Part shown: positions 1 to 64,000 of the stretch, piece by piece
Position numbering within the stretch: position 1 is the stretch's first letter
How the letters are laid out: every line of letters starts with the position of its first letter
Notes under the pieces: generated by a model
Seen by the model: only the letters and a program-made list of their open reading frames with translations
Told to the model about the DNA's origin: nothing
The model's database searches: none
Made by a program: the position numbers and the translations under genes
Assembly (NCBI GenBank): GCA_021844945.1
Contig: JAKBSJ010000003.1
Location: 32,565-96,564, forward strand
Reading direction: 5' to 3'
Origin: Thermoplasmata archaeon
GTDB taxonomy: Archaea > Thermoplasmatota > Thermoplasmata > Lutacidiplasmatales > UBA184
DNA: 64,000 nt

Positions 1-346
1 GCAGGATCGTCGCGATGATCGGCGAGACCGCTCGACGATCTCGACGGTGGGTCAGGAGCCGCAGGTCGCCGGCCCGTCGTCGTACTCCTCGCATCATGGA
101 ACGCACCCGTACTGGGACGGATGCTCCCATTTGAGCCTTCAGTTGGAGTTGGCCGACACCAACTCCGCCTCTCCATGGACGCCGGGCGAGCGCACGCGCA
201 TCGCACCTAGGGGTTATACTCCGCCCGCGGAAGTCGGCGCGCTGTTCGACGAGAGCAAATTTTTGTTTGACACGTCAGAGAAACGTTGAGGGAACGCCCA
301 CGCACATGGTTTCTCGCTTTTTCTCGCGATGTTTAAGTAGTAGGAA

Positions 347-868
347 ATGGGTCATGCGGACGTAACCGTGTTCGACAACGTCCCCCGTCGAGAGACCCCG
401 CTCGTTCGCGAGCGGAACGCTCGCCGGACCGACCCCGAGGACGCGCGCATCGCCCTACGGTGCAACCGCAAGGAACTCGAGCTGATCGACTCGTTCGTGG
501 CCAACGGCGAGTTCGAGAGTCGCTCGGAGCTCTTGCGGGCGGCGATGCACGCGCTGCTCCGGTCGCGCTCGTTGTCGTCCGAGGTCACGCCCCCCCGAGA
601 TTCCGAAGGTTACGTCGAAGTGCCCGTGCGCATGCGACCGCACGAGCTCGCCGAGTGGCAAGCCTTCGCCCGATTGGTGGAGAACGGACAACCCGTGCGC
701 GATGTCCTCGCGCGAGTGATCCGAGAGTTGGCGGCAGGTCGCCGCATACGTGACGCCGTCGCCTACCACCGCGAAGGATTACAGCAAGCCGCCGCGCGGC
801 AGGAGCAGGAGTCGGCACTTCGCGAAAGCGGAAAGAGTCTCGAACGCAAGGGCGTGCTCGGTCGATAG
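347..868 (+). CDS. Ribbon-helix-helix (CopG/MetJ-like) DNA-binding protein, 173 aa
   Basis: An RHH-type segment (ELELIDSFVANGEFESRSELLRAAMHALL) is present. The ORF ends 35 nt before the tubulin-like gene. An AT-rich TTTAAGTA lies 9-15 nt upstream of the ATG, so the true start may be further downstream. Confidence 0.5.
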   Translation: MGHADVTVFDNVPRRETPLVRERNARRTDPEDARIALRCNRKELELIDSFVANGEFESRSELLRAAMHALLRSRSLSSEVTPPRDSEGYVEVPVRMRPHELAEWQAFARLVENGQPVRDVLARVIRELAAGRRIRDAVAYHREGLQQAAARQEQESALRESGKSLERKGVLGR

Positions 869-905
869 GGGTTCCCGAGGTCGATCATGGAAACGGGGTG
901 GATAC

Positions 906-1793
906 ATGTCCGGGGCCGATCGAGGTGCGAGCGTAGGCAGTCCGTCGTCAGGATCTGACGAGCCGAACGGAGCGGCGATCTCCGGGACCGTGCGCCTGGG
1001 CCAAGATATCCGGTTCGTGATGATCGCCGTCGGCGGGGGCGCGATCCGCGTTGCACGGCCGATAGCCCGCCGCCACCTGCGCCACTTGGAAACGGTCGCG
1101 ATCAACTGCGATCCCCGGGTACAGGACTGCGAGGAGTTCGACCGCCGAATGTGTCTGATCCCAGAAGTGGGGGGACCGGCCGACACCTGCGGAAGTCCGC
1201 TCGCCGGAGCCGTCCTCGCGCGCGCGGCCGAACCGGCACTGCGACGCCTGTTCGACGAGGCGCACTTCGTTACGATCATCGGTAGCCTCGGCGGGGGCGC
1301 CGGTAGCGGAGTGCTACCGAACCTCCTCGAGCTCGCAAGCGAGCGCAGCCGGCACCTGACCGCCTTCGTCCTGAAGCCGTTCGCCTGTGAAGGAGAGCGC
1401 CGTGCGATCGCGGACCGGACGATTGGCCGCATCCACTTGCTCGAAGGCTTCTCCGACCTGAGGAACCAAAACCGTGCCGCCCTTCATGTCCTCGATAACC
1501 AATCGCTCGTCGGACCGCTCGGCTCTCGAGCGTTCCGGAGCGTCTCCGAACACTGGGCGCAGATTATCGGCGACTACGTGGAACAGAACTACATCGACGT
1601 CGCCGAGGCCTTTCTCCACTCGATGCTCTCTGCTGCCATCCCGGCGACGACGGTAGTAGCACCCCCGACCTCCGTCATCGGTCCCGGGATCGCACCGCCC
1701 GCCGAGATCCTGCCCCCGATCCCCGCCCAGCACCTCGAGGCCGAGCTCACGTTCGAGGTCCACAGCGCGGTTCGGCCGCCGCCGGCTCCGTAG
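906..1793 (+). CDS. Divergent tubulin/FtsZ-superfamily GTPase, about 295 aa (FtsZ-like, short)
   Basis: It has an FtsZ-like N-terminal glycine loop (IRFVMIAVGGGAIRVA) and the tubulin signature variant GGGAGSG within TIIGSLGGGAGSGVLPNLLE. Downstream KPFACEGERR resembles the FtsZ RPFxFEG motif. The ATG at 906 is chosen inside the longer 750-1793 ORF. The C-terminal region is short and proline-rich. Confidence 0.7.
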   Translation: MSGADRGASVGSPSSGSDEPNGAAISGTVRLGQDIRFVMIAVGGGAIRVARPIARRHLRHLETVAINCDPRVQDCEEFDRRMCLIPEVGGPADTCGSPLAGAVLARAAEPALRRLFDEAHFVTIIGSLGGGAGSGVLPNLLELASERSRHLTAFVLKPFACEGERRAIADRTIGRIHLLEGFSDLRNQNRAALHVLDNQSLVGPLGSRAFRSVSEHWAQIIGDYVEQNYIDVAEAFLHSMLSAAIPATTVVAPPTSVIGPGIAPPAEILPPIPAQHLEAELTFEVHSAVRPPPAP

Positions 1794-1857
1794 GGAAGCG
1801 AAAGCACGCTGGGTCGGCCCGGGATCGGACCATCCTCGGCACGGGACACAACGTTAA

Positions 1858-2049
1858 GTGGAGGATTCGTTGAATGCGACGCGAATGGACGGCCGCATCC
1901 TCACGGCGCTTGTGACGATCCTCCTCCCCGCGATCCTGATCGGGGTGACGATCGAGTTCTTCTCGTCAAACCCGCTGGCGATCCTGGGTCTGTTCGTCGT
2001 GATCGTCGGCGGAACGTTCTGGCTCTTGTCCTACACCGACTCGTTCTAG
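1858..2049 (+). CDS. Small hydrophobic protein (2 predicted TM helices), 63 aa
   Basis: The ORF has a GTG start, with an alternative ATG at 1885. The sequence is highly hydrophobic (ILTALVTILLPAILIGVTIEFF...LGLFVVIVGGTFWLL). Support is from composition only. Confidence 0.3.
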   Translation: MEDSLNATRMDGRILTALVTILLPAILIGVTIEFFSSNPLAILGLFVVIVGGTFWLLSYTDSF

Positions 2050-2062
2050 CCCCGACCGCGCC

Positions 2063-2899
2063 TCACTGATACATGGAGTCGGCGCCCGAGGGAGGCGCCG
2101 GCTCGGTCCCGGGAGAACTACCGGGCGGTGGAGCGGCCTTCATCACGGCCCGAAGCGCCCGCTCGATCTCCTCGGCTTGGGCGCGCAGGGGCAGCGTATC
2201 GATCTTGAGCTCAGGGAGCACCCGGTCCAGGGCCTCGATCAGCGCGGCCCCGGCTCGATGGTCCGGGAAGACCTGAGCCGACCGCGCGGTCGCGAGCAGC
2301 ACGGCCACGGGGAGAGGTCGGTCGAGCGCCTGGACCAGCAACGCTCCCGAGACGCCGCCGAGGACTCCCTCGTCGAGCGCTTCGGCGCCGCTCTTGCGGA
2401 TGGAGTCGAACGCCGGCCCGCTGGGTGGGAACACGATCGCGTATACCTTGGGTTCGGGTTCCTTCGCGCCGGTCTCGTCTTCTTCCTCCCCCGGGTGGGT
2501 AGAGACACCCTCGAGGGCCAAGATCCACCGAGCCTTTCGTCGTTCGGCCTCGTCCAGGAGCGTGCGGGCCAAGGAGGAGGCCTGGGAGGGGGTGGGGGGG
2601 AACTCGGAAAGAACCACCGCGAAGTCCTTGCGCCCGTAGACGCGAATGGGCGGGTTGACAATCCCGCCCTGAATCACCGCGATCGGGGGCATCTCCTGCG
2701 ATGCAAAGACGCCGATGCGAGGAAGCTTGAGCGTTCGGACGATGTAATGGGCCGCGATCGTGGTAGCAAGCCCGGCACTCGGAAAGCACGTCAAGATGGT
2801 AGCCCCGGGGTCGAGCGGGGGGGTCCCTTTCTCTTCCTTCCAGGTGAACTCCATGTCCTCGCCTCGTACGGAGCACACCAAGACGGGATTTAGGCTCAT
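2063..2899 (-). CDS. PAC2-family proteasome assembly chaperone (PbaB-like), 278 aa
   Basis: The PAC2-like core ILTCFPSAGLATTIAAHYIV...IGVFASQEMPPIAVIQGG is present. The C-terminal ...SMYQ fits an HbYX proteasome-docking motif. The start is taken at the internal ATG MSLNPVLV; the 633-aa ORF extension overlaps fen antisense and is rejected. Confidence 0.75.
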   Translation of the reverse strand: MSLNPVLVCSVRGEDMEFTWKEEKGTPPLDPGATILTCFPSAGLATTIAAHYIVRTLKLPRIGVFASQEMPPIAVIQGGIVNPPIRVYGRKDFAVVLSEFPPTPSQASSLARTLLDEAERRKARWILALEGVSTHPGEEEDETGAKEPEPKVYAIVFPPSGPAFDSIRKSGAEALDEGVLGGVSGALLVQALDRPLPVAVLLATARSAQVFPDHRAGAALIEALDRVLPELKIDTLPLRAQAEEIERALRAVMKAAPPPGSSPGTEPAPPSGADSMYQ

Positions 2900-2956
2900 G
2901 TGTCCGATCGTACGATCCGCCGGCAAGGCCAAGTACTGAAATCCGCTCGTCGGAAC

Positions 2957-4000
2957 GTGGGGCTTCCGTTCAAGGATATCGTGACCCCGCGGGAGCTTCC
3001 GTGGGGCGCTCTCTCGGGTCGGGCCGTCGCGGTCGACGCCTACAATGCCCTCTATCAGTTCCTCGCGACCATCCGGCAAGCGGACGGCCAGCCGTTCTCC
3101 GACGCCGACGGCCTCCCGACGAGCCATCTGATGGGTTCTTTCTATCGGACGACGTCCCTTCTCGCCGCGGGCGTCCGACCGGTCTGGGTATTCGATGGAA
3201 AGCCACCCGAACGCAAGGCCGGCACGATCCGGCAGCGGATCGAGGCGAAGGAGCGGGCCACCGAACAATGGCACGCCGCGCTCGCCGTCGGCGACCTGGC
3301 GACGGCCCGCCGGAAGGCGGCCCAGACTTCTCGGCTCACCCCCCCGATGGTTGAGGAGACGATCGAGTTGCTCGACGCTCTGGGGGTCCCCACGGTCCGC
3401 GCGCCGAGCGAAGGGGAGGCGCAAGCGGCTCGCATGGCGGCCGATGGCGTCGTGTGGGCCACAGCGTCCGAAGACTACGATACACTGCTCTTCGGAGCGC
3501 CCCGCCTCGTCCGGGGGCTGGCCGCCCGCCGCTCCGGCCGGACCGGCGGAACGGACGCGGCGCAGCTCATCGATCGGGAAGAGATGCTCCGGCTTCTCGA
3601 TATCTCGGGGGACGAACTCATCCTCATCGGGATCCTTGTGGGAACGGACTTCAACGACGGCGTTCGGGGGTACGGACCGAAGAAAGCGCTGAAGATCGCC
3701 CAGGAGCACCTGGGTTGGGCCGAGACGATAGCCCGCACGGGCCTCGACCCGACCGAGGCGGATGAGGTCGCCGAGATCTTTCGCCATCCGAACACGACGC
3801 CGGCACCGCCCCTCGACTTCCGTCCACCGGACCCCGATCGGGTGGCCCGCGTTCTCGTTCGCCGTCACGGTTTTTCGGAGGAGCGCGTGCGCTCGGCGCT
3901 TCAACGCGTGGGGCGCGCTCCGACGCAGGCAAAACCGGTTCCGACCACCCCTCGCGGGCGCCAACAGAGCCTCGATCGTTTCGAGGAGGTTCCGTCGTGA
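2957..4000 (+). CDS. fen: Flap endonuclease 1 (FEN1)
   Basis: The N-domain VAVDAYNALYQFL and GKPPERKA match FEN1. A C-terminal PCNA-interacting motif QQSLDRFEE (QxxLxxF) is present. The start is uncertain: GTG at 2957 or GTG at 2900. Confidence 0.85.
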   Translation: MGLPFKDIVTPRELPWGALSGRAVAVDAYNALYQFLATIRQADGQPFSDADGLPTSHLMGSFYRTTSLLAAGVRPVWVFDGKPPERKAGTIRQRIEAKERATEQWHAALAVGDLATARRKAAQTSRLTPPMVEETIELLDALGVPTVRAPSEGEAQAARMAADGVVWATASEDYDTLLFGAPRLVRGLAARRSGRTGGTDAAQLIDREEMLRLLDISGDELILIGILVGTDFNDGVRGYGPKKALKIAQEHLGWAETIARTGLDPTEADEVAEIFRHPNTTPAPPLDFRPPDPDRVARVLVRRHGFSEERVRSALQRVGRAPTQAKPVPTTPRGRQQSLDRFEEVPS

Positions 4001-5469
4001 GCTGGCTCGAGTGCGTGCCGAACTTCTCCGAAGGGAGGGATGCAGCCAAAGTCGGGCGCATCGCGGGCGCGGCTCGGAACGTGCCGGGCGTCGTGGTGCT
4101 CGACGTCGAGTCGAACGCGGATCACAATCGATCGGTGATCACGCTCGTCGGGAATGGAACGGCCTTGATCGAGGCAGCGATGGCGATGATGCGCGTGGCG
4201 ACCGAGCTCATTGATCTCAACCACCACCAAGGGGAGCACCCCCGCATCGGAGCGACGGACGTTGTCCCGTTCGTCCCGCTGGAAGGCTCCACGATTGCCG
4301 ACGCGATCGAGTGCGCGAACCGACTCGGGGAGCAGGTGGCCCGCGAGCTCGGGATCCCGGTCTATCTCTACGGGGCCGCGGCCCGACGGCCCGAGCGGTC
4401 CGAGCTGCCGAACGTGCGCGCGGGCGAGTTCGAGGGACTTCGAGAGTCCATTCTGCGTGACCCGGCCCGTGCGCCCGACTTTGGGGAGGCGCGCGTTCAC
4501 CCCACGGCGGGGGCCGTCGCGATCGGGGCACGCGCGGTGCTCATCGCCTACAATGCCTATCTGACCACCCCGGACGTGCAGGTCGCGAAGCGGATTGCCC
4601 GAACCGTGCGCGCGCGGGACGGTGGTCTCGCGGAGGTGCGGGCCCTGGGCTTCGAGATCAAGGAACGGAACCGCGCGCAGGTCTCGATGAACCTCACCGA
4701 CTACCGCCGCACGCCCATCCACCGAGCGCTCGAGGCGGTCCGCCGCGAAGCGAGGCGTTATGGGGTGGAGGTCGAGGAGTCCGAGATCGTCGGCCTCGTT
4801 CCGGAGGAAGCGCTCTTCGACGCCGCGGAGTACTATCTCCAACTCAATCGCTTCGACCGAGCGGCGATCCTGGAACGAAAGGTCCGGAGTGCCGCAGGGT
4901 CCGAAGAGTCCTTCCCACGGTTCCTTGAGCGGCTCGCCGCGCGTACGCCCACGCCCGGAGGCGGGAGCGCCGCGGCCGCGGCGGGCGCCCTCGCGGCCGC
5001 GCTGGGCGAAATGGTCCTCGCGTACTCGATCGGCGCGAACACTCCCGGCGACGACCCTCTGGTCGCAGCCCGGACCGCTTGCCGGGATGCGCGGACCTTC
5101 TTCGTCCGGGCCATGGACGACGATGCGGCCGCGTACGAAGCCGTTCGCGCCGCCCGCAAGGAGCTCAAGGACCACCCGGCGGACCCGGCCAAGCTCGCCG
5201 CAAACGTCGCAGCGCTGCGCCGTTCGGCCGACGTTCCGCTATCCACGGCGCGGAACGCGGTCCGGCTCGCCGAGGTTCTGCGTTCCGTAGGACCCAGGAC
5301 CAAGCCAGCTCTCGCGAGCGATCTGACGACCTCGCTCGCGCTTCTTTCGGCCGCTCGCGACGGTGGGCTCGCGAACGTCCGGGTCAACGTGGCGGACCTG
5401 AAGGCCGCCGGTCAATCCACCGCGGACTTTGAGGCCGAGGCGGCTCGGTTGAGCGGCACGGACGGATGA
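3997..5469 (+). CDS. Bifunctional glutamate formiminotransferase / formimidoyl-THF cyclodeaminase (FTCD-like), 490 aa
   Basis: The N-terminus MSWLECVPNFSEGRD is the formiminotransferase signature. The C-terminal cyclodeaminase domain carries PTPGGGSAAAAAGALAAALGEMV. The start overlaps the fen stop (ATGA-type coupling). Confidence 0.8.
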   Translation: MSWLECVPNFSEGRDAAKVGRIAGAARNVPGVVVLDVESNADHNRSVITLVGNGTALIEAAMAMMRVATELIDLNHHQGEHPRIGATDVVPFVPLEGSTIADAIECANRLGEQVARELGIPVYLYGAAARRPERSELPNVRAGEFEGLRESILRDPARAPDFGEARVHPTAGAVAIGARAVLIAYNAYLTTPDVQVAKRIARTVRARDGGLAEVRALGFEIKERNRAQVSMNLTDYRRTPIHRALEAVRREARRYGVEVEESEIVGLVPEEALFDAAEYYLQLNRFDRAAILERKVRSAAGSEESFPRFLERLAARTPTPGGGSAAAAAGALAAALGEMVLAYSIGANTPGDDPLVAARTACRDARTFFVRAMDDDAAAYEAVRAARKELKDHPADPAKLAANVAALRRSADVPLSTARNAVRLAEVLRSVGPRTKPALASDLTTSLALLSAARDGGLANVRVNVADLKAAGQSTADFEAEAARLSGTDG

Positions 5470-6137
5470 GCGACCCTACCCCACGGGCTCGACCGCTCAT
5501 CTGGGTGAACTGCGCGATCTCGATCGATGGGCGACTCGCGTTCGCTCGCGGCACCCGCGCCCGCCTTTCGGGGCCTCAGGACCTCGCACGAGTACAACGG
5601 TTGCGAGCCGAGAGCGATGCGATCGTGGTGGGATCGGGTACGGTGGCTCTGGACGACCCATCCCTGGCGGTTCACTGGGAAGCGATCGGCCGCACCGTCG
5701 GTCGGCCTCCCACGCGGATCGTGCTCGACTCGAAGGGAAGCCTGCCGGAGGGAGCCCGGGTGTTCGACGGCTCGTCGCCGACCTTAGTGGCCACGCTCGA
5801 AAGCAACCGGCGGACCTATCCCCCGTACGTCGAGCGCCTCGTCGTGGGGTCCGATCGGGTCGACCTCGCTCGGCTCTGGGGCATCCTATACGAGCGGGGC
5901 ATGCGTCGGATCCTCGTCGAGGGCGGCGCGCGCGTGATCGCGAGCGTCGTGGCCTCCCGTACCTTCGATCGGCTCACGGTGTACGTCGCCCCGGTGCTCA
6001 TCGGGCAAGAGACCTCTCCCCCGATGGTCGCGGGACCGGCGGCCCGCGGGTTCGAGGAACTGGCCCGGCTCCGACTGCTGGGCGTGGAACGCCTGGATGA
6101 CGGGTACGTCGCGAGCTACGAGCCGAGCCTTCCGTGA
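5466..6137 (+). CDS. RibD C-terminal-domain reductase (DHFR-like fold; 2,5-diamino-6-ribosylamino-pyrimidinone 5'-phosphate reductase-like)
   Basis: LIWVNCAISIDGRLA...DAIVVGSGTVALDDPSL...RILVEGGARV are typical of the RibD_C / archaeal ArfC family. It is translationally coupled to the preceding gene. Confidence 0.7.
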   Translation: MSDPTPRARPLIWVNCAISIDGRLAFARGTRARLSGPQDLARVQRLRAESDAIVVGSGTVALDDPSLAVHWEAIGRTVGRPPTRIVLDSKGSLPEGARVFDGSSPTLVATLESNRRTYPPYVERLVVGSDRVDLARLWGILYERGMRRILVEGGARVIASVVASRTFDRLTVYVAPVLIGQETSPPMVAGPAARGFEELARLRLLGVERLDDGYVASYEPSLP

Positions 6138-6211
6138 GCGGAACTCGGCCCCCCCGCTCCGCGAACGAGTTATGAACTCACCATCCTCCGGGAGGGGCGA
6201 AGAACCGGACC

Positions 6212-7228
6212 ATGAAGCTCGTACACTTCTCTCTCAGTGACCAGTTCCATTTCGGCATGCTGACCGACGCGAACGAGTACATCGACCTCGACACCGCCTG
6301 TCGGGACTACTTCGGCGTCAACCCCGTCAAGGGGGCCGATCCGAGCCGCTTCCGGGACATGCGGGCCTTCTTCGCCGGAGGCGCCGATTCGGTCGAGATC
6401 ACCCGGAAGATCCAGGAGTACATCGACCGGCGGCGCGCATCCGGATGGACCCCGCGCGCGGCGACAGGCGCCCGGTTCCTCTTCAAGCCCGAGGAGGGGG
6501 TCAAGCTGCTCGCGCCGGTCGTTCGCGGCGCGAAGATCTACTGCCTGTCGTCGAACTCGCAGAGCCACATTGCGGAAGAGGGGAAGCCCGCTCCGCGCCA
6601 GCCCTACTTCTTCACGCGATTCTTCAACAGTTTGGTGGGCCCGAGCGAGAGCCTGGTGATCCACTCCGCGGGAACCTTCCCCGACGTAGCGTTGGATCTC
6701 GCGGCGGTGATCGGCAAGTCCGGCAAGCACATCCCGGCCTCCGAGGCGATGGCCTACGTCGCCGGCTACACGATCGCGCTCGACATGGGCTACCGCGACC
6801 TCCAGTACCCGCCCGATAGCCCAACCGATTGGGTCATGGGCAAGGGCTTCGACGCTTCGATGGCCGTCGGTCCTTGGGTGGTGCCGAAGGAGGAGATCGG
6901 CGAACCCTACCCCCTCAAGATGGAACTCAAGGTCGCGGGGACCGTCCGTCAGTCCGGCGACACCAACGACTATCTCTTCCGCCTCCCCGAGGCGATCGCG
7001 CATCTTTCTCGCGGGATCACGCTCGAGCCGGGCGATCTGTTGAGCCTCGGCACGCTCGGGGGAACCCCGGGATTCGAGTTCGGGAAGGAGAGCCGCAAGC
7101 TCCGGGCCGGGGATTCGATCGAGGCATCGATCGAGAAGATCGGGCGCCTGGTCATGTCGGTGAAGGCCGAAGCTCCGCCTCGCCCCGCAGCACCAGAAAC
7201 AGCGCCTGGGTCGTCGGTAGCTCGATAG
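6212..7228 (+). CDS. Fumarylacetoacetate hydrolase (FAH) family protein, 338 aa
   Basis: The FAH-fold motifs YVAGYTIALDMGYRDLQ, GKGFDASMAVGPWVV and GDLLSLGTLGGT are present. Confidence 0.8.
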   Translation: MKLVHFSLSDQFHFGMLTDANEYIDLDTACRDYFGVNPVKGADPSRFRDMRAFFAGGADSVEITRKIQEYIDRRRASGWTPRAATGARFLFKPEEGVKLLAPVVRGAKIYCLSSNSQSHIAEEGKPAPRQPYFFTRFFNSLVGPSESLVIHSAGTFPDVALDLAAVIGKSGKHIPASEAMAYVAGYTIALDMGYRDLQYPPDSPTDWVMGKGFDASMAVGPWVVPKEEIGEPYPLKMELKVAGTVRQSGDTNDYLFRLPEAIAHLSRGITLEPGDLLSLGTLGGTPGFEFGKESRKLRAGDSIEASIEKIGRLVMSVKAEAPPRPAAPETAPGSSVAR

Positions 7229-8387
7229 GTTGTTCGGCCCGGACGCGCACGCCCCCGTCCGGGAACGGGTACTCGGCATCGATCCGAGGGGTCACCCGGG
7301 CCCGTCCGGGGATCGCGTCCGCCACGACCGCATCGCGGAACGGGTCGAACGACTCGAGCCGGTCCCTTGCGAGCGCCGTGACGCGCAAACCGGTTCCGCC
7401 GTGCAGCGATCCCGGAAGGCGGATCAATCGGTGGATATCGGTCGTCACGGGCGCGTCCGTCTCACCCTGAACTACGATCTCGGCCTGCTTCAGAACGACC
7501 TCGAGCAGATCGTTGGGCACGACGTTCGCGGGTACCGCGAGCTGCGGGTCGGAACGGATCCGGCGGGCCCCACCCTTGGTGATCAAGAGCCCCGCCCAGC
7601 GACGCGCCTTCGGACGCGGGACCCCCATCGACTCGAGCTCGGCGGCCGCACCCTCGGTACCGAGGGCCTCCCACCGGGACAAGAGCGCGAGGAGCGCCCG
7701 GGTCTCACGTCCGGTCCACCCCGGAGCCTCGGGGGGTGCGAGATGGCGGGTCGGTGCGACCCGGCCGGCCGGTGGAGCGTCCTCCGAGCGGGGCTCGCCC
7801 TCCCTCCGGCGTCCGATCACGCTCCCCGGATCAAAGCCCGTGCCGCTGAGGTAATCGACCAGCTCTCGGCGCTCCGGGCTCGTGAGGGGAAGGAACCGCT
7901 CCTCCCGGACGTGGACGTGGTAGCCCCGGCCACCGGAGAATGCGAGGAGCATCGACTGGGGGTCGATGCCGAAATCGCGGACCAGGAAGTCGTCGACCAG
8001 CGCGAGCAGCCGCTCTTTGACGAGGAGTAACTGGCCCGCGTAGTCCAGCTTCTCGGCCCCCCGCAGGTGGTCCGCATCGAGGTCGAAGATCAGGTCCGCG
8101 CCCAACCACTCCTTCTGCGCCATCGTGGGCTCGGACGGCTTACGATAGTACGCCGTGGAGTAGTACACGTGGCGTGGGACCTCGCCCCGAAGAAAGCGCC
8201 CGAACTCTTCCGGAGTGCGGAACGACGCGTGCCGGCGCATCATCGTCTCTCGGGCGAAGGGGAACGCGGCGAACTCTCGTCGTAGGAGACGGGGGGGAGG
8301 GTCGATGGACGCGCTGCGGTAGTACTGGGCGAAACGGTCGCGCGCCCAGGCGAGCGTCGGACCGTCGAGCTCGACGACCTTCGCCAC
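7152..8387 (-). CDS. priS: DNA primase small (catalytic) subunit PriS
   Basis: ADLIFDLDADH and GGRGYHVHV are catalytic motifs of archaeo-eukaryotic primase p41. The 3' end overlaps the FAH gene convergently by about 77 nt. Confidence 0.85.
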   Translation of the reverse strand: MAKVVELDGPTLAWARDRFAQYYRSASIDPPPRLLRREFAAFPFARETMMRRHASFRTPEEFGRFLRGEVPRHVYYSTAYYRKPSEPTMAQKEWLGADLIFDLDADHLRGAEKLDYAGQLLLVKERLLALVDDFLVRDFGIDPQSMLLAFSGGRGYHVHVREERFLPLTSPERRELVDYLSGTGFDPGSVIGRRREGEPRSEDAPPAGRVAPTRHLAPPEAPGWTGRETRALLALLSRWEALGTEGAAAELESMGVPRPKARRWAGLLITKGGARRIRSDPQLAVPANVVPNDLLEVVLKQAEIVVQGETDAPVTTDIHRLIRLPGSLHGGTGLRVTALARDRLESFDPFRDAVVADAIPGRARVTPRIDAEYPFPDGGVRVRAEQPIELPTTQALFLVLRGEAELRPSPT

Positions 8388-8390
8388 CGA

Positions 8391-8960
8391 TCACTCCGCT
8401 CCGTCGAGATCGCTCGGGGCCGTCGCCGAGGCGACCGCCGAGTCGAACCGCAGCCGCGCGAGCAGATGGAAGACCGTGGAGTGCTCGCTGCCGTGCAGGA
8501 GGAGCTCTACCGCGCGACGGCCTCGATCGATTTGGTCGACGTCCCCGATGAGCGCAACGGTGGACCCGTAGATGCTCATGAAGCAGCCCGACAGCTCCTC
8601 GATGCGCTCCCGTGCGCGGCCGCGCGTGCCAATCAGGCGGGCCCGGATGCGGCGCAACGCGGCCTTGTCGCGCTTCCCGGTCTCGAACTTGATGTCGAGG
8701 ATCGCGAGCACGGCACTCTCTCGGGTCAGTCGGAACGCGCGGCCCGGCGAAAAGCCCCGGCCGATGGCGAGAGTGATATCCCGCGCGCGCATCGCGGCGT
8801 CGGGATCTTCGTCCGGAGAGGCAATGCGTACCTCGCCCTCGGACGCATCGACTTCGAGCTCGGCGCCCGTGCGCATCGCGATCTCCCTCTTCGTACGCCC
8901 GGCGGGGCCGATCAGCACCCCGATCCGATCCTCGGGAATCCGCGCGTATAGGACCGGCAT
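8391..8960 (-). CDS. KH-domain RNA-binding protein (Dim2/Pno1-like), 189 aa
   Basis: There are two KH-like segments (IGVLIGPAGRTKREI...; ...LIGTRGRARERIEEL). The start is taken at MPVLYARIP; the upstream 377-aa extension is an arginine-rich artefact. It sits immediately downstream of the RIO kinase, the conserved archaeal rio1-KH pair. Confidence 0.75.
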   Translation of the reverse strand: MPVLYARIPEDRIGVLIGPAGRTKREIAMRTGAELEVDASEGEVRIASPDEDPDAAMRARDITLAIGRGFSPGRAFRLTRESAVLAILDIKFETGKRDKAALRRIRARLIGTRGRARERIEELSGCFMSIYGSTVALIGDVDQIDRGRRAVELLLHGSEHSTVFHLLARLRFDSAVASATAPSDLDGAE

Positions 8961-8962
8961 TG

Positions 8963-9742
8963 CTATTCCTCGGTGGATTTCGGCGGCGGGTGGATGCGTT
9001 CCAAGAACTCCTCGGTCTTGACCTTTAGTCCCTCCCGTGTGAGGAACTCGGCCAGGTGGCCGACGTCGCGCTCGAGCAGCCGCTTCGCCTCCGGATGCTC
9101 GGCGGAAACGGCCTGCGCCACATCGATGGTGACGACCTTGCCCTCGTGGTAGAGGAGGTTGTAGGGAGAGAGGTCCCCGTGGACGAGCCTCGCGATCTCC
9201 CACATCTTGCGGATCTGCTCGACCAAGTCGTCGTAGAGCCCGGGCAAGTCGTCCACGAGGGCATCCTTCAGCCGAGGAGCGGCTCCCTCGGGGCCGCCGA
9301 TGTACTCCATCACGAGGACGTTGCGGAAGTGACCCAGGGGCTCGGGGACTCGAACGCCCGCGGCTCTCAGGCGACCGAGTATGGTGTGCTCTCTCCGCGT
9401 CCACGCCGGGATTAGCGTGCGCAAGTTCCGGACCGAGACTTCGCGACGGAGCTCCTCCAAGGCGTAGGGCGGGAAACGGCGAAACGTTGCGTTTCCGACC
9501 CGGTACACCTTGATCGCGACCCACCGCACCCCCTTCGTACCGCGAAAGACCCCGCCCTCCTTACCGGTAGAGATGGGATGGTCGATGGCGTCGAAATAGC
9601 CCTGGTTGATGAGTCGGGAGATCGCGAGGAGGGTGGGGTGGTCGAAAAATTCGTCCAGAACTTTGCCCTGATGGGCCTCCTTGCGGCGGTCCTGTGGACG
9701 CTCGGGCCGGGTAGGGTACATGATCTCCTCGGGGCGCGGCAT
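8963..9742 (-). CDS. RIO-type serine/threonine protein kinase, 259 aa
   Basis: STGKEGGVF, VAIKVYR and LVHGDLSPYNLL match the RIO1/RIO2 ATP-binding and catalytic loop. The start is at MPRPEEIMYP. Confidence 0.85.
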   Translation of the reverse strand: MPRPEEIMYPTRPERPQDRRKEAHQGKVLDEFFDHPTLLAISRLINQGYFDAIDHPISTGKEGGVFRGTKGVRWVAIKVYRVGNATFRRFPPYALEELRREVSVRNLRTLIPAWTRREHTILGRLRAAGVRVPEPLGHFRNVLVMEYIGGPEGAAPRLKDALVDDLPGLYDDLVEQIRKMWEIARLVHGDLSPYNLLYHEGKVVTIDVAQAVSAEHPEAKRLLERDVGHLAEFLTREGLKVKTEEFLERIHPPPKSTEE

Positions 9743-9868
9743 TTCAGGATCGGAATCGCTTGGAGCGGATAGGATGATAGGGCGTCCCGGTGGTTGAGAG
9801 CCTCTCCGCCGCCCGCTCACCCTCTGGACAGCTCGTCTATATGAACGAAGTCTGCGTCGATCCGACCG

Positions 9869-10435
9869 ATGTACGCACTGCTCTCCGCGCCGCCACCGTC
9901 CCCAACGCCTCCGGATCGCCCTCCGGCTCGTCCTCCCGGCGGGCGACCGCTCCGCGAGGCCGCATGGTTGGATGGCCCCGCGAACTACGACCGCGTATTC
10001 CAGGTGGTCCGTGCGGCGGTCCATCGGGTTTTGGGCATCGGGCGCCCCGGTCTGGGCCTGGGCCTGTCGGACCTCCCTCCCGGCCTAGGAGCCTACTGGC
10101 AAGTGAGCGGCAACGTGATCGTACTCAACGAGGGCCTCGTCGCAGCGATGCGCTCGCACGCCCGGACCCCGCTCGAGCTGAATTCGTTCGTCTACGTGTT
10201 GCTGGCCCATGAGTATCTCCACGCCCTCGGGTACTTGGATGAGGGAGAAGTACGTCGGGTCACGGCCTACGTGACCCGGCGCGCCTTCGGGCCGGACCAC
10301 CCGGCATCGCGCATGGCAAGCGGCGACCTCTGGCGCATGTTTCCATTCCTTTCCGACACTCGAGGCGGCAACGGCCAGAGCATTCGGATCGTCCGGCAAT
10401 TCGATACGAGCTCGACCGATACGTACATCCGGTGA
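9869..10435 (+). CDS. Putative HExxH zinc-metallopeptidase-like protein, 188 aa
   Basis: A single HEYLH motif (VLLAHEYLHALGYL) is present. The N-terminal proline-rich, low-complexity stretch makes the start uncertain. Confidence 0.45.
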   Translation: MYALLSAPPPSPTPPDRPPARPPGGRPLREAAWLDGPANYDRVFQVVRAAVHRVLGIGRPGLGLGLSDLPPGLGAYWQVSGNVIVLNEGLVAAMRSHARTPLELNSFVYVLLAHEYLHALGYLDEGEVRRVTAYVTRRAFGPDHPASRMASGDLWRMFPFLSDTRGGNGQSIRIVRQFDTSSTDTYIR

Positions 10436-10505
10436 GGAACGAAGAACCCCCATTCCCTCGATAGCGCCAAATACGCGCGACCCGCTAGGTGCGCGGTCGA
10501 AGACA

Positions 10506-10979
10506 ATGGTGGATGCAGCAACGGTCACGGCCGTGGTCCTAATGGTCGTGGGCGTGGCCCTGTTCGCGCTCGAGTTGTTCCATCCCGGAGCGCTCCTGCT
10601 GATTCCGGGGTCGGTACTTCTTGCCGGAGGGTTGCTCTACCTCTTCCTCCCCTCGCTGCTTCTTAACAGCTGGGTGGGCATCGTAGTCGTGACCGCGGCC
10701 GCGGTCGCCGCCGCGTTGATCGAGATTCCCTATTACCGTCACGTATCGCCCGGCCATCCTCCGATGACCACGATGCCCATGACGCTCGTGGGTAAGGAGG
10801 GTATCGTGGTCGTCGACGTAATCCCCAACACCCTGCGCGGAAAGGTCCGCGTCGGCTCCGAGATCTGGAGCGCGAACTCGTCGATGCCGATTTCGGCCGG
10901 CACTCCTGTTCGGATCGTCTCGGGAGAAGGGGTCTCGATCAAGGTCGTGCCGATCGCTTCGGTCCCGGCGGCATCGTAG
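10506..10979 (+). CDS. NfeD-family membrane protein (short form, OB-fold C-terminus)
   Basis: The N-terminus has two TM helices. The C-terminal beta-rich segment GKVRVGSEIWSA...PVRIVSGEGVSIKVVP is typical of NfeD. It lies directly upstream of the stomatin gene. Confidence 0.75.
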   Translation: MVDAATVTAVVLMVVGVALFALELFHPGALLLIPGSVLLAGGLLYLFLPSLLLNSWVGIVVVTAAAVAAALIEIPYYRHVSPGHPPMTTMPMTLVGKEGIVVVDVIPNTLRGKVRVGSEIWSANSSMPISAGTPVRIVSGEGVSIKVVPIASVPAAS

Positions 10980-11032
10980 GCGCGAGCGACGAGCTTAATC
11001 GTGGGCTTCCGTATGGAGGCCCGGGTACATCG

Positions 11033-12250
11033 ATGGTCTCGGACATCACGATTGTCGAAGTCGCGCTGGCCGCCATCGTCGTCGTCGTCATTCTCCTCAT
11101 CCTCCTGCAGCGGATGCTGTACACGATCCAGCCGTACCAGCAAGGGGTGGTGACCCGGCTGGGTTCCTACGTCCGCACCCTGAATCCCGGGTTCCAGGTC
11201 GTCAGCCCCCTCGCGGTCATCCTGAAGGTTGACCTACGCACCCAGGTCCTCGAGGTCCCGCGCCAGGAAGTCATCACCAAGGACAACTCGCCGACGAACG
11301 TCGACGCGATTATTTACATCAAGGTCGTGGACTCTCCGAAGGCCCTCTTCCAAGTACAGGACTACCACGTCGCGACGGTCGCCCTCGCCCAGACGACGCT
11401 GCGCAGCGTCATCGGCGATATGGAACTGGACGAGATCTTGTACAACCGGGAGCGGATCAACACCCGCCTCCGGGACATCCTCGATGAAGCGACCGACCGC
11501 TGGGGCGTCCGCGTCGAGGCAGTGGAGATCAAGGAGGTCGACCCGGTCGGCCCCGTCAAGTCGGCGATGGAAGAGCAGACCGCTGCCGAACGCCAGCGGA
11601 GGGCCGCGGTGCTACGGGCGGACGGAGAGAAGCGGTCCGCCATCCTCGTGTCGGAAGGCCAGAAGCGATCACGCATCCTGCAGGCGGAGGGGGTCCGGCA
11701 GTCGAAGATCCTCGAGGCCGAGGGCGCGCGGGTGGCGACAATCCTCGAGGCGCAGGGGGAGGCCCAACGCCTCCGTATCCTTGCCCTCGGAGCGAGCCCG
11801 CTCGATGCCAAGGCGCTCACCGTCCTCTCGCTCGACACGCTGACCGCGGTAGGGGATGGCCAAGCGACGAAGATCCTGTTCCCGTTCGAGTTCTCGCGGC
11901 TGATGGAGGGGGCGGCCGAGTACCTCGGAACGTCGCGTACCGTCCCCGACCGCTCGCTCAACACCATGGAGGACTTGGAGAAGCGGATTGGTTCGATGAA
12001 CGACATCCTGGGCCCGATTCCGCGCCAAGAGGAATTGATGACGGAGATCAAGTCCATCGAGGACGAGATCAAAGCCGAGTCCGACGAGTCGACCGCGATG
12101 GTCGGACCCTTCGGAGGGACGCACGCCGCCAAAGTGGTGGCCCCCGATCTACCGGACCCGGACGCCGTCGCACCGCCCCCACCCCCGGCCGCCGCGACTC
12201 CACCGGCGCGCAAACCCGGCCCGCCTCCCTCGACGACGGACCCGGTCTGA
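11033..12250 (+). CDS. SPFH/band-7 (stomatin/prohibitin-like) protein, 405 aa
   Basis: There is an N-terminal TM helix followed by the SPFH domain (QQGVVTRLGSYVRTLNPGFQVVSPL...ITKDNSPTNVDAIIYIKV). After the SPFH domain come a coiled-coil EAEGxRQS-type repeat region and a proline-rich tail. Confidence 0.85.
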   Translation: MVSDITIVEVALAAIVVVVILLILLQRMLYTIQPYQQGVVTRLGSYVRTLNPGFQVVSPLAVILKVDLRTQVLEVPRQEVITKDNSPTNVDAIIYIKVVDSPKALFQVQDYHVATVALAQTTLRSVIGDMELDEILYNRERINTRLRDILDEATDRWGVRVEAVEIKEVDPVGPVKSAMEEQTAAERQRRAAVLRADGEKRSAILVSEGQKRSRILQAEGVRQSKILEAEGARVATILEAQGEAQRLRILALGASPLDAKALTVLSLDTLTAVGDGQATKILFPFEFSRLMEGAAEYLGTSRTVPDRSLNTMEDLEKRIGSMNDILGPIPRQEELMTEIKSIEDEIKAESDESTAMVGPFGGTHAAKVVAPDLPDPDAVAPPPPPAAATPPARKPGPPPSTTDPV

Positions 12251-12304
12251 AGTTCGAGTTCGGGGCGACAGCATCGAATACCCGTCCGTCGTGGATGCGA
12301 ATCG

Positions 12305-13096
12305 ATGAGCGACCCGCTCCGAGTCGAGCGACGCGGCTCGATCGCCCTCCTCACGATCGATCGCCCGGAGCGCCGCAACGCGCTCGATATACCGGCGATG
12401 CGGCAGCTCAAGGAGAAGGTCCAGGGCCTTCACTTGGATCCGGAGATCCGCGCCGTCATCCTCACGGGCGCGGGCGAGGCGTTCAGCGCCGGTGGTGACG
12501 TCGCTACGATGGGAGAATTCCTTGACCGCGGCGAGCTCCCCCGCTTGTTCCACGAGCTCACGGCGGAGATGGAGCAGGTCATCCGTGAGATCGTCACGAT
12601 GCCGAAACCGGTGGTCGCCGCGATTCCCGGGGTCGCAGCCGGTGGGGGGCTCTCCCTCGCCCTCGCCTGCGATTGGCGCATCGCAAGCGAACGAGCCCTC
12701 TTGGTACCCGCGTTCTCTCGCCTGGGAGCCGTCCCCGACGGTGGCCTTACGTACTTTCTTCCGCACTACCTGGGCATCGGCGGTGCTCAGGCACTGCTCT
12801 TCGCGGACGCGCGCGTGCCGGCCGCTCGCGCGCTCGAACTCAGCCTCGTCCACGAGGTCGTGCCGGCGGACCAGCTCGCCGCCCGAGCATGGGAACGAGC
12901 GCACGAGCTCGCCGCGGGCCCGACCCGGGCCTGGGCGTGGGTGAAGCGTCTGACAGTCTCGGCGTTCGGCCAGAGCCTCGAGTCCCAGCTGGCCCTCGAA
13001 CGCAAAGGGGCGGTCGAAGCGGCCCAAGGAGCCGAGCTCGCCGAGGGGATCCGCGCGTTCCGGGAAAAGCGCCCGCCTCGTTTCGAAGGTCCCTAG
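12305..13096 (+). CDS. Enoyl-CoA hydratase/isomerase (crotonase) family
   Basis: IALLTIDRPERRNAL and ILTGAGEAFSAGGDV are the crotonase oxyanion-hole motifs. Confidence 0.85.
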   Translation: MSDPLRVERRGSIALLTIDRPERRNALDIPAMRQLKEKVQGLHLDPEIRAVILTGAGEAFSAGGDVATMGEFLDRGELPRLFHELTAEMEQVIREIVTMPKPVVAAIPGVAAGGGLSLALACDWRIASERALLVPAFSRLGAVPDGGLTYFLPHYLGIGGAQALLFADARVPAARALELSLVHEVVPADQLAARAWERAHELAAGPTRAWAWVKRLTVSAFGQSLESQLALERKGAVEAAQGAELAEGIRAFREKRPPRFEGP

Positions 13097-14418
13097 GGCG
13101 AAGGGCGTCCCTGCCACGGGCGGCCGAGCTTTTGCTCGAGATCTCGACGCACTCCCGGCCATTCGCTCGCCAGGATGCTGTAACAGACCGAGGACCGGTA
13201 GATACCGCTCGCCAGCTTGAGATGCTCGCGAAGTACCCCCTCTCGCCGGGCCCCCAGACGCTCGATCGCTCGTTGCGAACGCTCGTTCCTCGAGTCCGTG
13301 CGCAACTCGATCCGGTGCGCGTGCTCGGTCTCGAACGCGTGACGCAGGACGAGGTACTTCGCTTCGGTGTTGATCGGCGTTCGCCACAGGGCGGAATCGA
13401 TCCAGGTGCCGATCTCGGCCGACCGGTCGGCTCGTTCGATGTCCAAGTAACGGCACATCCCTACGATGCGGTCCTCGGTGAGGGAGCGGATCACGAAGGG
13501 CAGGACTTCACCGCGTTCCTGCTGGGCCAGCAGCATCTCCACGAGTGCGGCCATCTCCGCCTCATTGCGACCCGGGCCGATCCGCAACCACTGCCAGACT
13601 TGGGGGTCCCGACCCGCTCGGGCGAGTCCGGCGATGTGACGGCGCTCCAGAGGGACGAGCTCGATCCACCGACCGCGAAGAACGACCGCATCCCGTAGGC
13701 GGAGCGGCGGGGGAGGCTCTACCGGTCGGCTCGGCGGCAGACCTAGGTCGATCGAAATGCGCGCCGCGGTCGCCGAGCCGGTGGGCGAAGGGCTCCACGG
13801 GCGCGCGAGCCGCGCGTCGAGCTTGGCTCGCACCTTCGACCACTCGGAACGAAGGATACCGAACTGCACGCTCGTGCGGAACCACCCGTCCGCGAGCAGT
13901 ACATTCTCCCGCAGCGCAGCCTCGCGAATGGCTCCGACATCCGATATGGCGTTCTGTGACCGCTCGTTACGCAGGTCGGTCTGAAGACTGACCCGATGCG
14001 CCAGACCCTCCTCGAAGGCGTGGGTGAACAGGACCCGCTTACAGTCCGAGTTGACCGGCGTTCGCCAGTACGCAGAGTCGAGCCAAGTGCCGCCCACCTC
14101 CACGGACTCGTTCGCGTCGTCGATGTGGTGGTACCCTGTAGCGCCCACCAACAAGCCACTCATTTCGAGCCGTATCGCGAACATGACCGATTGGCCGGCC
14201 GCGACAACCGAGTCATATCCATGTACGTAGGCGCGAGCGTCTTCGAGCGTCGTCCCGGGTCGATGCCGTAGGTAGCGCTGCACCTCGGGCGAAGCAGCAG
14301 CGCGCAGGAGTTCCGGTGCGTCGTCGACGGATAGGGGCCGAAGGTCCACGTAACGTCCCTTCAGCCGCAGGCCGGGTGCGAACTTGTCGGAACGCATCGC
14401 GATGCTGTGAATCCGCAC
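13093..14418 (-). CDS. Tandem double GNAT-family N-acetyltransferase (RimL-like), 441 aa
   Basis: There are two homologous halves, each with a GNAT core (...H..IELRTDSRNERSQRAIERLGARREG... and ...HRVSLQTDLRNERSQNAISDVGAIREA...). Confidence 0.75.
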   Translation of the reverse strand: MRIHSIAMRSDKFAPGLRLKGRYVDLRPLSVDDAPELLRAAASPEVQRYLRHRPGTTLEDARAYVHGYDSVVAAGQSVMFAIRLEMSGLLVGATGYHHIDDANESVEVGGTWLDSAYWRTPVNSDCKRVLFTHAFEEGLAHRVSLQTDLRNERSQNAISDVGAIREAALRENVLLADGWFRTSVQFGILRSEWSKVRAKLDARLARPWSPSPTGSATAARISIDLGLPPSRPVEPPPPLRLRDAVVLRGRWIELVPLERRHIAGLARAGRDPQVWQWLRIGPGRNEAEMAALVEMLLAQQERGEVLPFVIRSLTEDRIVGMCRYLDIERADRSAEIGTWIDSALWRTPINTEAKYLVLRHAFETEHAHRIELRTDSRNERSQRAIERLGARREGVLREHLKLASGIYRSSVCYSILASEWPGVRRDLEQKLGRPWQGRPSP

Positions 14419-14488
14419 CGGATAACTTCGACGGGGGGTACTCGCACCGCTCCGGTGCGCGGGTTTACGTCAAGAAATGGAGCACGGC

Positions 14489-14497
14489 TTAAATAAA
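14489..14497 (+). promoter_or_regulatory. Candidate archaeal TATA box (TTAAATAAA) for the nuo operon
   Basis: This is an AT-rich island in otherwise about 65% GC DNA, 51-59 nt upstream of the nuoA ATG. The region is shared with the divergent GNAT gene. Confidence 0.35.
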
Positions 14498-14547
14498 GCC
14501 CCGCGGTCGGACGTACGTCACTGGATGAGCGGTAGGAGGGAGGGAAC

Positions 14548-14913
14548 ATGGATGCCGGCGTAACGACGTTCCTCGTCTTCGCGCTCGTTGCCGTTGCCTT
14601 CGCCGTCGGGTCGATCACGATGAACCGCACGCTCGGTGCGAAGCGTCGCCGTTCCTACCTCCAGCTCACGACGTACGAGTGCGGGGAAGAGGCCGAGGGA
14701 GAGGCTCAGATCGACTTCCCTACCCAGCACTACACCTTCGCGATCGTCTTTGTCGCCGTCGACGTGCTGGGGTTCATCCTGGCCCTGTGGGCCCTCACGT
14801 TCCGCGGGCTCAACTCCGGCCTCTTCCCGGTCCTGATTGCCTTCGGCTTCGCCGGGCTCGCGATCGTCGGAATCTACTACGCGCTCAGCGGCGAGCGCCG
14901 GTGGGTCGTATGA
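14548..14913 (+). CDS. nuoA: NADH-quinone oxidoreductase subunit A
   Basis: It is a 121-aa, 3-TM protein containing ECGEE, the NuoA/ND3 motif. Confidence 0.85.
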
Positions 14914-15515
14914 ACGCCTCGAGCGTGACCACAGCTTCCGGGACCGCGAAGGCGCCCGGCACGGAACTGCCGGTCGTCACGCAGCCCGGCGTCCCGTTCA
15001 TCGAGATCGAGACCCTCCGTGCGAAGGAGTTCCTCCCGGCCGCTAAGGAGGCGCTCTCGGCGATGATCGCCGAGCGAGGCCGGGAGGACCTCACGCAGCC
15101 GGTCTTCAACTGGGCGGGGCGCAACTCGCTCTTCCCGCTTCACTGGGGTCTCGCTTGTTGCGCGATCGAGTTTGCCGCGGCGTTCGGCGCCCGGTGGGAT
15201 GCGGAGAGGTTCGGCATCGTTCCGCGGTCCTCGCCCCGCCAGTGCGACCTCATGATCGTGAACGGCACGGTCACTTGGAAGGTGGCGCACAAGCTGATCG
15301 CGCTCTACGAGCAGATGCCCGAGCCCAAGTGGGTCATCGCGATGGGCAACTGCGCTACGGGTGGGGGGCCGTTCCGAACGGCGTACTCGGTGGTCCCGGG
15401 CGTCGACAAACTCGTACCGGTCGACCTGTATATCGCGGGATGCCCGCCCCGACCTGAGGCGATGCTGGACGGGATCCTGAAACTCGAAGAACTGATCCGG
15501 GAACGCAAGGAGTAG
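14910..15515 (+). CDS. nuoB: NADH-quinone oxidoreductase subunit B (N2 cluster subunit)
   Basis: [20 protein letters not shown] and GCPP supply the conserved N2-ligating cysteines. The start at 14910 overlaps the nuoA stop (ATGA). Confidence 0.9.
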
Positions 15516-15545
15516 CACGGGGATCCGGGCGTTCGTCCAGAGCAT

Positions 15546-16019
15546 ATGGAGGCAGAGTTCCCCGCCCTGGTCAGCGCCCGGCTCGGGGACCGTGTGGCCG
15601 CTGTCGAAGTGTTCCCGGGTACGCTCGGGCGAGTCCGTTTCCGAGCCGAGGCCGCTCTCGACGTCTTCCGCTCGATGCGCGACGACTTCGCGTTCGACCA
15701 TCTCTCCATGGTCGGCGGGATCGATTGGGTCGATCACCGCGAGGTCTTCTACGTGCTATGGTCGGATGCACGACGTGCCTACGTGATCCTCTCGACCGAC
15801 CTACCTGCCGAGAACCCGCATATCGAGTCGGCGACGCCCACGTGGCCGGGAGCGAACTGGCACGAGCGCGAGACGTGGGAAATGGTCGACATCCACTTCG
15901 ACCATCACCCAGACCTGCGGCACCTATTGATGCCGGACGGGTACGTTTTCCACCCGCTCCTGCGATCGTTCAAGCTCCACGAGCCCGAGGAGCTGGAGGT
16001 CAAGACGCGCAATGTCTGA
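15546..16019 (+). CDS. nuoC: NADH-quinone oxidoreductase subunit C
   Basis: The 30-kDa-subunit core WHERETWEMVDIHFDHHPDLRHLL...DGYVFHPLL is present. Confidence 0.85.
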   Translation: MEAEFPALVSARLGDRVAAVEVFPGTLGRVRFRAEAALDVFRSMRDDFAFDHLSMVGGIDWVDHREVFYVLWSDARRAYVILSTDLPAENPHIESATPTWPGANWHERETWEMVDIHFDHHPDLRHLLMPDGYVFHPLLRSFKLHEPEELEVKTRNV

Positions 16020-17157
16020 GATGTGGATCAACATGGGGCCACAGCACCCCATGACGCACGGGCTGTGGAACCTCCGGGTGCACGTCGACGGCGAGATGGT
16101 CCTGGACGTCGATCCGGAGATGGGCTACCTCCACCGGGGGATCGAGAAGATCAGCGAGGACCGCCACTACAACGAAGTGGTGACGCTGATGGATCGATGC
16201 TGCTACGTCGCCGGCCTCGCTTGGGAACACCTCTACATCCTCTCGGCCGAGCAGGCGCTCGGAATCCGGCCCCCCGAGCGCGCGGAGTGGATCCGGGTGA
16301 TGAGCGAGGAGTTCCAGCGGCTCGGTTCCCACCTCATGTGGTACGCGGCGTTCGTCCAGGACATCGGCCTGATGGCTCCGTTCCTCTACGGCATGCGAGA
16401 CCGGGACCTCGTCCTCGACCTCTTCCAAAGCTACACCGGCGCCCGGATGACGTACGAGTACATGCGGGTCGGCGGCGTGCGCAACGACCTTCCGAACGGG
16501 TTCACCGATCAATCCCGCAAGGTCTGTGACTGGCTGATCGACCGTTTCGAAGAGTACGACCGGCTCTGCCTCGCGTCGGCCATCTTTCACAAGCGCTGTG
16601 ACGGACTCGGCAAGATGTCCCGGGCGGACTGCGTGGCCTACGGGGTCACCGGTCCGATGCTGCGTTCGGCGGGGTCGAAGCGCGACCTCCGCAAGGACCG
16701 ACCGTACTCCGCCTACGACCGCGTCGAGTTCGACGTCGCGACGGCCGACGGCGCCGACGTGACGGCGCGCTACCTGGTCCGGATGGAGGAGATGCGCCAG
16801 TCGGTGCGGATCATACGGCAGGCTCTCGATTGGCTCGACAAGAACCCGGGGCCCGTGATGGCCGCTCGGGTCCCCCGATGGCTGGGGGCTCCGTACGCCC
16901 CGATTGGGAACGAGGGCTATCTGCTCAAGCGCAACTATCCGAAGGGCCTCGGCCTATCGGCGATCGAGGAACCTCACGGAGAGGCGCAAGCCTACATCGT
17001 GAACGACGGGGGGGAGCACCCCTACCGCGTGAAGTTCCGCTCTCCGGTCTTCGCGAACATCAGCGCGGCGAAGAAGTACCTCGTGGGCTACCGCATCGCC
17101 GACATTCCCCCGATCATGGGAAGCGTGGACGTCTGCGTCGGGGAGTGCGACCGGTAG
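16012..17157 (+). CDS. nuoD: NADH-quinone oxidoreductase subunit D
   Basis: MGPQHPMTHG...RVHVDGEMV...PEMGYLHRGIEK is the 49-kDa subunit signature. Confidence 0.9.
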   Translation: MSEMWINMGPQHPMTHGLWNLRVHVDGEMVLDVDPEMGYLHRGIEKISEDRHYNEVVTLMDRCCYVAGLAWEHLYILSAEQALGIRPPERAEWIRVMSEEFQRLGSHLMWYAAFVQDIGLMAPFLYGMRDRDLVLDLFQSYTGARMTYEYMRVGGVRNDLPNGFTDQSRKVCDWLIDRFEEYDRLCLASAIFHKRCDGLGKMSRADCVAYGVTGPMLRSAGSKRDLRKDRPYSAYDRVEFDVATADGADVTARYLVRMEEMRQSVRIIRQALDWLDKNPGPVMAARVPRWLGAPYAPIGNEGYLLKRNYPKGLGLSAIEEPHGEAQAYIVNDGGEHPYRVKFRSPVFANISAAKKYLVGYRIADIPPIMGSVDVCVGECDR

Positions 17158-17166
17158 GACAGAATC

Positions 17167-18294
17167 ATGTCGGTCACCCTGCTCTCGGTCGCGACCGCGA
17201 TCTCTCAGGCGATTCTCGGCGCGATCGGGAGCGTGTTGCCCCAGCCCGCGAGCGGTGCGGTAACGAACGTCAACACCGTCGACGGTTTGGCCGCGCTGAT
17301 CTTCGCCGCCATCCTGCTCCTGGCGAGCATGCTCAACACGATCGTGCTCATCTGGTGGGAGCGAAAGCTGCTCGGTCGCTTCATGGACCGACGCGGCGCC
17401 ATGCACGTCGGCTACGCTGGGTTGTTGCAGAACTTCGCCGACGGTATCAAGCTGTTCCGAAAGGACACCGTCAAGCCTCGGGAGGCCGACACGCTCGGCT
17501 TCTGGAGCGGGCCGACCGCCTACATGGTGACGTCACTGATCATCTTCGCGATCCTCCCCGTTTCGACCGGTTGGAACTCGGGATCGCTTCCGCTAAGCCT
17601 TCTCCTTGCGCTGGCCGTGTTCAGCTTCGCGCCACTGTTCATCTTTGTCTCGGCTTGGTCGAGCAACAACAAGTACTCCCTGATCGGTGGGATGCGGTCC
17701 GCCGCCCAGATGATCGCCTATGAGGTCCCGATCCTCCTGGCGGTCGTCGCGGTCGTGCTGGTCTCGGGCAGCTTCGACCTCCAGACGATCGTACTCGAGC
17801 AGACGAACTACTGGTTCTGGGTGCCGTTGTTCCTCGCCCTGGTGGTCTTCGTCGCAGGAATGCTCGCCGAGATGGAGCGGATCCCGTTCGACCTGCCCGA
17901 AGCAGAGGCGGAGCTCGTCGAAGGATGGAACACCGAGTACGGGGGTATGATGTTCGCGTTCTTCATGCTCACCGACTACCTGCGCGCGCTCTTGGGCTCC
18001 TTCCTTATCGTCCTGCTCTTCCTCGGCGGCTGGACGATGCCCGGGTGGGTACCCGCGGCGGCGACGAGCTTCCCGCTCGCGGGAATCTTCTGGTTCATGC
18101 TGAAAGTGTACATCGTCTTCACGGTCTTCGTTTGGATCCGTGCGTCGCTCCCGCGCGTACGGACCGACCAGTTGCTGCGCGTCGGCTGGAACCGCATGGT
18201 CCCGCTCGCGCTCCTGAGCGTGGTCCTCGCAGCCCTCCTCGTCACCGTGAAGTGTCTGCCCGTCCTCGGTTGCATACCTACCCTGGGGGGCTAA
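17167..18294 (+). CDS. nuoH: NADH-quinone oxidoreductase subunit H
   Basis: WERKLLGRFMDRRGAMHVGYAGLLQNFADGIKLF is the NuoH/ND1 signature, in a polytopic membrane protein. Confidence 0.9.
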   Translation: MSVTLLSVATAISQAILGAIGSVLPQPASGAVTNVNTVDGLAALIFAAILLLASMLNTIVLIWWERKLLGRFMDRRGAMHVGYAGLLQNFADGIKLFRKDTVKPREADTLGFWSGPTAYMVTSLIIFAILPVSTGWNSGSLPLSLLLALAVFSFAPLFIFVSAWSSNNKYSLIGGMRSAAQMIAYEVPILLAVVAVVLVSGSFDLQTIVLEQTNYWFWVPLFLALVVFVAGMLAEMERIPFDLPEAEAELVEGWNTEYGGMMFAFFMLTDYLRALLGSFLIVLLFLGGWTMPGWVPAAATSFPLAGIFWFMLKVYIVFTVFVWIRASLPRVRTDQLLRVGWNRMVPLALLSVVLAALLVTVKCLPVLGCIPTLGG

Positions 18295-18312
18295 GGAGGA
18301 GGGTTCACGGTC

Positions 18313-19095
18313 TTGGCAGCCGAAGGCGTCCGCAAAGAGCCGAAGTCCGCCGATAACCCGATCCTCTGGGTGGCCCGACCCATGGCCACCGCAGCGCGGC
18401 AATTCGGCAAGAGCCTGATCCGGCCCTCCACGATCGTCTACCCGTTCGAGCGGCTCGAGGACCCCCAGTTCCGCGAAGAGGTAGCGGTCGCCGCCGGCAA
18501 GCCGATCGGGGTCGGCGCGGTCTGGGACAACTACCGCGGGGTCCACGCGCTGAACGTCGCGACCTGCATCTCCTGCAACCTGTGCGCGTTCAGTTGCCCG
18601 GACCTGTGTATCGACATGGTCACCGTGCCGGGCGGGGACCCGAAGCACCCGAAGAAGTGCCCGGAGATCGACTACGGGAAGTGCAGTTACTGCGGCTTCT
18701 GCTCGGACGCCTGCCCCGAGGGCTGCCTCACGATGACGACCCGCTACGAGCTCTCGACGGCCAAACGCTCCGAGATGGTCTACTCCCCCGCGAAGCTCTA
18801 CGAGGTCTTCCAGCGCAAGCTCCCCATGAATCCCGTGCGGATCGAACTACCCGAGAATGAGGATGCCATCCTCTTGGACCCGCCGTTGTGCATTGGCTGC
18901 AACGCGTGCTCTCGCGATTGCCCTACGCAGTGCATCACGATGATCGACATCCCGAAGGTCGGGCCGAAACCGGGGGAGAAGCCGGCGAAGCGCATCTGGA
19001 AGGAGCCGGTCATCAACGATTCCGACTGCGTTCGATGCGGCACGTGTATCAGCGTCTGTCCGAAGGAATGTCTGTTCTGGGGGAGTAGGACGTGA
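18313..19095 (+). CDS. nuoI: NADH-quinone oxidoreductase subunit I, extended 260-aa form with four CxxCxxCxxxCP motifs
   Basis: It has four ferredoxin-type motifs: CISCNLCAFSCP, CSYCGFCSDACP, CIGCNACSRDCP and CVRCGTCISVCP. The start is TTG. Confidence 0.85.
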   Translation: MAAEGVRKEPKSADNPILWVARPMATAARQFGKSLIRPSTIVYPFERLEDPQFREEVAVAAGKPIGVGAVWDNYRGVHALNVATCISCNLCAFSCPDLCIDMVTVPGGDPKHPKKCPEIDYGKCSYCGFCSDACPEGCLTMTTRYELSTAKRSEMVYSPAKLYEVFQRKLPMNPVRIELPENEDAILLDPPLCIGCNACSRDCPTQCITMIDIPKVGPKPGEKPAKRIWKEPVINDSDCVRCGTCISVCPKECLFWGSRT

Positions 19096-19580
19096 GCCTC
19101 GAGGAACTCGCGTTCCTCGTGCTCGCGCTCGTCGCGGTGGCGACGGCGCTGCTCGCCCTCTTCGTCCGCGAACTCGTACACACGATCCTATGGATCGGCG
19201 TCTTCTTCGTCGACCTCTCGGCGATCTACTTCTTGATCGACGCCCCCTTCCTCGGCGTGCTCCAGCTCGGCGTCTATGCGGGGGCGGTGACGATCCTGCT
19301 CCTCTTCGGGATCATGGTCACGCGCAAGCGGATCTTCTCCCGCGAAGCGATCACCGGTATCGGCGCCCTTCCGGCCGCGCTTGCGGTCGCGACGTTCGTG
19401 TTTCTCGCACTGGTCGTCGGGGAGTTTCCCAGCGGCGAGCAGGCGATCACATCCTACGGCGTGACCGATCTCAGCCATGCGCTGTTCAGCCAATTCGGCG
19501 TCTATCTTCTGCTGCTCGGCCTCGTGATGCTCGGTGCTCTCGCCGGCGCGATCTATCTTGTTCGGGAGGGACGCGAGTGA
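19092..19580 (+). CDS. nuoJ: NADH-quinone oxidoreductase subunit J
   Basis: It is a hydrophobic, ND6-like 162-aa protein with a GTG start overlapping the nuoI stop. Confidence 0.8.
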   Translation: MSLEELAFLVLALVAVATALLALFVRELVHTILWIGVFFVDLSAIYFLIDAPFLGVLQLGVYAGAVTILLLFGIMVTRKRIFSREAITGIGALPAALAVATFVFLALVVGEFPSGEQAITSYGVTDLSHALFSQFGVYLLLLGLVMLGALAGAIYLVREGRE

Positions 19581-19903
19581 CGACTCTTTCGATCGACGGC
19601 TTCATCGGCCTCTCGATCGCGCTGCTCGCGATCTCGATCTTCGGGATCCTCACGCGCCGGAACTTCATCCTGCTCCTGATCTCGGTCGAGATCGGGATGA
19701 ACGCCGCCATCCTCAACTTCCTCTTCTTCGCGGCCTTCCCGAACCGGAGCCCGTTCTTCGACGGGCTTCAGGGACAGTCGATTGCGATCGTTCTCGTGGG
19801 CCTCGCGGCGACCGAGGTCGCGGTGGGGCTCGCGATCGTGCTCGCATTGAACCGATTGAAAGGAACCATCAACGTCGCCGAGGCGTCGAGCCTCCGGGAA
19901 TAG
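19577..19903 (+). CDS. nuoK: NADH-quinone oxidoreductase subunit K
   Basis: It is about 108 aa and ND4L-like (LLLISVEIGMNAAILNF, with the conserved Glu). A GTG at 19577 overlaps the nuoJ stop (GTGA). The gene is absent as a separate ORF in the track; it sits in the tail of the 19190-19903 frame. Confidence 0.75.
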   Translation: MTTLSIDGFIGLSIALLAISIFGILTRRNFILLLISVEIGMNAAILNFLFFAAFPNRSPFFDGLQGQSIAIVLVGLAATEVAVGLAIVLALNRLKGTINVAEASSLRE

Positions 19904-19916
19904 GAGGAGGAACCGA

Positions 19917-21932
19917 TTGGATTTCTGGACCGAACTGGATCAATGGGCACTTCTCGTCCCGTTGTTCCCCGCGCTGGCCTTCGTGATCATCGGCTCGCTC
20001 GGCGAGCGGCTGAAGCGGTTCGAGCACGGTGGCTGGGTCGCGGTCGTCTTCGCGGGCCTCTCGATGGTCCTGGGCTTCCTGATCGCGATCGGCGAGATGC
20101 TCGGCCCGGGCACCTACGTCGACGTCCACACCACGTGGTTCTCAATCCCCGCGAGCACCGGGTTCCCGAAGGGGTTCTCCCTCGTCATGGGAACGCTGGT
20201 CGATCCGATCTCGGCGTTGATGCTCATCGTCGTCACCCTCGTCGGGTTCGTCGTCATGCTGTACTCGATCGGGTACATGCACCGGGACACCGGACTCCCG
20301 CGCTACTACGCGATCCTCTCTCTGTTCCTGACCGCGATGCTCGGCGTGGTCCTCGCGGACAACCTCCTGATGTTCTTCCTCTTCTGGGAGCTGGTCGGTG
20401 TCTGTTCCTACTTCCTCATTGGCTTCTATTACGCGAAGCCGAGCGCCGCGAGCGCGGCGAAGCAGGCGTTCATCGTCACCCGCGTCGGCGATGTCCTCTT
20501 CCTCGCAGGAATTTTCATTTACTTCTCGATCTACGCGGCGGCGGACCCCACCTGGGCCGCGAGCGGCTTCCTGTTCACGAACGGCAACTCGGCGTTTCTG
20601 AACCTCGGTGTGGGCGTCAACTCGAACCTGCTGACGCTCGCGGGGCTCTTCCTGCTCGCCGGGGCTGCCGGCAAGAGCGCTCAGTTCCCCCTCGATTCCT
20701 GGTTGCCGGACGCGATGGAGGGCCCGACGACCGTCAGTGCCCTCATTCACGCCGCGACGATGGTCGCCGCTGGCGTCTATCTCCTGGTCATCGGGAGCCT
20801 CTTCCTCGGTTTCACTTCGATCGATGACTTTGCCATCGTCGCAATCGGCGGCTTCACCACCATCTGGGCCGCATCGATGGCCTGCACCCACACGGACATC
20901 AAACGCGTAATCGCCTACTCGACGGTCAGTCAGTTAGGATACATGGTCCTCGCCGTGGGAGCCGGCTTCGCGATGGTGGGCCTGTTCCATCTGTACACTC
21001 AGGCGATGTTCAAGGCCCTGCTCTTCCTCGCCGCGGGGTCGGTGATCCACGCCGTCACGACGCAGGATCTGTTCAAGATGGGAGGCCTGCGCAAGAAGAT
21101 GCGGTACACCGCCTTCGCGTTCCTCGCGGGCGCGTTCGCGTTATCCGGGATACCCCCGTTCGCGGGGTACTGGAGCAAGGACGACATCCTCTCTTCGCTC
21201 TACGGCCAGCTGGCGACGCACCCGGAGTACTGGCCGTTCTACCTGATGGCCCTCGCGACCGTCTTCCTGACGAGCTACTACATCTTCCGCGCCTACTTCC
21301 TCGCCTTCGAGGGACCGACGTCGCGCGAGCCGGGGCTGGCCGATCACGCCCACGAGTCTCCGTGGGTGATGCGCGTCCCGATGCTGATCCTCTCGGGGAT
21401 GGCCATCGTCGGGGGCATGTTCGTCTTTATCCCCGGATTCGCGAGCCTGTTCGATCCGGCGCTCACGAGCGCCGCGTTCCCGGTGACCCTCCCGCTCAAC
21501 ATCCCCCCGAGCTACCCGCTGATCGACATCGAGCTATCGGCGATTTCCGTGGTCCTCGCCGTGCTCGGGATCCTCGTCGCGTGGCGACTTTGGGGGAACG
21601 GACGGATCGCGCCTCTGCCGAGATCCCGGCCGGCCCGGGCCATGCACCACCTTCTCGCCGAGCGCTACTACATGAAGCGAGCCTACGATTGGATTGCCGC
21701 GACCGGCGCCTACACCGTCGCGCGTGGCGCGGACTTCGTCGACCGGTTCGTTATCGATGGGACCGTGCGGGGCTTCGAGCGCACCTTTGCCGGCCTCTCG
21801 CAGCGCATGCGAAAGATCCAAACCGGGGTCGTCTCGGACTATGCGGCCTACGTCATCGCGGGCTTGATCGCGCTGTTCGTGATCGTGCTGTTCGTCGCCC
21901 CATGGCTGGTCTCGAAACTGGGAGGGGGCTAG
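19917..21932 (+). CDS. nuoL: NADH-quinone oxidoreductase subunit L (antiporter-like)
   Basis: It is 671 aa, ND5-like. The WLPDAMEGPTTVSALIHAATMVAAGVYLL motif and a C-terminal long horizontal-helix region are present. The start is TTG. Confidence 0.9.
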   Translation: MDFWTELDQWALLVPLFPALAFVIIGSLGERLKRFEHGGWVAVVFAGLSMVLGFLIAIGEMLGPGTYVDVHTTWFSIPASTGFPKGFSLVMGTLVDPISALMLIVVTLVGFVVMLYSIGYMHRDTGLPRYYAILSLFLTAMLGVVLADNLLMFFLFWELVGVCSYFLIGFYYAKPSAASAAKQAFIVTRVGDVLFLAGIFIYFSIYAAADPTWAASGFLFTNGNSAFLNLGVGVNSNLLTLAGLFLLAGAAGKSAQFPLDSWLPDAMEGPTTVSALIHAATMVAAGVYLLVIGSLFLGFTSIDDFAIVAIGGFTTIWAASMACTHTDIKRVIAYSTVSQLGYMVLAVGAGFAMVGLFHLYTQAMFKALLFLAAGSVIHAVTTQDLFKMGGLRKKMRYTAFAFLAGAFALSGIPPFAGYWSKDDILSSLYGQLATHPEYWPFYLMALATVFLTSYYIFRAYFLAFEGPTSREPGLADHAHESPWVMRVPMLILSGMAIVGGMFVFIPGFASLFDPALTSAAFPVTLPLNIPPSYPLIDIELSAISVVLAVLGILVAWRLWGNGRIAPLPRSRPARAMHHLLAERYYMKRAYDWIAATGAYTVARGADFVDRFVIDGTVRGFERTFAGLSQRMRKIQTGVVSDYAAYVIAGLIALFVIVLFVAPWLVSKLGGG

Positions 21933-21936
21933 GCCG

Positions 21937-23406
21937 ATGAGCGTACCGCTGATCAGCATCACGCTCGCATCACTCGCCGTAGGAACGGTCGCGACGTTCC
22001 TCGCCGGCCGCTATGCGCGCTGGGTCGCGCTCGGAACGTCGCTCCTCTTCCTCCTCGAGATCGGACTGATGTTCTGGGGCTATTCGTGGCCGGGGTTGCT
22101 GAATGGGATCCCCCAGTTCGCCTTCTACGAATCGCACGCGTGGATCTCGATCGGTTGGCTGAACATCAACTACACCGTCGGGGTCGACGGGATCTCGCTG
22201 GTGATGATCCTCCTGACGGGGATCCTCCAGATCGCGACCGTGATCTACACGTGGAACGAGCGGAACCGGCCCGGGGCATGGTTCGGCCTCGTGCTGCTCA
22301 CGTGCCTCGGATGCTTCGGAGTGTTCGTCGCGCTCGACATCCTGTTCTTCTTCCTATTCTGGGAGGCCGTCCTCGTGCCGATGTTCTTCATCATCGGCTA
22401 CTGGGGTGGCCCGAACCGACGCTACGCTGCGATCAAATTTTTCGTGTACACCCACGTCGCGAGCATCGTGATGCTCGTGGGGCTCTTGGCCCTCGCTTTC
22501 TACTCTCACGCCGCTTCGCTCGACTTCGCCGCGGTGTACGCGGCGGAGCCGGCGCTGACGGGCGTCGTTCCGGCGTTCCTGTTCCTGGCGCTTTTCTTCG
22601 GTTTCGGCGTCAAGTTCCCGATCGTTCCGTTCCATACGTGGCTGCCCGACGCGCATGTCGAGGCCCCGACCGGCGGATCTGTGCTGCTCGCGGGACTGCT
22701 GCTCAAACTCGGAGCGTACGGGCTGATCCGGTGGGGCGTGGAGGTGATCCCGAACGGCTTCCACACGGACACGCCGCTGCTGCTCATCATCGCGTTCATC
22801 TCGATCATCTGGGGCTCGGTCCTCTCGCTCAGCCAGCGGGATCTGAAGCGGATGGTCGCCTACTCGTCGATCAATCACATGGGCATTGTCCTGCTCGCGA
22901 TCGCGCTCAACAGCGAGCTCGGGCTCGTGGCCGCGCTGTTCCTGATGTTCGCCCACGGTATCGTAAGCGCGCTTCTCTTCATGACCGCGGGGAGCACGCA
23001 CGACATCTACGGGACGCGCGACATCCCCAGCCTCGGAGGGACTGCGAGCGCCACGCCCCGCTTAGCGACGGCGATCATGATCGGGAGTCTGGCCTCTTTG
23101 GGTCTTCCGGCGCTGATCAGCTTCCCGGCCGAATTCACCGCGCTGCTCGCCACCTGGCAGGCGATCACGTACTGGGTCCTGATCCCGCTGATCGTCCTCG
23201 TCGTGACCGCCGGATTCTACATCTGGATGATGCAACGCGTCCTGTTCGGTCCCCCGAAAGGAATCCCGAACCCGGTCCACGATCTCCCGACCCTCGAGGT
23301 GATCGCGATGGGGATCCTCCTCGCTTTCACGGTCCTGTTCGGGGTTTTGCCGAACCTGCTCGTCCATTGGATCGTGATGTCGCCGGTCGGAGTGTGGCCG
23401 CTGTGA
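21937..23406 (+). CDS. nuoM: NADH-quinone oxidoreductase subunit M (antiporter-like)
   Basis: It is 489 aa, ND4-like, with WLPDAHVEAPTGGSVLLAGLLLKLGAYGLIR. Confidence 0.9.
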   Translation: MSVPLISITLASLAVGTVATFLAGRYARWVALGTSLLFLLEIGLMFWGYSWPGLLNGIPQFAFYESHAWISIGWLNINYTVGVDGISLVMILLTGILQIATVIYTWNERNRPGAWFGLVLLTCLGCFGVFVALDILFFFLFWEAVLVPMFFIIGYWGGPNRRYAAIKFFVYTHVASIVMLVGLLALAFYSHAASLDFAAVYAAEPALTGVVPAFLFLALFFGFGVKFPIVPFHTWLPDAHVEAPTGGSVLLAGLLLKLGAYGLIRWGVEVIPNGFHTDTPLLLIIAFISIIWGSVLSLSQRDLKRMVAYSSINHMGIVLLAIALNSELGLVAALFLMFAHGIVSALLFMTAGSTHDIYGTRDIPSLGGTASATPRLATAIMIGSLASLGLPALISFPAEFTALLATWQAITYWVLIPLIVLVVTAGFYIWMMQRVLFGPPKGIPNPVHDLPTLEVIAMGILLAFTVLFGVLPNLLVHWIVMSPVGVWPL

Positions 23407-23419
23407 TCGGAGGTACTCG

Positions 23420-25072
23420 ATGTCCCTGATCGCCACGGGGCTGGACTTCCTCCCGGAGATCCTGCTGCTCGCCGGTGCGTTGCTCGTCTTCCTGATGGAC
23501 GCGGTGGGGATCCGGCGGATCGAGGTCGTCGGATCGATCGCGGTCGGCGCGATCCTCTTCGCGATGCTCCTCGTCTTCGCCGACCTCGGGTTCGCCCCGG
23601 TCGCCTTCCTCGCGACGATCCCGCGGAGCCAGATCGACATCGTCCCGGCCGTGGGATCCACGCCACTGTACTGGTTCACGAGCCTCGGGCTCTTCTTCCA
23701 GGTCTTCTTCCTAATCGCGGCGTTCCTCGTCGCGCTCGCCTCGATGAGCCGGCCCTCGCGCGAGCGGGGCGCGGCGGTGTTCTACGGCATGATACTGCTC
23801 GCGACGCTCGGCATGATGCTGGTCGCGGTCGCGAGCGATCTCATCTTCCTGCTGATCGCGATCGAGGTCGTCAGCATCCCCTCCTACCTCCTGGTCGCGT
23901 ACACTCGGCGCGACGCTCGCTCGATGGAGGCGGCGATGAAGTTCTTCATCGTCGGAGCGCTGTCGACCGTCCTCTCGTTCTTTGGCGCCTCCTTCCTATA
24001 CGGCGCATACGGCACGACGAACCTCTTCGTCCTTGCGTCGGGCAGCGCCATCAGCAACGGGGCGTTCGGGGGCGGAGGCTTCCCGCTCCTGGTCGTGATC
24101 GGCTACTGCCTATTGATCGCGGGCCTCGCGTTCAAGATCACGCTCGTTCCGTTCCACGCGTGGGCGGTCGATGTCTACGACGGAGCCCCGGACGACGTCT
24201 CGGCGTTCTTAGCCGGCGGAACGAAGAAGATCGGCCTCTTCGCGTTCTTCCTCGTCTTTCTGGGACCGGTTCTCCTGGTCCGAGGGACGGTCGAGTTCCA
24301 GTGGTTCGGCGGCATCGGAGCGGTAGCCCTCGGCCCGGTTCTCCAGGTCGTGCTGAGCATCCTCGCGGTCGTGACGATGACCGTGGGCAACGTGCTCGCC
24401 CTGATGCAGAAGAGCATGAAACGGATGCTCGCCTATTCGTCGATCAGCCAGGCCGGATATATGTTCATCGGGATCGCGATCGGCACGGCGCCGGCGCTCA
24501 CCGGAGCGAGCCTCCAGGTCTTCGCGCACGTCTTCATGAAGACTGGAGCTTTCCTCGTCGTCGCAGCCGCCGCCGGGCTCGGGGTCGGGCCGCTTATCGC
24601 CGATTGGCGCGGGATGGGACAGAGGCACCCCTGGCTGAGCGTGGCGTTCGCCCTCATGCTCCTGAGCCTCGCGGGCGTCCCACTGACGATCGGTTTCTTG
24701 TCAAAGTTCGTCCTCTTCAGCGCGGCGATCGAAGCGCAGGGGTACTTCGTCTGGCTCGCGGTGGCCGGACTCCTGAACAGCGCCCTCAGCGTCTTCTACT
24801 ACGGGCGGGTCCTGAAGGTAATGTACTTCGATGCGCCCGAGAGGGGACCCGTCATACCGACTTCTACGGAGGCGAGCGTCCCGTCCCCCGGCGCTCCGAA
24901 CGGACGGGGGGCCGTTTCCGCCATCGGACTCGGCGCCGGTGGCATCGGCTACGCTCGTGCCACGACCATCGCCCTCATCGCGATCGTGATCGTAGCCCTT
25001 GGAGTGTATCCGGGCCCGCTTCTCCAGCCTCTCGCGGCCGCCGCTCAGCATTTCGTCAACCTCGCGTTCTAG
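23420..25072 (+). CDS. nuoN: NADH-quinone oxidoreductase subunit N (antiporter-like)
   Basis: It is 550 aa, ND2-like, with FHAWAVDVYDGAPDDVSAFLAGGTKKIGLFAF. Confidence 0.9.
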   Translation: MSLIATGLDFLPEILLLAGALLVFLMDAVGIRRIEVVGSIAVGAILFAMLLVFADLGFAPVAFLATIPRSQIDIVPAVGSTPLYWFTSLGLFFQVFFLIAAFLVALASMSRPSRERGAAVFYGMILLATLGMMLVAVASDLIFLLIAIEVVSIPSYLLVAYTRRDARSMEAAMKFFIVGALSTVLSFFGASFLYGAYGTTNLFVLASGSAISNGAFGGGGFPLLVVIGYCLLIAGLAFKITLVPFHAWAVDVYDGAPDDVSAFLAGGTKKIGLFAFFLVFLGPVLLVRGTVEFQWFGGIGAVALGPVLQVVLSILAVVTMTVGNVLALMQKSMKRMLAYSSISQAGYMFIGIAIGTAPALTGASLQVFAHVFMKTGAFLVVAAAAGLGVGPLIADWRGMGQRHPWLSVAFALMLLSLAGVPLTIGFLSKFVLFSAAIEAQGYFVWLAVAGLLNSALSVFYYGRVLKVMYFDAPERGPVIPTSTEASVPSPGAPNGRGAVSAIGLGAGGIGYARATTIALIAIVIVALGVYPGPLLQPLAAAAQHFVNLAF

Positions 25073-25081
25073 GGGGCACCG

Positions 25082-26182
25082 ATGGAACGCTACGACGTCG
25101 TGGTCGTAGGCGCGGGACCCGCGGGCTCGTGCGCGGCACGGGCGGCCGCCGGGTCCGGTGCGCGTACTCTCTTCGTGGACCGACGTCCCGAGCTCGGCCA
25201 TCCGGTCCAGTGCGGGGAGTTCCTGCCGACCCCGGAAGAGCTCGGGGACATCTTCGACGCGCCACAGCTCATCCACCGGGGATTCGAGGTCCCCAAGGAG
25301 TCGATCCTGCGTGCGACGCGTGCGATGGTCTGTGTCTCCCCCTTCGGCCATCGCTTTCGGTTCCCGCTGTCGGGCTACACGGTCTCCCGTCGCGCGTTCG
25401 ATAAGGCGCTTGCCTACCGCGCGGAGTCGGAGGGAGCCGAGCTGCGCCATCCGGTCGGGGTCACAGGGGTCGACGGCGCGACGGTGCGTTTCGCGAACGG
25501 TACCCGGGTGGAGGCCGGGGTGATCGTAGCCGCGGACGGCCCTCTCAGCACCGTCGGCCGCTCTCTCGGGTATGCTCCCCCGCGAGAGATGTTCCGGATG
25601 ATCACCGCAACGGTCGATTCTGTCTTCGAGGATGAGATCGAGCTCTTCTTCGGCCGGGTCGCCCCCGGCGGCTACGCATGGGCATTTCCGCGTGCGGACG
25701 ACCTCAACGTGGGCCTCGGGATCGACTCTCGCTCATCAGGGCTCGGCCTCGACCGCCTCCTGGATAAGTTTGTCCGCAGCGCCGATCTCGCCCCAGCGCA
25801 CGACCGCACGCGCTGGTGGGTCCCGATCGGGCCACCACCCGAGCGCCTGAGCGCCGGACGGATCCTCTTCGCAGGAGATGCCGCGAACCTCGTCATGGCG
25901 ACGAACGGGGGGGGAATCCCGACCGCCATGCTCAGCGGCTGGCTCGCGGGGGAGGCGGCCGCCGCCCACGTACGGCAGGGAACCCCGCTGTCCGAGTATG
26001 ATCGCGCGGTCACCGAGGCGATGGCGGTCCCGCTCGCCCGGGCATACCGGATCCAACGGGCCACCGAGCGGGTTGCCCGCTCCAACGTCGTATTGGCGCT
26101 GGGAATGCGCTATATTGGCGCGGCCGGTCTCGACGAGGTGATGCGCCTGCGCTGGCCGGCGCGTCTCGGAAGGAACTCATGA
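25082..26182 (+). CDS. Geranylgeranyl reductase-family FAD-dependent oxidoreductase
   Basis: YDVVVVGAGPAGSCAA is the FAD-binding motif. LFAGDAANLVMATNGGGI is typical of the GGR family. It lies immediately after nuoN. Confidence 0.85.
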   Translation: MERYDVVVVGAGPAGSCAARAAAGSGARTLFVDRRPELGHPVQCGEFLPTPEELGDIFDAPQLIHRGFEVPKESILRATRAMVCVSPFGHRFRFPLSGYTVSRRAFDKALAYRAESEGAELRHPVGVTGVDGATVRFANGTRVEAGVIVAADGPLSTVGRSLGYAPPREMFRMITATVDSVFEDEIELFFGRVAPGGYAWAFPRADDLNVGLGIDSRSSGLGLDRLLDKFVRSADLAPAHDRTRWWVPIGPPPERLSAGRILFAGDAANLVMATNGGGIPTAMLSGWLAGEAAAAHVRQGTPLSEYDRAVTEAMAVPLARAYRIQRATERVARSNVVLALGMRYIGAAGLDEVMRLRWPARLGRNS

Positions 26183-27234
26183 GCAGCTCTCCGCCCGGGG
26201 ACGGAGCCGAAGCGTCGTTCGAGTCGCTGGTCGCGCAGTCCATCGGAAACGAACCGCTCGGCCGGCTGACCGACCTCCTGCCGGTGCTGGGCCGGGATCT
26301 CTCGGAGATCGATTGGCGCATCCAGGAGATCCTCGGCGCCCGCTACGCGACACTGTCGGAGTCGGCCCAGTACGCGACCCAGATGGGCGGTAAGCGGGTT
26401 CGACCGCTCCTGATGTCCGCCTACTACCGCGCGCTGGGCGCGAGCTCGACCGAGCGAATCCACGCCCTCGCCGCTGCCTTCCAGCTGATCCACACTGCGA
26501 GCCTCGTGCACGACGACGTCATCGACCACTCCGACACCCGCCGCGGCCGGCCGTCCATGCCGCGGGCCTACGGAGTTCCCTTGTCGATCGTGACCGGGGA
26601 CTACCTCTTCGTGCGCGCGTTCGAGCTGGCGGCGGAGTATCCCCGGTCGGTCATCCTGAGGTGCGGGGAGTCCTGCGCGGACCTCGTCGAGGGCGAGGTA
26701 CTCCAGGAAGCCGGTCGCTTCGAGCTCTCCGTAGGGAAGGAGCACTACTTCCGGGTCGTGGAGCGCAAGACCGCCGCGATCGTCGCCGCCGCGCTCGCCT
26801 CATGCGCCGAACTCATGGGGCTGGACGCCGAGGGGATCGAGGCTGCGACGACCTTCGGCGCCTCGCTCGGCATCACCTTCCAGATCCGCGACGACATGCT
26901 CGACGTGTTCGGCGACCCCGACCTGATGGGCAAACCCCTGTACGCGGACTTCCGGGAGGGGAATCCCACGCTCGTCTCGCTCGAGACCTACGCCCGGCTC
27001 GACGGAAAACGCCAAGCTGAGTTCGAGCGGATGTTCCAGCTCCGCCGCAAGGGAGCGCGTCACCTACTCCGCATGCGCGAGCTTGCCGAGGAGGCCGGTG
27101 CCGAAGCGGTCGTAGGCGAACAGGCGCTCTGGTGGGCCGAGCGCGCCGTCCGGGCCCTCGATAGTTTGCCCGAGGGCCCGTACCGTGCCTTGCTCGAGCG
27201 GATCGCTCGGACCGTTGCTGGGCGCCGCGCGTGA
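26179..27234 (+). CDS. trans-Polyprenyl diphosphate synthase (isoprenoid-quinone side-chain type)
   Basis: The first DDxxD motif is LVHDDVIDHSDTRRGRPS and the second is FQIRDDMLDVFGD. It is coupled to the upstream GGR gene. Confidence 0.85.
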   Translation: MSSSPPGDGAEASFESLVAQSIGNEPLGRLTDLLPVLGRDLSEIDWRIQEILGARYATLSESAQYATQMGGKRVRPLLMSAYYRALGASSTERIHALAAAFQLIHTASLVHDDVIDHSDTRRGRPSMPRAYGVPLSIVTGDYLFVRAFELAAEYPRSVILRCGESCADLVEGEVLQEAGRFELSVGKEHYFRVVERKTAAIVAAALASCAELMGLDAEGIEAATTFGASLGITFQIRDDMLDVFGDPDLMGKPLYADFREGNPTLVSLETYARLDGKRQAEFERMFQLRRKGARHLLRMRELAEEAGAEAVVGEQALWWAERAVRALDSLPEGPYRALLERIARTVAGRRA

Positions 27235-27308
27235 GGAGTCGGCGCCCCCGGGCCTCGAGGCACCGGCTCCGGGGGGCGGGACGGAGGGTGGGGACCTCGA
27301 CCCGGGCC

Positions 27309-28475
27309 GTGCGACGACCGTTGACGCCGGCCCGGCTCGTCCGGAGCCCACCCCGACGATCCGGCATCGAGGCATGGAGCAACCTCACGGATCTCGAGGC
27401 TGCCGCCCGCGCGCGGCTCCCTATCGACGTCTGGGACTACATCTCGGGAGGGGCGGGCGAGGAGCGAACCCTCGCCGATAACGTCGAAGCGTTCCGCCAC
27501 TGGGCGATCCGCCCGCATGTGCTGACCGGCGCATCGGCGATCGACCTTTCAACGACCCTGCTCGGCGCGGACGTTCCCGTTCCATTCTTCGCCGCTCCCA
27601 CGGCGTATCTCGGCGGAATCCACCCTTCGGGCGAGGCAGCGATCGCTCGGGCGGCTGGGGCCCGGGGCATCCTCGCGGCGTTCAGCACGCTCTCTTCGCG
27701 TTCTATCGAGGAGATCGCGGCGGCATCGGGAGCGGGCCCCCGCTGGTTTCAGCTCTATCGGCAAGCCGCGCCCGAAGTAAGCCGGCGGCTCGTCGAGCGC
27801 GCGGAAGCGGCCGGCTACCGCGCGATCGTGCTCACGGCCGACGCTCCCGTGCTTGGCGTCCGGGATCGCCAGGCACGGACGGGTTTCGGGATCGATCCGA
27901 CGCCGCCACTCGGCAATGGACGGGACGTCCGCTCCCCGCCCCGGACTCTGGCGCCCGAAGCAGGAACCTTCCGAGTACCGGGCGAGAGCTCTGCAGGATT
28001 CGAGGCGATCGACGAAATCCGTTCGTGGACACGACTACCGGTCCTCGTCAAGGGAATCCTGACGGCCGAGGACGCTCGCCGGGCCCGCGAGCACGGGGCC
28101 TCCGGCGTCGTGGTCTCGAACCATGGGGGGCGACAACTCGACGGCGCGATCGCTGCCCTGGACGCACTCCCCGAGGTCGTCCGCGAGGTCGGGGAGCGAG
28201 TTGAAGTGTACCTGGACGGCGGGGTCCGCCGAGCCAGCGATATCCTCATCGCGCTCGCGCAGGGAGCCCGCGCTGTCGGGATCGGGCGACCGATCCTTTG
28301 GGCGCTGGCGGTCGGTGGCGCCGAGGGGGTGGGACGGTACCTCGATCTGCTGACCCGCGAGCTCGTTACCGCGATGGCGATCTGCGGTCGAGCGCGGATC
28401 TCCGAGGTCGACGCCACCCTGGTCGTCGAGCGGCCACCGTTTCGCTCGGGGGCCGGCAGCGCGCGGACCGGGTGA
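27309..28475 (+). CDS. FMN-dependent alpha-hydroxy acid dehydrogenase/oxidase family (lactate/glycolate oxidase-like)
   Basis: LTDLEAAARARLP...DYISGGA and SNHGGRQLDGAIA are the FMN TIM-barrel active-site motifs. There is no in-frame ATG, so a GTG at 27309 or a TTG at 27321 is inferred as the start; the ORF-track N-terminal extension overlaps the previous gene. Confidence 0.75.
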   Translation: MRRPLTPARLVRSPPRRSGIEAWSNLTDLEAAARARLPIDVWDYISGGAGEERTLADNVEAFRHWAIRPHVLTGASAIDLSTTLLGADVPVPFFAAPTAYLGGIHPSGEAAIARAAGARGILAAFSTLSSRSIEEIAAASGAGPRWFQLYRQAAPEVSRRLVERAEAAGYRAIVLTADAPVLGVRDRQARTGFGIDPTPPLGNGRDVRSPPRTLAPEAGTFRVPGESSAGFEAIDEIRSWTRLPVLVKGILTAEDARRAREHGASGVVVSNHGGRQLDGAIAALDALPEVVREVGERVEVYLDGGVRRASDILIALAQGARAVGIGRPILWALAVGGAEGVGRYLDLLTRELVTAMAICGRARISEVDATLVVERPPFRSGAGSARTG

Positions 28476-28534
28476 ACGAGCGCGGCCGCCCTCTTCGGGT
28501 GGAGAGAAAGCTAATTACGACCCGTCCCGGCCTC

Positions 28535-29008
28535 ATGGGGGTCGCGAACATCATGGCCCCGGCGACCGAGGTTTCGAACCCGCTCGAATTCGACCACTTG
28601 CCCGACACGTGGAACCCGCAGGCGTTCGTGCCGCGCCGTCCCGTGGGACTCGCCCTCTTCTGCGCGGCGATGGCGTTCGCCGCTGTCGTGGCTGTCGTCG
28701 CCTCAATCTTCTACTTCGTCGGGCACTACGCGCCGAGCTGGCTGCCGTTCGGCGGCGCGGTATCCGCAGCGGACGTCATTGCCGGGCTCAGCCCTCTGAC
28801 CGCGGCGCTGTTGCTCGTCCTCGCCGGAACGATCCTGGGGGTCGCAACGGCGCTCTGGCGCCAAGAGCCGTGGGCGCTGTACACGACCTACGCCGGGTTG
28901 ATCGGAGGGATGGCCTACCTGCTGGCTACGGGCACGTTCGTCGTCCTTCTCCTCGTTCTCGCCCTGGTGTTTCTCTACCTCGTCAGCATCCGGCATTACT
29001 TCTACTGA
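28535..29008 (+). CDS. Hypothetical polytopic membrane protein, about 157 aa
   Basis: Four hydrophobic segments are present. An internal ATG (MGVANIMAP) is chosen, because the 5' part of the 28298-29008 ORF overlaps the dehydrogenase gene. Confidence 0.45.
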
Positions 29009-29090
29009 CTTCGAACCGGCTCTCCGCGAGGGGCTGCTTCTTTCGGCTCGAACGTGGCCGTTATCAAGGACTACCGAGACCCCCCTCACC

Positions 29091-31115
29091 GTGGCACCGG
29101 CCCGAACGATCGCCGAGCAGCTCGCCTCCAAGCAACGCGAGATCAGCGTCGCGGAGTTCTTCGAGCGGAACCGCCAGATCTTGGGGTTTGATAACCCGCA
29201 GCGCGCGCTCCTGACGACGGTCAAGGAGGCCGTCGACAACAGCTTGGACGCCGCCGAAGAGGCGGGGGTCCTGCCGGAGCTGATGGTCGAGATCGCAAAG
29301 GATGCGGATTCGCCCGACCGCCTTCGGGTAGCGGTCACCGACAACGGACCCGGTATCCTTCGCCGGGAGGTCCCGAACGTCTTCGCGCGTCTCCTCTACG
29401 GATCGCGCTTCCACTCCAACCGGCAGGCCCGCGGGCAGCAGGGGATCGGCATCAGCGCCGCGGTCCTGTACGCCGCGCTCACGACGGCGCGCCCGGCCCG
29501 CATCACGACGAAGGTCGAGGAGGAAGACGCCGCGCACGTGCTCGAGCTCCTCATCGATACCCAGAAGAACGCGCCGCGGGTCACCCGTGAGGATGTGTTA
29601 ATCTGGGACCGGCCCCACGGCACCCGGATCGAGTTGGCCCTCAAAGCGAAATACATCCGCGGTCGGCAATCGCCGCTCGAGTACCTTCGCGGAACCGCGA
29701 TCGTGAACCCTCACGCGCGCATCGTCCTGGTCGAGCCCGACGGCACCCGGGTCACCTTCGAGCGGGCGGCGAACGAAATGCCCCGCATCCCGAAGGAGAC
29801 GCCCCCCCACCCCTACGGCCTCGAGCTCGGGGAGTTGGGCTACTTCCTCAAGGCATCCAAACGGCCCACGGTCTACGAACTACTTACTCGCGACTTCGAG
29901 GGCGTCAGCGCGCGGGCGGCCAAGGATGTGCTGGCTCGGTCCGGACTCAGTCCCGGCGTCACGCCGGGATCGATCCAGGGGCCGACCCAAGAGGCGCTGC
30001 TCGAGGCCTTGCACTCGGTGCCGCTCGTCGCTCCGTCCTCGGAGTGCCTCTCGCCGATCGGTCCGATGCTGATCAAACGAGGGCTGCGCAACGTCCTCGG
30101 CGACGTCCGACCGGAGTTCTTCGCGCCCCCCGTGAGCCGCCCTCCCAAGGTCCGCGGGGGCTTCCCGTTCCTGGTCGAGGTCGGGCTCGTCTACGGCGGT
30201 GGCCTGCCGGCCGACCAACCGATGCAGCTGCTCCGCTTCGCCAATCGCGTCCCGCTGCTCTTCCAGCAAGGCGCCTGCGCGATTACCGCGGCCGCCTCCA
30301 ACCTCGACTGGCGGCGCTACGGCCTCGAGCAGAAGGGGGGAAACGGCCTGCCGGTCGGGCCGGTTCTCGTCCTCGTCCACGTAGCGTCGACGAAAATCCC
30401 GTTCACGAGCGAGGCGAAGGAGGCCCTTGCCGAGGATCCGGACCTCGACAAGGAGCTCACGCTGGCGTTCCAGGCTGCGGCCCGGCATCTCAAGGTCCAC
30501 ATCTCCCGTCGCTCGCGCCGCTCGTTCGCCCAGGAGAAGTTCGAGATCATCCAGAAGATCCTCCCCCGCCTCGCGGAGAAGACGAGTCATCTGGTCGACC
30601 AGCCTATACCCGACCTCACCCCGGTGATCACCCGCATCATGGACGTGGTCAGCCTCGAGCTCCAGCTGACGAGCGAGGAGGGCCCGCGACGAGCCGTGTT
30701 GGAGGTCACGAACTATACCTCCCGTCCTCGGGTCCTCGAGATCTTCCTGGAGACCCCAACGGAGATCCTCGGAGCGAGTGCGTTCGCCCCGGTCCCCGAG
30801 GGGACGGACGTGGGGATGGGACGGGCGTGGTGGACGCTGCCGAAGCTGGGGCCGAACGAACGGGCCCAGATTGTGCTCACACTCTCGAAGGGGACGGACG
30901 TCGAAGCGAGCGACCTCGACTGGTACGTGGCGGGGGTGGACGAAGCGCACTTGCTCGGCGCGGACCCGTTGCCGGGAGACTGGGACGTCCGTCTGCCACG
31001 CGCGCTGATCGAGGCAGCGGAGACGGCAGTTCCCGCGGATCCGGATTCCGTCGAAGGGGAGGTGGACTACGATGCCGCGGAGAGCGAAGCGCACGTCGGC
31101 GACGACGACGGATGA
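29091..31115 (+). CDS. top6B: DNA topoisomerase VI subunit B
   Basis: The GHKL ATPase motifs are [18 protein letters not shown] and [10 protein letters not shown]. The [15 protein letters not shown]-terminus is typical of Top6B. Confidence 0.9.
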
Positions 31116-32205
31116 GCCGAAGATCCGGGCCGATGCCCTTCGGCCTACGCTGGATCTCGCACAGCAGATCTACGGGCAGCTCTCCCTCGGGGAGATCCCC
31201 CGCATGCGCCTGCCGCTCCGCACGAAACAGAACATTGCCTTCCAGATGCGGGAGGGGGTATGGAGGCTCGGCAAGGCGATGGGCACGCGCAGCGCACGCA
31301 AGCTCGATGGCGCGCTCATGCTCCTGCGCACGTTCTACCTGGTCGATTTCATCAACGAGATGGCCCGCGACAACAAGACCTCCACGCTGCGAGAGCTCTA
31401 CTACATCAGCGAGGGTTGGCAGGAGGGCAAGTTCCACAGCGAAGACGAGTCGAACCTCCTCGTGGAGGACCTGGAGGTCCTGTGCGAGCGGCTGCGGGAG
31501 GACTTCCGCCTCCACCCCGAGGAGAACGGCGCCTCGGTGATCGGCGACCTGACCATCCGGGAGCGCAACCGCAAGGGGCTGGTGAAGAAGATCAACTGCC
31601 GCGACGATGTCGGCGACGGCGGCTACGCGCTCCCTTCCAACGTCGAGAAGGAGAAGATCGAGTTCGTCAGTTCCGGGGCGAAGTTCATCGTGGCGATCGA
31701 GTGCGGCGGCATGGTGGACCGCCTCGCCGAAAACGGGTTCGACGAGCGCCATCGGGCGCTCCTGATCCATCTCAAGGGCCAGCCGGCCCGGTCGACCCGA
31801 CGGTTCCTCAAGCGCCTGAACGAAGAACTGCACCTGCCCGTCGTCGTCTTCACGGACGGGGATCCCTGGTCCTTCCGCATCTTCGCGAGCGTGGCCTACG
31901 GAGCGATCAAGACCGCCCACATCTCCCAGTACCTCGCGACCCCGAGCGCCGAGTTCCTCGGCGTGACCGCATCCGACATCGAGAACTACGAGCTCCCCAG
32001 CGACCGGCTCACGGACCAGGACGTCCGGGCGCTACAGGCCGAGCTCACCGACCCGCGCTTCTCCACCGCCGACTGGCGCTCGGAGATCGACCTCATGCTC
32101 AAGAACGGCAAGAAAGCGGAACAGCAGTCGCTCGCGAAGTACGGCCTCAATTACGTGACCGACCACTACCTACCCGAGAAGCTAACCGAGATGGGCGTTC
32201 TGTAG
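31072..32205 (+). CDS. top6A: DNA topoisomerase VI subunit A (Spo11 homologue)
   Basis: [12 protein letters not shown] places the catalytic Tyr in the winged-helix region. The Toprim domain carries [14 protein letters not shown]...[13 protein letters not shown]. The ATG at 31072 overlaps the top6B 3' end by 44 nt. Confidence 0.9.
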
Positions 32206-32218
32206 GCGACGGCCCACC

Positions 32219-32977
32219 GTGACGGACACCGGGCGATGGCGCACCCTGGTCGCGCCAGCCCAGAGTTCGGAGCGCGGCGCCCTCGCTTCCTTCCTCGTGG
32301 GATTCGTCTTGGAGGCGGCGTCGGAGGTCTACCAGCTCACCACGGACGCAGGGTCCGCGCTCGGCTCCCCGGTGGGCTACTACCTGAGCCTGGCCTTCAC
32401 CGTCCTCGGCTTCTACTTCTTCTGGCGCGGCACGTTTACGTGGGCTCGCCTGCCGAGTCACCCGGACGACTCGCTCGCGCGACGGCCGGCGTGGGTCGGT
32501 GGCGCGCTGCTGGTCGGTGGGATCGTGGCGGTGGCGCTCTGGAATGTCGCTGCTCGGACGGTGGGCCACGGCAACACCCCGGCTCCGTTCGCCTGGATCG
32601 TCGGCGGCGTGTTCGCATGGGCGGTCGGATCGTTCTTCCTGGCCCTTCGGGACCGCATCGCGGCACGGCATGGCAGCGCCGTCGCCCTGGCGGGATGGGC
32701 GGCGTTCGCCGGATCGCTCGCCATCGCGGTCGTCTCCGGCCTTCTCCTCGGCCAGGTCTTCTTCGGACTCGTCGTCGATTTCTTCACGAACTGGGCAGCG
32801 CTCATCGAGGCGTTGGGTCCGTTCGTTGCGGCGGTTTCTCCGTTGTGTGTTCCGTTCACGCTGATCGCGGTCGTCTACGCCATCGGACTTCGGTCTGCTT
32901 CGTCCCGGACCGAGACCCTTCGTCCCCGCCGGCCCCGCCCCCAGAGCCATACGGGGTCCGGTGCCACCGGTTCTTAG
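32219..32977 (+). CDS. Hypothetical polytopic membrane protein, 252 aa
   Basis: It has 6-7 hydrophobic segments, with Trp/Gly-rich helices. It lies directly upstream of the radical-SAM gene. The competing frame (32236-) is arginine-rich junk until 33025. Confidence 0.5.
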   Translation: MTDTGRWRTLVAPAQSSERGALASFLVGFVLEAASEVYQLTTDAGSALGSPVGYYLSLAFTVLGFYFFWRGTFTWARLPSHPDDSLARRPAWVGGALLVGGIVAVALWNVAARTVGHGNTPAPFAWIVGGVFAWAVGSFFLALRDRIAARHGSAVALAGWAAFAGSLAIAVVSGLLLGQVFFGLVVDFFTNWAALIEALGPFVAAVSPLCVPFTLIAVVYAIGLRSASSRTETLRPRRPRPQSHTGSGATGS

Positions 32978-33024
32978 GTCGAAGGTTGGGTGGACGACCC
33001 GGGCCCGCGTCACCTACGGTTGAC

Positions 33025-34176
33025 ATGCGATTTATGCTGGGAGGATCCGACCACGGATCCATGTCCCGCGCGGCGTCCCCGGCGATCTACCACGGACGCA
33101 CAGGTAACGTTGCCCGGTACGTCGGTCTTTTCTCCAGCATGGTCCGTTCTCGCTTCGTCACGGGTCGGCCCTTCTTCCTCGCCCACGCGACGACCTTCGG
33201 TTGCAACTCTCACTGCCAGACGTGCTCGTACTGGAAGCTCACGCCCCGGATGAAAGAGGACCTTCCCACGGCCGAGGTTTTCTCGCTACTCGACGAAGCC
33301 TACGCGGCGGGCATGCGAGGGTACTATCAATTCGGGGGGGAGCCGCTAATCCGCAAGGACGTGGGTACGGTCATCGACTATGCCCGGGCCAAGGGATTCT
33401 ACACGGCGATCAACACCAACGGCTCGATGCTCGCCGCGAAGGCGGAGGCCCTCGGGAGCCTGGACGTGGCGTTCGTCTCCCTCGACTACTTCGACGCCTA
33501 CCACGACGTGATCCGGGGAAGGCCCGGGAACTTCGACGAGGTGATCCGGGGGATCGACCGGCTCCGGGCCCTCACCGCAGCGAAGGTGACCTTGGTGACG
33601 ACCATCAGCTCGCTCAACCCGGGGGCAATGGAGCGCACTGCTCAGCTCGCGAAGGACCTCGGAGTGGGGATTGCTTTCAACTCGATCGAGCCGACGCTCG
33701 ACTTTGGTCTAACGGACAGCGACCAGTCGCCCAACCTCAAGTTCCAACTCTCCCCCGAGCAGCTCCACCAATTCTACGTCACGGCCCTGCGGCTGAAGCG
33801 AGAGGGCTACCCGCTGATGGAGACCGAAGAAGTGCTCGAGGGGTACGTGGCGGATCGACCATGGAAGTGCGAGTTCCCGAAGATGTTCGTCTACGTGACG
33901 CCGGACAAGAAGATCTACAGCTGCGACTACCGCTTCGGCTACGATCTGAAGACCGGGTCGTTCGAAGAGTACTTTTCGAGCGAGATGTTCCGATCGCACG
34001 TCCGGAGCGCCGAAGCGTGCAACCGATGCGTGCGCACCTGCGTCCGCAACTACGCGTATACCTACGAGCTACGCCCCCGACACCTCCTGCACCTTGCTCA
34101 GAACGCGGCCGGACTCTATCGCCCGGGGACTACGGCAGCGCCGAGACGTCCCGCGGAGGCCGGCGCGCCGAGCTGA
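33025..34176 (+). CDS. Radical SAM / SPASM-domain protein, about 383 aa
   Basis: The CxxxCxxC cluster is FGCNSHCQTCSYW. GGEPLI is the SAM-binding motif. C-terminal extra cysteines (CEFPKMF...YSCDY...CNRCVRTCV) are consistent with a SPASM/twitch auxiliary cluster. The start is at MRFMLGG. Confidence 0.8.
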   Translation: MRFMLGGSDHGSMSRAASPAIYHGRTGNVARYVGLFSSMVRSRFVTGRPFFLAHATTFGCNSHCQTCSYWKLTPRMKEDLPTAEVFSLLDEAYAAGMRGYYQFGGEPLIRKDVGTVIDYARAKGFYTAINTNGSMLAAKAEALGSLDVAFVSLDYFDAYHDVIRGRPGNFDEVIRGIDRLRALTAAKVTLVTTISSLNPGAMERTAQLAKDLGVGIAFNSIEPTLDFGLTDSDQSPNLKFQLSPEQLHQFYVTALRLKREGYPLMETEEVLEGYVADRPWKCEFPKMFVYVTPDKKIYSCDYRFGYDLKTGSFEEYFSSEMFRSHVRSAEACNRCVRTCVRNYAYTYELRPRHLLHLAQNAAGLYRPGTTAAPRRPAEAGAPS

Positions 34177-34190
34177 GTCGGGCCGGCTCC

Positions 34191-34595
34191 TCAGAGTGAG
34201 GCGAGCTGGACCGAGGCGAACCGTGCGGCCCGGTCCGTCGGGAAGTACGCGAACGCGTGGTCACCGGTGCTCACGCGCGTCCAGTCGAAACCCTGCTCCT
34301 TGAACTGCGTCGGCTCGGCGGCGGACTCCTGCGCCTCCCGGGGGATCCGCGGCGGGAGCGACTCTCCTTCACGGGCCAGGCGGAGGAGGTCGAGCTCAGG
34401 GTCGTAGGCGATCCACTCTCGCGGAGCGTACACGCGCAGGTGGACGAGCTTCGGCCGAAGCTGGCTCTCCGTCTCCGTCTCGGTCCTCGTGAAGACGGCG
34501 TACTCCTCCGAATCCACCGCGACGATATGATCGAACTGGAAGGACTTCTGGCGAAACTCAAGCAGGTTCATCTGCAGGTCGCCCTCCTCGAGCAT
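34191..34595 (-). CDS. Hypothetical protein, 134 aa
   Basis: The ORF is convergent with the radical-SAM gene, 15 nt apart. Its composition is not arginine-biased, unlike typical antisense ORFs here. No motif is recognised. Confidence 0.35.
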   Translation of the reverse strand: MLEEGDLQMNLLEFRQKSFQFDHIVAVDSEEYAVFTRTETETESQLRPKLVHLRVYAPREWIAYDPELDLLRLAREGESLPPRIPREAQESAAEPTQFKEQGFDWTRVSTGDHAFAYFPTDRAARFASVQLASL

Positions 34596-34754
34596 TCCCG
34601 GGCCGAGTCGAGCGCGCTACATAACGGCCGGCGGTGGTCGCGATGGCCGACCTCTCGCCGAGGGGAGCCCTAATAAACCGATGAAATTACCCCCGCTCAC
34701 TCGGGACCGGTCTGAATGAAACGTTCCTCACGGGTATGGAAGAAAGCCGGCCAC

Positions 34755-34823
34755 ATGCGATGGAAGTGGCGCAAGAAGCGGATGCGCCGACGCATGCGAG
34801 CCCAGAAGATGAGGAAGCAGTAA
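34755..34823 (+). CDS. rpl41e: 50S ribosomal protein L41e (22 aa; not in ORF track)
   Basis: ATG at 34755 gives MRWKWRKKRMRRRMRAQKMRKQ, followed by TAA. The extremely basic R/K-rich 22-mer matches the L41e family pattern (MxxKWxKKRMRRLKRKRRKMRxRSK). An AT-rich CTAATAAAC lies about 85 nt upstream of the ATG. The track lists only a different frame (34736-34957). Confidence 0.6.
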   Translation: MRWKWRKKRMRRRMRAQKMRKQ

Positions 34824-34882
34824 GCGCGCGACCTAAAGGGTCTCGGCCGCGCACCGCCCGGTGCGGAAAGCGCGAGAGGGCT

Positions 34883-35110
34883 CTACCGGCCGAGCCGGGC
34901 GAGATCCCGGGACTCCTTGGTGCCCTTCTTCCACTGCTTGTAATGCGCCCGGCATAGCGGAGCCCGGCGCCCCTGGTCGGGGAGGAGCGGGAAGGCTCTC
35001 TTCGCCTCCGATAGCGCGAGGTGACGCACGGAGTCACCGCCGCACCCGGGGACGATGCACGGCTCCGGGGTCGCCGTTCGATGGGAGGGGCGTGTCGGAT
35101 CCGGCGTCAT
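34883..35110 (-). CDS. Small Cys/His zinc-finger-like protein, 75 aa (candidate)
   Basis: Its ATG overlaps the sucD stop (ATGA coupling). The sequence contains C-x4-C (CIVPGC) and C-x2-H (CRAHYKQWKK) pairs. It is part of a longer arginine-rich ORF, so it could be spurious. Confidence 0.3.
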   Translation of the reverse strand: MTPDPTRPSHRTATPEPCIVPGCGGDSVRHLALSEAKRAFPLLPDQGRRAPLCRAHYKQWKKGTKESRDLARLGR

Positions 35111-35994
35111 CGGTGTGCCTTTTCCTTCAGGACGTCGGCGACCAGCTGGGGCATCTCGTACGGGAAGCGTCCTACGCGCACGCCCGCGCCCTCCAGAGCG
35201 GTCTGCTTGGACTGAGCCGTCCCTCGTCCGCGGGTGATGATGGCCCCGGCATGTCCCATGCGCTTGTCCGGCGGGGCCGCCCGACCGGCGATGTAGGCGA
35301 CGACGGGTTTGGTGAAGTGATGGCGGATGTAGTCCGCGGCATCCTCTTCCGCCGTCCCGCCGATCTCGCCCACCATGACGACCAAATCGGTGTCCGGGTC
35401 CTTCTCGAACAGTTCCAGCCCGTCGACGAAGGACGTCCCGACGACGGGGTCGCCGCCGAGCCCGATGCAGGTCGACTGGCCCAGACCGATCTCCCGGATG
35501 CCATTCACGATCTCGTAGGTGAGCGTGCCGCTCCGAGAGATCACGCCGACCCGCCCGGGTCGGAAGACCACGTTCGGGATGATTCCGACCTTGCTCGGGG
35601 CGCCCGGCGCCGCGATGCCGGGGCAGTTCGGTCCGATGATCCGGGCTCCGCGGGCCCGGGCGTAATGGTACATGACCAGCATGTCGTGGAAGGGGATGTG
35701 TTCCGTCACGACCACGCTGAGACGGATCCCGGCGTCGACGGCCTCGATCAGGGCATCCTTGGCGAACGGGGCGGGCACGAAGATGCACGAGGCGTTGGCC
35801 TGCTTGCGGTCCACCGCCTCCTGGACGCTGTCGTAGACGGGAGTTTCCTCTACGGTGGTACCCCCCTTTCCCGGTGTGACGCCCGCCACGACCTTCGAAC
35901 CAAACAGTTTCATCTGATGCGTGTGGACCGTCCCTTGATGACCGGTGATGCCCTGGACCACGACTCGCGTGTCCGCGTCGATCAAGACCGTCAT
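35107..35994 (-). CDS. sucD: Succinyl-CoA synthetase alpha subunit
   Basis: [12 protein letters not shown] is the CoA-binding motif. SRSGTLTYE is present. GHAGAII contains the phospho-histidine. The start is at [12 protein letters not shown]; the 504-aa ORF extension is rejected. Confidence 0.9.
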
Positions 35995-37148
35995 GCGGTA
36001 CGCCCCTGCGCAGCGACGGCGCGAGTCGCGGCGGCGCGGACGGCGGCCTCGGCCGAGGCTTTCAGATCGGGGATCGAGGTAATGCCGGCCGCGCGGAGGA
36101 TCTCGACTCCTTCGCTTTCGTTGTTGCCGCGAATGCGTGCGACCAACGGAAAGCGATCCTGAGCCGGAAGCTTCTCCATGGCGTTCACGAGTCCCTTCGC
36201 CACGGTATCGCACCGAGTAACGCCACCGAAGATGTTCAGGAATACGGCGGTCGGTTTGGCCTTCGCCATCAAAAGGAACGCCTCGGCCACCTTCGCCGGA
36301 TCGTCGGTGCCTCCCAAGTCCAGGAAGACCCCGGGTCGTCCGCCGAACTGCATGAGCACGTCGAGCGTGGCCATCGTCAGGCCGGCTCCGTTGGCGATCA
36401 CACCGATGTTCCCATCCAGCTGGACGAATGCGATCTCCTTCTCCCGAGCGATCTCCTCCAGCGGAGTCCGGTCGTCCCGGACCTCCGCGTACTCGGGATG
36501 GCGGAACGTCGCATCGTCCTCGATGATCACCTTCGCATCGAGCGCGATGACGCGGTCCCCGACGACGGCGAGCGGATTGATCTCGACGAGCTCCGCGTCC
36601 TCTCCATTGAAAGCGGCCCACAGGGAGTCCAGGAGGGGACCGAGCGACTTCGCCGGACCACCAGTCAAACCGAGGAAGGCGGCCGCACGCCGCTTCTCAT
36701 ATTGCGCGAGTCCGGCGAACGGGTGGATGGGTTGGCGCAGGATCTGCTCGTCCGGTACCGACTCGATCTCGACGCCTCCCTTCGCGCTGGCCAGGAGGAT
36801 GGGCAGACGAAGGGTGCGATCGAGGGTAAGCGAGACATAGAGCTCGCGGTCGATCGCGACCTTCCCCTCGAGCAGGATCTCCTTCACCTTCTCTCCTTTG
36901 AACTCGAGGCCCAAGATCGCGGCCGCCGCGGCGCGGACCTCCTCGTCGTTCGACGCGAATCGGACCGCACCTCCCTTCCCTCGGCCACCGGCGAGTACCT
37001 GGGCCTTTATCACGCACGGCAGAGGCACCTTTCCCTCAGACACCAAGGACGTCGCCTCCTCGGCCGAACGGGCCACATGGCCCTGGGGCAGCGCGATGCC
37101 GTACTTTCGGAAAATCTCCTTTCCCCGCCACTCTGCGAGCTTGACCAT
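35991..37148 (-). CDS. sucC: Succinyl-CoA synthetase beta subunit
   Basis: The ATP-grasp N-domain is MVKLAEWRGKEIFRKYGIALPQG...CVIKAQVLAGGRGKGG. NPL is present in the C-terminal CoA-ligase domain. The gene is coupled to sucD. Confidence 0.9.
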   Translation of the reverse strand: MVKLAEWRGKEIFRKYGIALPQGHVARSAEEATSLVSEGKVPLPCVIKAQVLAGGRGKGGAVRFASNDEEVRAAAAAILGLEFKGEKVKEILLEGKVAIDRELYVSLTLDRTLRLPILLASAKGGVEIESVPDEQILRQPIHPFAGLAQYEKRRAAAFLGLTGGPAKSLGPLLDSLWAAFNGEDAELVEINPLAVVGDRVIALDAKVIIEDDATFRHPEYAEVRDDRTPLEEIAREKEIAFVQLDGNIGVIANGAGLTMATLDVLMQFGGRPGVFLDLGGTDDPAKVAEAFLLMAKAKPTAVFLNIFGGVTRCDTVAKGLVNAMEKLPAQDRFPLVARIRGNNESEGVEILRAAGITSIPDLKASAEAAVRAAATRAVAAQGRTA

Positions 37149-37179
37149 AGAGATCCAGCGGCCGCAGACGCTGTGTCAC

Positions 37180-38514
37180 TTAACGCCGACGAGGTCTCCC
37201 GCGGAGTGGGGAGCGGGCGCGGTTGGTAACGGGAGAACTCCGCGGGATGCCCGGCGTGCTCTTCGATGCGCCCCGCGCTCGAGGGGCGCTCGGAAGCTCC
37301 GGACCGATGGCGTCGAGCAATCGGCCCGCAACCTCGAATTTCGGGCCCCGCAACCAGAACCGCGCACCGCGCGGGGGAAGCACTAACGCCGCGATCTCGG
37401 GGCTACCCATCGTTCCGGAGTCGTTCGCCACCACCCAGTCGAGGTCGGCCTCCGTACGGGCCCCGCGCGCCGCTCGCTCGAGCGTCGCGGGGTCGGCGGT
37501 CGCTTCCAGCTTGAACGAGACCAATACGGTCGGACGCGGTGCCCACGCGCGTAGTTGGGGCAGGAACTTCGCGGCTCGTTTCAGTCGCAATGTGATCTCC
37601 GGGTGCTCCCGGGATGAGATCTTGCCCCGCTGCGCCTCGACGGTGTAGTCTGCGAGAGCCGCCGGGACGATCACGGCGGCCGCCTCGGCCAGCTCGCTCC
37701 GGCGCTCGCGGGCCAGATGGAGGAGATCCCCCACGCTTTGCCATCTCCGAACTTCGACGAACGAGGGGATGGTCACGGCATGGTGGCCCATCCAGAGTTC
37801 GACGTCGGCGCCGCGAAAGTAGCCTTGAGTGGCCAGGGCGACGGCCATGGCCCCGCTGCTCTCGTTCGAGATCGATCGAACGTCATCGATTGGCTCGCGT
37901 GCCGCGCCGCCGATCACGATCAACCGGCGCCCCTTCCATGGGCCACGGCCCAGTCGATGAAGCACCGATGCGGCGACGTCCTCGGGCGTCGCGAGCTTTT
38001 CCTCCCCTTCCGCGGCTTGGGTTCCGATGAGGCCGACCCCCCAGCTCTCGAGCTTGGCGAGCGCTTCAGCCACCGCGGGGTTCTGGCGCATCTGGGAGTG
38101 CATCGCCGGCGCGAGCAGGATCGGCACGCCACCGCCCAGCGCGATCGAGGCACAGCTCGTGACGGGGGTATCGTCGATCCCGTGGGCGATCTTCGCAATT
38201 GTATTCGCGGTGGCTGGCGCGATCAGATAGAGATCGGCCCGCTCCGGACCGGACCCGAAGAGGGTCACGTGCTCCACATTCCCGGTGAGCTGGGTGATCG
38301 GAGGGTGGCCGGTGGCGAACTGGATCGCTTCGGGGGTCACGAGGCGCTGAGCTTCGGCGCTCATCACGGCCTGGACGTCGGCCCCATGCCGAAGGAGTTC
38401 GCGGGCGATGCGGGGCACCTCGATGGCTGCGATCGACCCTGAGATGCCCAGGATGATACGGCGCCCGCTCAGGAGTTGAGTTGTCTTCCCTCGAATCACT
38501 CGACTCGGATGCAT
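37180..38514 (-). CDS. coaBC: Bifunctional phosphopantothenoylcysteine decarboxylase / phosphopantothenate-cysteine ligase (CoaBC/Dfp)
   Basis: The flavoprotein N-domain carries ILGISGSIAAIEVPRIAREL and PAMHSQM. The C-terminal CoaB domain carries ISNESSGAMA. The start is at MHPSRVIRGK. The C-terminal 40 aa are basic and low-complexity, so the true stop could be functionally earlier. Confidence 0.8.
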   Translation of the reverse strand: MHPSRVIRGKTTQLLSGRRIILGISGSIAAIEVPRIARELLRHGADVQAVMSAEAQRLVTPEAIQFATGHPPITQLTGNVEHVTLFGSGPERADLYLIAPATANTIAKIAHGIDDTPVTSCASIALGGGVPILLAPAMHSQMRQNPAVAEALAKLESWGVGLIGTQAAEGEEKLATPEDVAASVLHRLGRGPWKGRRLIVIGGAAREPIDDVRSISNESSGAMAVALATQGYFRGADVELWMGHHAVTIPSFVEVRRWQSVGDLLHLARERRSELAEAAAVIVPAALADYTVEAQRGKISSREHPEITLRLKRAAKFLPQLRAWAPRPTVLVSFKLEATADPATLERAARGARTEADLDWVVANDSGTMGSPEIAALVLPPRGARFWLRGPKFEVAGRLLDAIGPELPSAPRARGASKSTPGIPRSSPVTNRARSPLRGRPRRR

Positions 38515-38644
38515 GGCACCCAGGATCCGGCGGAGGATACGCTCCGCCACTTTAGACCGAGGGCCGGCAACGACTATAAGGGAGGCGGCACCGGCGATGT
38601 TGATGTCGGCCCACGGGAAGCCGGAGCCTTCGCGGCCCCTCGCG

Positions 38645-39520
38645 ATGAAGCACGTCGAGCTTCCGGTTGTCCGAGACGAACCCAGTCCGTTCGCCTCGAT
38701 GTCCCGCTCGACTCCCACTCCCCGGCAGCCTCCCACCCCGCGACCGGTCGATCGAGGGGTCATCGTCTTCGATCTCGATGGGACCCTGCTCGACGACCTC
38801 CGCTTGATCAGCGAGGTCGCGGCGGACGTTCTTTTCCGGGCCTTCCGCACTCCACCCGAGGAGGGACGCATTCACTATCTTGCGACCACGGGGCTGCCCT
38901 TCGAAGCCCAACTTGCTCAGCTCTACCCCGACGCGCCACCCCAACTACGCGAAACGACCGCACGGATCTTCCATCAGCGCAAAGTCTCCGAGGCCTATGC
39001 GCACGCAAGCCCCTTCCTCGAAGTTCCGAGGACGCTCAAGCGCCTCTCCGTGGAGGGTTGGACAATGGTGGTTTCTACCGGCTCCGAGACCGAGATGGCC
39101 GAACTTCTCCTCGAGCGCGAGGGCCTACGCTATTGGTTCGAGGATGTGCTTGGTTCGGCCCAGGGCACGAAGCGCGAGCACCTCGCGGAGTACCGACGTC
39201 GGTATCCCGACGTCCCGGTGTTCCTCGTGGGCGATTCTCGGTTTGACATGGAGGCCGCCCGCTCCGCACTGGGGGTCACGGCGATCGGACGCGCGACCTC
39301 GCTCGAAGGCTGGATCCTCGCTCCCGAGGATCTGAAGCGTTGGGGGGCGGCGTGGGCAGACTACTCCCTCGAACGATTGCCCGAGGTCCTCGCACGATTC
39401 ACGTCGGCCGCTCGAAGCACGACACGGACGAAAGGCCGGTCACCCGCGCCGCGGCGCGTAGCTCCCAAAGCCCGCCGCCCCGCATCCAAGAAGAGTCGGC
39501 GGAGTACTTCGCGTCGGTAG
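38645..39520 (+). CDS. HAD-superfamily hydrolase
   Basis: Motif I is VIVFDLDGTLLDD. Motif IV is FLVGDSRFDMEAAR. The start is uncertain: an ATG at 38645 is chosen, whereas the track ORF begins at 38513. The C-terminal basic tail is RRVAPKARRPASKKSRRSTSRR. Confidence 0.6.
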   Translation: MKHVELPVVRDEPSPFASMSRSTPTPRQPPTPRPVDRGVIVFDLDGTLLDDLRLISEVAADVLFRAFRTPPEEGRIHYLATTGLPFEAQLAQLYPDAPPQLRETTARIFHQRKVSEAYAHASPFLEVPRTLKRLSVEGWTMVVSTGSETEMAELLLEREGLRYWFEDVLGSAQGTKREHLAEYRRRYPDVPVFLVGDSRFDMEAARSALGVTAIGRATSLEGWILAPEDLKRWGAAWADYSLERLPEVLARFTSAARSTTRTKGRSPAPRRVAPKARRPASKKSRRSTSRR

Positions 39521-39706
39521 GGCCGGGACCGAGAGTCTCAGGGCAGGGGTCAGACCCCACGCCTCTTTGAACCCGGGTCGAGGGATCCACAGTCCCCCAG
39601 GATAGGCCAAGCTACCCCATCCCGGCCACGGGAGCCCCGACGCCGGCCCGACCTGAAAAGGCTTTTCGAAGGTGGGCCGGGAGGGCTCCCTTCCTGGGAC
39701 GGCCCT

Positions 39707-39964
39707 TCAAGCCCCCGTTCGAGGCGGGACCTGTTCGCGGATACCGAGCGCCTCTTCGTCGTGGCGTAGCTTGGACCGTCGGTCCTGGGCTTCGGCTCGT
39801 CCCACGTAAATGAAGAATCCTCCGAAGCCTGCAGAGGAGATGCCTCCGAGGTAGCCCCCGAAGTACCACCAACCCAGACCGAGCATAATCATCGCGAGCA
39901 CGAAGCCCGCACCCGCAGCGAAGAGGAGGGCTCCGCCGACGACGAAGGCGTTCTCCCTCAGCAT
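39707..39964 (-). CDS. Small Gly/aromatic-rich membrane protein, 85 aa
   Basis: It has two hydrophobic segments (VVGGALLFAAGAGFVLAMIMLGLGWWYFGGYLGG...GFFIYV). Confidence 0.3.
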   Translation of the reverse strand: MLRENAFVVGGALLFAAGAGFVLAMIMLGLGWWYFGGYLGGISSAGFGGFFIYVGRAEAQDRRSKLRHDEEALGIREQVPPRTGA

Positions 39965-40020
39965 CGGAACCTTGGGCCGCGCGGCATCTTCGCGACGGCG
40001 CTGTACAGGGAGCGACCGTT

Positions 40021-40611
40021 ATGACCTCTGCCTCAACTGGCCCCACGATGCCGTACGCCGCAATCGCTTCGGTGGATATTGCCGCGCTTCGGTGGATCCG
40101 CGTTGAGGGCGGCCACCACGATTTCGAACTTCGTTCGGGCGACACTGCGGTCGCAAAGGTCTCCTTGCCCCCCGAGAGGAGCCGTCCGGCCAGTGCCGAG
40201 TCGATCGAGGGGCACTACACAATCGACCGCGCCGGATTCCTTCGTCCTCGGCTCACGCTCCGCCGCGAGGGGTCGAGTACCGTACTCGCGCGTCTGGTGA
40301 GTGGGCCCGAGGGCCTCCCTGCCCATCACGCGATCGAGATTGGGGGTCATGTTACCTTCGGACTCAGCCGCGCCGGTGTGTCCGTGCCCGCCTGGTCGAT
40401 CTCGACCGCCGACGGAACGGAGTGGGCGCACCTTGAGACGATACGGGAGGGCCGCCAGCTCCTCGGTAGCGTGTGCGATGTGGAGTCGACCGTGCCCGCC
40501 GACTCGTCCTCCCTCTACGCACTCATCCTGACCTGGTGCTTCATCTCGCACGCGTGGCTTGAGGACGAGGTCGTGGGTGAGTGGACCGACCACGCCGAGG
40601 GCCGGTTTTAG
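40021..40611 (+). CDS. Hypothetical protein, 196 aa
   Basis: The composition is balanced, unlike the antisense arginine-rich frame. No motif is recognised. Its 3' end overlaps the convergent esterase gene by 70 nt. Confidence 0.4.
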   Translation: MTSASTGPTMPYAAIASVDIAALRWIRVEGGHHDFELRSGDTAVAKVSLPPERSRPASAESIEGHYTIDRAGFLRPRLTLRREGSSTVLARLVSGPEGLPAHHAIEIGGHVTFGLSRAGVSVPAWSISTADGTEWAHLETIREGRQLLGSVCDVESTVPADSSSLYALILTWCFISHAWLEDEVVGEWTDHAEGRF

Positions 40612-41686
40612 CGGCGGGCTTGTCTCTTCGGCCGGGAGCCCCCAGGGCGCGAAGGATCGTCGGGAAGATCACTTCGTACCGAGGCGCGACATCCGCGTGC
40701 TTTCCGGAGTACTCCCGGTGATCCACGCGGGCGCCTTGAGCCCGGGCCACGGCTGCGAAGATCCGGGCCGAGACCTCGAGGTTCCATTCGTCCTCCTCGC
40801 CCCCGTCTACGTAGACGTACCGTAGACGGCGTAAGGCTCGGGCAAACCGAGCCCGCGCGATCATCCGAACGGGGTCGCGGGCCAGCCATTTCGCCCAAAT
40901 CTCGGGTCGCAAAGCTCCGCTGGTCAAATCGAACGGAAGCTCGAAGCGACCCGGCTCGTCGTCCACGGGAGAATAGCACGACGCGTAGGCCATGAGCTCG
41001 AGACCCGAGGCCATGGGATGGAGGGGGCCCCATCCATCGATCGGTCGGGCGAATACGCGTCGAAGAAGGGCTTCGGGGCCGCCCGCCTTGCGAATCGCGC
41101 GGAACGCTCGCGGAAAGTCGGGAAGGTAACCGTACTCGAAGTACATGTCACCGGAGTCCGAGGCGGCCGCCGAAAAGACATCGGGATGGCGAAGGGCGAG
41201 GCTGAGCGCGCCATACCCTCCACTGGAGGTCCCTAACACCCCTACCGGGCCCGTTCGGTAGCGTTCCCGCACCCACGGGATGATTTCCTCCATAACGTAG
41301 TCCTCGTACCGTCCGGTCGCCGAGGAGTTCACGTACTGGCTTCCGCCAAGCGTGGTCATGCAGTCCGGCGACACCATTACAGCCTCTCCGGCTACCCCCG
41401 ACCGGATCAGCCGGTCCAGCTGACTGACCCGTGTGTCGGAGAGGTAGCGCGGCCGCTGGAAGTGAAGGAAGCCCGAGCCAGTGTACCCCGATAGCAGCAC
41501 CAGAAGCGGCCGGCCTTCGGTTCGCCCGGAGGGGGGGATATAGACCTGCAGTTCCCGCTCGACCGGGTCGCGCCAGGGATTGCCTTCCAGCACCTGGCTC
41601 GTGATCGCCGGTCGTTCGATCCGACCCTGAAGCGGGCGAGGGAACATGATCGGCGTTCGCGAATCCAGTGGCACGGAGATCGACAT
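40541..41686 (-). CDS. Esterase-family alpha/beta hydrolase (putative-esterase / enterochelin esterase-like)
   Basis: VLGTSSGGYGAL is a GxSxG nucleophile elbow. LVLLSGYTGSG is present. The C-terminal 40 aa are basic and low-complexity. Confidence 0.7.
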   Translation of the reverse strand: MSISVPLDSRTPIMFPRPLQGRIERPAITSQVLEGNPWRDPVERELQVYIPPSGRTEGRPLLVLLSGYTGSGFLHFQRPRYLSDTRVSQLDRLIRSGVAGEAVMVSPDCMTTLGGSQYVNSSATGRYEDYVMEEIIPWVRERYRTGPVGVLGTSSGGYGALSLALRHPDVFSAAASDSGDMYFEYGYLPDFPRAFRAIRKAGGPEALLRRVFARPIDGWGPLHPMASGLELMAYASCYSPVDDEPGRFELPFDLTSGALRPEIWAKWLARDPVRMIARARFARALRRLRYVYVDGGEEDEWNLEVSARIFAAVARAQGARVDHREYSGKHADVAPRYEVIFPTILRALGAPGRRDKPAAKTGPRRGRSTHPRPRPQATRAR

Positions 41687-41795
41687 CGAGTGGCCTCCCG
41701 ACCGACATCGCCGATCCCCTCAAAGAGAGCGCGGGGGCCGCCCGGACCTTCGGCTCGCGCTAAGCTGAAGAGCTCCTTCGGCCCCAGCTCGTTCG

Positions 41796-42152
41796 ATGGA
41801 GCGTTGGAACGAGGAAGCGTTTTCGGGAAGGGAACTGCTCCGGCCGGGGAGGTGGTGCGTTGCGTTCCTGGCCGATTGGTGCCCGTTCTGTCGCTCGTTC
41901 CGGCCGATGTTCGAGGCGGCGGATGGCGCCGCCGACATCTCGCTCGCGATCGCCGATGTGACGTCGGAGGACAGTCCTCTCTGGGACACGTTCCGTATCG
42001 AAGTCGTCCCTACGATCGCCTTGTTCCAAGATGGGAAGCTGATCGCACGGCGCGACGGTCGTCCGATGAAGGGCCTAGAGCGTACGGACTTGGAAGATCT
42101 CTGTCGAACTGCGGCCTCACCCGCCACATCACCCGCTTCGCGTGAAGGATAG
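41796..42152 (+). CDS. Thioredoxin-fold protein (WCPFC active site)
   Basis: CVAFLADWCPFCRSFRPMFE has the Trx-like CxxC. The cis-Pro region is VVPTIALF. Confidence 0.7.
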   Translation: MERWNEEAFSGRELLRPGRWCVAFLADWCPFCRSFRPMFEAADGAADISLAIADVTSEDSPLWDTFRIEVVPTIALFQDGKLIARRDGRPMKGLERTDLEDLCRTAASPATSPASREG

Positions 42153-43026
42153 GGTTTTTCCTACCGCGGTCGTGGGTGTTGGCGTGCCGAGCGCTCCCAG
42201 CGCCCCCGATCGCAAGATCGCGCTGATTACCGGGGGAGGAACGGGCATCGGGAGGGCGATCGGCGAACTCCTGACCGAGGATGGATACGACCTCGCGATC
42301 GCCAGCCGGTCCGTCGAACATCTCGACCAGGGAGCTCGGATGCTTCGAGCGCGAGGCGCTCGGGTGCTCACGGTCCCCACCGATGTCCGCGACCCCGCCG
42401 AGGTCGACCGGCTGATGGCCCGGGTGCGCGACGAGTACGGTCGGCTCGACGTGCTGGTGAACAACGCTGCCGGGAACTTCCCGGTCCACGCGGAGGACCT
42501 ATCTCCGAACGGGTGGCGGGCCGTCGTCGGGATCGTCCTCGACGGAACGTTCTTCTGCTCGCGCGCGGCGTTCCCCCTCCTGCGCGCCGCGCGGGACTCT
42601 TCCATCATCAACATCGTTGCGGCGTATGCTTGGCTCGCCGGTCCGGGGACGGTACATTCCGCGGCAGCGAAGGCAGGCGTGCTCTCGCTGACCCGCACCC
42701 TGGCGGTCGAGTGGGCTCGGCATGGGATCCGAGTGAACGCTGTGAGCCCCGGCCCGGTTCGTACCGAAGGCACGGACCAGCAACTCTGGACCTCCGAGGA
42801 GCTTGTCCGGCAGATCGAACACGGGGTGCCGATGGAGCGCTTTGGGACTCCGGAAGAGATCGCACAGGCCGTTCGCTTCCTCATCGGACCCCACGCGCGC
42901 TACATCACCGGCCAGGTTCTTCCCGTGGACGGGGGACAGTGGCTCGGCCGAGGTATGATGGAATTCTTCAACGGGCCGGGGCCGGAAAGGGCCGCTTCGT
43001 CCCGCCCAGGGGGTGCGCCCGAGTGA
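42142..43026 (+). CDS. SDR-family NAD(P)-dependent oxidoreductase
   Basis: ALITGGGTGIGRAI, NNAG and a YxxxK-equivalent (SAAAKAGVLSLTR) are present. The fold resembles 2,4-dienoyl-CoA reductase. Confidence 0.85.
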   Translation: MKDRVFPTAVVGVGVPSAPSAPDRKIALITGGGTGIGRAIGELLTEDGYDLAIASRSVEHLDQGARMLRARGARVLTVPTDVRDPAEVDRLMARVRDEYGRLDVLVNNAAGNFPVHAEDLSPNGWRAVVGIVLDGTFFCSRAAFPLLRAARDSSIINIVAAYAWLAGPGTVHSAAAKAGVLSLTRTLAVEWARHGIRVNAVSPGPVRTEGTDQQLWTSEELVRQIEHGVPMERFGTPEEIAQAVRFLIGPHARYITGQVLPVDGGQWLGRGMMEFFNGPGPERAASSRPGGAPE

Positions 43027-43078
43027 AGGGACGAATGGCCTGCGATCGTTCCGCCCGCCCCGAGATCGCGGAGACCTG

Positions 43079-44326
43079 GTGAACTTTTTCGACTCGGCTA
43101 CGGTCGTCGTCGCGATCCTCCTGCTCGGCGCGACGATCCTCATCGCCTTCGGGAGCGACGCTCTCTCGCAGCGGTTCCGGGTCCCGGATGTCCTGTGGCT
43201 GATCCTCTTCGGCCTCCTCGCGGGACCGATCTTCCATATCGTAAGCCCGAGCCAGGTGACGGAGATCGGCGCGATCGTAGGGACGATCGCGCTGGTGATC
43301 ATCCTCTACGACGCCGGTATCGACTTCAATCCTCGCGAAGCTCGGTCGGTCGGTGTCTCGGGACTGCTCCTTGCGGTGCTGAGCTTTGGACTCTCGGCGG
43401 TGGCACTGTTCCTCGTCGCCTACCTGCTTCTGACCCACTATGATCTCACGACCTCCATCGTCTTCGCCCTCGCGCTCGCGGGGATCTCGGGAGCGGTCAC
43501 GATCCCGCTGGGCGCCCGTCTTGGACTCTCGGCCCCGTCGCGCGATACCCTGAATCTCGACCTCGCGATCGAGGATACGCTCGGGGTCTTGTCGGTCACG
43601 GTCCTCCTCTCGGTCCTAGCGAGCCCCAACGCGGGCATCGGCGCGCTCGTTCCCCAGGTATTGCTCCCGCTCCCCCTCGCGATCATCTTTGGCGTGCTCG
43701 GAGGTCTCGCCGCAATCGAGTTCCTGACCCGATGGCAGCAGCGCGTCTACGCCGGGCTTGCGGTGATGGGCCTCTTGCTCGTCGTCTACGCCGGGACCCA
43801 GTACCTCGACGGGTCCGGGATCATCGCGGCATTGATCATGGGAGTAGTTCTCGGGAACGACTCGTTCTTCCGCCGTTGGCTTCCCCGCACGATGAGCCCC
43901 GACTTTGCCTTCGACCCCACCGTCCGCCAAGTCCACAACGACATCGCCTTCGTCCTTCGCGCACTCTTCCTGGTCATCCTCGGGATCATCGTGCCGATCC
44001 AACCGCTCGGAGTGACCGTCGCGGCGGCGGCCGTCGCGCTCCCGTTTGTCCTTCTCCTCCTGCGGCGGTACGTGCTGCAGGACCTGGCGGGCCGCCAACG
44101 CGTGTCCTCCAAGGAGTGGCCTCGTCTCGCGGGCCTCTACGGTAGGGGTCTGACGAACGCCGTCCTTCTGATCCTCGCGCTCGCCCTCATCCCGGCGATG
44201 AACTCCTTGCTGTTCCCGGCGCTGATCGTCATCATCGGAACGGACGTGCTGATGACGGCCCTGGTCTTCCTTGACCGAGGCTCCGGGCCCTCCGCGCCCT
44301 CTCCCACGAGTTCCGGAGGCCCGTAG
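43079..44326 (+). CDS. Cation:proton antiporter (CPA1/NhaP-type Na+/H+ exchanger)
   Basis: It is polytopic, with about 11-12 TM helices. LFGLLAGP and IILYDAGIDFN are present. A GTG at 43079 is inferred as the start. Confidence 0.8.
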   Translation: MNFFDSATVVVAILLLGATILIAFGSDALSQRFRVPDVLWLILFGLLAGPIFHIVSPSQVTEIGAIVGTIALVIILYDAGIDFNPREARSVGVSGLLLAVLSFGLSAVALFLVAYLLLTHYDLTTSIVFALALAGISGAVTIPLGARLGLSAPSRDTLNLDLAIEDTLGVLSVTVLLSVLASPNAGIGALVPQVLLPLPLAIIFGVLGGLAAIEFLTRWQQRVYAGLAVMGLLLVVYAGTQYLDGSGIIAALIMGVVLGNDSFFRRWLPRTMSPDFAFDPTVRQVHNDIAFVLRALFLVILGIIVPIQPLGVTVAAAAVALPFVLLLLRRYVLQDLAGRQRVSSKEWPRLAGLYGRGLTNAVLLILALALIPAMNSLLFPALIVIIGTDVLMTALVFLDRGSGPSAPSPTSSGGP

Positions 44327-44374
44327 TGCCAGGGGCGCGGTGCTCCGGGCCTCCAAGTCCGGGGCCCGCCGACA

Positions 44375-45205
44375 TCACATCGCCGGCACGTCGCGCTCGA
44401 CCAGGAACCGGTGGAGCAATCCGATGTACTGTGCCGGCCGGGTCAGGTGTGGAAAGTGGCCCACGTCCGGGATCTGCTGCACCTTGACGTTGCGCAGCCT
44501 TCGTGCGAGCGCCTCAGTCATCCGGTGGAGGAACGGCGGGCTATCCGCTCCCTCGGTCAGGAGCACGGGGCTCATCGCCTCGGAGAGGCCCGAGAGCTCC
44601 GGTCGGTCGGTCTCCGGGTCTGAGACCTCCTCGAGCCAGTGCGGCGCGTTCGCGAGGAACGTTGCCTTCCCGTCGACCGGCATGCGATCCCACGCGCCGG
44701 GATCGCGCGCCAACGCCGTCACAAATCCCCGAGCGGCCGATTCAATCTCGCCCTGGCGGAGGGCCCGCCGGAGCTGGGCCACCCCGGCCCGAAGCTCCTG
44801 AGCCTCGAGCGCGGTCGCCGGGTCGTCCTCCAGAAAGCCGAGGCACGGGGGTTCGTGAGCGACCACCGCCCGCACGAGTTCGGGGCGGGACCCGGCGAGG
44901 TGGAAGGCGACGCAGCCTCCGTAGGAGTGCGCGACGACATGGGCCGGGTAGAGGTCCGTCGCCACCAGGAAGTTCGCGAGGTCCTCCGCGTCGTCCTTCA
45001 CCGGATGCGCTCGGGTCGGACCCGTGCTCCCGCCATAACCCCGACGATCGTAGGCGAGCACTCGCATCGAATCACCGAGGACCGGAGCGATGCGGTCGAA
45101 AGTGCGATGGTCCACCCACGAACCGTGAACGAGGACGACCGGGTCCCCTCGGTCCCCGTAGCGCTCGTACCGTATACGGACGTCTCCCAGCTCCGCGATG
45201 GGCAT
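44375..45205 (-). CDS. Alpha/beta-fold hydrolase, 276 aa
   Basis: VVLVHGSW is present. AHSYGG is the GxSxG nucleophile elbow. The start is at MPIAELGDV; the upstream ORF extension is low-complexity. Confidence 0.8.
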   Translation of the reverse strand: MPIAELGDVRIRYERYGDRGDPVVLVHGSWVDHRTFDRIAPVLGDSMRVLAYDRRGYGGSTGPTRAHPVKDDAEDLANFLVATDLYPAHVVAHSYGGCVAFHLAGSRPELVRAVVAHEPPCLGFLEDDPATALEAQELRAGVAQLRRALRQGEIESAARGFVTALARDPGAWDRMPVDGKATFLANAPHWLEEVSDPETDRPELSGLSEAMSPVLLTEGADSPPFLHRMTEALARRLRNVKVQQIPDVGHFPHLTRPAQYIGLLHRFLVERDVPAM

Positions 45206-45237
45206 CGGAAATCGACGCGGTAGCCCGGAGAGGACAC

Positions 45238-46335
45238 TTAACGGGACCGTCGCGGCGAAAAGGGCCGGCGCGCTGTGAACACGAGCGCGAGCGCGTTCCC
45301 CGGGGCCTCGTGGACCCGCAGGCCGGTGAGGCCGGACCTCCGGAGCAGCGCCTTCGCGCGTTGTTCGCCCCAGCAGGTCCCCAGGCCCCCGGGTCCGTCG
45401 CTTCGCGAGACCGGCAGGCAGTAGGTGACAGAGACCCCGTAGAGGAAGCGAGCGCCCGTGCGACCAATGTTGTCCAAGAGCACGCTGGACGCCCGTGGCT
45501 CCTGAGCGAGGAACCATCCCCCGGGACGGAGCGCCCGTACGACGCCCCGCACGGTCGCCTCGGGCCGGCCCAGGTCGTGGATCGCGTCGAACATCGTGAT
45601 GAGGTCGAACGGTCCGAACCGGCGCAGCCCGCTCGCGTCCGAGCGCACGAATCGCACGTTCCGAAGTCCCAGGGACTTCGCTTCGGCCCGGGCGCGCGCG
45701 AGGGGAGCGGCGGCCCGGTCGATCCCGAGGAAGCGAGAGCGGGGGAACGCCTGGGCCAGACGGTGGACGACACGGCCGCTACCGGTGCCGAAGTCGGCGA
45801 CTCGGATTCCTCGCGCGAGAGCTTCGGAGAGGCCCGGAAGGAGGGGCACGTAGCCCGAAACCAGCAGCGCGTCCATGCGTCGTCGGTTCATCTCCTCCAT
45901 GATCCTCGGGAACTCTGGAAGGTAGGCCGAGTACGGCACCCCCTCGCCCGTGGCGAACGCGGCCGCAACCGTATCCAGATTCTTGGCCCCGAGATGGATC
46001 ATCAGGCTCCCGGGAGCCATGTTGTAGATCGAAGGTCCGCTCAGAGCTCGGGCCCGGGCGGGAGCGAGGGAGAAGCGGCGCGACCGCGCGTCGTAGGCGA
46101 CGATGCGGGCCGCCGCAACCGCGTGAAGCCACTCCCGAACGTAGCGCTCGTCCTGATGAGAGCGGCGCGCGATCTGCCGCGATGTCCCGGGGCCGTCGGT
46201 CAGCGTGGACCATAAGCCCGTCACATGACCGAGATGGACCATCATCGTTAGCTCGGCATCCGCATAGGCGCGCAGGATCCTCCGCACGAACCGACGCGTC
46301 TCCCGGGGCGCCGCGAGCGGGTTCGATGGGGCCAT
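45238..46335 (-). CDS. Class I SAM-dependent methyltransferase, 365 aa
   Basis: VADFGTGSGRV is motif I. DLITMFDAIHD and LRPGGWF are present. The start is at MAPSNPLAAP. Confidence 0.75.
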   Translation of the reverse strand: MAPSNPLAAPRETRRFVRRILRAYADAELTMMVHLGHVTGLWSTLTDGPGTSRQIARRSHQDERYVREWLHAVAAARIVAYDARSRRFSLAPARARALSGPSIYNMAPGSLMIHLGAKNLDTVAAAFATGEGVPYSAYLPEFPRIMEEMNRRRMDALLVSGYVPLLPGLSEALARGIRVADFGTGSGRVVHRLAQAFPRSRFLGIDRAAAPLARARAEAKSLGLRNVRFVRSDASGLRRFGPFDLITMFDAIHDLGRPEATVRGVVRALRPGGWFLAQEPRASSVLLDNIGRTGARFLYGVSVTYCLPVSRSDGPGGLGTCWGEQRAKALLRRSGLTGLRVHEAPGNALALVFTARRPFSPRRSR

Positions 46336-46350
46336 TCCTCGCGGGCATCC

Positions 46351-46689
46351 GTGGCAGGGCTTAATCGTGGCGACCGGCTGGACCGACGGGGGGCTGCGAA
46401 ACGAATGAGCGCGATCTTCCAGCGACCTCTGTGCGAGATGGGCCGGGCGTACGACTATGCGTATCGGCCGATCGTCGGCGATCCCACCGTCGGGGACGGG
46501 GGCCCCTGCGACGAGCGGCCGGTCGGTGTGGAGCTCTGCGCGGCGAGCGCCGACCCGACGAGGGAGGATCCACTCTACCGATCCTTCCTCCTCTGCCCCG
46601 AGCACCGGACCCAGCTCGAGCGGTACGACGCGCGACTTCGCGCCGAGGGACGGGCGAGCCGGTTCCGGATCCCTCGTCCGCAGATCTAG
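46351..46689 (+). CDS. Hypothetical Cys-containing small protein, 112 aa
   Basis: This is an ORF only. It contains CEMG...PCDER...LCAAS...LCPEH cysteines. The start is uncertain. Confidence 0.3.
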   Translation: MAGLNRGDRLDRRGAAKRMSAIFQRPLCEMGRAYDYAYRPIVGDPTVGDGGPCDERPVGVELCAASADPTREDPLYRSFLLCPEHRTQLERYDARLRAEGRASRFRIPRPQI

Positions 46690-47576
46690 GCGGCGACCGC
46701 CGGAACCTCAGTAAGGCCCGAGCGTTGCTCGCAGACCTCCCAAAGCCGGCGGGCCGCCTCGGCATCGCGCGAAGCCGGACTCGAGCGATGAGGGCGGCGG
46801 CGGACGAAGTAGGCTCCGCTGATGTGGGCTACGTCCGGCGACGTGGCGAGGTAGAGCGGGGTCTCGGCACCTTTCTCGGGAGAGATGGCCGCGATCCGCT
46901 TCGCTACCCCGAAGAACGCGCCGCGCATCCCGGTCGAACCTTCCTCGCCGAACGCGGTCCGTACGAACCCGGGGTGGCACGCGTTGAACGTCACCGGTCG
47001 ATCCGCGTGGCGACGGGCGGACTCGTAGGTGAGCAACAGGAGCGCGAGCTTCGACTGCGAGTACGCGGCCCAACCTCCGTACGCCCTTCGGCGATCGAGA
47101 TCCTCGAAGTCCATGACGCCCATCGAATGCACGGAGCTTGATACGTTCACGACCCGACCGGCTCCCGACGCTGCGAGGCGTGGCATCAGCGTCTCGGTCA
47201 GGATGAACGGTGCTAGGACATTGAGCCCGAACGTTCGCTCGTCTCCGGACGGAGTGGTCGCGAACGTGTGCTGGATCGCCCCCGCATTGTTGATCAGGAC
47301 GTCAACCCGGGGGTTCTCTTCCCGAAGCTTCGCCGCGAGCGTGCGAGTGGACGACGTATCGGCGAGGTCCACCGGGTAGACCCGCGCACGCGTTCCCGAC
47401 TTGGTCGCGCTTCGTGCGATCGCCCCGAGGCGTACCGGGTCTCGACCGACGAGGACCAGGTCCGCGCCCGCGCGCCCGAGCGACCCGGCGAGCACGGCCC
47501 CGATGCCCGAACTGGCTCCGGTCAACACGACACACTTTCCGTCCATTCGGGTGGCGGCTGTGGGGGTCGGGGTCAT
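46686..47576 (-). CDS. SDR-family oxidoreductase (retinol-dehydrogenase-like)
   Basis: VVLTGASSGIGAV, NNAG and YSQSK (YxxxK) are present. Confidence 0.85.
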   Translation of the reverse strand: MTPTPTAATRMDGKCVVLTGASSGIGAVLAGSLGRAGADLVLVGRDPVRLGAIARSATKSGTRARVYPVDLADTSSTRTLAAKLREENPRVDVLINNAGAIQHTFATTPSGDERTFGLNVLAPFILTETLMPRLAASGAGRVVNVSSSVHSMGVMDFEDLDRRRAYGGWAAYSQSKLALLLLTYESARRHADRPVTFNACHPGFVRTAFGEEGSTGMRGAFFGVAKRIAAISPEKGAETPLYLATSPDVAHISGAYFVRRRPHRSSPASRDAEAARRLWEVCEQRSGLTEVPAVAA

Positions 47577-47717
47577 CGATTTTCTCCCGGGCCGTACCCA
47601 GAAGGCTATCCGTCTCGGGTGGGTCCGAACGGGCGAGCCCCGTCTTCGATATATCCGCTCAGGTCCGGGGAACTTGACGACAGGGAGTCGGCCGTCGCAA
47701 CGGCACCGCAGGGCGGC

Positions 47718-48737
47718 TTACACGGAGGAAGGGGCGTCCTTCCATGGCATGGCGATACGACGGAACTTTCGGTCGACCCGAGGGGCCCCGCCGCCCGGCG
47801 GGAAAGAAACCTCGATGGTCAGCCAGCGACCGAGCATGCCAAACTCGATGGAGTACCAGCGCGCGATCCAACCGCCGTCCATCGTCGGGTCCGCGCGTGC
47901 GAACATGTGCGTCTCCTCGGCCATCCGGCCCATGCGACCCGCCGGCTCGCGCGCCAGCAGCGGGAACGACTGTTCGAGCGCTGCCGCCGCGCTCGTCACG
48001 GCCCGAGGGGTTCCTTCCGGGGCCCCCGTGAGGGGGATGTCGAGAGTGTACGGGCCCTGTAGGCCTCGTCCTACCACGTACCGGCCGAGGCTCCGGCGCA
48101 AATGGCCCCCGTCGCGGGACTCACCGAAGAGGAACCAGACGAACGGGTTCTCGGTCGGGACGATGTAGCGAAACTCTCCGTAGAGGTGCGCGCGCCGGCC
48201 CAACCAAAGTCGTACGGCGAGCCTCAGTCCCAGGTAGAGCGCGAAGAAACCGCTGAGGAAGTAGATGCTCGCCCAGTAGATGTCGAGCGCGACCACGTTG
48301 CGCTCCACGCCGAGCAGGACGTACATCGATACAACGCTGAAGATCAGCACGAAGAAGTTCACCGCGCGCTCAGCGTCGAACGCGATGCGCTTCGGGGAGA
48401 ATGGGAGCAACGGAGGGACGGAGTAGTTCGTGAACCCGTCCAGAAGGATGTGCAGGACGCCTCCGAGGAGGAAGACGGCGAAGTAGATCAGCACCGAGCC
48501 CGGAAGGATCAACGGAGCGATTAGCGCGCCGCCGATCGCGATGACCGTGACCCCGAGGAGCGAGTGCGTGATCCCGCGGTGGGAGAAGATCGGCCAGCGA
48601 CGGGCGAGCGGGAACAGCAGCGCGTCGGCATCGGGAAGGCCGCCCGCAAGCGCGCCGGCGGCGATGTACTGAACGTGAAACCCGACGAGGCCGAGCGTGA
48701 GCAGGTAGGCGATCAGTACGTGGGTGATCAGGTCCAC
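47718..48737 (-). CDS. Membrane-bound metal-dependent hydrolase (YdjM/DUF457-like)
   Basis: MDLITHVLIAY, GGLPDAD and RGITHSLLG are His/Asp motifs on a polytopic membrane scaffold. Confidence 0.6.
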   Translation of the reverse strand: MDLITHVLIAYLLTLGLVGFHVQYIAAGALAGGLPDADALLFPLARRWPIFSHRGITHSLLGVTVIAIGGALIAPLILPGSVLIYFAVFLLGGVLHILLDGFTNYSVPPLLPFSPKRIAFDAERAVNFFVLIFSVVSMYVLLGVERNVVALDIYWASIYFLSGFFALYLGLRLAVRLWLGRRAHLYGEFRYIVPTENPFVWFLFGESRDGGHLRRSLGRYVVGRGLQGPYTLDIPLTGAPEGTPRAVTSAAAALEQSFPLLAREPAGRMGRMAEETHMFARADPTMDGGWIARWYSIEFGMLGRWLTIEVSFPPGGGAPRVDRKFRRIAMPWKDAPSSV

Positions 48738-48758
48738 AGGTGCCTTGGTGGGGGCGGC

Positions 48759-49025
48759 CTACAGGAGGCCCTCCTCCATCACCTCGACCGACTCTACGTG
48801 AGGGACCTGGGCGAGCTCCTGTTCGACCGACTCGAGGATACCGCCCTCATCGTTCATCACCACGCTGACGAGCAGCGCCTTGAGCCCGTAGGCGATGTCC
48901 TTGACCTGCATCCCGCGGACGGTGACGCCGGCGGGCAGCCTCGATCGAACGCCCCGCGCCATCTCCTCGAGGTTCGTGTCGACACCTTGCGGCATCAACC
49001 GGAAGAGCACGGCGACCTGACCCAC
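48759..49025 (-). CDS. ef1b: Translation elongation factor aEF-1 beta
   Basis: It is 88 aa. MGQVAVLFRLMP...LEEM...YGLKAL...ESVE matches the archaeal EF-1beta length and pattern. Confidence 0.85.
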   Translation of the reverse strand: MGQVAVLFRLMPQGVDTNLEEMARGVRSRLPAGVTVRGMQVKDIAYGLKALLVSVVMNDEGGILESVEQELAQVPHVESVEVMEEGLL

Positions 49026-49037
49026 GGGCGTTGCCCC

Positions 49038-49211
49038 CTCAGGGACCTTCGAAGCCGCAGGACGGGCAGTGGTACAGGACGCTCTGGTCCCGGCAGCGCG
49101 GGTCGCGGCCGATCGTCACCTGTCCGCAGTTCGGGCACGGAAACTGCGTCGAGCCGCGGGCCGATAGAGACGCTCCGCACGATGTGCAGGATGTGGCGCG
49201 CGCCTCGGTCA
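49038..49211 (-). CDS. Zn-ribbon protein, 57 aa (COG2888-like partner of aEF-1beta; not in ORF track)
   Basis: The translation is MTEARATSCTSCGASLSARGSTQFPCPNCGQVTIGRDPRCRDQSVLYHCPSCGFEGP, with four CxxC pairs. It lies 12 nt upstream of ef1b, the conserved archaeal arrangement. Confidence 0.6.
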
Positions 49212-49236
49212 TGGTGGTGTGTACCCGCTCTCCCCG

Positions 49237-50145
49237 CTACCGCGGAGCGCCCGGTCGACGGCTTCCGACATAGAGGAGGGATATAAGCACGACCGCCACG
49301 AAGGCGACCACGCCGAGCACGTAGTAGTCCGTGTAGTTCGCGGGCGGACCTTCCACGTAGAACGTGATCGAGTAGCTCTGCTGGCCGTTCGCGAAATGGA
49401 CCTGGCCATGGGGGGAAGGTAAGGTCAGGACGAATGTATGGTACCCCGGACCCAGCGGGAGCGTGGTGTAGTCGAAGGTGAAGTTGTACACTTCCTTGGG
49501 AGTGAGGGTCGGAATCGTGATCGCGCCGACGACCGTTCCGTCCAACGTCACCGGGATGGCGAACGAGAGCACCGTCTGGGCACCCGCGACGACCTTTCCC
49601 GTAAGGATGTAGGGTGCCACCACGCGGACCGTGATTGTGACGTTCAACGACTCGTTGAGCTGCTCGTAGCGCGACGCGAACTCGACCGTGATCGTCACGG
49701 TCTGGACGATCCCGCTGGTGTCGAGCTCGACCGGATAGCCGGACGTCGAGTTCGGGACCGTTCCCGTGCTCGGCAGAAAGCTGACCGACGTGGTGTTGGT
49801 CCCCGCGACCGACGCCCAATAGGTGATGTTCCCGACCTCCGTTCCGTTGGCCGCGTACGCCGGGCCCCCGTGGGCCATCAGTACGTACTCGAAGGTCTTG
49901 TTCTGCCCGACGACCTTCGGCCCCGTGACGTTCGCCTTGAGCGGCGAGTAGCTCGAAGACAGGCTCGTTAGGAAAGGACCCGATCCCATGGAGCGGGAGC
50001 CGGAGGGCGCCGTAACGGAGGCGGCGGAGCCCACGGGGGTCGCCGAGATCGCGAGGAGGGCGACCACACCGAGGGCGAACGCCACGGCGAGAGCATGGGA
50101 ACGGCTCACCAACGCCGCCACCTCCGCGTGCGGTTCCACCGCCAT
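49237..50145 (-). CDS. Sequon-rich secreted/membrane-anchored protein (putative N-glycoprotein), about 302 aa
   Basis: The N-terminus has a signal-like hydrophobic segment (ALAVAFALGVVALLAISA). It carries about 10 N-x-S/T sequons (NVT, NKT, NGT, NIT, NTT, NST, NES, NFT, NYT). There is a C-terminal TM helix plus a basic tail. The start MAVEPHAEV is chosen; its 5' end overlaps the aglB 3' end by 40 nt. Confidence 0.6.
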   Translation of the reverse strand: MAVEPHAEVAALVSRSHALAVAFALGVVALLAISATPVGSAASVTAPSGSRSMGSGPFLTSLSSSYSPLKANVTGPKVVGQNKTFEYVLMAHGGPAYAANGTEVGNITYWASVAGTNTTSVSFLPSTGTVPNSTSGYPVELDTSGIVQTVTITVEFASRYEQLNESLNVTITVRVVAPYILTGKVVAGAQTVLSFAIPVTLDGTVVGAITIPTLTPKEVYNFTFDYTTLPLGPGYHTFVLTLPSPHGQVHFANGQQSYSITFYVEGPPANYTDYYVLGVVAFVAVVLISLLYVGSRRPGAPR

Positions 50146-53100
50146 ACGAGGATGATCGCCCCAACGACGAGCGTGGGGACGAGGGCCAGCACGATCAGGA
50201 GCCATTCCGCGTATACGACCGGGGCGGTTCCGGTGCCGGGACCGGTGACGATCGTGTATGGGTTGACGGTCACGGTCGTGGACGGGATCGAGAAGGTCAG
50301 GGTCTGTTGCGAGTTCAACGACTCGTTGAGGATCGTCACCGCCACCTCTGCGGTCGCCGGCGGGACGGCGATCGCGCCGGAGGTGAGGTTCAGGGCGAAC
50401 GCTTCGCTCGCCCCCGGCGAAACCGAGTAGGTAGTGACGACGGTGCGGCCCTGGAGGATGTTCGATGTCCATCCGAGGCTGGCGAGCTGCGGTGCATCGA
50501 CCACACTGAGCCGAAGACCGATCACCGCGTTGCCGACGTTGTCGACGGAGAAGAGAATCTCGACCTGGTGCGGCCCCACGGACGGCGCCGTGGCGCTGCT
50601 CTCGAGCACCATCGCGTAGCGGGGCGCGATATGAATCGTTGGGGTGTCCGCGATGGTTCCGATGGCCGTGCCGTTGGCGGTCACGACCGTGAGATAGAGC
50701 GGCGGGTGGGTGACGGCGGTTCCGGCGGGAACGATCACGCGGACGGCCCCGCTCGCGGTCGCCCCGGGGGAAAGGCTGACGTCGGTGAGCGTCGTCGTCA
50801 TGTTCCAGTACGCGGGGCTGGCGATGAGCGAAACGGTAACCGGGACATTTCCGGTGTTCGTTAGGCCCACACTGAAGTCAACCGGCCCTCCGTTCGCCGG
50901 AAGGTCGACCGAGGTCGGCCCCGAGACGGTCCCGGCGACGGAAGGTAGAAGCACCCACGCCAGGGAGAGTCGGGTCGCAGTGCTTCCCGATACGACTGCC
51001 ACCGATTGGGAAGCGGTTGCGTTGGACAGGACGGAATAGGGATATCCAGTGGCCCTCGCACCTAGGACGTAGCCGCCCGTGGGTAGCCAAACAGAGAGGG
51101 TCGAGCCCACGACGACGTTCGGGAACTCGAACACGACCCCTGCAGCGGACCGGACGGTCACGAGGGCGACGGAGCCGTTGACGATCCCCCCGGGGGGCAT
51201 GGGGGTGATCTCGTTCGGATAGCTCGGGGAGAGGGTCAGCGCGAACGGTCCGCTCTGAGGCAAGACCGTCACGCCGGTCAGCTCGGCCGCCCCGGTCGCG
51301 TTCGCATACACCGCGTACGCCCCCGGAAGGAGCTGCACCGAGAAGCGACCGTTCACGACCGAAACGGTGGACAGGGCGTAGGAGGGATACGGTCCTTCGA
51401 GGGAGAGCGTCGCCGAGGCGAGCCCGGGCGCCGCAACGGTCCCATTGAACCATACGAGCTGCGTCGTCCCGACCATCCGTACGTTGCAGGTGGCCCCCGT
51501 GCGGCCCAGCGCACACGTGTTCGCACCCGTGGCCGTGGCGTAGCTCACAGCATAAGACCCGTTCGGACCGACGACCGTCCCAATCGTCCGCGCGCTGACC
51601 GAATAGGTCGTCGAGGCCGCGAGCACGAGAGTGTAGTTGCCGTAGGCCGTGCGGGCCGCCGCGACCGCCCCGCTGGCCGTGGTGAACGTGACGGTCGTGT
51701 TTGCGATGATCGGAACGTCGGTCGCGGTCATCAGGCTCCCCGAGACCGTGACCCCGACCAGGCTCAACCGAAGCGGAGTCGAGATCGAGCCGGTGGTCGG
51801 GACCGAGATCACCGTCAAGTTGGTGTAGTTGAGACCGGCATGTGCACCAAAAAAGTAGGCAGAATACGTTCCGACCGGCGCGTAGAAGCCGCTTGTGTAG
51901 GCCGCGCCCGAGACCGTCAGGTTGAATCCGGTGGACCCGGTGAGTCGCAGCGTGACGGCAGAGGATGGCATGCCATTGGGCAACCGTAGGGTGCCGGTGG
52001 TGTTGCGCTCGCGCACGAGAGAAACGGCCTCGGTCACTTGGCTCCGCCCGAGCGCTACCGAGAACGACCCGCCCGGCGCACTCGAGTAGCGGGTCACGTT
52101 GGGCTCGCCCGGCGCGTAGGCCTGTACCGAGTACGTTCCCGGGGTGATCGTGAGCGAAGCCGACGAGTAGCCTTGAGCCACATACGTCCCAGCCGTGGCG
52201 CTCGTGCCGTTGAGGTAGATCGTGGTCAGGGTTGATGAGGTGGTCCCCGAAATCGGGAGCGTGAGCGTCACCGGGGCGAACGAAATCGGAAGGCGGCTCA
52301 CGCTCGGAAGGCTGCCTGGGGCGATGCACTCGCTCGCCGGCGAGTAACCGACCGCGCTTGCGCCGAGACAATAGGTCTCGTTGTCCGGTAGGGCGGCGGG
52401 GACTATGTACGAGACCGTTCCCGAGCTACCCGTGACCACCGGGACCGATGGGCCCCCCGAGATCCCTATTCGGATCGTCACGTTCGCGTTCGCCACTGGA
52501 TAGAGCACGCCGCTCGGAAGCGTCGCGCTGACGGTGAACGTCGTGCGCACCGCGGTCACCGGGACGATCGTCACCGAAGTGGGGCCGCTCACCGCGACCG
52601 ACTGAAGCGCCGCGTACAACGACGACGAGCTGCCCGAACCCGCCTGTAACGTGAGCAGGGAGTACGTGCCAGAGGGGAGCGCCAGGGAAAAAGAGCCGTT
52701 CGTGGCCACGGCGGTGACGTTTCCTTGGGCGTCGTAGGCGAAAACGACGCTCGACGCTCCGACGCCCGCCCCGCTATTGCGGACTGTTCCCGTGAGCCAG
52801 TTGGCCGGCGCGAGCTCGAGGGTAGGGACCGGAACCGGCGCCCCGGGGCTACTGACGCGGAACGTGCCCAAGGCCGTCTCGAGCCCAGCGCCGACGTACG
52901 TGGACGCGTAGGCGGTGTAGTTGCCCAGCGGCAGATAGGCGCTGGCCGAACCGACCGAGTTCGTGTAGAGGACGGTGGAGTTCTCGAGGGCGCTCGAGAG
53001 CGATGCGACGCTCGCGCTGCTGCCGAAGTTCGGTAGCGAAGTGAGGCGGATCGGAGTGTTGGCGACCGGAGCACCGGCGGCGCTCACGGTGAGGGTGGCG

Positions 53101-56100
53101 AGGGCGCTGGGGTACTCCGTCAAGTTGATCGAAAGCTTGGCACCGATCTCGCTGATGACGGTGGTCGTGCCCAGGGAACGCATGTTCGCTCCGGGCCCGA
53201 CCGCGGTGATCGTGTAGTTGCCGGGGCTGAGGTTCGGTATGTCATAGGTACCGGTCAGGTTCGTCGTCGTGGTGAGGACCCGGCCCGTGCTCGATCCGAT
53301 CGTGACGGTGGCTCCCTGGATCACGTCGCCGATCGCGTTGGTGACCCTGCCGGTGATATTCCCGGGCGTCAGGCCGAAGCTCGCGTTCACGGGCGAGAGC
53401 GAAGAGTCAACGGTGATGTTTCCGGGAAGCGTGTAGTTCGTGCCATCGTACAGAACGGACTCGTTGTAGACGCCCGGGGCGACGTTGGAGAGCCGGAACG
53501 TCCCACCCGCATCCGTGGTGGCCGTGACCGCGGTACCGTTGGCGACGCCATAGAGGACGACCCGAGCGTCGGGGACTGGGAGATCGCTAGTTTGGTATAC
53601 CGTGCTGTTCGCGAGGTTCCAGTATACGAGTCCGTCGACCACCGAAGCTCCGACCGTGATCGTTCGCTGGACGGTGATCGGCTGGAGGCTGAAGCCGATC
53701 GCGTTCGGAACGGAAATCGGAATCGAGTCGAGGAGGATGTTCCCCTGTTGGGTGATACCGTTGAGGGTGCCGATCGTGACGTTCACCGTGTCGTTGCCCG
53801 GGGGAAGGATGACCGAGTACTGGCCCTGCGGGCCCGTGATCACACTCATGTGCGGGATCCCGAACTCGTCGTTGACCGTCACGCGGGCGCCGGCGACGGG
53901 CGCGCCGTTCGGCAATGTCACCGTCCCGGTCATGGTCTCGCCGGAGTAGTACACGAGGATGGACTCGCCCCCGCTGAAGTAGTCGTTGGCGCTCGTGTTC
54001 GCCACGCCGATCCCGCTGCCGGCGAGCGCTTCGGCCTGCGGTTTGTTCATCGCGACGTAGCAATTCGAATTGCTCGCCCGGCTTGCGTTGTCGCAGTAGT
54101 AAGCGGTCTGATACTGGACCTCGAAATGGGACATCATCCAGCCGGGCATGACCGGGTCGGACGCGACGGATCCCTCGAGGCCCGGAATTCCAGTGCTCTT
54201 CCCGACCTGGGTGCCGTTGTAGCCAAAGTAGATGCGGTAGATCATCGAGTTGTAGAACGGCGCGAAGTAGGAGATGTAGTAGTTCACCGCGCTCACGCCG
54301 GCCGGAACCTCACCTTCGGGGTAGTACTTCCCGTTCGAGCCGAGCACGGTCACGTTGAAGTAAATCCCGGGGTTCCCGCCGGCATCCAGCCCGCGTCCCG
54401 TAAGATCGGCGGGGGCGTAGTAGATACCGGTGTCGGATCCCGAGAACGGGATCAAGCGCGTGTCGGCCATAGCGTATCGGATGGTCCAGCCCGTGTACTG
54501 TTGAACGTTGTTGTAGACCTGGGCGACGCCGTTCGGACTCAGCGCTCCCGCGATGTAGTAGGAAACGACCATGAACATCGCGTTCTCCGGCGTGAGCGTG
54601 GACGCGTCGACCGGGAGGTAGAGACCTGGATTTGCGACGACCGTCTTGTAATCCCAGCTCCAGTTCACGAGCGCGTTGTGCAGGTACGAGAGGTTCAGTC
54701 CCGCGGAGGCAAGCATCTGGTTGAGCGCGACGGGCAGGTATGGCAATCCCGACTTCGTCTGCTCACCGTTGAGCAAGGTCGTCGTCAGGACCCCGAGAGC
54801 GATCGACTGGTTCTGGGCGAGGAGGAATTGCCCGGACGGGTCGATGCCGTTCTGGAAGTCGTCGGCAACCGACGGGTGCTGGCCCTGATCGATCGTCTGG
54901 AACCCGTAATCCCACCAGGCCACGACCGCGGATCTATTAGGTTCGGGAACGGCCGTTTGCTGTTGAGCTAACCAATTGTATCCGGCGGAATCGTAGAGGT
55001 TCGGGGTGTCGAGCGATGCGCCGGTCGCACCGAAGTAGAAGCTGGAAGCATCGCTCGCGGCCGGCCGGAGCCACGAAGGGAACGTGTCGTAGACCTGCGT
55101 AGATGCCGCGGCCTTGGTATTGCTCGGGATACCCGCGTCGATCCCGTACCAGATATTGGGCACGAGAAGGCCCACGACGAGCAAGATGATGAGGATGTGA
55201 TGGGCTTTGAACGACTTGCGGAACGCCGTGAGCCGGCTGCGCGTGTCGGTCAGCGATCGCATGCTTTGACGCAGCTCGGAATAGCTCCCGAGGTCCCACA
55301 GACGGCGTACCGCCTCGGCCGGAAGTAGCGCGAACGCGGGGGACGCCAGCAACAGGAACTTCGACGCCGAGATGGGGAGGTAGACCGAGAGAACCCCGAA
55401 AATGAGGATGACGAGCAGCCATCGCTGCCGGAAGCGGCCCTTTGCGAGAGCCCAGGCGATCAGCGCGAGGCCGACGAAGGCTAGGAAGAACGTGATGACC
55501 CCGAAGGCGATGACCAAAGTGTCGAAGGACGGCGAGACGTCCTCGGCGACGGTCGAGTAGATCAGTGTCTTGATGAAGTAGCCCTGTCCGGTGACGATCG
55601 CGGTGAAGTAGGCCGGATCGACCACCAACAACGCGGCCATCGCCGCAACGACGAGGGCGACGAACGTCGGTATCGAGACGACCCAGGGGAGGTCCCGCAT
55701 CATCATGAACGGGATCAAAATGATCAACGCGCCGAAGAACAGCAAGAGCGGAAGGTCGAACCAACTGATGAAATCCCCCTGGACGTAGTAGTACGGCATC
55801 GCCATCGGGAAGCCGACCAGCCCGACGATGGCGGTCGCGACGTACAGCCCGAAGGAATCCACGCGGCGGACGCGTTCGATGAGGACCATGAGGACGAGGA
55901 ACACACCGATGACCGCGACGCCGTACGTGTAGCCCTGCCACGCAAGGGCGAGCGCTCCGAACGTCACTCCGGTAAACACGGCCCACTTTACCGCGGTGCG
56001 CTCGCCCCGCAGGAAACCAACTAAACCGCTGTAGATCGACCGTGGGCTCCGGTAACTCTCGACCCAGCGACGCGAGCCCACGGACTTAACGGTGCGAATG

Positions 56101-56651
56101 TAACAATAGATCAGGACGAGGATGATGAATGTGTAGAAGCTGAGGTAGTCGGCATACCCCCAGATCGACTCGCTGATGCTCGCCGGCAAGAACGGGAAGA
56201 TCATCGCGGCGATCAGGCCCGTGCGTCGGTCGCCGACCTCCCGGCCGATCAGATAGATCGGGAACACGCTCAGGGCCGCCCAAAGGGGAGACTGGAGGTT
56301 TAGGAAGAACGCTCCTGCTTCCTGGGCATTGCCGCCGAAGAACGGGGCGAAGAGGATCCCCAGGATCGCGTTCATCCAGTCGAACAGCGGCTCCCGGGGG
56401 TTGATCGCGCCGACCGGGTACTTGAGCAACGGATCGACGATGAGGTTCGTGTGATTCAGTATGATGTACTGCATCACGCGGGAGTGGTAGTACGAGTCGG
56501 AGCCGCCGGCGTAGACGTAAAGGTTACCGAACTGTTGGATGATCGGATAGACGAACTCCGTCCGGATCAAGAAGGCGAGCGAAAATGCGAGCAGCAGGAC
56601 AGCGATGGTCCAGAAGTGGCGGCTCCACCACCCTTTTGAATCGTTGTCCAT
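50106..56651 (-). CDS. aglB: Giant oligosaccharyltransferase AglB/STT3 (2181 aa) fused to a long sequon-rich beta-sandwich repeat region
   Basis: The N-terminal approximately 900 aa form a polytopic STT3 domain with the WWDYG motif (VVAWWDYGFQ). The C-terminal approximately 1280 aa carry carboxypeptidase-regulatory/Ig-like repeats (e.g. GTVTLPNGAPVAGARVTVND...GQYSVILPPG) with dozens of N-x-S/T sequons. The protein ends in a TM helix and RRWRRW. Confidence 0.9.
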   Translation of the reverse strand: MDNDSKGWWSRHFWTIAVLLLAFSLAFLIRTEFVYPIIQQFGNLYVYAGGSDSYYHSRVMQYIILNHTNLIVDPLLKYPVGAINPREPLFDWMNAILGILFAPFFGGNAQEAGAFFLNLQSPLWAALSVFPIYLIGREVGDRRTGLIAAMIFPFLPASISESIWGYADYLSFYTFIILVLIYCYIRTVKSVGSRRWVESYRSPRSIYSGLVGFLRGERTAVKWAVFTGVTFGALALAWQGYTYGVAVIGVFLVLMVLIERVRRVDSFGLYVATAIVGLVGFPMAMPYYYVQGDFISWFDLPLLLFFGALIILIPFMMMRDLPWVVSIPTFVALVVAAMAALLVVDPAYFTAIVTGQGYFIKTLIYSTVAEDVSPSFDTLVIAFGVITFFLAFVGLALIAWALAKGRFRQRWLLVILIFGVLSVYLPISASKFLLLASPAFALLPAEAVRRLWDLGSYSELRQSMRSLTDTRSRLTAFRKSFKAHHILIILLVVGLLVPNIWYGIDAGIPSNTKAAASTQVYDTFPSWLRPAASDASSFYFGATGASLDTPNLYDSAGYNWLAQQQTAVPEPNRSAVVAWWDYGFQTIDQGQHPSVADDFQNGIDPSGQFLLAQNQSIALGVLTTTLLNGEQTKSGLPYLPVALNQMLASAGLNLSYLHNALVNWSWDYKTVVANPGLYLPVDASTLTPENAMFMVVSYYIAGALSPNGVAQVYNNVQQYTGWTIRYAMADTRLIPFSGSDTGIYYAPADLTGRGLDAGGNPGIYFNVTVLGSNGKYYPEGEVPAGVSAVNYYISYFAPFYNSMIYRIYFGYNGTQVGKSTGIPGLEGSVASDPVMPGWMMSHFEVQYQTAYYCDNASRASNSNCYVAMNKPQAEALAGSGIGVANTSANDYFSGGESILVYYSGETMTGTVTLPNGAPVAGARVTVNDEFGIPHMSVITGPQGQYSVILPPGNDTVNVTIGTLNGITQQGNILLDSIPISVPNAIGFSLQPITVQRTITVGASVVDGLVYWNLANSTVYQTSDLPVPDARVVLYGVANGTAVTATTDAGGTFRLSNVAPGVYNESVLYDGTNYTLPGNITVDSSLSPVNASFGLTPGNITGRVTNAIGDVIQGATVTIGSSTGRVLTTTTNLTGTYDIPNLSPGNYTITAVGPGANMRSLGTTTVISEIGAKLSINLTEYPSALATLTVSAAGAPVANTPIRLTSLPNFGSSASVASLSSALENSTVLYTNSVGSASAYLPLGNYTAYASTYVGAGLETALGTFRVSSPGAPVPVPTLELAPANWLTGTVRNSGAGVGASSVVFAYDAQGNVTAVATNGSFSLALPSGTYSLLTLQAGSGSSSSLYAALQSVAVSGPTSVTIVPVTAVRTTFTVSATLPSGVLYPVANANVTIRIGISGGPSVPVVTGSSGTVSYIVPAALPDNETYCLGASAVGYSPASECIAPGSLPSVSRLPISFAPVTLTLPISGTTSSTLTTIYLNGTSATAGTYVAQGYSSASLTITPGTYSVQAYAPGEPNVTRYSSAPGGSFSVALGRSQVTEAVSLVRERNTTGTLRLPNGMPSSAVTLRLTGSTGFNLTVSGAAYTSGFYAPVGTYSAYFFGAHAGLNYTNLTVISVPTTGSISTPLRLSLVGVTVSGSLMTATDVPIIANTTVTFTTASGAVAAARTAYGNYTLVLAASTTYSVSARTIGTVVGPNGSYAVSYATATGANTCALGRTGATCNVRMVGTTQLVWFNGTVAAPGLASATLSLEGPYPSYALSTVSVVNGRFSVQLLPGAYAVYANATGAAELTGVTVLPQSGPFALTLSPSYPNEITPMPPGGIVNGSVALVTVRSAAGVVFEFPNVVVGSTLSVWLPTGGYVLGARATGYPYSVLSNATASQSVAVVSGSTATRLSLAWVLLPSVAGTVSGPTSVDLPANGGPVDFSVGLTNTGNVPVTVSLIASPAYWNMTTTLTDVSLSPGATASGAVRVIVPAGTAVTHPPLYLTVVTANGTAIGTIADTPTIHIAPRYAMVLESSATAPSVGPHQVEILFSVDNVGNAVIGLRLSVVDAPQLASLGWTSNILQGRTVVTTYSVSPGASEAFALNLTSGAIAVPPATAEVAVTILNESLNSQQTLTFSIPSTTVTVNPYTIVTGPGTGTAPVVYAEWLLIVLALVPTLVVGAIILVWRWNRTRRWRRW

Positions 56652-56700
56652 CGGTTACCGGAGAACCTCGCACCGGCGGGGGCGCGAGACTTTGAACCTC

Positions 56701-56708
56701 TATAAATA
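56701..56708 (-). promoter_or_regulatory. Candidate TATA box (TATAAATA / palindromic-like) upstream of aglB
   Basis: It is an AT island about 50 nt upstream of the aglB start, in GC-rich DNA. Confidence 0.35.
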
Positions 56709-56718
56709 GCCTGTCCTT

Positions 56719-56735
56719 CCCCGCCGATAGCGGGG
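56719..56735 (-). terminator. GC hairpin (CCCCGC-cgata-GCGGGG) downstream of the DUF35/thiolase operon
   Basis: It is a perfect 6-bp stem with a 5-nt loop, about 22 nt after the DUF35 stop. On the transcribed strand it is followed by the T-rich CTATTTATAG. Confidence 0.35.
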
Positions 56736-56756
56736 CTCGCCGGCGCGCCCGGACGC

Positions 56757-57311
56757 TCAGTCGACCGTGCGGAATCGATAGAAGACCCGGCCATCGGCCA
56801 AAGGGAGCGGCTCGACGCGAACCGCGCTTCCTATGTCCAATTCCTTCCACGGCCGACCGTCGATCCGGCCGAAGATGCGGAGCGGAACTCCATCCAGGTC
56901 GACCAGGCCGACGGCGAACGGAACGTCGGACTCCATCCCGAGCGGCGCGCCGGCAAGCACCGCGCTGAACGCGTAGATACGCCCGGTCGAAGGGAGGTCG
57001 ATCCACTCGAGATCCTCCGCATGACATGCGGGACAGGCGACGCGCGGCGGCCAGTGGAGGGCTCCGCAGCGTGGGCACCGCGTAGTGCAAAGAAGCCCTT
57101 CCTTCAATCGCTCGAAGAACCGGGCGAGCCGAGTCTGATCGGGCCCTTCCAGAGGGAAGAAGTCGAGGAGGAATGGGGTGGTGGCGGCCGGAGGCGCTTT
57201 CCCAGGGTCGCGCTTCTCGGCGACCGAGGATCGCTCCGTCACCGGTGGCGGTGCCTTCGCCGTTGCTTCCTCGGGCGGTGTGTCGCGGCGCGCCTTGGTC
57301 GTCGCGGACAT
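56757..57311 (-). CDS. DUF35 OB-fold / Zn-ribbon protein (thiolase-associated)
   Basis: The Zn-ribbon is CPRCGALHWPPRVACPACH. It is followed by the OB-fold (GRIYAFSAV...VGLVDLDG). The gene is ATGA-coupled to the thiolase. Confidence 0.85.
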   Translation of the reverse strand: MSATTKARRDTPPEEATAKAPPPVTERSSVAEKRDPGKAPPAATTPFLLDFFPLEGPDQTRLARFFERLKEGLLCTTRCPRCGALHWPPRVACPACHAEDLEWIDLPSTGRIYAFSAVLAGAPLGMESDVPFAVGLVDLDGVPLRIFGRIDGRPWKELDIGSAVRVEPLPLADGRVFYRFRTVD

Positions 57312-58498
57312 CAGCTCGCTCTTCCTCCCTCGTAGATCATGATCGAGTGCACGTTCGCGCTCCCCGAGAGGTTGTGCACGAGACCGTAGCGCGGGTCCGG
57401 CGCTTGGCGGCTCGGTGGCACTTGATGGGAGAGCTGCTGGAAGATCTCAACCGATTGGGCGATCCCCGTGGCTCCGAGAGGGTGGCCGCAACCTAGGAGG
57501 CCTCCCCTCGGGTTGACGACGACGTCGCCGCCAACATCCGAGCGGCCATCGAGGACGAACTTTCCTCCTTCGCCGCGGGGACACCAACCGAACGCCTCGT
57601 ACTCGACGATCTCGGAAATGGAGAAGCAGTCATGGATCTCCGCCACGTCGATGTCCTGGATCGTGAGTCCGGCACGGCCGAGAGCTTCGCGCGCCGCATG
57701 GGTAAGTCCCTTCCAGTCGGTGAGGGGGCCCGCATGTGCGAGATTGTGGAAGTCCGAATACTGGCCGGTTCCTCGGATCCATGCGGGGGAATCGGTGTAC
57801 CGGTACGCGCGATCCTCGGCGGCCAGGACCACCGCGGCCGCCCCGTCGGTCATGCTCGAGCAGTCCCCGAGGCGCAGCGGAGGCGCGACGACCGGAAGCC
57901 GCGCCAGTTTCGCCCGGTCGAAGGTCTTCGAGTAGAACTGGGCGTGCGGGTTCGTGTTCGCGAACCGGTGGTTCTTGACCGAGACTGCAGCCAGCTGTTC
58001 CTCGGTGGTTCCGTACTCGCGCATGTGGCGCTGGGCCACCATTGCGAAGAACGGGGGTGCGGTCGCGCCGTGGGGTCCGTCCCAGGCGCGGTCCATGACA
58101 CATCCCATCGAAGTGTTCGCCTCGGCCATGGACGGGAGGTTCATCTTCTCGATGCCAACGGCGACGGCCACATCCGAAAGCCCAGCGGCGATCGCAGCGT
58201 ACGCGGATCGGATCGCCGACTGCCCGGAGGCGCAGGCGAGCTCCGTACGCTGGAGGATCCGATGTGGGGTGAGACCCATCTGCTCAGCGGCGAGCGGAGC
58301 CACATGGGACTGGAAGGCGAAACGCTCGGGCTCGGCCGCTCCGACGAACAGCGAGTCGACATCCTCGCTGCGCAGCTCGGGTTCGGCTCGGAACAGCGCG
58401 GCTCCGATCTCCTGCGCCATCTCGCTCCACGTGGTGGGCCGGACGCCGAACGGCGTCGTCGCGCCCGCGACGATCGCCACCCTACGGACCGCGCTCAT
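57311..58498 (-). CDS. Thiolase-family acetyl-CoA C-acyltransferase (archaeal/SCP-x type)
   Basis: LACASGQSAI places the catalytic Cys. NPRGGLLGCGHPLGATG is the C-terminal thiolase signature. Confidence 0.9.
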   Translation of the reverse strand: MSAVRRVAIVAGATTPFGVRPTTWSEMAQEIGAALFRAEPELRSEDVDSLFVGAAEPERFAFQSHVAPLAAEQMGLTPHRILQRTELACASGQSAIRSAYAAIAAGLSDVAVAVGIEKMNLPSMAEANTSMGCVMDRAWDGPHGATAPPFFAMVAQRHMREYGTTEEQLAAVSVKNHRFANTNPHAQFYSKTFDRAKLARLPVVAPPLRLGDCSSMTDGAAAVVLAAEDRAYRYTDSPAWIRGTGQYSDFHNLAHAGPLTDWKGLTHAAREALGRAGLTIQDIDVAEIHDCFSISEIVEYEAFGWCPRGEGGKFVLDGRSDVGGDVVVNPRGGLLGCGHPLGATGIAQSVEIFQQLSHQVPPSRQAPDPRYGLVHNLSGSANVHSIMIYEGGRAS

Positions 58499-59628
58499 CT
58501 TCGCTCGCCCCTCAGGGCTGCGGCTACACTGTCGCCGGCCTCGCTCGTCGTCGTCGTGCCACCTTGATCATAGGTTCTCGCCGTGCCGGCCGCCAGCACG
58601 GAGGCGATCGCACGCTCGAGCCGGTCCGCCTGCGCGAGGAGCCCAGGGTCCGCGCGCTTGTCCCCAAGATAGCGGAGCATCATCTCGATGGCGAAGAAGG
58701 TTGCGAACGGGTTCACCTGATTCTTGCCCGCATACTTGGGCGCGCTACCGTGGACCGGCTCGAACATCGCGTGCCGATCGCCGATGTTCCCCCCGGCGGC
58801 GAATCCCATTCCGCCTTGGAGGACGCTCGCGAGGTCCGTGATGATGTCGCCCATCATGTTCGTCGCGACGACGACATCGAAGTGCTCGGGGTTCCGCACG
58901 AGCCATTGAGTGAACGCATCGACGTACGCGTAATCGCGATCGATCGTCGGAAACTCGGGCGCGACGCGGTCGTAGGTCTCCCGGAAGAAACGACACCCCT
59001 CCATCACGTTGGACTTGTCCACGCACGTGAGACGTAGGTGTCGGTCCTCGGGCGCGCCGCGAGATCTTCGCACTGCGAGCTCGAACGCGCGTCGGATCAC
59101 ACGCTCCGCTCCTTTGCGGGTGATCAAGCGCGTGTCGACCGCGACCTCGGTATCCCCCCCTCGCGAGAGCCGACCGTGAAGGGGAGCGTAGAGGTCTTCC
59201 GTGTTCTCCCGGACGAGGACCATGTCGACCTTCTCGGGGGACCAGACTTGACGGTACTCCCCGCTGATGCGATGAACCACGCCCGGATACAGGCGGCACG
59301 GGCGCACGTTCGCGTACAGGTCGAGCTTGGAGCGCATCCCCAGAACGAGGGCCGCACCCGCGATGTTTCCATCCGGGAGCGAGACGCCGGGCCAGCCGAC
59401 GGCTCCCAGCAGGATCGCATCCGCTCGCTCGGCGGCCTCTTCTCCTTCGGGCTCCCATTCGCGCCCGGTCTTCTGATAGTACTGCGCTCCCCCGGGATAG
59501 TCGGTCAGGTGCCAAGCGGCGCGTCCGTTCTCGCCCAGCGCAGCGAGGACCTTCTCTCCCTCGCGGATGACCTCGGGCCCCGTGCCATCCCCGGCGTAGA
59601 CCGCGATCTCGCTGGCGGCGGACCTCAT
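58495..59628 (-). CDS. leuB: 3-isopropylmalate / homoisocitrate dehydrogenase family (beta-decarboxylating)
   Basis: IAVYAGDGTGPEV, LVRENTEDLY and ATNMMGDIITDLAS match the LeuB/Icd family. Confidence 0.85.
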   Translation of the reverse strand: MRSAASEIAVYAGDGTGPEVIREGEKVLAALGENGRAAWHLTDYPGGAQYYQKTGREWEPEGEEAAERADAILLGAVGWPGVSLPDGNIAGAALVLGMRSKLDLYANVRPCRLYPGVVHRISGEYRQVWSPEKVDMVLVRENTEDLYAPLHGRLSRGGDTEVAVDTRLITRKGAERVIRRAFELAVRRSRGAPEDRHLRLTCVDKSNVMEGCRFFRETYDRVAPEFPTIDRDYAYVDAFTQWLVRNPEHFDVVVATNMMGDIITDLASVLQGGMGFAAGGNIGDRHAMFEPVHGSAPKYAGKNQVNPFATFFAIEMMLRYLGDKRADPGLLAQADRLERAIASVLAAGTARTYDQGGTTTTSEAGDSVAAALRGERR

Positions 59629-60155
59629 GGAGATACCGGGTCCCGGGACGAAGGACGGTTCGCGAGCTCGCGACGGACCTTCTCGACGAGACCCCCGGCC
59701 TCGAGGAGGTCGATCAGATGCTGAGGGAGCGGTGGGAACGAGACGGACCCCCCGGTTCTCACGTTCGTGATCGTTCCTTCCCGCATCTCGATCCGCGCGA
59801 TGTCGAATCGGTCGAAGATCGCCCGGACGCCCGGTGCTTCGATCGTGGGGATGCCGAGGTTGATCGAGTTGCGAAAGAAGATCCGGGCGAAGGAATCCGC
59901 GACGATCGCGCCGACTCCGGCCGCTCGCAGAGCCTGCGGTGCGTGCTCCCGGCTCGACCCGCTGCCGAAGTTCGCGTCCGCGACGAGGATGTCACCGGGC
60001 TTCGATTGGCTCGCGAACTCCGGGAGCCCGATCTCCAGGACCTTCGTCTTGAGGATGTTCGGATCGATGATCGTGAGGTACTTCCCCGAGATGATCTGGT
60101 CCGTGTCCACGTCGCGTCCCAGCGTCCATACCCGACCTTCGATGATCTCCCGCAC
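59625..60155 (-). CDS. leuD: 3-isopropylmalate dehydratase small subunit (LeuD-type)
   Basis: VREIIEGRVWTLGRDVDTDQIISGKYL. A GTG start at 60155 is inferred; the ATG-initiated 243-aa ORF overlaps leuC and is rejected. There are 23 nt after the leuC stop. Confidence 0.75.
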   Translation of the reverse strand: MREIIEGRVWTLGRDVDTDQIISGKYLTIIDPNILKTKVLEIGLPEFASQSKPGDILVADANFGSGSSREHAPQALRAAGVGAIVADSFARIFFRNSINLGIPTIEAPGVRAIFDRFDIARIEMREGTITNVRTGGSVSFPPLPQHLIDLLEAGGLVEKVRRELANRPSSRDPVSP

Positions 60156-60178
60156 GGTTCTTCCATCTCCTGAAGGGA

Positions 60179-61465
60179 CTAAGCGTACTCTCGGGGGTCC
60201 GCGATCTCGCCCCGGATCGCCGCGGCGACGGTCGCGGCGGGCGACATCAGATAGATGCGTCCTTCCTTCGGGCCCATGCGGCCGGGAAAGTTTCGATTCG
60301 AGGAAGATGCGCAGACCTCGTCGGGCGCGATGATCCCCATGTTCCCCCCGAAACACGCCGAGCAGCTAGAGTTCGTGAAGACCGCCCCCGCGTCGGTATA
60401 GAGATCGACGAGGCCCTCGCTCAGGCACTGGCGGTAGATGGCGGTCGAAGCCGGAGAGACGATGAATCGGACTCCGGCGTGCACCTTGCGCCCTTTGAGG
60501 ACCGCCGCTCCTTCTCGGAGGTCTTCGATCCGAGCGTTCGTGCACGATCCCAGGAACGCTTGGTCGATGCGAACGTGTTCGCGCGCGACATCCGGCAACG
60601 GCCGAACGTTGTCCGGCGAGTACGGGCATGCGACCATCGGGGGCATCCCATCGACATCGATCTCGACGGTGCGCTCGTACTGGGCATCGGTGTCGGCGTA
60701 CACCGGATGCATCGAATGCTTCGCAATCCCGGAAAGGTAGTCACGAGTTTTCGAATCGGGGGCGACCATACCGCACTTTGCTCCCATCTCGGTCGTCATG
60801 TTACAGATCGTGAGGCGTTCGGGCATCGAGAGGCGCTCGATGGTCGGGCCGGTCCACTCGACGGCTTTGTAGGTGGCTCCCGTCGTCTTCACTTCTCCGA
60901 GGGCTCGGAGGACAAGATCCTTGGCGGTGACCCCGGGTCCGAGCTTACCGCGCACGTTAATCCGCACCGTTGTGGGCACCTTCAACCACAATCGACCGAG
61001 GGCCAGGACCGCCGCCATCTCCGTAGGTCCGATTCCTGCGGCGACGGCCCCCATCGCACCGAGCATGTTGGTGTGCGAGTCCGTTCCGACCGCGAGGTCG
61101 CCCGGCACGACCCAGCCATTCTCGGCAAGGATCTGGTGGCAGATCCCGTGGTTGCCGACGTCGTAGAAATGGGGAAGGTGAACCTCGTCCGCAAACTTGC
61201 GCAGGATCCGGTGAAGGACGGCCGCGCCTTCGGTCGAGGCCGGGACCCAGTGATCGATCGCGATCACCACGCGATCGGGATCCCAGACCCGGGTCGCCCC
61301 CATCTCGTGGAACGGTTGGACGGTCTGGGCCCCCTGCTCGTGCATCATCGCGAGGTCGACTCGGCCCTCGATAATCTCGCCAGGGACGACCGAGTCCCTC
61401 CCACCGGCCCGTGCGAGGATCTTCTCTGCGAGCGTAGCACCGTGACCGCGGGACGTGGCGCTCAC
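60179..61465 (-). CDS. leuC: 3-isopropylmalate dehydratase large subunit (LeuC-type aconitase-fold)
   Basis: The aconitase-family Fe-S motifs are VGTDSHTNM and GSCTNARIEDL...NSSCSACFG. Confidence 0.9.
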   Translation of the reverse strand: MSATSRGHGATLAEKILARAGGRDSVVPGEIIEGRVDLAMMHEQGAQTVQPFHEMGATRVWDPDRVVIAIDHWVPASTEGAAVLHRILRKFADEVHLPHFYDVGNHGICHQILAENGWVVPGDLAVGTDSHTNMLGAMGAVAAGIGPTEMAAVLALGRLWLKVPTTVRINVRGKLGPGVTAKDLVLRALGEVKTTGATYKAVEWTGPTIERLSMPERLTICNMTTEMGAKCGMVAPDSKTRDYLSGIAKHSMHPVYADTDAQYERTVEIDVDGMPPMVACPYSPDNVRPLPDVAREHVRIDQAFLGSCTNARIEDLREGAAVLKGRKVHAGVRFIVSPASTAIYRQCLSEGLVDLYTDAGAVFTNSSCSACFGGNMGIIAPDEVCASSSNRNFPGRMGPKEGRIYLMSPAATVAAAIRGEIADPREYA

Positions 61466-62709
61466 GCCGTCACCTTGATCCCGGATTGAGCGACCATCGC
61501 CCAGAACTCCGCATCGGAGATCCCCGGCTGCTCGAAGAGGGCGCGGTACTCTTTCAGGAAACGACGGAGCTCCGTCTTCGAGCGGGACTCGCTCGTCGCC
61601 TTCACGCGTTGAAGCAGCTCGAGAAGTACAGGATCGCTAGGTACAATGCCGCGCTCTTTGAGCTTCTCGCTCAACGCGGCCTTCCCGGTATGCTTTCCGA
61701 TGACCATCTGCCGGCGACGGCCAATCGCTTCGGGCTGCATCGGTTCATAGGTTGCGGTGTGTGCGAGGATTCCGTGGGTGTGGATCCCCGCCTCGTGCGA
61801 GAAGGAGAAGTAACCGACCAGCGCCTTGTTCGCCGGCACCGGGATTCCCGAGAGTTCCTCCACGAGGCGGGAGAGCTCGTAGATTCGTTCGGTCTTAAGG
61901 CCGGTATGCACCCCGTAGAGCCGCTCGAGGATGAAGGCCACCTCCTCGAAAGCGGCGTTGCCGCTGCGCTCTCCGAGGCCGTTGACGCACGTGTGAGGCG
62001 CAACCGCGCCGACCTCCAGGGCCGCGAGCGTATTGGCGGTCGCGAGGCCGAAATCGTTGTGGCAGTGAACCGAGAGATCCTTGGGGTGGACACGACGCTG
62101 GAATTCGCCCAGCCACCAGCGGAAGGTCGTCGGTGTCATGATGCCGACCGTGTCGGCGACCACGAGGCGGTCGGCGCCAGCGTCCTGAACGTCTCGATAG
62201 AGCCGTTCGACAAAGTCGAGGGGAGCGCGAACGGTGTCCTCCGTGACAAACGAGACGTGCAGACCGGACTCCTTCGCCCGTCGCACGCATTGGAGGGCGG
62301 CCTCTCGCACTTCTGCCTGAGTCATTTTGAGCTTGTAGCGCAGGTGCACGTTGCTCGCCGCGACGAAGATGGCGATGTGGGTCGCTCCGCTCTTGATCAC
62401 GGCATCGACGTCTGCGAGGACTGTCCTCGCCGAACCGAGGATGTGGGAGTGGAGGCCGGCGCTCGCGAGCCGGGCCACGCTTTTCGCCTCCTCCGCGGAG
62501 ACGACAGGAATCCCCGCGTCGATGATCGGGACCCCGATGTCGGAAAGGAGCTCCGCGATCTTCAATTTCTCTTCGGGAGAGTAATGAACGCCCGGCATCT
62601 GCTCGCCGTCGCGTAGCGTTTCATCCCAGAACACGATCGGGCTGGCGAAGTGCCGTTGGTCGGCGGTTCGGGGGTGGAAGTCCTCGATGAGGAGTTCCTC
62701 GGTGCTCAT
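61462..62709 (-). CDS. Short-form 2-isopropylmalate / citramalate / homocitrate synthase family (HMGL-like), 415 aa
   Basis: The DRE TIM barrel carries LRDGEQ and HCHNDFGLATANTLAALEVG. It lacks the long LeuA C-terminal regulatory domain and is coupled to leuC. Confidence 0.85.
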   Translation of the reverse strand: MSTEELLIEDFHPRTADQRHFASPIVFWDETLRDGEQMPGVHYSPEEKLKIAELLSDIGVPIIDAGIPVVSAEEAKSVARLASAGLHSHILGSARTVLADVDAVIKSGATHIAIFVAASNVHLRYKLKMTQAEVREAALQCVRRAKESGLHVSFVTEDTVRAPLDFVERLYRDVQDAGADRLVVADTVGIMTPTTFRWWLGEFQRRVHPKDLSVHCHNDFGLATANTLAALEVGAVAPHTCVNGLGERSGNAAFEEVAFILERLYGVHTGLKTERIYELSRLVEELSGIPVPANKALVGYFSFSHEAGIHTHGILAHTATYEPMQPEAIGRRRQMVIGKHTGKAALSEKLKERGIVPSDPVLLELLQRVKATSESRSKTELRRFLKEYRALFEQPGISDAEFWAMVAQSGIKVTA

Positions 62710-62809
62710 CCCTCAGAGCGACCGTGGCCCCTCTGATAACCTTGGCGCGACGCGGTGTAGCGCTCATCGGCCGGGAAGAGCACCCTGCCCGTAACTCGTG
62801 GCCCATCCG

Positions 62810-62817
62810 TTAAATAG
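62810..62817 (+). promoter_or_regulatory. Candidate TATA box (TTAAATAG) for the oxidoreductase gene
   Basis: It is an AT island about 58 nt upstream of the ATG at 62875. Confidence 0.3.
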
Positions 62818-62874
62818 ACTACCCGGTTCAAATCGGCCGGAGACCCGGCGAACGCTAGGGGGAAGGGATCTATC

Positions 62875-64000
62875 ATGAGCAGCTCGGTAACTAACGTCGC
62901 TGCCCACACCGTGGCTTCCGAGACCTCCCCACGGGCTTCCCGGAAGACCCTCTCCGATCTCAGCGTGATGATCGGTGGTCAGGGAGGAGATGGCACCCTG
63001 ACGGTATCCGACCTTTTGGGCCGATACTTCCGCAAGCTCGGCCTGTACGTCTACACCTCTCGAAACGTTCTCTCCCGCATTCGCGGCGGACATGCCGACG
63101 CGTCGGTGCGCGCCTCGGACCACCCCACCTCCTCCGTCAAGCCGCAGGTCGATGTACTGCTTGCCTTCGATCAGGAAGCGGCCGAGCTTGGGAGCAAGGA
63201 GCTCGGGCCGGAGGGCGTCATCATCTACGATTCTTCGGTCTTTTCGACCTCGCTTCCGAACTCGTACGGGTTCCCGTTCGCCACCTTGGTTGGGGGTCAA
63301 GTGGGCCAGCCGATCTACAAGAACGCGGCCGCCTATGGCGCGGTCAGTGTGCTTCTCGGCTTCGACGAGAGCCTCACCCGGCAGGTGATTGAAGAGCGGT
63401 TCCAGCGACGGGGCGCGGAAGCCCTCCAAAAGAACCTCAAGGCGCTTGAAATCGGCCGGCAGGCCGCCTCGGGGGTTCCGGAGGTCCCCCAGCACTGGAG
63501 TGTGCGGCCGGGCGAAGCGCACGACCAGATCCTATCGATCGGTAACCAAGCCGTTGCCCTAGGATTCGTCGTCGGGGGTGGGCGGTTTTTCTCCGGCTAC
63601 CCGATCACGCCGGCGACCGAGATCATGGAGTACCTCCAGAGGTACCTTCAACCGTTCCACGGCGTGGTGCGTCAGGCGGAAGACGAGCTCGCGGCCATCA
63701 ACAACGTCCTCGGAGCCGCCTATGCGGGCGCCCGGGCGATGACGTCTACGAGCGGCCCGGGTCTCTCGCTGATGACCGAAGGGATCGGGCAGGCGGGGGC
63801 GGCCGAACTCCCTATCGTCATCGCGGATTGCCAGCGTGTGGGACCATCGACCGGCGAACCGACTCGACACGAGCAGTCCGATCTCGCCCATCTCGCGCAC
63901 CTCGGACATGGCGAGTACCCCCGTTTCATCATCGCTCCCGGTACCGTTCTCGAATGCTTCGAGATGACCGTTCAGGCGCTGAACCTTGCAGAAAAGTGGC
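62875..64000 (+). CDS. 2-oxoacid:ferredoxin oxidoreductase, fused gamma-alpha subunit (5' partial; runs off window)
   Basis: The gamma domain carries MIGGQGGDGTLTVSDLL. It is followed by the alpha domain (VALGFVVGGGRFFSGYPITPATEIMEY...TSTSGPGLSLMTEG). There is no stop before the window end. The gene is absent from the ORF track. Confidence 0.85.
   Translation, partial: MSSSVTNVAAHTVASETSPRASRKTLSDLSVMIGGQGGDGTLTVSDLLGRYFRKLGLYVYTSRNVLSRIRGGHADASVRASDHPTSSVKPQVDVLLAFDQEAAELGSKELGPEGVIIYDSSVFSTSLPNSYGFPFATLVGGQVGQPIYKNAAAYGAVSVLLGFDESLTRQVIEERFQRRGAEALQKNLKALEIGRQAASGVPEVPQHWSVRPGEAHDQILSIGNQAVALGFVVGGGRFFSGYPITPATEIMEYLQRYLQPFHGVVRQAEDELAAINNVLGAAYAGARAMTSTSGPGLSLMTEGIGQAGAAELPIVIADCQRVGPSTGEPTRHEQSDLAHLAHLGHGEYPRFIIAPGTVLECFEMTVQALNLAEKW

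What the first reader, a model, noticed from the sequence alone, without database searches (positions are those of the whole stretch)
347..1793. RHH DNA-binding protein plus truncated tubulin/FtsZ-superfamily GTPase pair (TubR/TubZ-like or FtsZ-like paralogue?)
- The GTPase has the FtsZ/tubulin core (AVGGGAIRV glycine loop; GGGAGSG signature; KPFACEGERR).
- It is only about 295 aa, lacks a recognisable FtsZ C-terminal domain, and has an atypical T7 region.
- It is preceded, 35 nt away, by a 173-aa ribbon-helix-helix protein.
- A small DNA-binding protein followed by a tubulin-like GTPase is the architecture of type-III (TubZRC-like) partition/segregation cassettes.
- It could also be one of the poorly characterised archaeal FtsZ-like-1 paralogues.
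- Either way it is not a canonical division FtsZ.
Basis: partly seen in the sequence, partly recalled or inferred. Interest (0 to 1): 0.65.

Follow-up and report, generated by a model that had tools for sequence, protein, structure and literature searches.

The report
Half-length FtsZ with CdrS-like regulator
A soil archaeon of the Thermoplasmata carries a conserved chromosomal gene set (a double ribbon-helix-helix regulator, an FtsZ that has lost its whole C-terminal half, and a tiny membrane protein) that looks like a heavily remodelled version of the archaeal cdrS-ftsZ2 cell-division locus, not a plasmid-partition cassette.

Summary
An RHH gene (347/368-868) lies 37 nt upstream of a 295-aa FtsZ-like gene (906-1793).

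The short length is not a mis-call: more than 120 homologue clusters are 270-323 aa. The AlphaFold model shows only the N-terminal GTPase domain plus helix H7, then a disordered Pro-rich linker ending in a conserved E-x-E-L-T-F-E-V peptide. There is no T7 loop and no FtsZ_C domain.

The RHH gene sits directly upstream in 73 of 73 testable species loci. A 54-aa two-TM gene follows in 76 of 79. All lie in fixed housekeeping synteny in Lutacidiplasmatales-type Thermoplasmata.

The TubZRC and FtsZl1 readings fail. The best reading is a derived cdrS-ftsZ2-type locus:
- CdrS is the best family match of the RHH, though below cut-off.
- The RHH is a tandem RHH, like the one that precedes full-length FtsZ2 in other Thermoplasmata.
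- Methanomassiliicoccales carry an intermediate form: a tandem RHH next to a 273-aa short FtsZ.

Three GTTCGAC boxes and two TATA-like elements upstream are conserved in 58 species, which suggests autoregulation.

The function (GTP-binding, non-polymerising or filament-capping division accessory) is inferred. I could not test whether canonical FtsZ coexists in these genomes. I rate it a new variant of a known kind, of moderate to high interest.

The parts
213..219 (+). Conserved GTTATAC element (TATA-like). It lies 25 nt upstream of box 1 and may be a second, upstream promoter.
   Evidence: At least 90% conserved at a fixed position in 58 species. Its function is inferred.
244..250 (+). Box 1, GTTCGAC: candidate RHH operator.
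   Evidence: Conserved in 58 species, exactly 21 nt (start to start) before box 2.
264..278 (+). Box 2: TGTTTGACACGTCAG in the window, consensus TGTTCGACACGTCAG. Candidate RHH operator.
   Evidence: Near-invariant 15-mer lying 102-105 nt upstream of the RHH start in 58 species. Not coding, because the downstream reading frame is not conserved. No Rfam match.
331..339 (+). GTTTAAGTA: archaeal TATA box of the RHH operon promoter.
   Evidence: Invariant in 58-62 species, about 30 nt before the GTG start. This implies a leaderless or near-leaderless mRNA.
368..868 (+). Tandem ribbon-helix-helix protein (166 aa from GTG 368; the mechanical ORF starts at ATG 347). In 173-aa ORF numbering: RHH module 1 at residues 34-74, RHH-like module 2 at about 88-128, a long helix 117-167, and a conserved C-terminal LERKGV(V/L)GR. 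Box 3 (GTGTTCGACAAC, 368-379) overlaps its start codon.
   Evidence: The best NCBIfam match is CdrS (E 4e-5, below cut-off). hhalign against the tandem RHH found upstream of canonical FtsZ2 gives probability 80%, E 1.5e-5. dN/dS 0.08-0.38.
895..902 (+). GGGGTGGA: Shine-Dalgarno-like sequence 4-11 nt before the GTPase ATG. There is no TATA box in the 37-nt spacer, so co-transcription with the RHH gene is likely.
   Evidence: Read directly from the sequence. Co-transcription is inferred.
906..1793 (+). Short FtsZ-like GTPase, 295 aa. N-terminal GTPase domain plus H7 (residues 30-244, nt 993-1637). No C-terminal domain and no T7 loop. Pro-rich disordered linker. Conserved C-terminal peptide E-A-E-L-T-F-E-V (residues 278-285, nt 1737-1760).
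   Evidence: Invariant T2, T3, T4, T5 and T6 motifs (NCD, DTGGSP, GGGxGxG, PFxxE, LDN) in 50 sequences. dN/dS 0.04-0.28.
1853..1859 (+). GTTAAGT: TATA-like box of the small membrane-protein gene.
   Evidence: A CTTAAGT / CTTTAT-type element 25-32 nt before the ATG in 57 loci.
1885..2049 (+). 54-aa two-TM hairpin protein (MDGR...LPAxLIGVT...SNP...YLLSYTESFA). The mechanical ORF starts at GTG 1858.
   Evidence: Present directly downstream in 76/79 species loci. Conserved alignment and start. dN/dS about 0.06-0.1 in three pairs, 0.48 in one. No Pfam, PADLOC or PHROG family.

Best explanation
This is the Lutacidiplasmatales (TMEG, GTDB UBA184-type Thermoplasmata) version of the archaeal cdrS-ftsZ2 cell-division locus, heavily remodelled.

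The RHH protein is a CdrS-like transcription factor built as a single-chain tandem RHH with an added coiled-coil tail. It most likely binds the three conserved GTTCGAC boxes that flank and overlap its own promoter(s), and so autoregulates the RHH / short-FtsZ operon.

The GTPase is an FtsZ2-derived protein. It kept the nucleotide-binding N-terminal domain and helix H7 and lost the whole C-terminal domain, including the T7 synergy loop. It therefore probably still binds GTP. It cannot donate a T7 loop to a neighbour, and it cannot offer the normal 'bottom' polymer interface.

It keeps the FtsZ-style layout of a flexible linker plus a short conserved C-terminal peptide. That peptide probably docks it to a partner, possibly a membrane anchor such as the co-encoded 54-aa two-TM protein.

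Shown:
- the anatomy, the conservation, the linkage and the chromosomal context;
- CdrS as the best match of the RHH;
- tandem-RHH / FtsZ2 adjacency in other Thermoplasmata;
- intermediate short forms in Methanomassiliicoccales;
- conserved cis boxes upstream.

Inferred:
- DNA binding to the boxes;
- GTP binding;
- loss of self-polymerisation, and capping;
- the partner of the C-terminal peptide;
- a role in division.
For: 1. RHH identity.
- The best NCBIfam family for the window RHH is CdrS.
- The 105-106-aa RHH directly upstream of full-length FtsZ2 (Tubulin + FtsZ_C) in other Thermoplasmata hits CdrS at 1e-21 to 1e-22 with two stretches, i.e. it is also a tandem RHH.
- hhalign between that RHH and the window family gives E 1.5e-5.
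- tblastx shows RHH and FtsZ matching collinearly between such a locus and the Lutacidiplasmatales loci.

2. Intermediate form.
- Methanomassiliicoccales carry a 120-aa tandem RHH directly upstream of a 273-aa short FtsZ in 3/3 loci that have upstream sequence.
- hhalign scores of the window family: 201 against the short forms, 129 against Thermoplasmata FtsZ2, 122 against other FtsZ2, 116 against FtsZ1.
- An NJ tree places the family with the short forms, next to Thermoplasmata FtsZ2.

3. Literature.
- cdrS-ftsZ2 is a co-transcribed locus conserved across Euryarchaeota (PMC7439475; PMC8406309).
- ftsZ2 lies 'frequently with parD' (PMC8178401).
- Several Thermoplasmata have an eroded FtsZ machinery (PMC10936438).

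4. Rosetta-stone fusions of RHH_1 + Tubulin + FtsZ_C exist (P0290).

5. Anatomy of the GTPase.

6. Cis elements conserved in 58 species.

7. Purifying selection on all three genes.

8. Chromosomal housekeeping context.
Against: - Sequence phylogeny is weak. The family is about 24% identical to FtsZ1, FtsZ2 and bacterial FtsZ alike. Bootstrap support for grouping with the other short forms is only 18-36%, so long-branch attraction is possible.
- The hhalign differences among the full-length sets are small.
- The FtsZ1 and FtsZ2 reference sets were labelled by me, from motifs and RHH synteny, not from curated annotation.
- The RHH match to CdrS is far below the model's cut-off (23 bits against 100).
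- The flanking genes differ from those of the canonical Thermoplasmata locus (L7Ae-S28e-L24e-NDK there; pilin and PAC2-FEN1 here). Orthology by position is therefore not shown, and the pair could be a paralogous copy.
- I could not determine whether these genomes also carry canonical FtsZ1 or FtsZ2 (one search was uninformative).
- The H7 Asp that reads the guanine base in FtsZ (my knowledge) aligns with an invariant His-Trp pair, so nucleotide specificity is uncertain.
- The C-terminal peptide does not resemble the archaeal FtsZ 'GID' SepF-binding motif.
- No biochemical step has been tested.
Confidence: 0.55

Rival explanations
1. An independent paralogous module that is not the FtsZ2 orthologue. 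On this reading, a lineage-specific tubulin-superfamily GTPase coexists with canonical FtsZ1 and FtsZ2 and works with its RHH and the small membrane protein in something other than division, for example envelope or pilus-related remodelling, or a GTP-sensing switch that feeds back on the RHH.
For: - The family is equally distant (about 24% identity) from all FtsZ groups.
- Its flanking genes differ from those of the canonical locus.
- Type-IV pilin-like genes are the conserved, divergently transcribed upstream neighbours.
- The RHH has a lineage-specific 60-aa helical extension and a conserved C-terminal peptide.
Against: - The tandem-RHH-plus-FtsZ arrangement is the same as at canonical FtsZ2 loci of other Thermoplasmata.
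- The Methanomassiliicoccales forms look like intermediates.
- No second FtsZ was seen in 64 kb of window plus about 1 Mb of related loci, though this is weak evidence.
Confidence: 0.22
2. A type III (TubZRC-like) DNA-segregation cassette. On this reading the RHH is the centromere-binding adaptor on the iterated GTTCGAC boxes, and the GTPase is the cytomotive filament that pulls DNA.
For: - Gene order is a small DNA-binding protein followed by a tubulin-like GTPase.
- Three conserved repeats of one box lie upstream of the DNA-binding gene.
- Both proteins carry conserved C-terminal peptides that could mediate an adaptor-motor contact.
Against: - There is no T7 loop or C-terminal domain, so no canonical cytomotive polymer is possible.
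- Profile similarity to TubZ, RepX and PhuZ is negligible compared with FtsZ.
- The DNA-binding protein is an RHH, not a TubR-type winged helix.
- There are only three boxes, placed at and around promoters like operators.
- The locus is single-copy and chromosomal in at least 115 species, in fixed housekeeping synteny.
- No plasmid or phage relatives and no PHROG hit.
Confidence: 0.04
3. A member of the FtsZl1 family of Makarova and Koonin (2010), implicated in membrane remodelling.
For: - It lacks the canonical FtsZ C-terminal domain.
- It is linked to a membrane protein.
- There is a weak Pfam Tubulin_2 hit, E 0.0014, over the T4 motif only.
Against: - FtsZl1 lacks T6-H7, carries a long coiled coil and an alpha-helical C-terminal domain, and sits in vWA / protein kinase / GTPase operons.
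- Here T6 and H7 are conserved, the tail is a disordered Pro-rich linker, and none of those neighbours occurs.
Confidence: 0.03
4. A decaying pseudogene remnant of ftsZ2 with no function.
For: Loss of half the protein, and erosion of the FtsZ machinery in some Thermoplasmata.
Against: - dN/dS is 0.04-0.28.
- 59 columns are invariant, including all the nucleotide-binding loops.
- The length and the C-terminal peptide are conserved across at least 115 species.
Confidence: 0.01

Closest known systems
cdrS-ftsZ2 locus of Halobacteria (CdrS RHH regulator plus FtsZ2; Darnell et al. 2020, Liao et al. 2021)
   Same: - A small RHH gene sits directly upstream of, and is co-oriented with, an FtsZ-family gene.
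- CdrS is the best family match of the RHH.
- The context is chromosomal.
- The same pairing, with full-length FtsZ2, is seen in other Thermoplasmata.
   Different: - CdrS is a 61-aa single RHH. Here the protein is a 166-aa tandem RHH with a coiled-coil tail.
- FtsZ2 is a full two-domain polymerising GTPase with a SepF-binding GID tail. Here the C-terminal domain and T7 are absent and the tail motif is ExELTFEV.
- There is an extra conserved 54-aa membrane-protein gene.
- The upstream boxes are conserved.
- CdrL is absent.
Canonical FtsZ (TIGR00065; Pfam Tubulin + FtsZ_C)
   Same: - N-terminal GTPase fold (Foldseek top hits are all FtsZ, E about 1e-11).
- T1-T6 motifs and H7.
- The layout of a disordered linker followed by a short conserved C-terminal peptide.
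   Different: - No T7 loop and no C-terminal domain.
- 49 bits against the 295-bit equivalog cut-off.
- About 24% identity.
- The H7 base-contacting Asp is replaced by an invariant His-Trp.
Short FtsZ-like proteins of Methanomassiliicoccales MAGs (for example P0278 / NYT12470.1, annotated 'hypothetical' or 'FtsZ')
   Same: - N-domain plus H7 plus an acidic or Pro-rich tail.
- A tandem RHH gene directly upstream.
- hhalign score 201, probability 99.8%.
   Different: - They are much closer to canonical FtsZ (Pfam Tubulin 145 bits against 41).
- No ELTFEV peptide.
- No small TM gene downstream.
- The RHH is only 120 aa.
TubZRC type III plasmid/phage partition systems
   Same: The gene order (DNA-binding protein, then tubulin-like GTPase) and repeated DNA boxes upstream.
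   Different: - TubZ is a complete two-domain filament former.
- TubR is a winged helix-turn-helix protein.
- tubC has many iterons.
- These systems are plasmid- or phage-borne.
- None of these features holds here.
FtsZl1 (Makarova and Koonin 2010)
   Same: An FtsZ-superfamily N-domain without the canonical C-domain, with membrane-associated neighbours.
   Different: FtsZl1 lacks T6-H7, has a coiled coil plus an alpha C-domain, and sits in vWA, kinase and GTPase operons.
Engineered FtsZ 'bottom-face' capper mutants and isolated N-terminal domains (my knowledge of the bacterial FtsZ literature; not retrieved here)
   Same: A subunit that keeps the nucleotide-bearing face but lacks a functional T7 face can add to one filament end and block it.
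   Different: Those are laboratory constructs. This would be a natural, conserved gene. The analogy is untested.

Membership tests
Canonical FtsZ (FtsZ1/FtsZ2) | N-terminal tubulin/FtsZ GTPase domain with the GGGTGTG-type signature | tested here: met
   Pfam PF00091 scores 41.2 bits against a cut-off of 33. GGGAGSG is invariant in the family. Foldseek top hits are all FtsZ.
Canonical FtsZ (FtsZ1/FtsZ2) | C-terminal (FtsZ_C) domain with the T7 synergy loop (NxDxxD) | tested here: not met
   No PF12327 hit in the window protein or in 120 homologues. The AF2 model ends its folded part with H7 at residue 244. The alignment with FtsZ shows no counterpart of GLINVDFADV.
Canonical FtsZ (FtsZ1/FtsZ2) | Score above the NCBIfam equivalog cut-off (TIGR00065) | tested here: not met
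   49 bits against 295.2.
Canonical FtsZ (FtsZ1/FtsZ2) | Disordered C-terminal linker plus a conserved terminal peptide (archaeal GID motif that binds SepF) | tested here: inconclusive
   A linker and a conserved terminal peptide exist, but the motif is ExELTFEV, not GID (PMC8178401). The partner is unknown.
cdrS-ftsZ2 locus | RHH gene immediately upstream of, and co-oriented with, the FtsZ-family gene, conserved in relatives | tested here: met
   73/73 species loci. The spacer is 37 nt with an SD-like GGTG and no TATA box.
cdrS-ftsZ2 locus | The RHH belongs to the CdrS family | tested here: inconclusive
   CdrS (NF058555) is the best hit, but at 23 bits against a cut-off of 100. The tandem RHH next to canonical Thermoplasmata FtsZ2 scores 76-79 bits. 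hhalign between the two RHH sets gives E 1.5e-5.
cdrS-ftsZ2 locus | The GTPase belongs to the FtsZ2 clade | tested here: inconclusive
   The NJ tree nests it beside Thermoplasmata FtsZ2 through the other short forms, but with 18-36% bootstrap support. The hhalign gradient runs FtsZ2 above FtsZ1 but is small.
cdrS-ftsZ2 locus | Co-transcription, and regulation of ftsZ2 by the RHH | not testable with these tools
   Only conserved promoter and box architecture is available.
TubZRC type III partition | TubZ-type two-domain GTPase | tested here: not met
   PDB profile search gives TubZ E 0.015-0.056 over about 30 residues, and RepX 0.46. There is no C-domain.
TubZRC type III partition | TubR-type winged-helix adaptor | tested here: not met
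   The upstream protein is an RHH.
TubZRC type III partition | Iterated centromere repeats upstream | tested here: inconclusive
   Three GTTCGAC boxes are conserved in 58 species. They sit at promoter positions. The 8-mer is not enriched elsewhere in the window.
TubZRC type III partition | Location on a plasmid or phage | tested here: not met
   The locus lies on chromosomal contigs of 1.3-2.3 Mb in fixed housekeeping synteny. There is no plasmid or phage match.
FtsZl1 | Absence of T6-H7, presence of a coiled coil plus an alpha-helical C-terminal domain | tested here: not met
   T6 (LDN) is invariant and H7 is modelled at pLDDT above 88. The tail is disordered and Pro-rich.
FtsZl1 | Operon with vWA-domain, kinase or P-loop GTPase genes | tested here: not met
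   The neighbours are an RHH, a small TM protein, PAC2, FEN1 and a pilin.

The most novel reading that the evidence does not exclude
The short protein is the only FtsZ2-type protein, or even the only FtsZ-family protein, left in Lutacidiplasmatales. With its elongated tandem-RHH partner and the 54-aa membrane hairpin it forms a new three-part machine. In it, a nucleotide-binding half-FtsZ that cannot polymerise head-to-tail either caps and times FtsZ1 filaments, or physically couples RHH-bound chromosomal boxes to the membrane. That would be a natural 'half-tubulin' with a function not seen in any described tubulin-superfamily system.
Probability: 0.15. Interest if true: 0.85.

Novelty: new variant of a known kind. 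Interest (0 to 1): 0.6.

Why it matters
FtsZ and tubulin work because two domains of adjacent subunits complete one GTPase site. A family that has kept only the nucleotide-binding half, under strong purifying selection across a whole archaeal order and in Methanomassiliicoccales, asks what half an FtsZ is good for.

If it caps or tunes FtsZ filaments, it would be a natural, genetically encoded filament-end regulator. If it acts alone, it would be a new mode of action in the tubulin superfamily.

It also bears on how FtsZ-based division is being dismantled or rewired in the Thermoplasmata, a class in which some members have lost SepF, the PRC-barrel proteins or FtsZ altogether (PMC10936438).

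The very strongly conserved promoter and box architecture gives a directly testable operator for an archaeal CdrS-type cell-cycle regulator.

Tried and rejected
- Canonical FtsZ in the same genomes. Only the short gene was hit. None appeared in the top 120, which is uninformative because 7971 hits were truncated to 120. Look-ups of high-GC FtsZ2 candidates (P0511, P0530) gave other assemblies.
- Upstream conserved motif as a small ORF or a known RNA. Rejected: the reading frame is not conserved beyond the box and Rfam gives no hit.
- Antisense gene inside the RHH gene as the cause of its low dS. Rejected: antisense frames are no more open than in the GTPase gene.
- mRNA structure in the RHH 5' half. 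RNAalifold predicts long-range helices, but all pairs are invariant (covariation term +0.37), so this is undecided.
- Defence-system or phage origin. No PADLOC hit at all and no PHROG hit for the GTPase.
- The in-window repeat finder alone showed nothing significant upstream. The boxes only emerged from cross-species comparison.
- The RHH monomer model was mediocre (pTM 0.36) and gave only weak ParD/NikR-type RHH matches.
Full report
**What is there**

The window is a 65% GC chromosomal fragment. At its left end three co-oriented genes follow a divergently transcribed type-IV pilin-like gene (window 1-130, minus strand).
- An RHH gene: mechanical ORF 347-868, likely real start GTG 368.
- A 295-aa FtsZ-like gene, 906-1793.
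- A small membrane-protein gene: mechanical ORF 1858-2049, likely real start ATG 1885.

Downstream come PAC2 (minus strand), FEN1, FtcD and a RibD_C reductase. Further on lie primase PriS, RIO1, a Band_7 gene, the Nuo operon, topoisomerase VI and other housekeeping genes. Nothing in the window suggests a plasmid or virus.

**The GTPase**

It passes Pfam Tubulin (41 bits against a cut-off of 33). It is far below the FtsZ equivalog cut-off (49 against 295) and has no FtsZ_C domain. PDB sequence and fold searches return only FtsZ at the top.

With the family profile, PDB FtsZ scores 1e-16 to 1e-9, PhuZ 3e-5, TubZ 0.015-0.056 and RepX 0.46.

The AlphaFold2 model was built on a 50-sequence alignment (mean pLDDT 78, with more than 90 over most of the core). 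It contains strands S1-S6, helices H1-H6 and a long H7 (residues 210-244), and then nothing folded.

The family alignment shows invariant nucleotide-loop motifs: NCD (T2), DTGGSP (T3), GGGxGxG (T4), PFxxE..RR (T5) and LDN (T6). After these come a variable Pro-rich linker and a conserved terminal E-x-E-L-T-F-E-V peptide. There is no counterpart of the T7 NxDxxD loop.

The length is uniform at 270-323 aa over 120 listed homologue clusters. dN/dS is 0.04-0.28. The truncation is therefore ancient and the protein is functional. It is neither a mis-call nor a pseudogene.

An exhaustive profile search of 1.84 billion cluster representatives shows a discrete family of about 20 representatives at E below 1e-30. 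After that comes a sharp drop to generic FtsZ hits that match only the N-domain.

**Distribution and linkage**

A scan of one genome per GTDB species found 115 loci, of which 80 were kept. Nearly all are titled 'Thermoplasmata archaeon'. They include UBA184, acid-soil (AcS) MAGs and one 'Candidatus Lutacidiplasmatales' MAG. That order (TMEG) has about 69% GC and genomes of about 2.1 Mb (PMC9287336).
- The RHH gene is immediately upstream in 73 of the 73 loci with enough sequence.
- The small TM gene is immediately downstream in 76 of 79.
- On 1.3-2.3 Mb contigs the wider order is the same as in the window: pilins, then RHH, short FtsZ, small TM, then PAC2, FEN1, FtcD, RibD_C.

**The RHH protein**

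The family (166-181 aa as called) is as conserved as the GTPase. The alignment shows four parts:
- a classical RHH (RIALRC strand, then two helices; residues 34-74);
- a second strand-helix-helix unit (VEVPVRL...; about 88-128), so the protein is a single-chain tandem RHH;
- a long helix to residue 167;
- an invariant terminal LERKGV(V/L)GR.

The monomer model is mediocre but agrees on the helices. Its fold matches are ParD- and NikR-type RHHs. The best NCBIfam family is CdrS, the haloarchaeal cell-division regulator, though far below cut-off.

**Link to the cdrS-ftsZ2 locus**

In Halobacteria cdrS is co-transcribed with ftsZ2, and the pair is conserved across Euryarchaeota (PMC7439475, PMC8406309). 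Pende et al. note that ftsZ2 lies 'frequently with parD'.

I checked what precedes full-length FtsZ2 in other Thermoplasmata. In three independent loci (L085, L086, L093) a 105-106-aa protein lies directly upstream. It is itself a tandem RHH and hits CdrS at 1e-21 to 1e-22 with two stretches. hhalign between this RHH and the window's RHH family gives E 1.5e-5.

Methanomassiliicoccales MAGs carry what looks like an intermediate. A 273-aa FtsZ-like protein (N-domain, H7 and an acidic or Pro-rich tail, no FtsZ_C, Pfam Tubulin 145 bits) is preceded by a 120-aa tandem RHH. This holds in all three loci with upstream sequence.

Profile-profile scores of the window family:

| Compared with | hhalign score |
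|---|---|
| Other short forms | 201 |
| Thermoplasmata FtsZ2 | 129 |
| Other archaeal FtsZ2 | 122 |
| FtsZ1 | 116 |

A neighbour-joining tree gives the family 100% bootstrap support and places it with the short forms beside Thermoplasmata FtsZ2. That placement has only 18-36% support, and the branch is very long.

Fusion proteins of RHH_1 + Tubulin + FtsZ_C also exist (P0290).

Taken together, gene order and the RHH architecture argue that the window pair is a derived cdrS-ftsZ2-type locus. The sequence tree alone cannot prove it.

**Cis elements**

Cross-species comparison of the upstream region in 58 non-redundant loci shows a fixed architecture. Window coordinates are in brackets.
- GTTATAC (213-219)
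- 24 nt
- GTTCGAC (244-250)
- 13 variable nt
- TGTTCGACACGTCAG (264-278)
- about 60 variable nt
- GTTTAAGTA (331-339, a TATA box)
- about 28 nt
- CTGTGTTCGACAAC (the RHH start codon, 368-379)

All 62 relatives examined start GTG-TTC-GAC. This favours the 166-aa protein and a near-leaderless mRNA.

Boxes 1 and 2 are 21 bp apart, which is two helical turns. Box 3 lies just after the predicted transcription start. The motif region is not a conserved ORF and matches no Rfam family. The 8-mer is not enriched elsewhere in the window.

I read these as operators of the RHH at one or two promoters, giving autoregulation. They look less like a tubC-type centromere.

The small TM gene has its own TATA-like box about 30 nt before its ATG.

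**Mechanism (inferred)**

Established FtsZ structural biology says that GTP is bound by the N-domain. Hydrolysis and longitudinal contacts need the T7 loop and the C-domain of the next subunit. A protein with only the N-domain and H7 can present a nucleotide-bearing face but not a T7 face.

It should therefore not form canonical homopolymers. It could add to the T7-exposing end of an FtsZ filament and block that end, or it could act as a GTP-dependent switch.

Its linker-plus-peptide tail mirrors the way FtsZ is tethered to anchors. The co-encoded 54-aa hairpin membrane protein is a candidate partner, and so is the conserved C-terminus of the RHH. None of this is tested.

Makarova et al. (PMC10936438) report that several Thermoplasmata retain FtsZ without SepF or PRC-barrel proteins, or lack all three. 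That fits a lineage in which the FtsZ machinery is being rewired.

**What remains open**

I could not establish whether these genomes also encode canonical FtsZ1 or FtsZ2. This is the key fact for choosing among three readings: a remodelled FtsZ2, an extra paralogue, or a sole survivor.

The H7 residue that reads guanine in FtsZ is replaced by an invariant His-Trp, so nucleotide specificity is uncertain.

The RHH gene shows unusually conserved synonymous sites. dS is 2-3 times lower than in the neighbouring GTPase gene. The commonest codon is used at 75% of conserved four-fold sites, against 57% in the GTPase gene. I could not explain this.

**Verdict**

- The TubZRC and FtsZl1 interpretations are rejected.
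- 'Not a canonical FtsZ' is upheld.
- The best explanation is a strongly derived cdrS-ftsZ2-type locus encoding a C-domain-less FtsZ.
- My searches of the held literature found no description of this family. Databases call it 'hypothetical protein' or 'Tubulin/FtsZ family, GTPase domain'.
- I rate it a new variant of a known kind, interest 0.6.

**Caveats on references**

They served only as an outgroup and a probe.

I assigned the FtsZ1 and FtsZ2 labels of database hits myself, from the T6 and tail motifs and from RHH synteny.

Noticed in passing
window 437-580 (5' half of the RHH gene); alignment A4: Synonymous sites of the RHH gene are far more conserved than those of the adjacent GTPase gene. 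dS is 2-3 times lower in the same species pairs, and the commonest codon is used at 75% of conserved four-fold sites against 57%. RNAalifold proposes long-range helices, but every pair is invariant, so the cause is open: mRNA structure, internal binding sites or codon bias.
   Followed up: partly
window 1-130 (minus strand); L091 3295-3960: The N-terminus of an archaeal type-IV pilin-like protein (Pilin_N, ...RRAVSPIIATILLVAITVV...) is transcribed divergently from the RHH operon. Pilin_N genes are also the upstream neighbours on the megabase contigs of relatives. The conserved boxes lie between the two genes and might regulate both.
   Followed up: partly
L087 3506-4822; also L088 and L089 (JGI metagenome contigs): Methanomassiliicoccales-type loci carry a 120-aa tandem RHH directly upstream of a 273-aa FtsZ that also lacks the C-terminal domain. 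Domain loss is therefore not confined to the window's order.
   Followed up: partly
P0290 (461 aa) and P0292 (556 aa), from the representative search: Single polypeptides with an N-terminal RHH-like segment fused to a full-length FtsZ. P0290 hits RHH_1 + Tubulin + FtsZ_C. In P0292 only Tubulin + FtsZ_C score and the RHH was read by eye. This is a Rosetta-stone hint that CdrS-type RHH and FtsZ2 interact functionally, and perhaps physically.
   Followed up: no
P0264, P0267, P0277 (731-826 aa): Double-length FtsZ proteins with two matched stretches. P0267 and P0277 are from Altiarchaeales/Altiarchaeum MAGs, and the source of P0264 is not named. The first half is a complete FtsZ.
   Followed up: no
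window 50106-56651 (minus strand): A 2181-aa ORF with an N-terminal STT3/AglB oligosaccharyltransferase domain and CarboxypepD_reg repeats. This is an unusually large AglB-like protein.
   Followed up: no
window 2063-3964 (minus strand): The 633-aa mechanical ORF is a high-GC artefact. The real genes, as in relatives, are PAC2 on the minus strand (about 2063-2860) and FEN1 on the plus strand (2900-4000).
   Followed up: yes
window 1853-1859 and 1885-2049: The small membrane-protein gene appears to have its own TATA-like box and a leaderless start at ATG 1885, giving 54 aa rather than 63. It may therefore be transcribed independently of the RHH / short-FtsZ operon.
   Followed up: partly

Follow-up and report, generated by a model that had tools for sequence, protein, structure and literature searches.

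A giant AglB oligosaccharyltransferase with a sequon-rich beta-sandwich extension, a predicted second membrane anchor and a coupled partner gene in Thermoplasmatota

The window analysed here is a stretch of 64,000 nucleotides from a Thermoplasmata archaeon (GCA_021844945.1, JAKBSJ010000003.1:32565-96564). Its minus strand carries a single uninterrupted ORF, which opens with ATG and runs through 2181 codons to a TGA stop with no internal stops, and which encodes a giant form of the oligosaccharyltransferase (OST) AglB (Table 1). A previous reading based on the nucleotide sequence alone (the sequence-only reading) had given this ORF with exact coordinates, to which the strand is to be added. The stop codon is overlapped by the start of a second gene, described below as the partner gene. 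On the opposite side, a TATA-box-like element lies in the 105-nt gap between the upstream DUF35 gene and the AglB start codon, and it may represent the promoter element of the AglB gene. Neighbouring genes encode thiolase/DUF35, leucine- or lysine-type biosynthesis enzymes, YdjM, SDRs, hydrolases and a Na/H exchanger, and no agl gene cluster is present around the giant AglB.

Table 1. Features of the giant AglB locus; positions are counted from the first nucleotide of the window.
Feature	Position	Strand	Basis or remark
Partner gene, 290 aa	49237..50109	-	GTG start overlaps AglB TGA stop (GTGA)
Complete giant AglB ORF, 2181 aa + TGA stop	50106..56651	-	GC3, >120 full-length homologues
Linker, predicted 14th TM helix and cytoplasmic tail WRWNRTRRWRRW, residues 2126-2181	50109..50276	-	Hydropathy, AF2; linker low-confidence
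Two CARDB/NEW3-like beta-sandwich domains D12-D13, residues 1900-2125, NTGN/NVGN motifs	50277..50954	-	
Eleven CarboxypepD_reg/prealbumin-like beta-sandwich domains D1-D11, residues 898-1899	50955..53960	-	
AglB external globular domain, residues 506-897	53961..55136	-	Weak AglB_core-like match, 3vu0 match, conservation
WWDYG catalytic motif, residues 579-583	54903..54917	-	Invariant 56/56, aligns with AfAglB-L WWDYG
Polytopic GT-C/STT3 membrane core, residues 1-505	55137..56651	-	Pfam STT3, hydropathy, AF2 helices, AfAglB-L profile, Foldseek
TATA-box-like element (tatttata)	56701..56708	-	Direct sequence reading; 50 nt upstream of AglB ATG

Unusual length is the only feature that would point to a sequencing or assembly error fusing a normal AglB with a downstream surface-protein gene, and high-GC DNA does yield long spurious ORFs. 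This explanation, to which we assign practically no probability, is refuted by NCBI, JGI, ENA and Logan assemblies, in which more than 120 independent homologues are full-length (2168-2211 aa, 99-100% query coverage). The same continuous ORF was found in all of the 80 best genome loci and in most metagenome loci, and the complete genome of Thermoplasma volcanium GSS1 also encodes a giant AglB. With 56 proteins of about 2190 aa, the alignment takes up just 2266 columns, and GC3 is 0.84 throughout the gene and matches that of other real genes in the 66% GC window. The observation of a giant AglB, with no frameshift or stop that would split it, is confirmed.

Profile, fold and motif comparisons indicate that residues 1-897 are a genuine AglB/STT3, as had been proposed from the WWDYG motif and a normal-looking N-terminus of about 900 aa. 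Solved members of the AglB/STT3/PglB family comprise 13 transmembrane (TM) helices followed by an external globular domain. Here, hydropathy and AlphaFold2 (AF2) helices support a polytopic N-terminal membrane domain of about 13 TM helices, and Pfam STT3 matches residues 47-447 (36.1 bits, cutoff 24.5). A PDB search with the single sequence gave marginal matches only, and a diverse STT3-only profile was needed. The Thermoplasmatota STT3 profile matched Archaeoglobus fulgidus AglB-L (AfAglB-L, 868 aa; 3WAK/3WAJ/5GMY/7E9S) with an E value of 2e-40 over chain residues 6-594, placing the two proteins in the same family and fold. Best Foldseek matches of the STT3 part were likewise to AfAglB-L (7e9s, 3wak; E 3.5e-17), followed by STT3 and PglB.

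The window AglB and AfAglB-L share the 13-TM core, the first acidic motif, the TIXE-type motif, WWDYG and the external globular domain. In the membrane core, GGSD52SYYH aligns with GGND47PWYY in external loop 1 of AfAglB-L, and D52 is invariant in 56/56 sequences. The T367-V-A-E370 motif aligns with T357-I-A-E360 in external loop 5, and its T367, A369 and E370, as well as R410, are invariant in the same set. The external domain is matched by AfAglB-S2's C-terminal domain (3vu0, E 2.4e-10) and, below the cutoff, by an AglB_core-like Pfam model at residues 550-618 (21.6-24.9 bits vs 27). It contains the invariant pair C853/C864 and sequons at 614, 663, 766 and 812 that are kept in at least 90% of homologues. 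Its AF2 model is of low confidence, with pLDDT <50 around WWDYG. The region of the DK or MI motif, which forms the Ser/Thr(+2) pocket, lies beyond the end of the HMM alignment, and parts of it (residues 727-767) have an AF2 pLDDT <50. By eye only, the segment DTRLIPFSGSDTGIYYAP (D730...I743) looks similar to AfAglB-L's variant DK region, apart from Ile in place of Lys618.

The second metal motif is divergent. D161-H162-H163 of AfAglB-L aligns with D168-Y169-L170, in which Asp is retained only by the window protein and two close relatives; Asn takes its place (N-Y-L) in 53 of the 56 sequences and Leu occupies the third position in all of them. Most other Thermoplasmatota giants have the canonical D-H-D, and Thermoplasmatales-type sequences have SDGRMH or TDGRAH. 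As a consequence, catalysis may differ in the window clade or, less likely, be lost. In addition, the NCBIfam model TIGR04154 (archaeo_STT3, archaeosortase A system-associated) scores 216.1 bits over residues 16-813 against a curated cutoff of 450, so that the protein falls outside this subfamily while being related to it.

The divergent motif, the low NCBIfam score and the uncertain AF2 model around WWDYG would agree with a protein acting mainly in coat formation or adhesion, its STT3 part being dead or altered and serving as a membrane anchor recruited from an enzyme. We consider this improbable. Conservation along the chain peaks in the STT3 part (63-66% identity vs 26-54% in the extension), its D52, E370, R410 and WWDYG are invariant, and the canonical motif persists in most other giants of the phylum. 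No second STT3 gene was seen within the window or in the homologue loci examined, and N-glycosylation has been experimentally established in Thermoplasmatales (PMC11407970, PMC12448462). For residues 1-897, glycan transfer is predicted on the basis of homology.

Following the external domain, the chain continues as an extension that had been described as about 1,280 aa of repeated beta-sandwich modules, a view upheld by Pfam and by the predicted fold. The Pfam CarboxypepD_reg family matches it in four stretches (E 2.5e-31), and the AF2 model of residues 982-2181 is all-beta with a mean pLDDT of 85.3, giving 13 beta-sandwich domains when D1 is counted. Individually, D1, D2 and D3 score 43.9, 40.8 and 56.0 bits with PF13620, above its gathering threshold of 32.3, and D5, D6 and D10 stay below it (16.7-21.9 bits). 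Domains D1-D11 are mutually homologous (hhalign probabilities 58-97%), and D12 and D13 pair only with each other. In the latter two, NPCBM_assoc scores 19.2 bits in D12 (cutoff 24.4), D13 is without a match, and a weak choice_anch_T match falls in the D12-D13 region; since they fall below the CARDB/NEW3 thresholds while their fold and NTGN motifs are compatible, the term CARDB-like denotes resemblance only.

Conservation within the extension is uneven. Among the repeats, D1 shows the highest conservation (54% identity), with a GIPH motif found phylum-wide, and the NTGN-type motifs of D12-D13 recur in distant giants; D4-D13 drift quickly. The much faster evolution of the extension as a whole, relative to the core, fits a generic spacer and gives no pointer to a specific binding function. 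Most sequons lie in D1-D11, as do two invariant Cys pairs, C1428/C1442 and C1713/C1722. The charge of the extension follows habitat, with D+E at 2-5% in soil and acidophile lineages vs 11-20% in marine ones. An alpha-2-macroglobulin/thioester identity, to which the top Foldseek matches would point, was rejected: there is no CxEQ and no helical thioester domain, TM-scores are <=0.11, and the four Cys of the all-beta extension lie in YCLG, ECIA, TCAL and TCNV contexts.

Altogether, 47 N-x(not P)-S/T sites are present in the window AglB. Of these, 37 fall within residues 881-2130, where shuffles that preserve composition predict 15.5 +/- 3.3 (z 6.4), in accordance with the sequon-rich C-terminal region of the sequence-only reading. 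The 55 homologues carry 31-49 sequons (mean z about 8), 11 sequon positions are conserved at >=90%, and 20 of 22 diverse giants are likewise enriched. From this pattern we infer that the beta-sandwich repeats are N-glycosylated, and it is plausible that the OST part glycosylates its own extension. Yeast STT3 is itself N-glycosylated.

At the C-terminus, a hydrophobic segment at about residues 2149-2169 (window positions 50145-50207; Kyte-Doolittle 3.06) is followed by the basic tail WRWNRTRRWRRW, in agreement with the terminal TM helix and basic anchor recognized earlier; every checkable detail of that anatomy, from AglB core to tail, was right. The pattern ...FVPAIAL..G...YRWWRTRRWTRR is kept across loci. 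An external location of the extension is argued by what flanks it, a 13-TM GT-C enzyme's external domain on one side and a TM helix with an Arg-rich tail on the other, by the invariant close Cys pairs and by the habitat-tracking charge. With both protein ends in the membrane, the repeats should form a loop or arch, which contradicts a free-ended stalk. The arch shape is a prediction whose geometry follows from arithmetic only, and pTM of the predicted model is 0.58.

The suggestion of an S-layer-type fusion found no support. Pfam and NCBIfam scans of the window AglB revealed no S-layer family, and none of the sorting-signal models hit the final 62 or 282 residues at E<=10, which speaks against an archaeosortase/PGF-CTERM-type anchor. 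Moreover, the same protein occurs in Thermoplasmatales, an order that reportedly has no canonical S-layer. In two species of this order an S-layer was shown to be absent, and the protein layer covering their exterior, about 20 nm in thickness, is unordered (PMC12448462); a 2025 cryo-ET study called for proteomic identification of this layer. In Picrophilus torridus, STT3 is one of 30 proteins in the experimental secretome (PMC8345856).

The partner gene was absent from the sequence-only reading. Its product is predicted to have a signal peptide, a beta-rich ectodomain with 10 sequons, a C-terminal TM helix and a basic tail; it shows a weak CARDB match and is annotated in databases as a hypothetical protein. 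A 4-nt overlap (GTGA/ATGA) that sets the partner start on the AglB stop is present in 51 of 67 loci. Most distant loci have a comparable ORF downstream of AglB, homologous in 44/45, and the family spans about 250-290 aa. Judged by this arrangement, the gene is translationally coupled to AglB and conserved phylum-wide, and it probably encodes a second OST subunit that would bind AglB. It is not a paralogue of the AglB C-terminus (D12-D13-TM), as hhalign gave a probability of 6%.

Relatives of the giant AglB are encoded in at least 578 species genomes; at E<=1e-30 there are 264 clusters, mostly of 2000-2800 aa. Giants with the same layout extend across the wall-less Thermoplasmatota (1442-3174 aa), including T. 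volcanium, Ferroplasma and Poseidoniales. As an illustration, T. volcanium GSS1 TVG1271204 (BAB60377.1 / WP_010917470.1 / UniProt Q979C6) is 2076 aa long and, like the Ferroplasma and Poseidoniales proteins, an uncharacterised entry. All share the STT3 core (29-35% identity to the window STT3 part), the GIPH first domain, the sequon-rich beta-sandwich string, two NTGN domains, and the TM helix with a basic tail. They differ from the window AglB in domain number and in the second metal motif; Thermoplasmatales-type giants (T. volcanium, Ferroplasma-like) are Asn-rich, those of Poseidoniales are acidic, and the conserved RWWRTRRW tail is particular to the window clade. The exceptional length noted earlier therefore stands in relation to characterised AglBs but is the norm in Thermoplasmatota and not peculiar to the window genome. 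From these comparisons, the giant form with two predicted anchors is the standard AglB of the phylum. Since the window gene is an ordinary family member, its value lies in the family-level pattern. We found no description of a giant AglB in the full-text-searchable literature, and a prior mention in subscription papers is possible.

Among characterised proteins, the three A. fulgidus paralogues measure 591-868 aa, and known AglBs vary by added peripheral beta domains (PMC3703281). Compared with AfAglB-L, the window AglB is 2.5 times longer. To the shared core it adds 13 beta-sandwich domains and, as a second anchor at the opposite end of the chain, a 14th TM helix; its second metal motif is D-Y-L instead of D-H-H, and a partner gene of its own is co-translated with it. 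NOMO (nodal modulator; BOS complex subunit, 9C7V) and Sulfolobus SlaB (8QOX_B) are type I proteins with CarboxypepD_reg/prealbumin-like strings ending in a TM helix, but they contain no enzyme and are anchored at one end only.

In the eukaryotic OST, catalytic STT3 lies amid external (luminal) beta-sandwich domains that bear their own single TM anchors, as in entries such as 6EZN and 6S7O, both among the Foldseek matches of the STT3 part. The window AglB resembles this complex (STT3 with Ost1/ribophorin I, Wbp1/OST48 and Swp1/ribophorin II) by analogy only, and it differs in that its beta domains are covalent with the catalytic chain and accompanied by one small partner. By this analogy, the repeats, TM14 and the partner could act like the three non-catalytic subunits, keeping nascent unfolded substrate chains or lipid-linked glycan close to the active site and docking the enzyme to the Sec translocon. 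The layout agrees with such a role, the phylum-wide translationally coupled partner implies a hetero-oligomer, and packing of D1 on the catalytic domain would account for its high conservation. Against it, no ribophorin, OST48 or Swp1 family was matched in Pfam at E<=1 and none of these subunits is among the listed top 50-60 fold matches. Similarity to NOMO concerns the CarboxypepD_reg domain type only, thirteen domains go far beyond the reach required for an active site lying at the membrane surface, and D4-D13 drift quickly. We regard this alternative as rather unlikely.

Architecture, conservation, sequon enrichment, the logic of the topology and gene coupling are in our opinion best explained, with a probability of roughly 60%, by a giant OST with two membrane anchors, whose glycosylated arch and partner serve as a scaffold in the exterior coat. 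In this model, residues 1-897 (STT3 core and external domain) would transfer a lipid-linked glycan to Asn of N-x-S/T at the outer membrane face. On the outside of the cell, the chain would run on as 13 tandem beta-sandwich domains (11 CarboxypepD_reg-like, 2 CARDB-like), predicted to be disulfide-bonded and heavily N-glycosylated, until TM14 and the basic cytoplasmic tail tie it back to the membrane and close the ectodomain into a loop or arch. Translated together with AglB, the small single-pass glycoprotein from the overlapping downstream gene would probably join it as the second subunit. Arch and partner may then form a built-in scaffold or spacer, part of a glycoprotein coat replacing the S-layer, that holds the OST active site in place and open to access inside the coat. 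The arch height, obtained by arithmetic, would be comparable to the 20-nm layer described in other species. A stronger form, in which the Thermoplasmatota OST is a two-subunit self-scaffolded surface machine and the 13-domain arch with its partner is a major block of the ~20 nm exterior layer, is offered tentatively and is doubtful at present.

No enzyme of archaeal N-glycosylation other than AglB is near-universal, and to our knowledge all structural and biochemical work on AglB concerns forms of about 600-1000 aa. A whole phylum, to which belong both the cultured Thermoplasma and Ferroplasma and the Poseidoniales, abundant in the sea, uses an AglB that is 2-3 times larger, doubly anchored according to the predicted topology, and accompanied by a conserved partner. 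The giant AglB offers a prokaryotic example of an OST whose non-catalytic modules are built in, which parallels the several subunits of the eukaryotic OST. For the protein layer on the outside of S-layer-less Thermoplasmatales, it is a concrete candidate. These questions are testable in cultured species. If the stronger form of the model is true, glycosylation of the cell coat would be carried out by one of the coat's own structural elements.

The giant AglB of the window, the gene of an oligosaccharyltransferase (OST), is one open reading frame of 2181 aa with a third-position GC of 0.84, close to that of the remaining credible genes in the window, whose overall GC is 66%. The coordinates proposed from the sequence alone are exact, and the strand, left unsaid there, is minus. 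Within the window, neither a second WWDxG-encoding frame nor tRNA genes were found.

Positions of the giant AglB gene, its parts and its neighbours in the window
Feature	Nucleotides	Residues	Strand	Remark
Partner ORF, 290 aa	49237..50109		minus	GTG start overlapping AglB stop codon (GTGA)
Giant AglB ORF	50106..56651		minus	2181 codons + TGA stop, single frame
Polytopic membrane part of AglB		1-505	minus	hydropathy, AF2 helices, homology
Second metal motif position	56142-56150	168-170	minus	reads D168-Y-L
C-terminal TM helix of AglB		~2149-2169	minus	followed by tail WRWNRTRRWRRW
Cytoplasmic tail of AglB	50109-50144	2170-2181	minus	clade form YRWWRTRRWTRR
tatttata, AT-rich	56701-56708		minus	50 nt before AglB ATG, in otherwise GC-rich 105-nt intergenic gap
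Thiolase, DUF35-type OB/zinc-ribbon and preceding isopropylmalate-type dehydrogenase	56757-59628		minus	thiolase/DUF35 directly upstream of AglB

The core (residues 1-897) is that of a predicted enzyme of the AglB/STT3 family. The Pfam scan found STT3, with an AglB core domain match just below its cutoff, and the NCBIfam archaeal STT3 model gave 216 bits, below its cutoff of 450 bits. A profile from diverse STT3-only fragments of relatives matched AfAglB-L, the characterised 868-aa AglB of Archaeoglobus fulgidus, at E 2e-40. Residues D52, T367-V-A-E370 and WWDYG579-583 align with D47, T357-I-A-E360 and WWDYG550-554 of this reference, and all these positions, together with R410, are invariant among 56 homologues; the proposed STT3 core with a WWDYG motif is thus upheld. 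In the membrane part, 9-10 segments lie above a strict hydropathy cutoff, and AF2 helices as well as homology point to 13 TM helices, as is usual in the family. For residues 1-1000, the AF2 model (mean pLDDT 69) has its best PDB matches in AfAglB-L, eukaryotic STT3 and PglB.

Five of the seven defining features of the family were recognized. Not counted among these five are the DK/MI pocket and the second metal motif. The second metal motif appears to be the one departure from the canonical enzyme: D161-H162-H163 of AfAglB-L is aligned to D168-Y-L, the position reads N-Y-L in 53/56 close homologues, and D-H-D is kept by most other Thermoplasmatota giants, the relatives with the same layout. 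E87 in NPREPLFDW is invariant in the window clade, and most distant relatives examined carry Pro at this position (NPRPP). Two homologues which also have N-Y-L, P0126 and P0128, carry Ala there.

The extension (residues 898-2181) is built of 13 domains of 81-132 residues each in the AF2 model, counting D1 (898-1000). Residues 982-2181 were modelled with confidence as an all-beta fold (mean pLDDT 85.3, pTM 0.58); at its end, a linker of low confidence leads into a single long helix. The Pfam CarboxypepD_reg threshold was passed by D1-D3, with weak matches for D5, D6 and D10, in agreement with the beta-sandwich modules suspected in the sequence-only reading; D12 weakly matched NEW3/NPCBM_assoc. 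In profile-profile comparison, D1-D11 form one homology network, and D12-D13 pair solely with each other. An enzyme fold, a thioester motif or a lectin family was not found in the extension, nor was any PDB assembly resembling the model of residues 982-2181. This model comprises 1200 residues in 12 small domains, and its pTM of 0.58 is above expectation for beads strung on a flexible string, which suggests fixed inter-domain packing.

The extension is high in Thr, Val, Ser, Ala and Gly and low in Lys (0.1%) and Asp+Glu (3.5%). Two close Cys pairs in it are invariant; the globular domain has a third. The sequon richness noted earlier stands up to shuffling, with 37 sequons in residues 881-2130 against 15.5 +/- 3.3 expected (z 6.4). 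Sequons number 31-49 per homologue in 55 homologues; 11 positions are conserved at >=90% and 21 more at 50-90%, and the conserved sites include N953, N957, N1015, N1072, N1089, N1145 and N1736.

The protein closes, as also anticipated, with a TM helix and a basic tail. The tail WRWNRTRRWRRW is kept across the window clade as YRWWRTRRWTRR, with R2171, R2176, R2177 and W2178 invariant in 56 sequences. This conservation is much tighter than a generic positive-inside anchor requires; tails of distant lineages are merely generic, Lys/Arg-rich. An archaeosortase-type sorting signal had no match at the C-terminus. In a 13-TM GT-C enzyme the external domain faces the cell exterior, and the tail follows the positive-inside rule; residues ~506-2148 are therefore probably extracellular and tethered at both ends. 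They would accordingly form a loop or arch, and not a free stalk.

The window gene is an ordinary member of its family, and the rarity assumed for it did not hold. Database search disclosed more than 120 full-length homologues (2168-2211 aa, 47-96% identity, query coverage 99-100%), named at NCBI “carboxypeptidase regulatory-like domain-containing protein” or “STT3 domain-containing protein [Thermoplasmata archaeon]”, and at JGI glycotransferase. A relative is encoded in at least 578 GTDB species genomes; the best 80 are without exception Thermoplasmata MAGs from soil, peat or sediment, with Ca. Lutacidiplasma silvani among them. The homologue alignment is nearly without indels. In its more distant members, identity is 63-66% in the core, 54% in D1 and 26-45% in D4-D13. 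Since conservation is highest in the catalytic part, it is unlikely that the giant AglB is a coat protein devoid of catalysis.

With only the STT3 part as query, an exhaustive search gave 264 clusters at E<=1e-30, most of them still 2000-2800 aa long down to 29% identity; at the extremes are a few of ~3170 aa and one complete variant of 1442 aa. Among the matches are Thermoplasma volcanium GSS1 TVG1271204 (2076 aa), a 2056-aa protein of Ferroplasma and 3174-aa proteins of Ca. Poseidoniales. Giants have in common the STT3 core, a GIPH-bearing first domain, sequon-rich beta-sandwich domains, two NTGN domains, and the TM helix with basic tail. Sequon enrichment was observed in 20/22 representatives (z 5-14). 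Acidic-residue content tracks habitat, as expected for a surface exposed to the medium. Across the phylum, the AglB core is conserved and under strong constraint.

No C-terminal anchor is present in the short entries inspected, of which at least one is marked partial by its source. Early ends or out-of-frame Arg/Pro-rich runs without a terminal TM helix in a few homologues (loci L093, L160, L003, L070; proteins P0134, P0141) look like record frameshifts or assembly errors, not natural short forms. Further membrane segments occur in some distant giants (P0265/P0267 of Ca. Poseidoniales, ~3170 aa; P0155, P0158, P0195, P0216, P0248). Marine Poseidoniales giants have ~350 additional N-terminal polytopic residues. 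In others, the STT3 core is separated from the external domain by an inserted hydrophobic stretch of 100-250 aa, and these were matched as 2-3 separate stretches.

Directly 3' of AglB lies the partner, annotated as hypothetical and nothing more; apart from AglB, no ORF in the window but this one is sequon-rich. It begins with a signal peptide, contains 10 sequons, is weakly matched by CARDB, and ends in a TM helix with basic tail; across loci (L001-L160) the partner is ~250-290 aa long, with sequon-rich beta structure. The 4-nt overlap of AglB stop and partner start (GTGA/ATGA) is present in 51/67 genome loci, and nearly all others start within 7 nt. We also fetched 80 metagenome loci with Thermoplasmatales-type giants, whose AglBs are 25-64% identical to a Ferroplasma-type query. 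Most complete AglBs there have an ORF of like design, 246-286 aa long, at -4 to +15 nt downstream. An HMM of window-clade partners recognised 44/45 distant downstream ORFs (E 1e-110 to 1e-9); the partner is, at the level of profiles, homologous across very distant Thermoplasmatota loci. Comparison with the AglB C-terminus rejected the partner as its paralogue. Conservation across the phylum extends to the array of 13 beta-sandwich domains, probably extracellular, with its Cys pairs and sequon enrichment, and to the second anchor and the translationally coupled partner. The partner gene and the high conservation of D1 are also compatible with a rival reading, in which a single chain would serve as a substrate-handling OST complex, but homology lends this no support.

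Same-strand genes upstream of AglB encode DUF35-type OB/zinc-ribbon, thiolase, isopropylmalate-type dehydrogenase, aconitase-type subunits and homocitrate/isopropylmalate synthase-type proteins. The order DUF35/thiolase/dehydrogenase, the first three upstream genes tested, is syntenic in 52-59 of 80 genome loci (flanks L003-L079). Archaeal thiolase/DUF35 pairs belong to the entry complex of the mevalonate pathway, which makes isoprenoid and dolichol precursors. The tatttata stretch looks like a putative archaeal TATA box. No glycosyltransferase cluster was found near AglB. A co-oriented gene run at 14548-27234 (plus), with three ~14-TM proteins at 19917-25072, resembles, by ORF and hydropathy statistics, an operon of the respiratory complex I type (nuo).

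Characterised AglBs of Pyrococcus and Haloferax have ~970-1050 aa. Those of A. fulgidus have 591-868 aa (PMC3703281). The giant form has been present in databases since the T. volcanium genome, yet the full-text literature searched, in which subscription papers are only partly covered, contained no description of it, its second anchor or the partner gene; we therefore rate all three as apparently undescribed at the family level.

We propose that the giant AglB core would be the OST of the cell, that the same enzyme species would attach N-glycans to the array, whether in cis or in trans, and that array and partner may together build a fixed scaffold within the cell coat. Two Thermoplasmatales species have no S-layer and carry a dense, unordered exterior protein layer ~20 nm thick (PMC12448462). 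A 13-domain hairpin at ~3.5-4 nm per domain would reach ~20-25 nm, by arithmetic and not by measurement. STT3 of Picrophilus torridus is among just 30 proteins of an experimental secretome (PMC8345856). The phylum-wide two-gene module of AglB and partner, and the possible link of the giant AglB to the coat of these archaea without a wall, both merit experiment.
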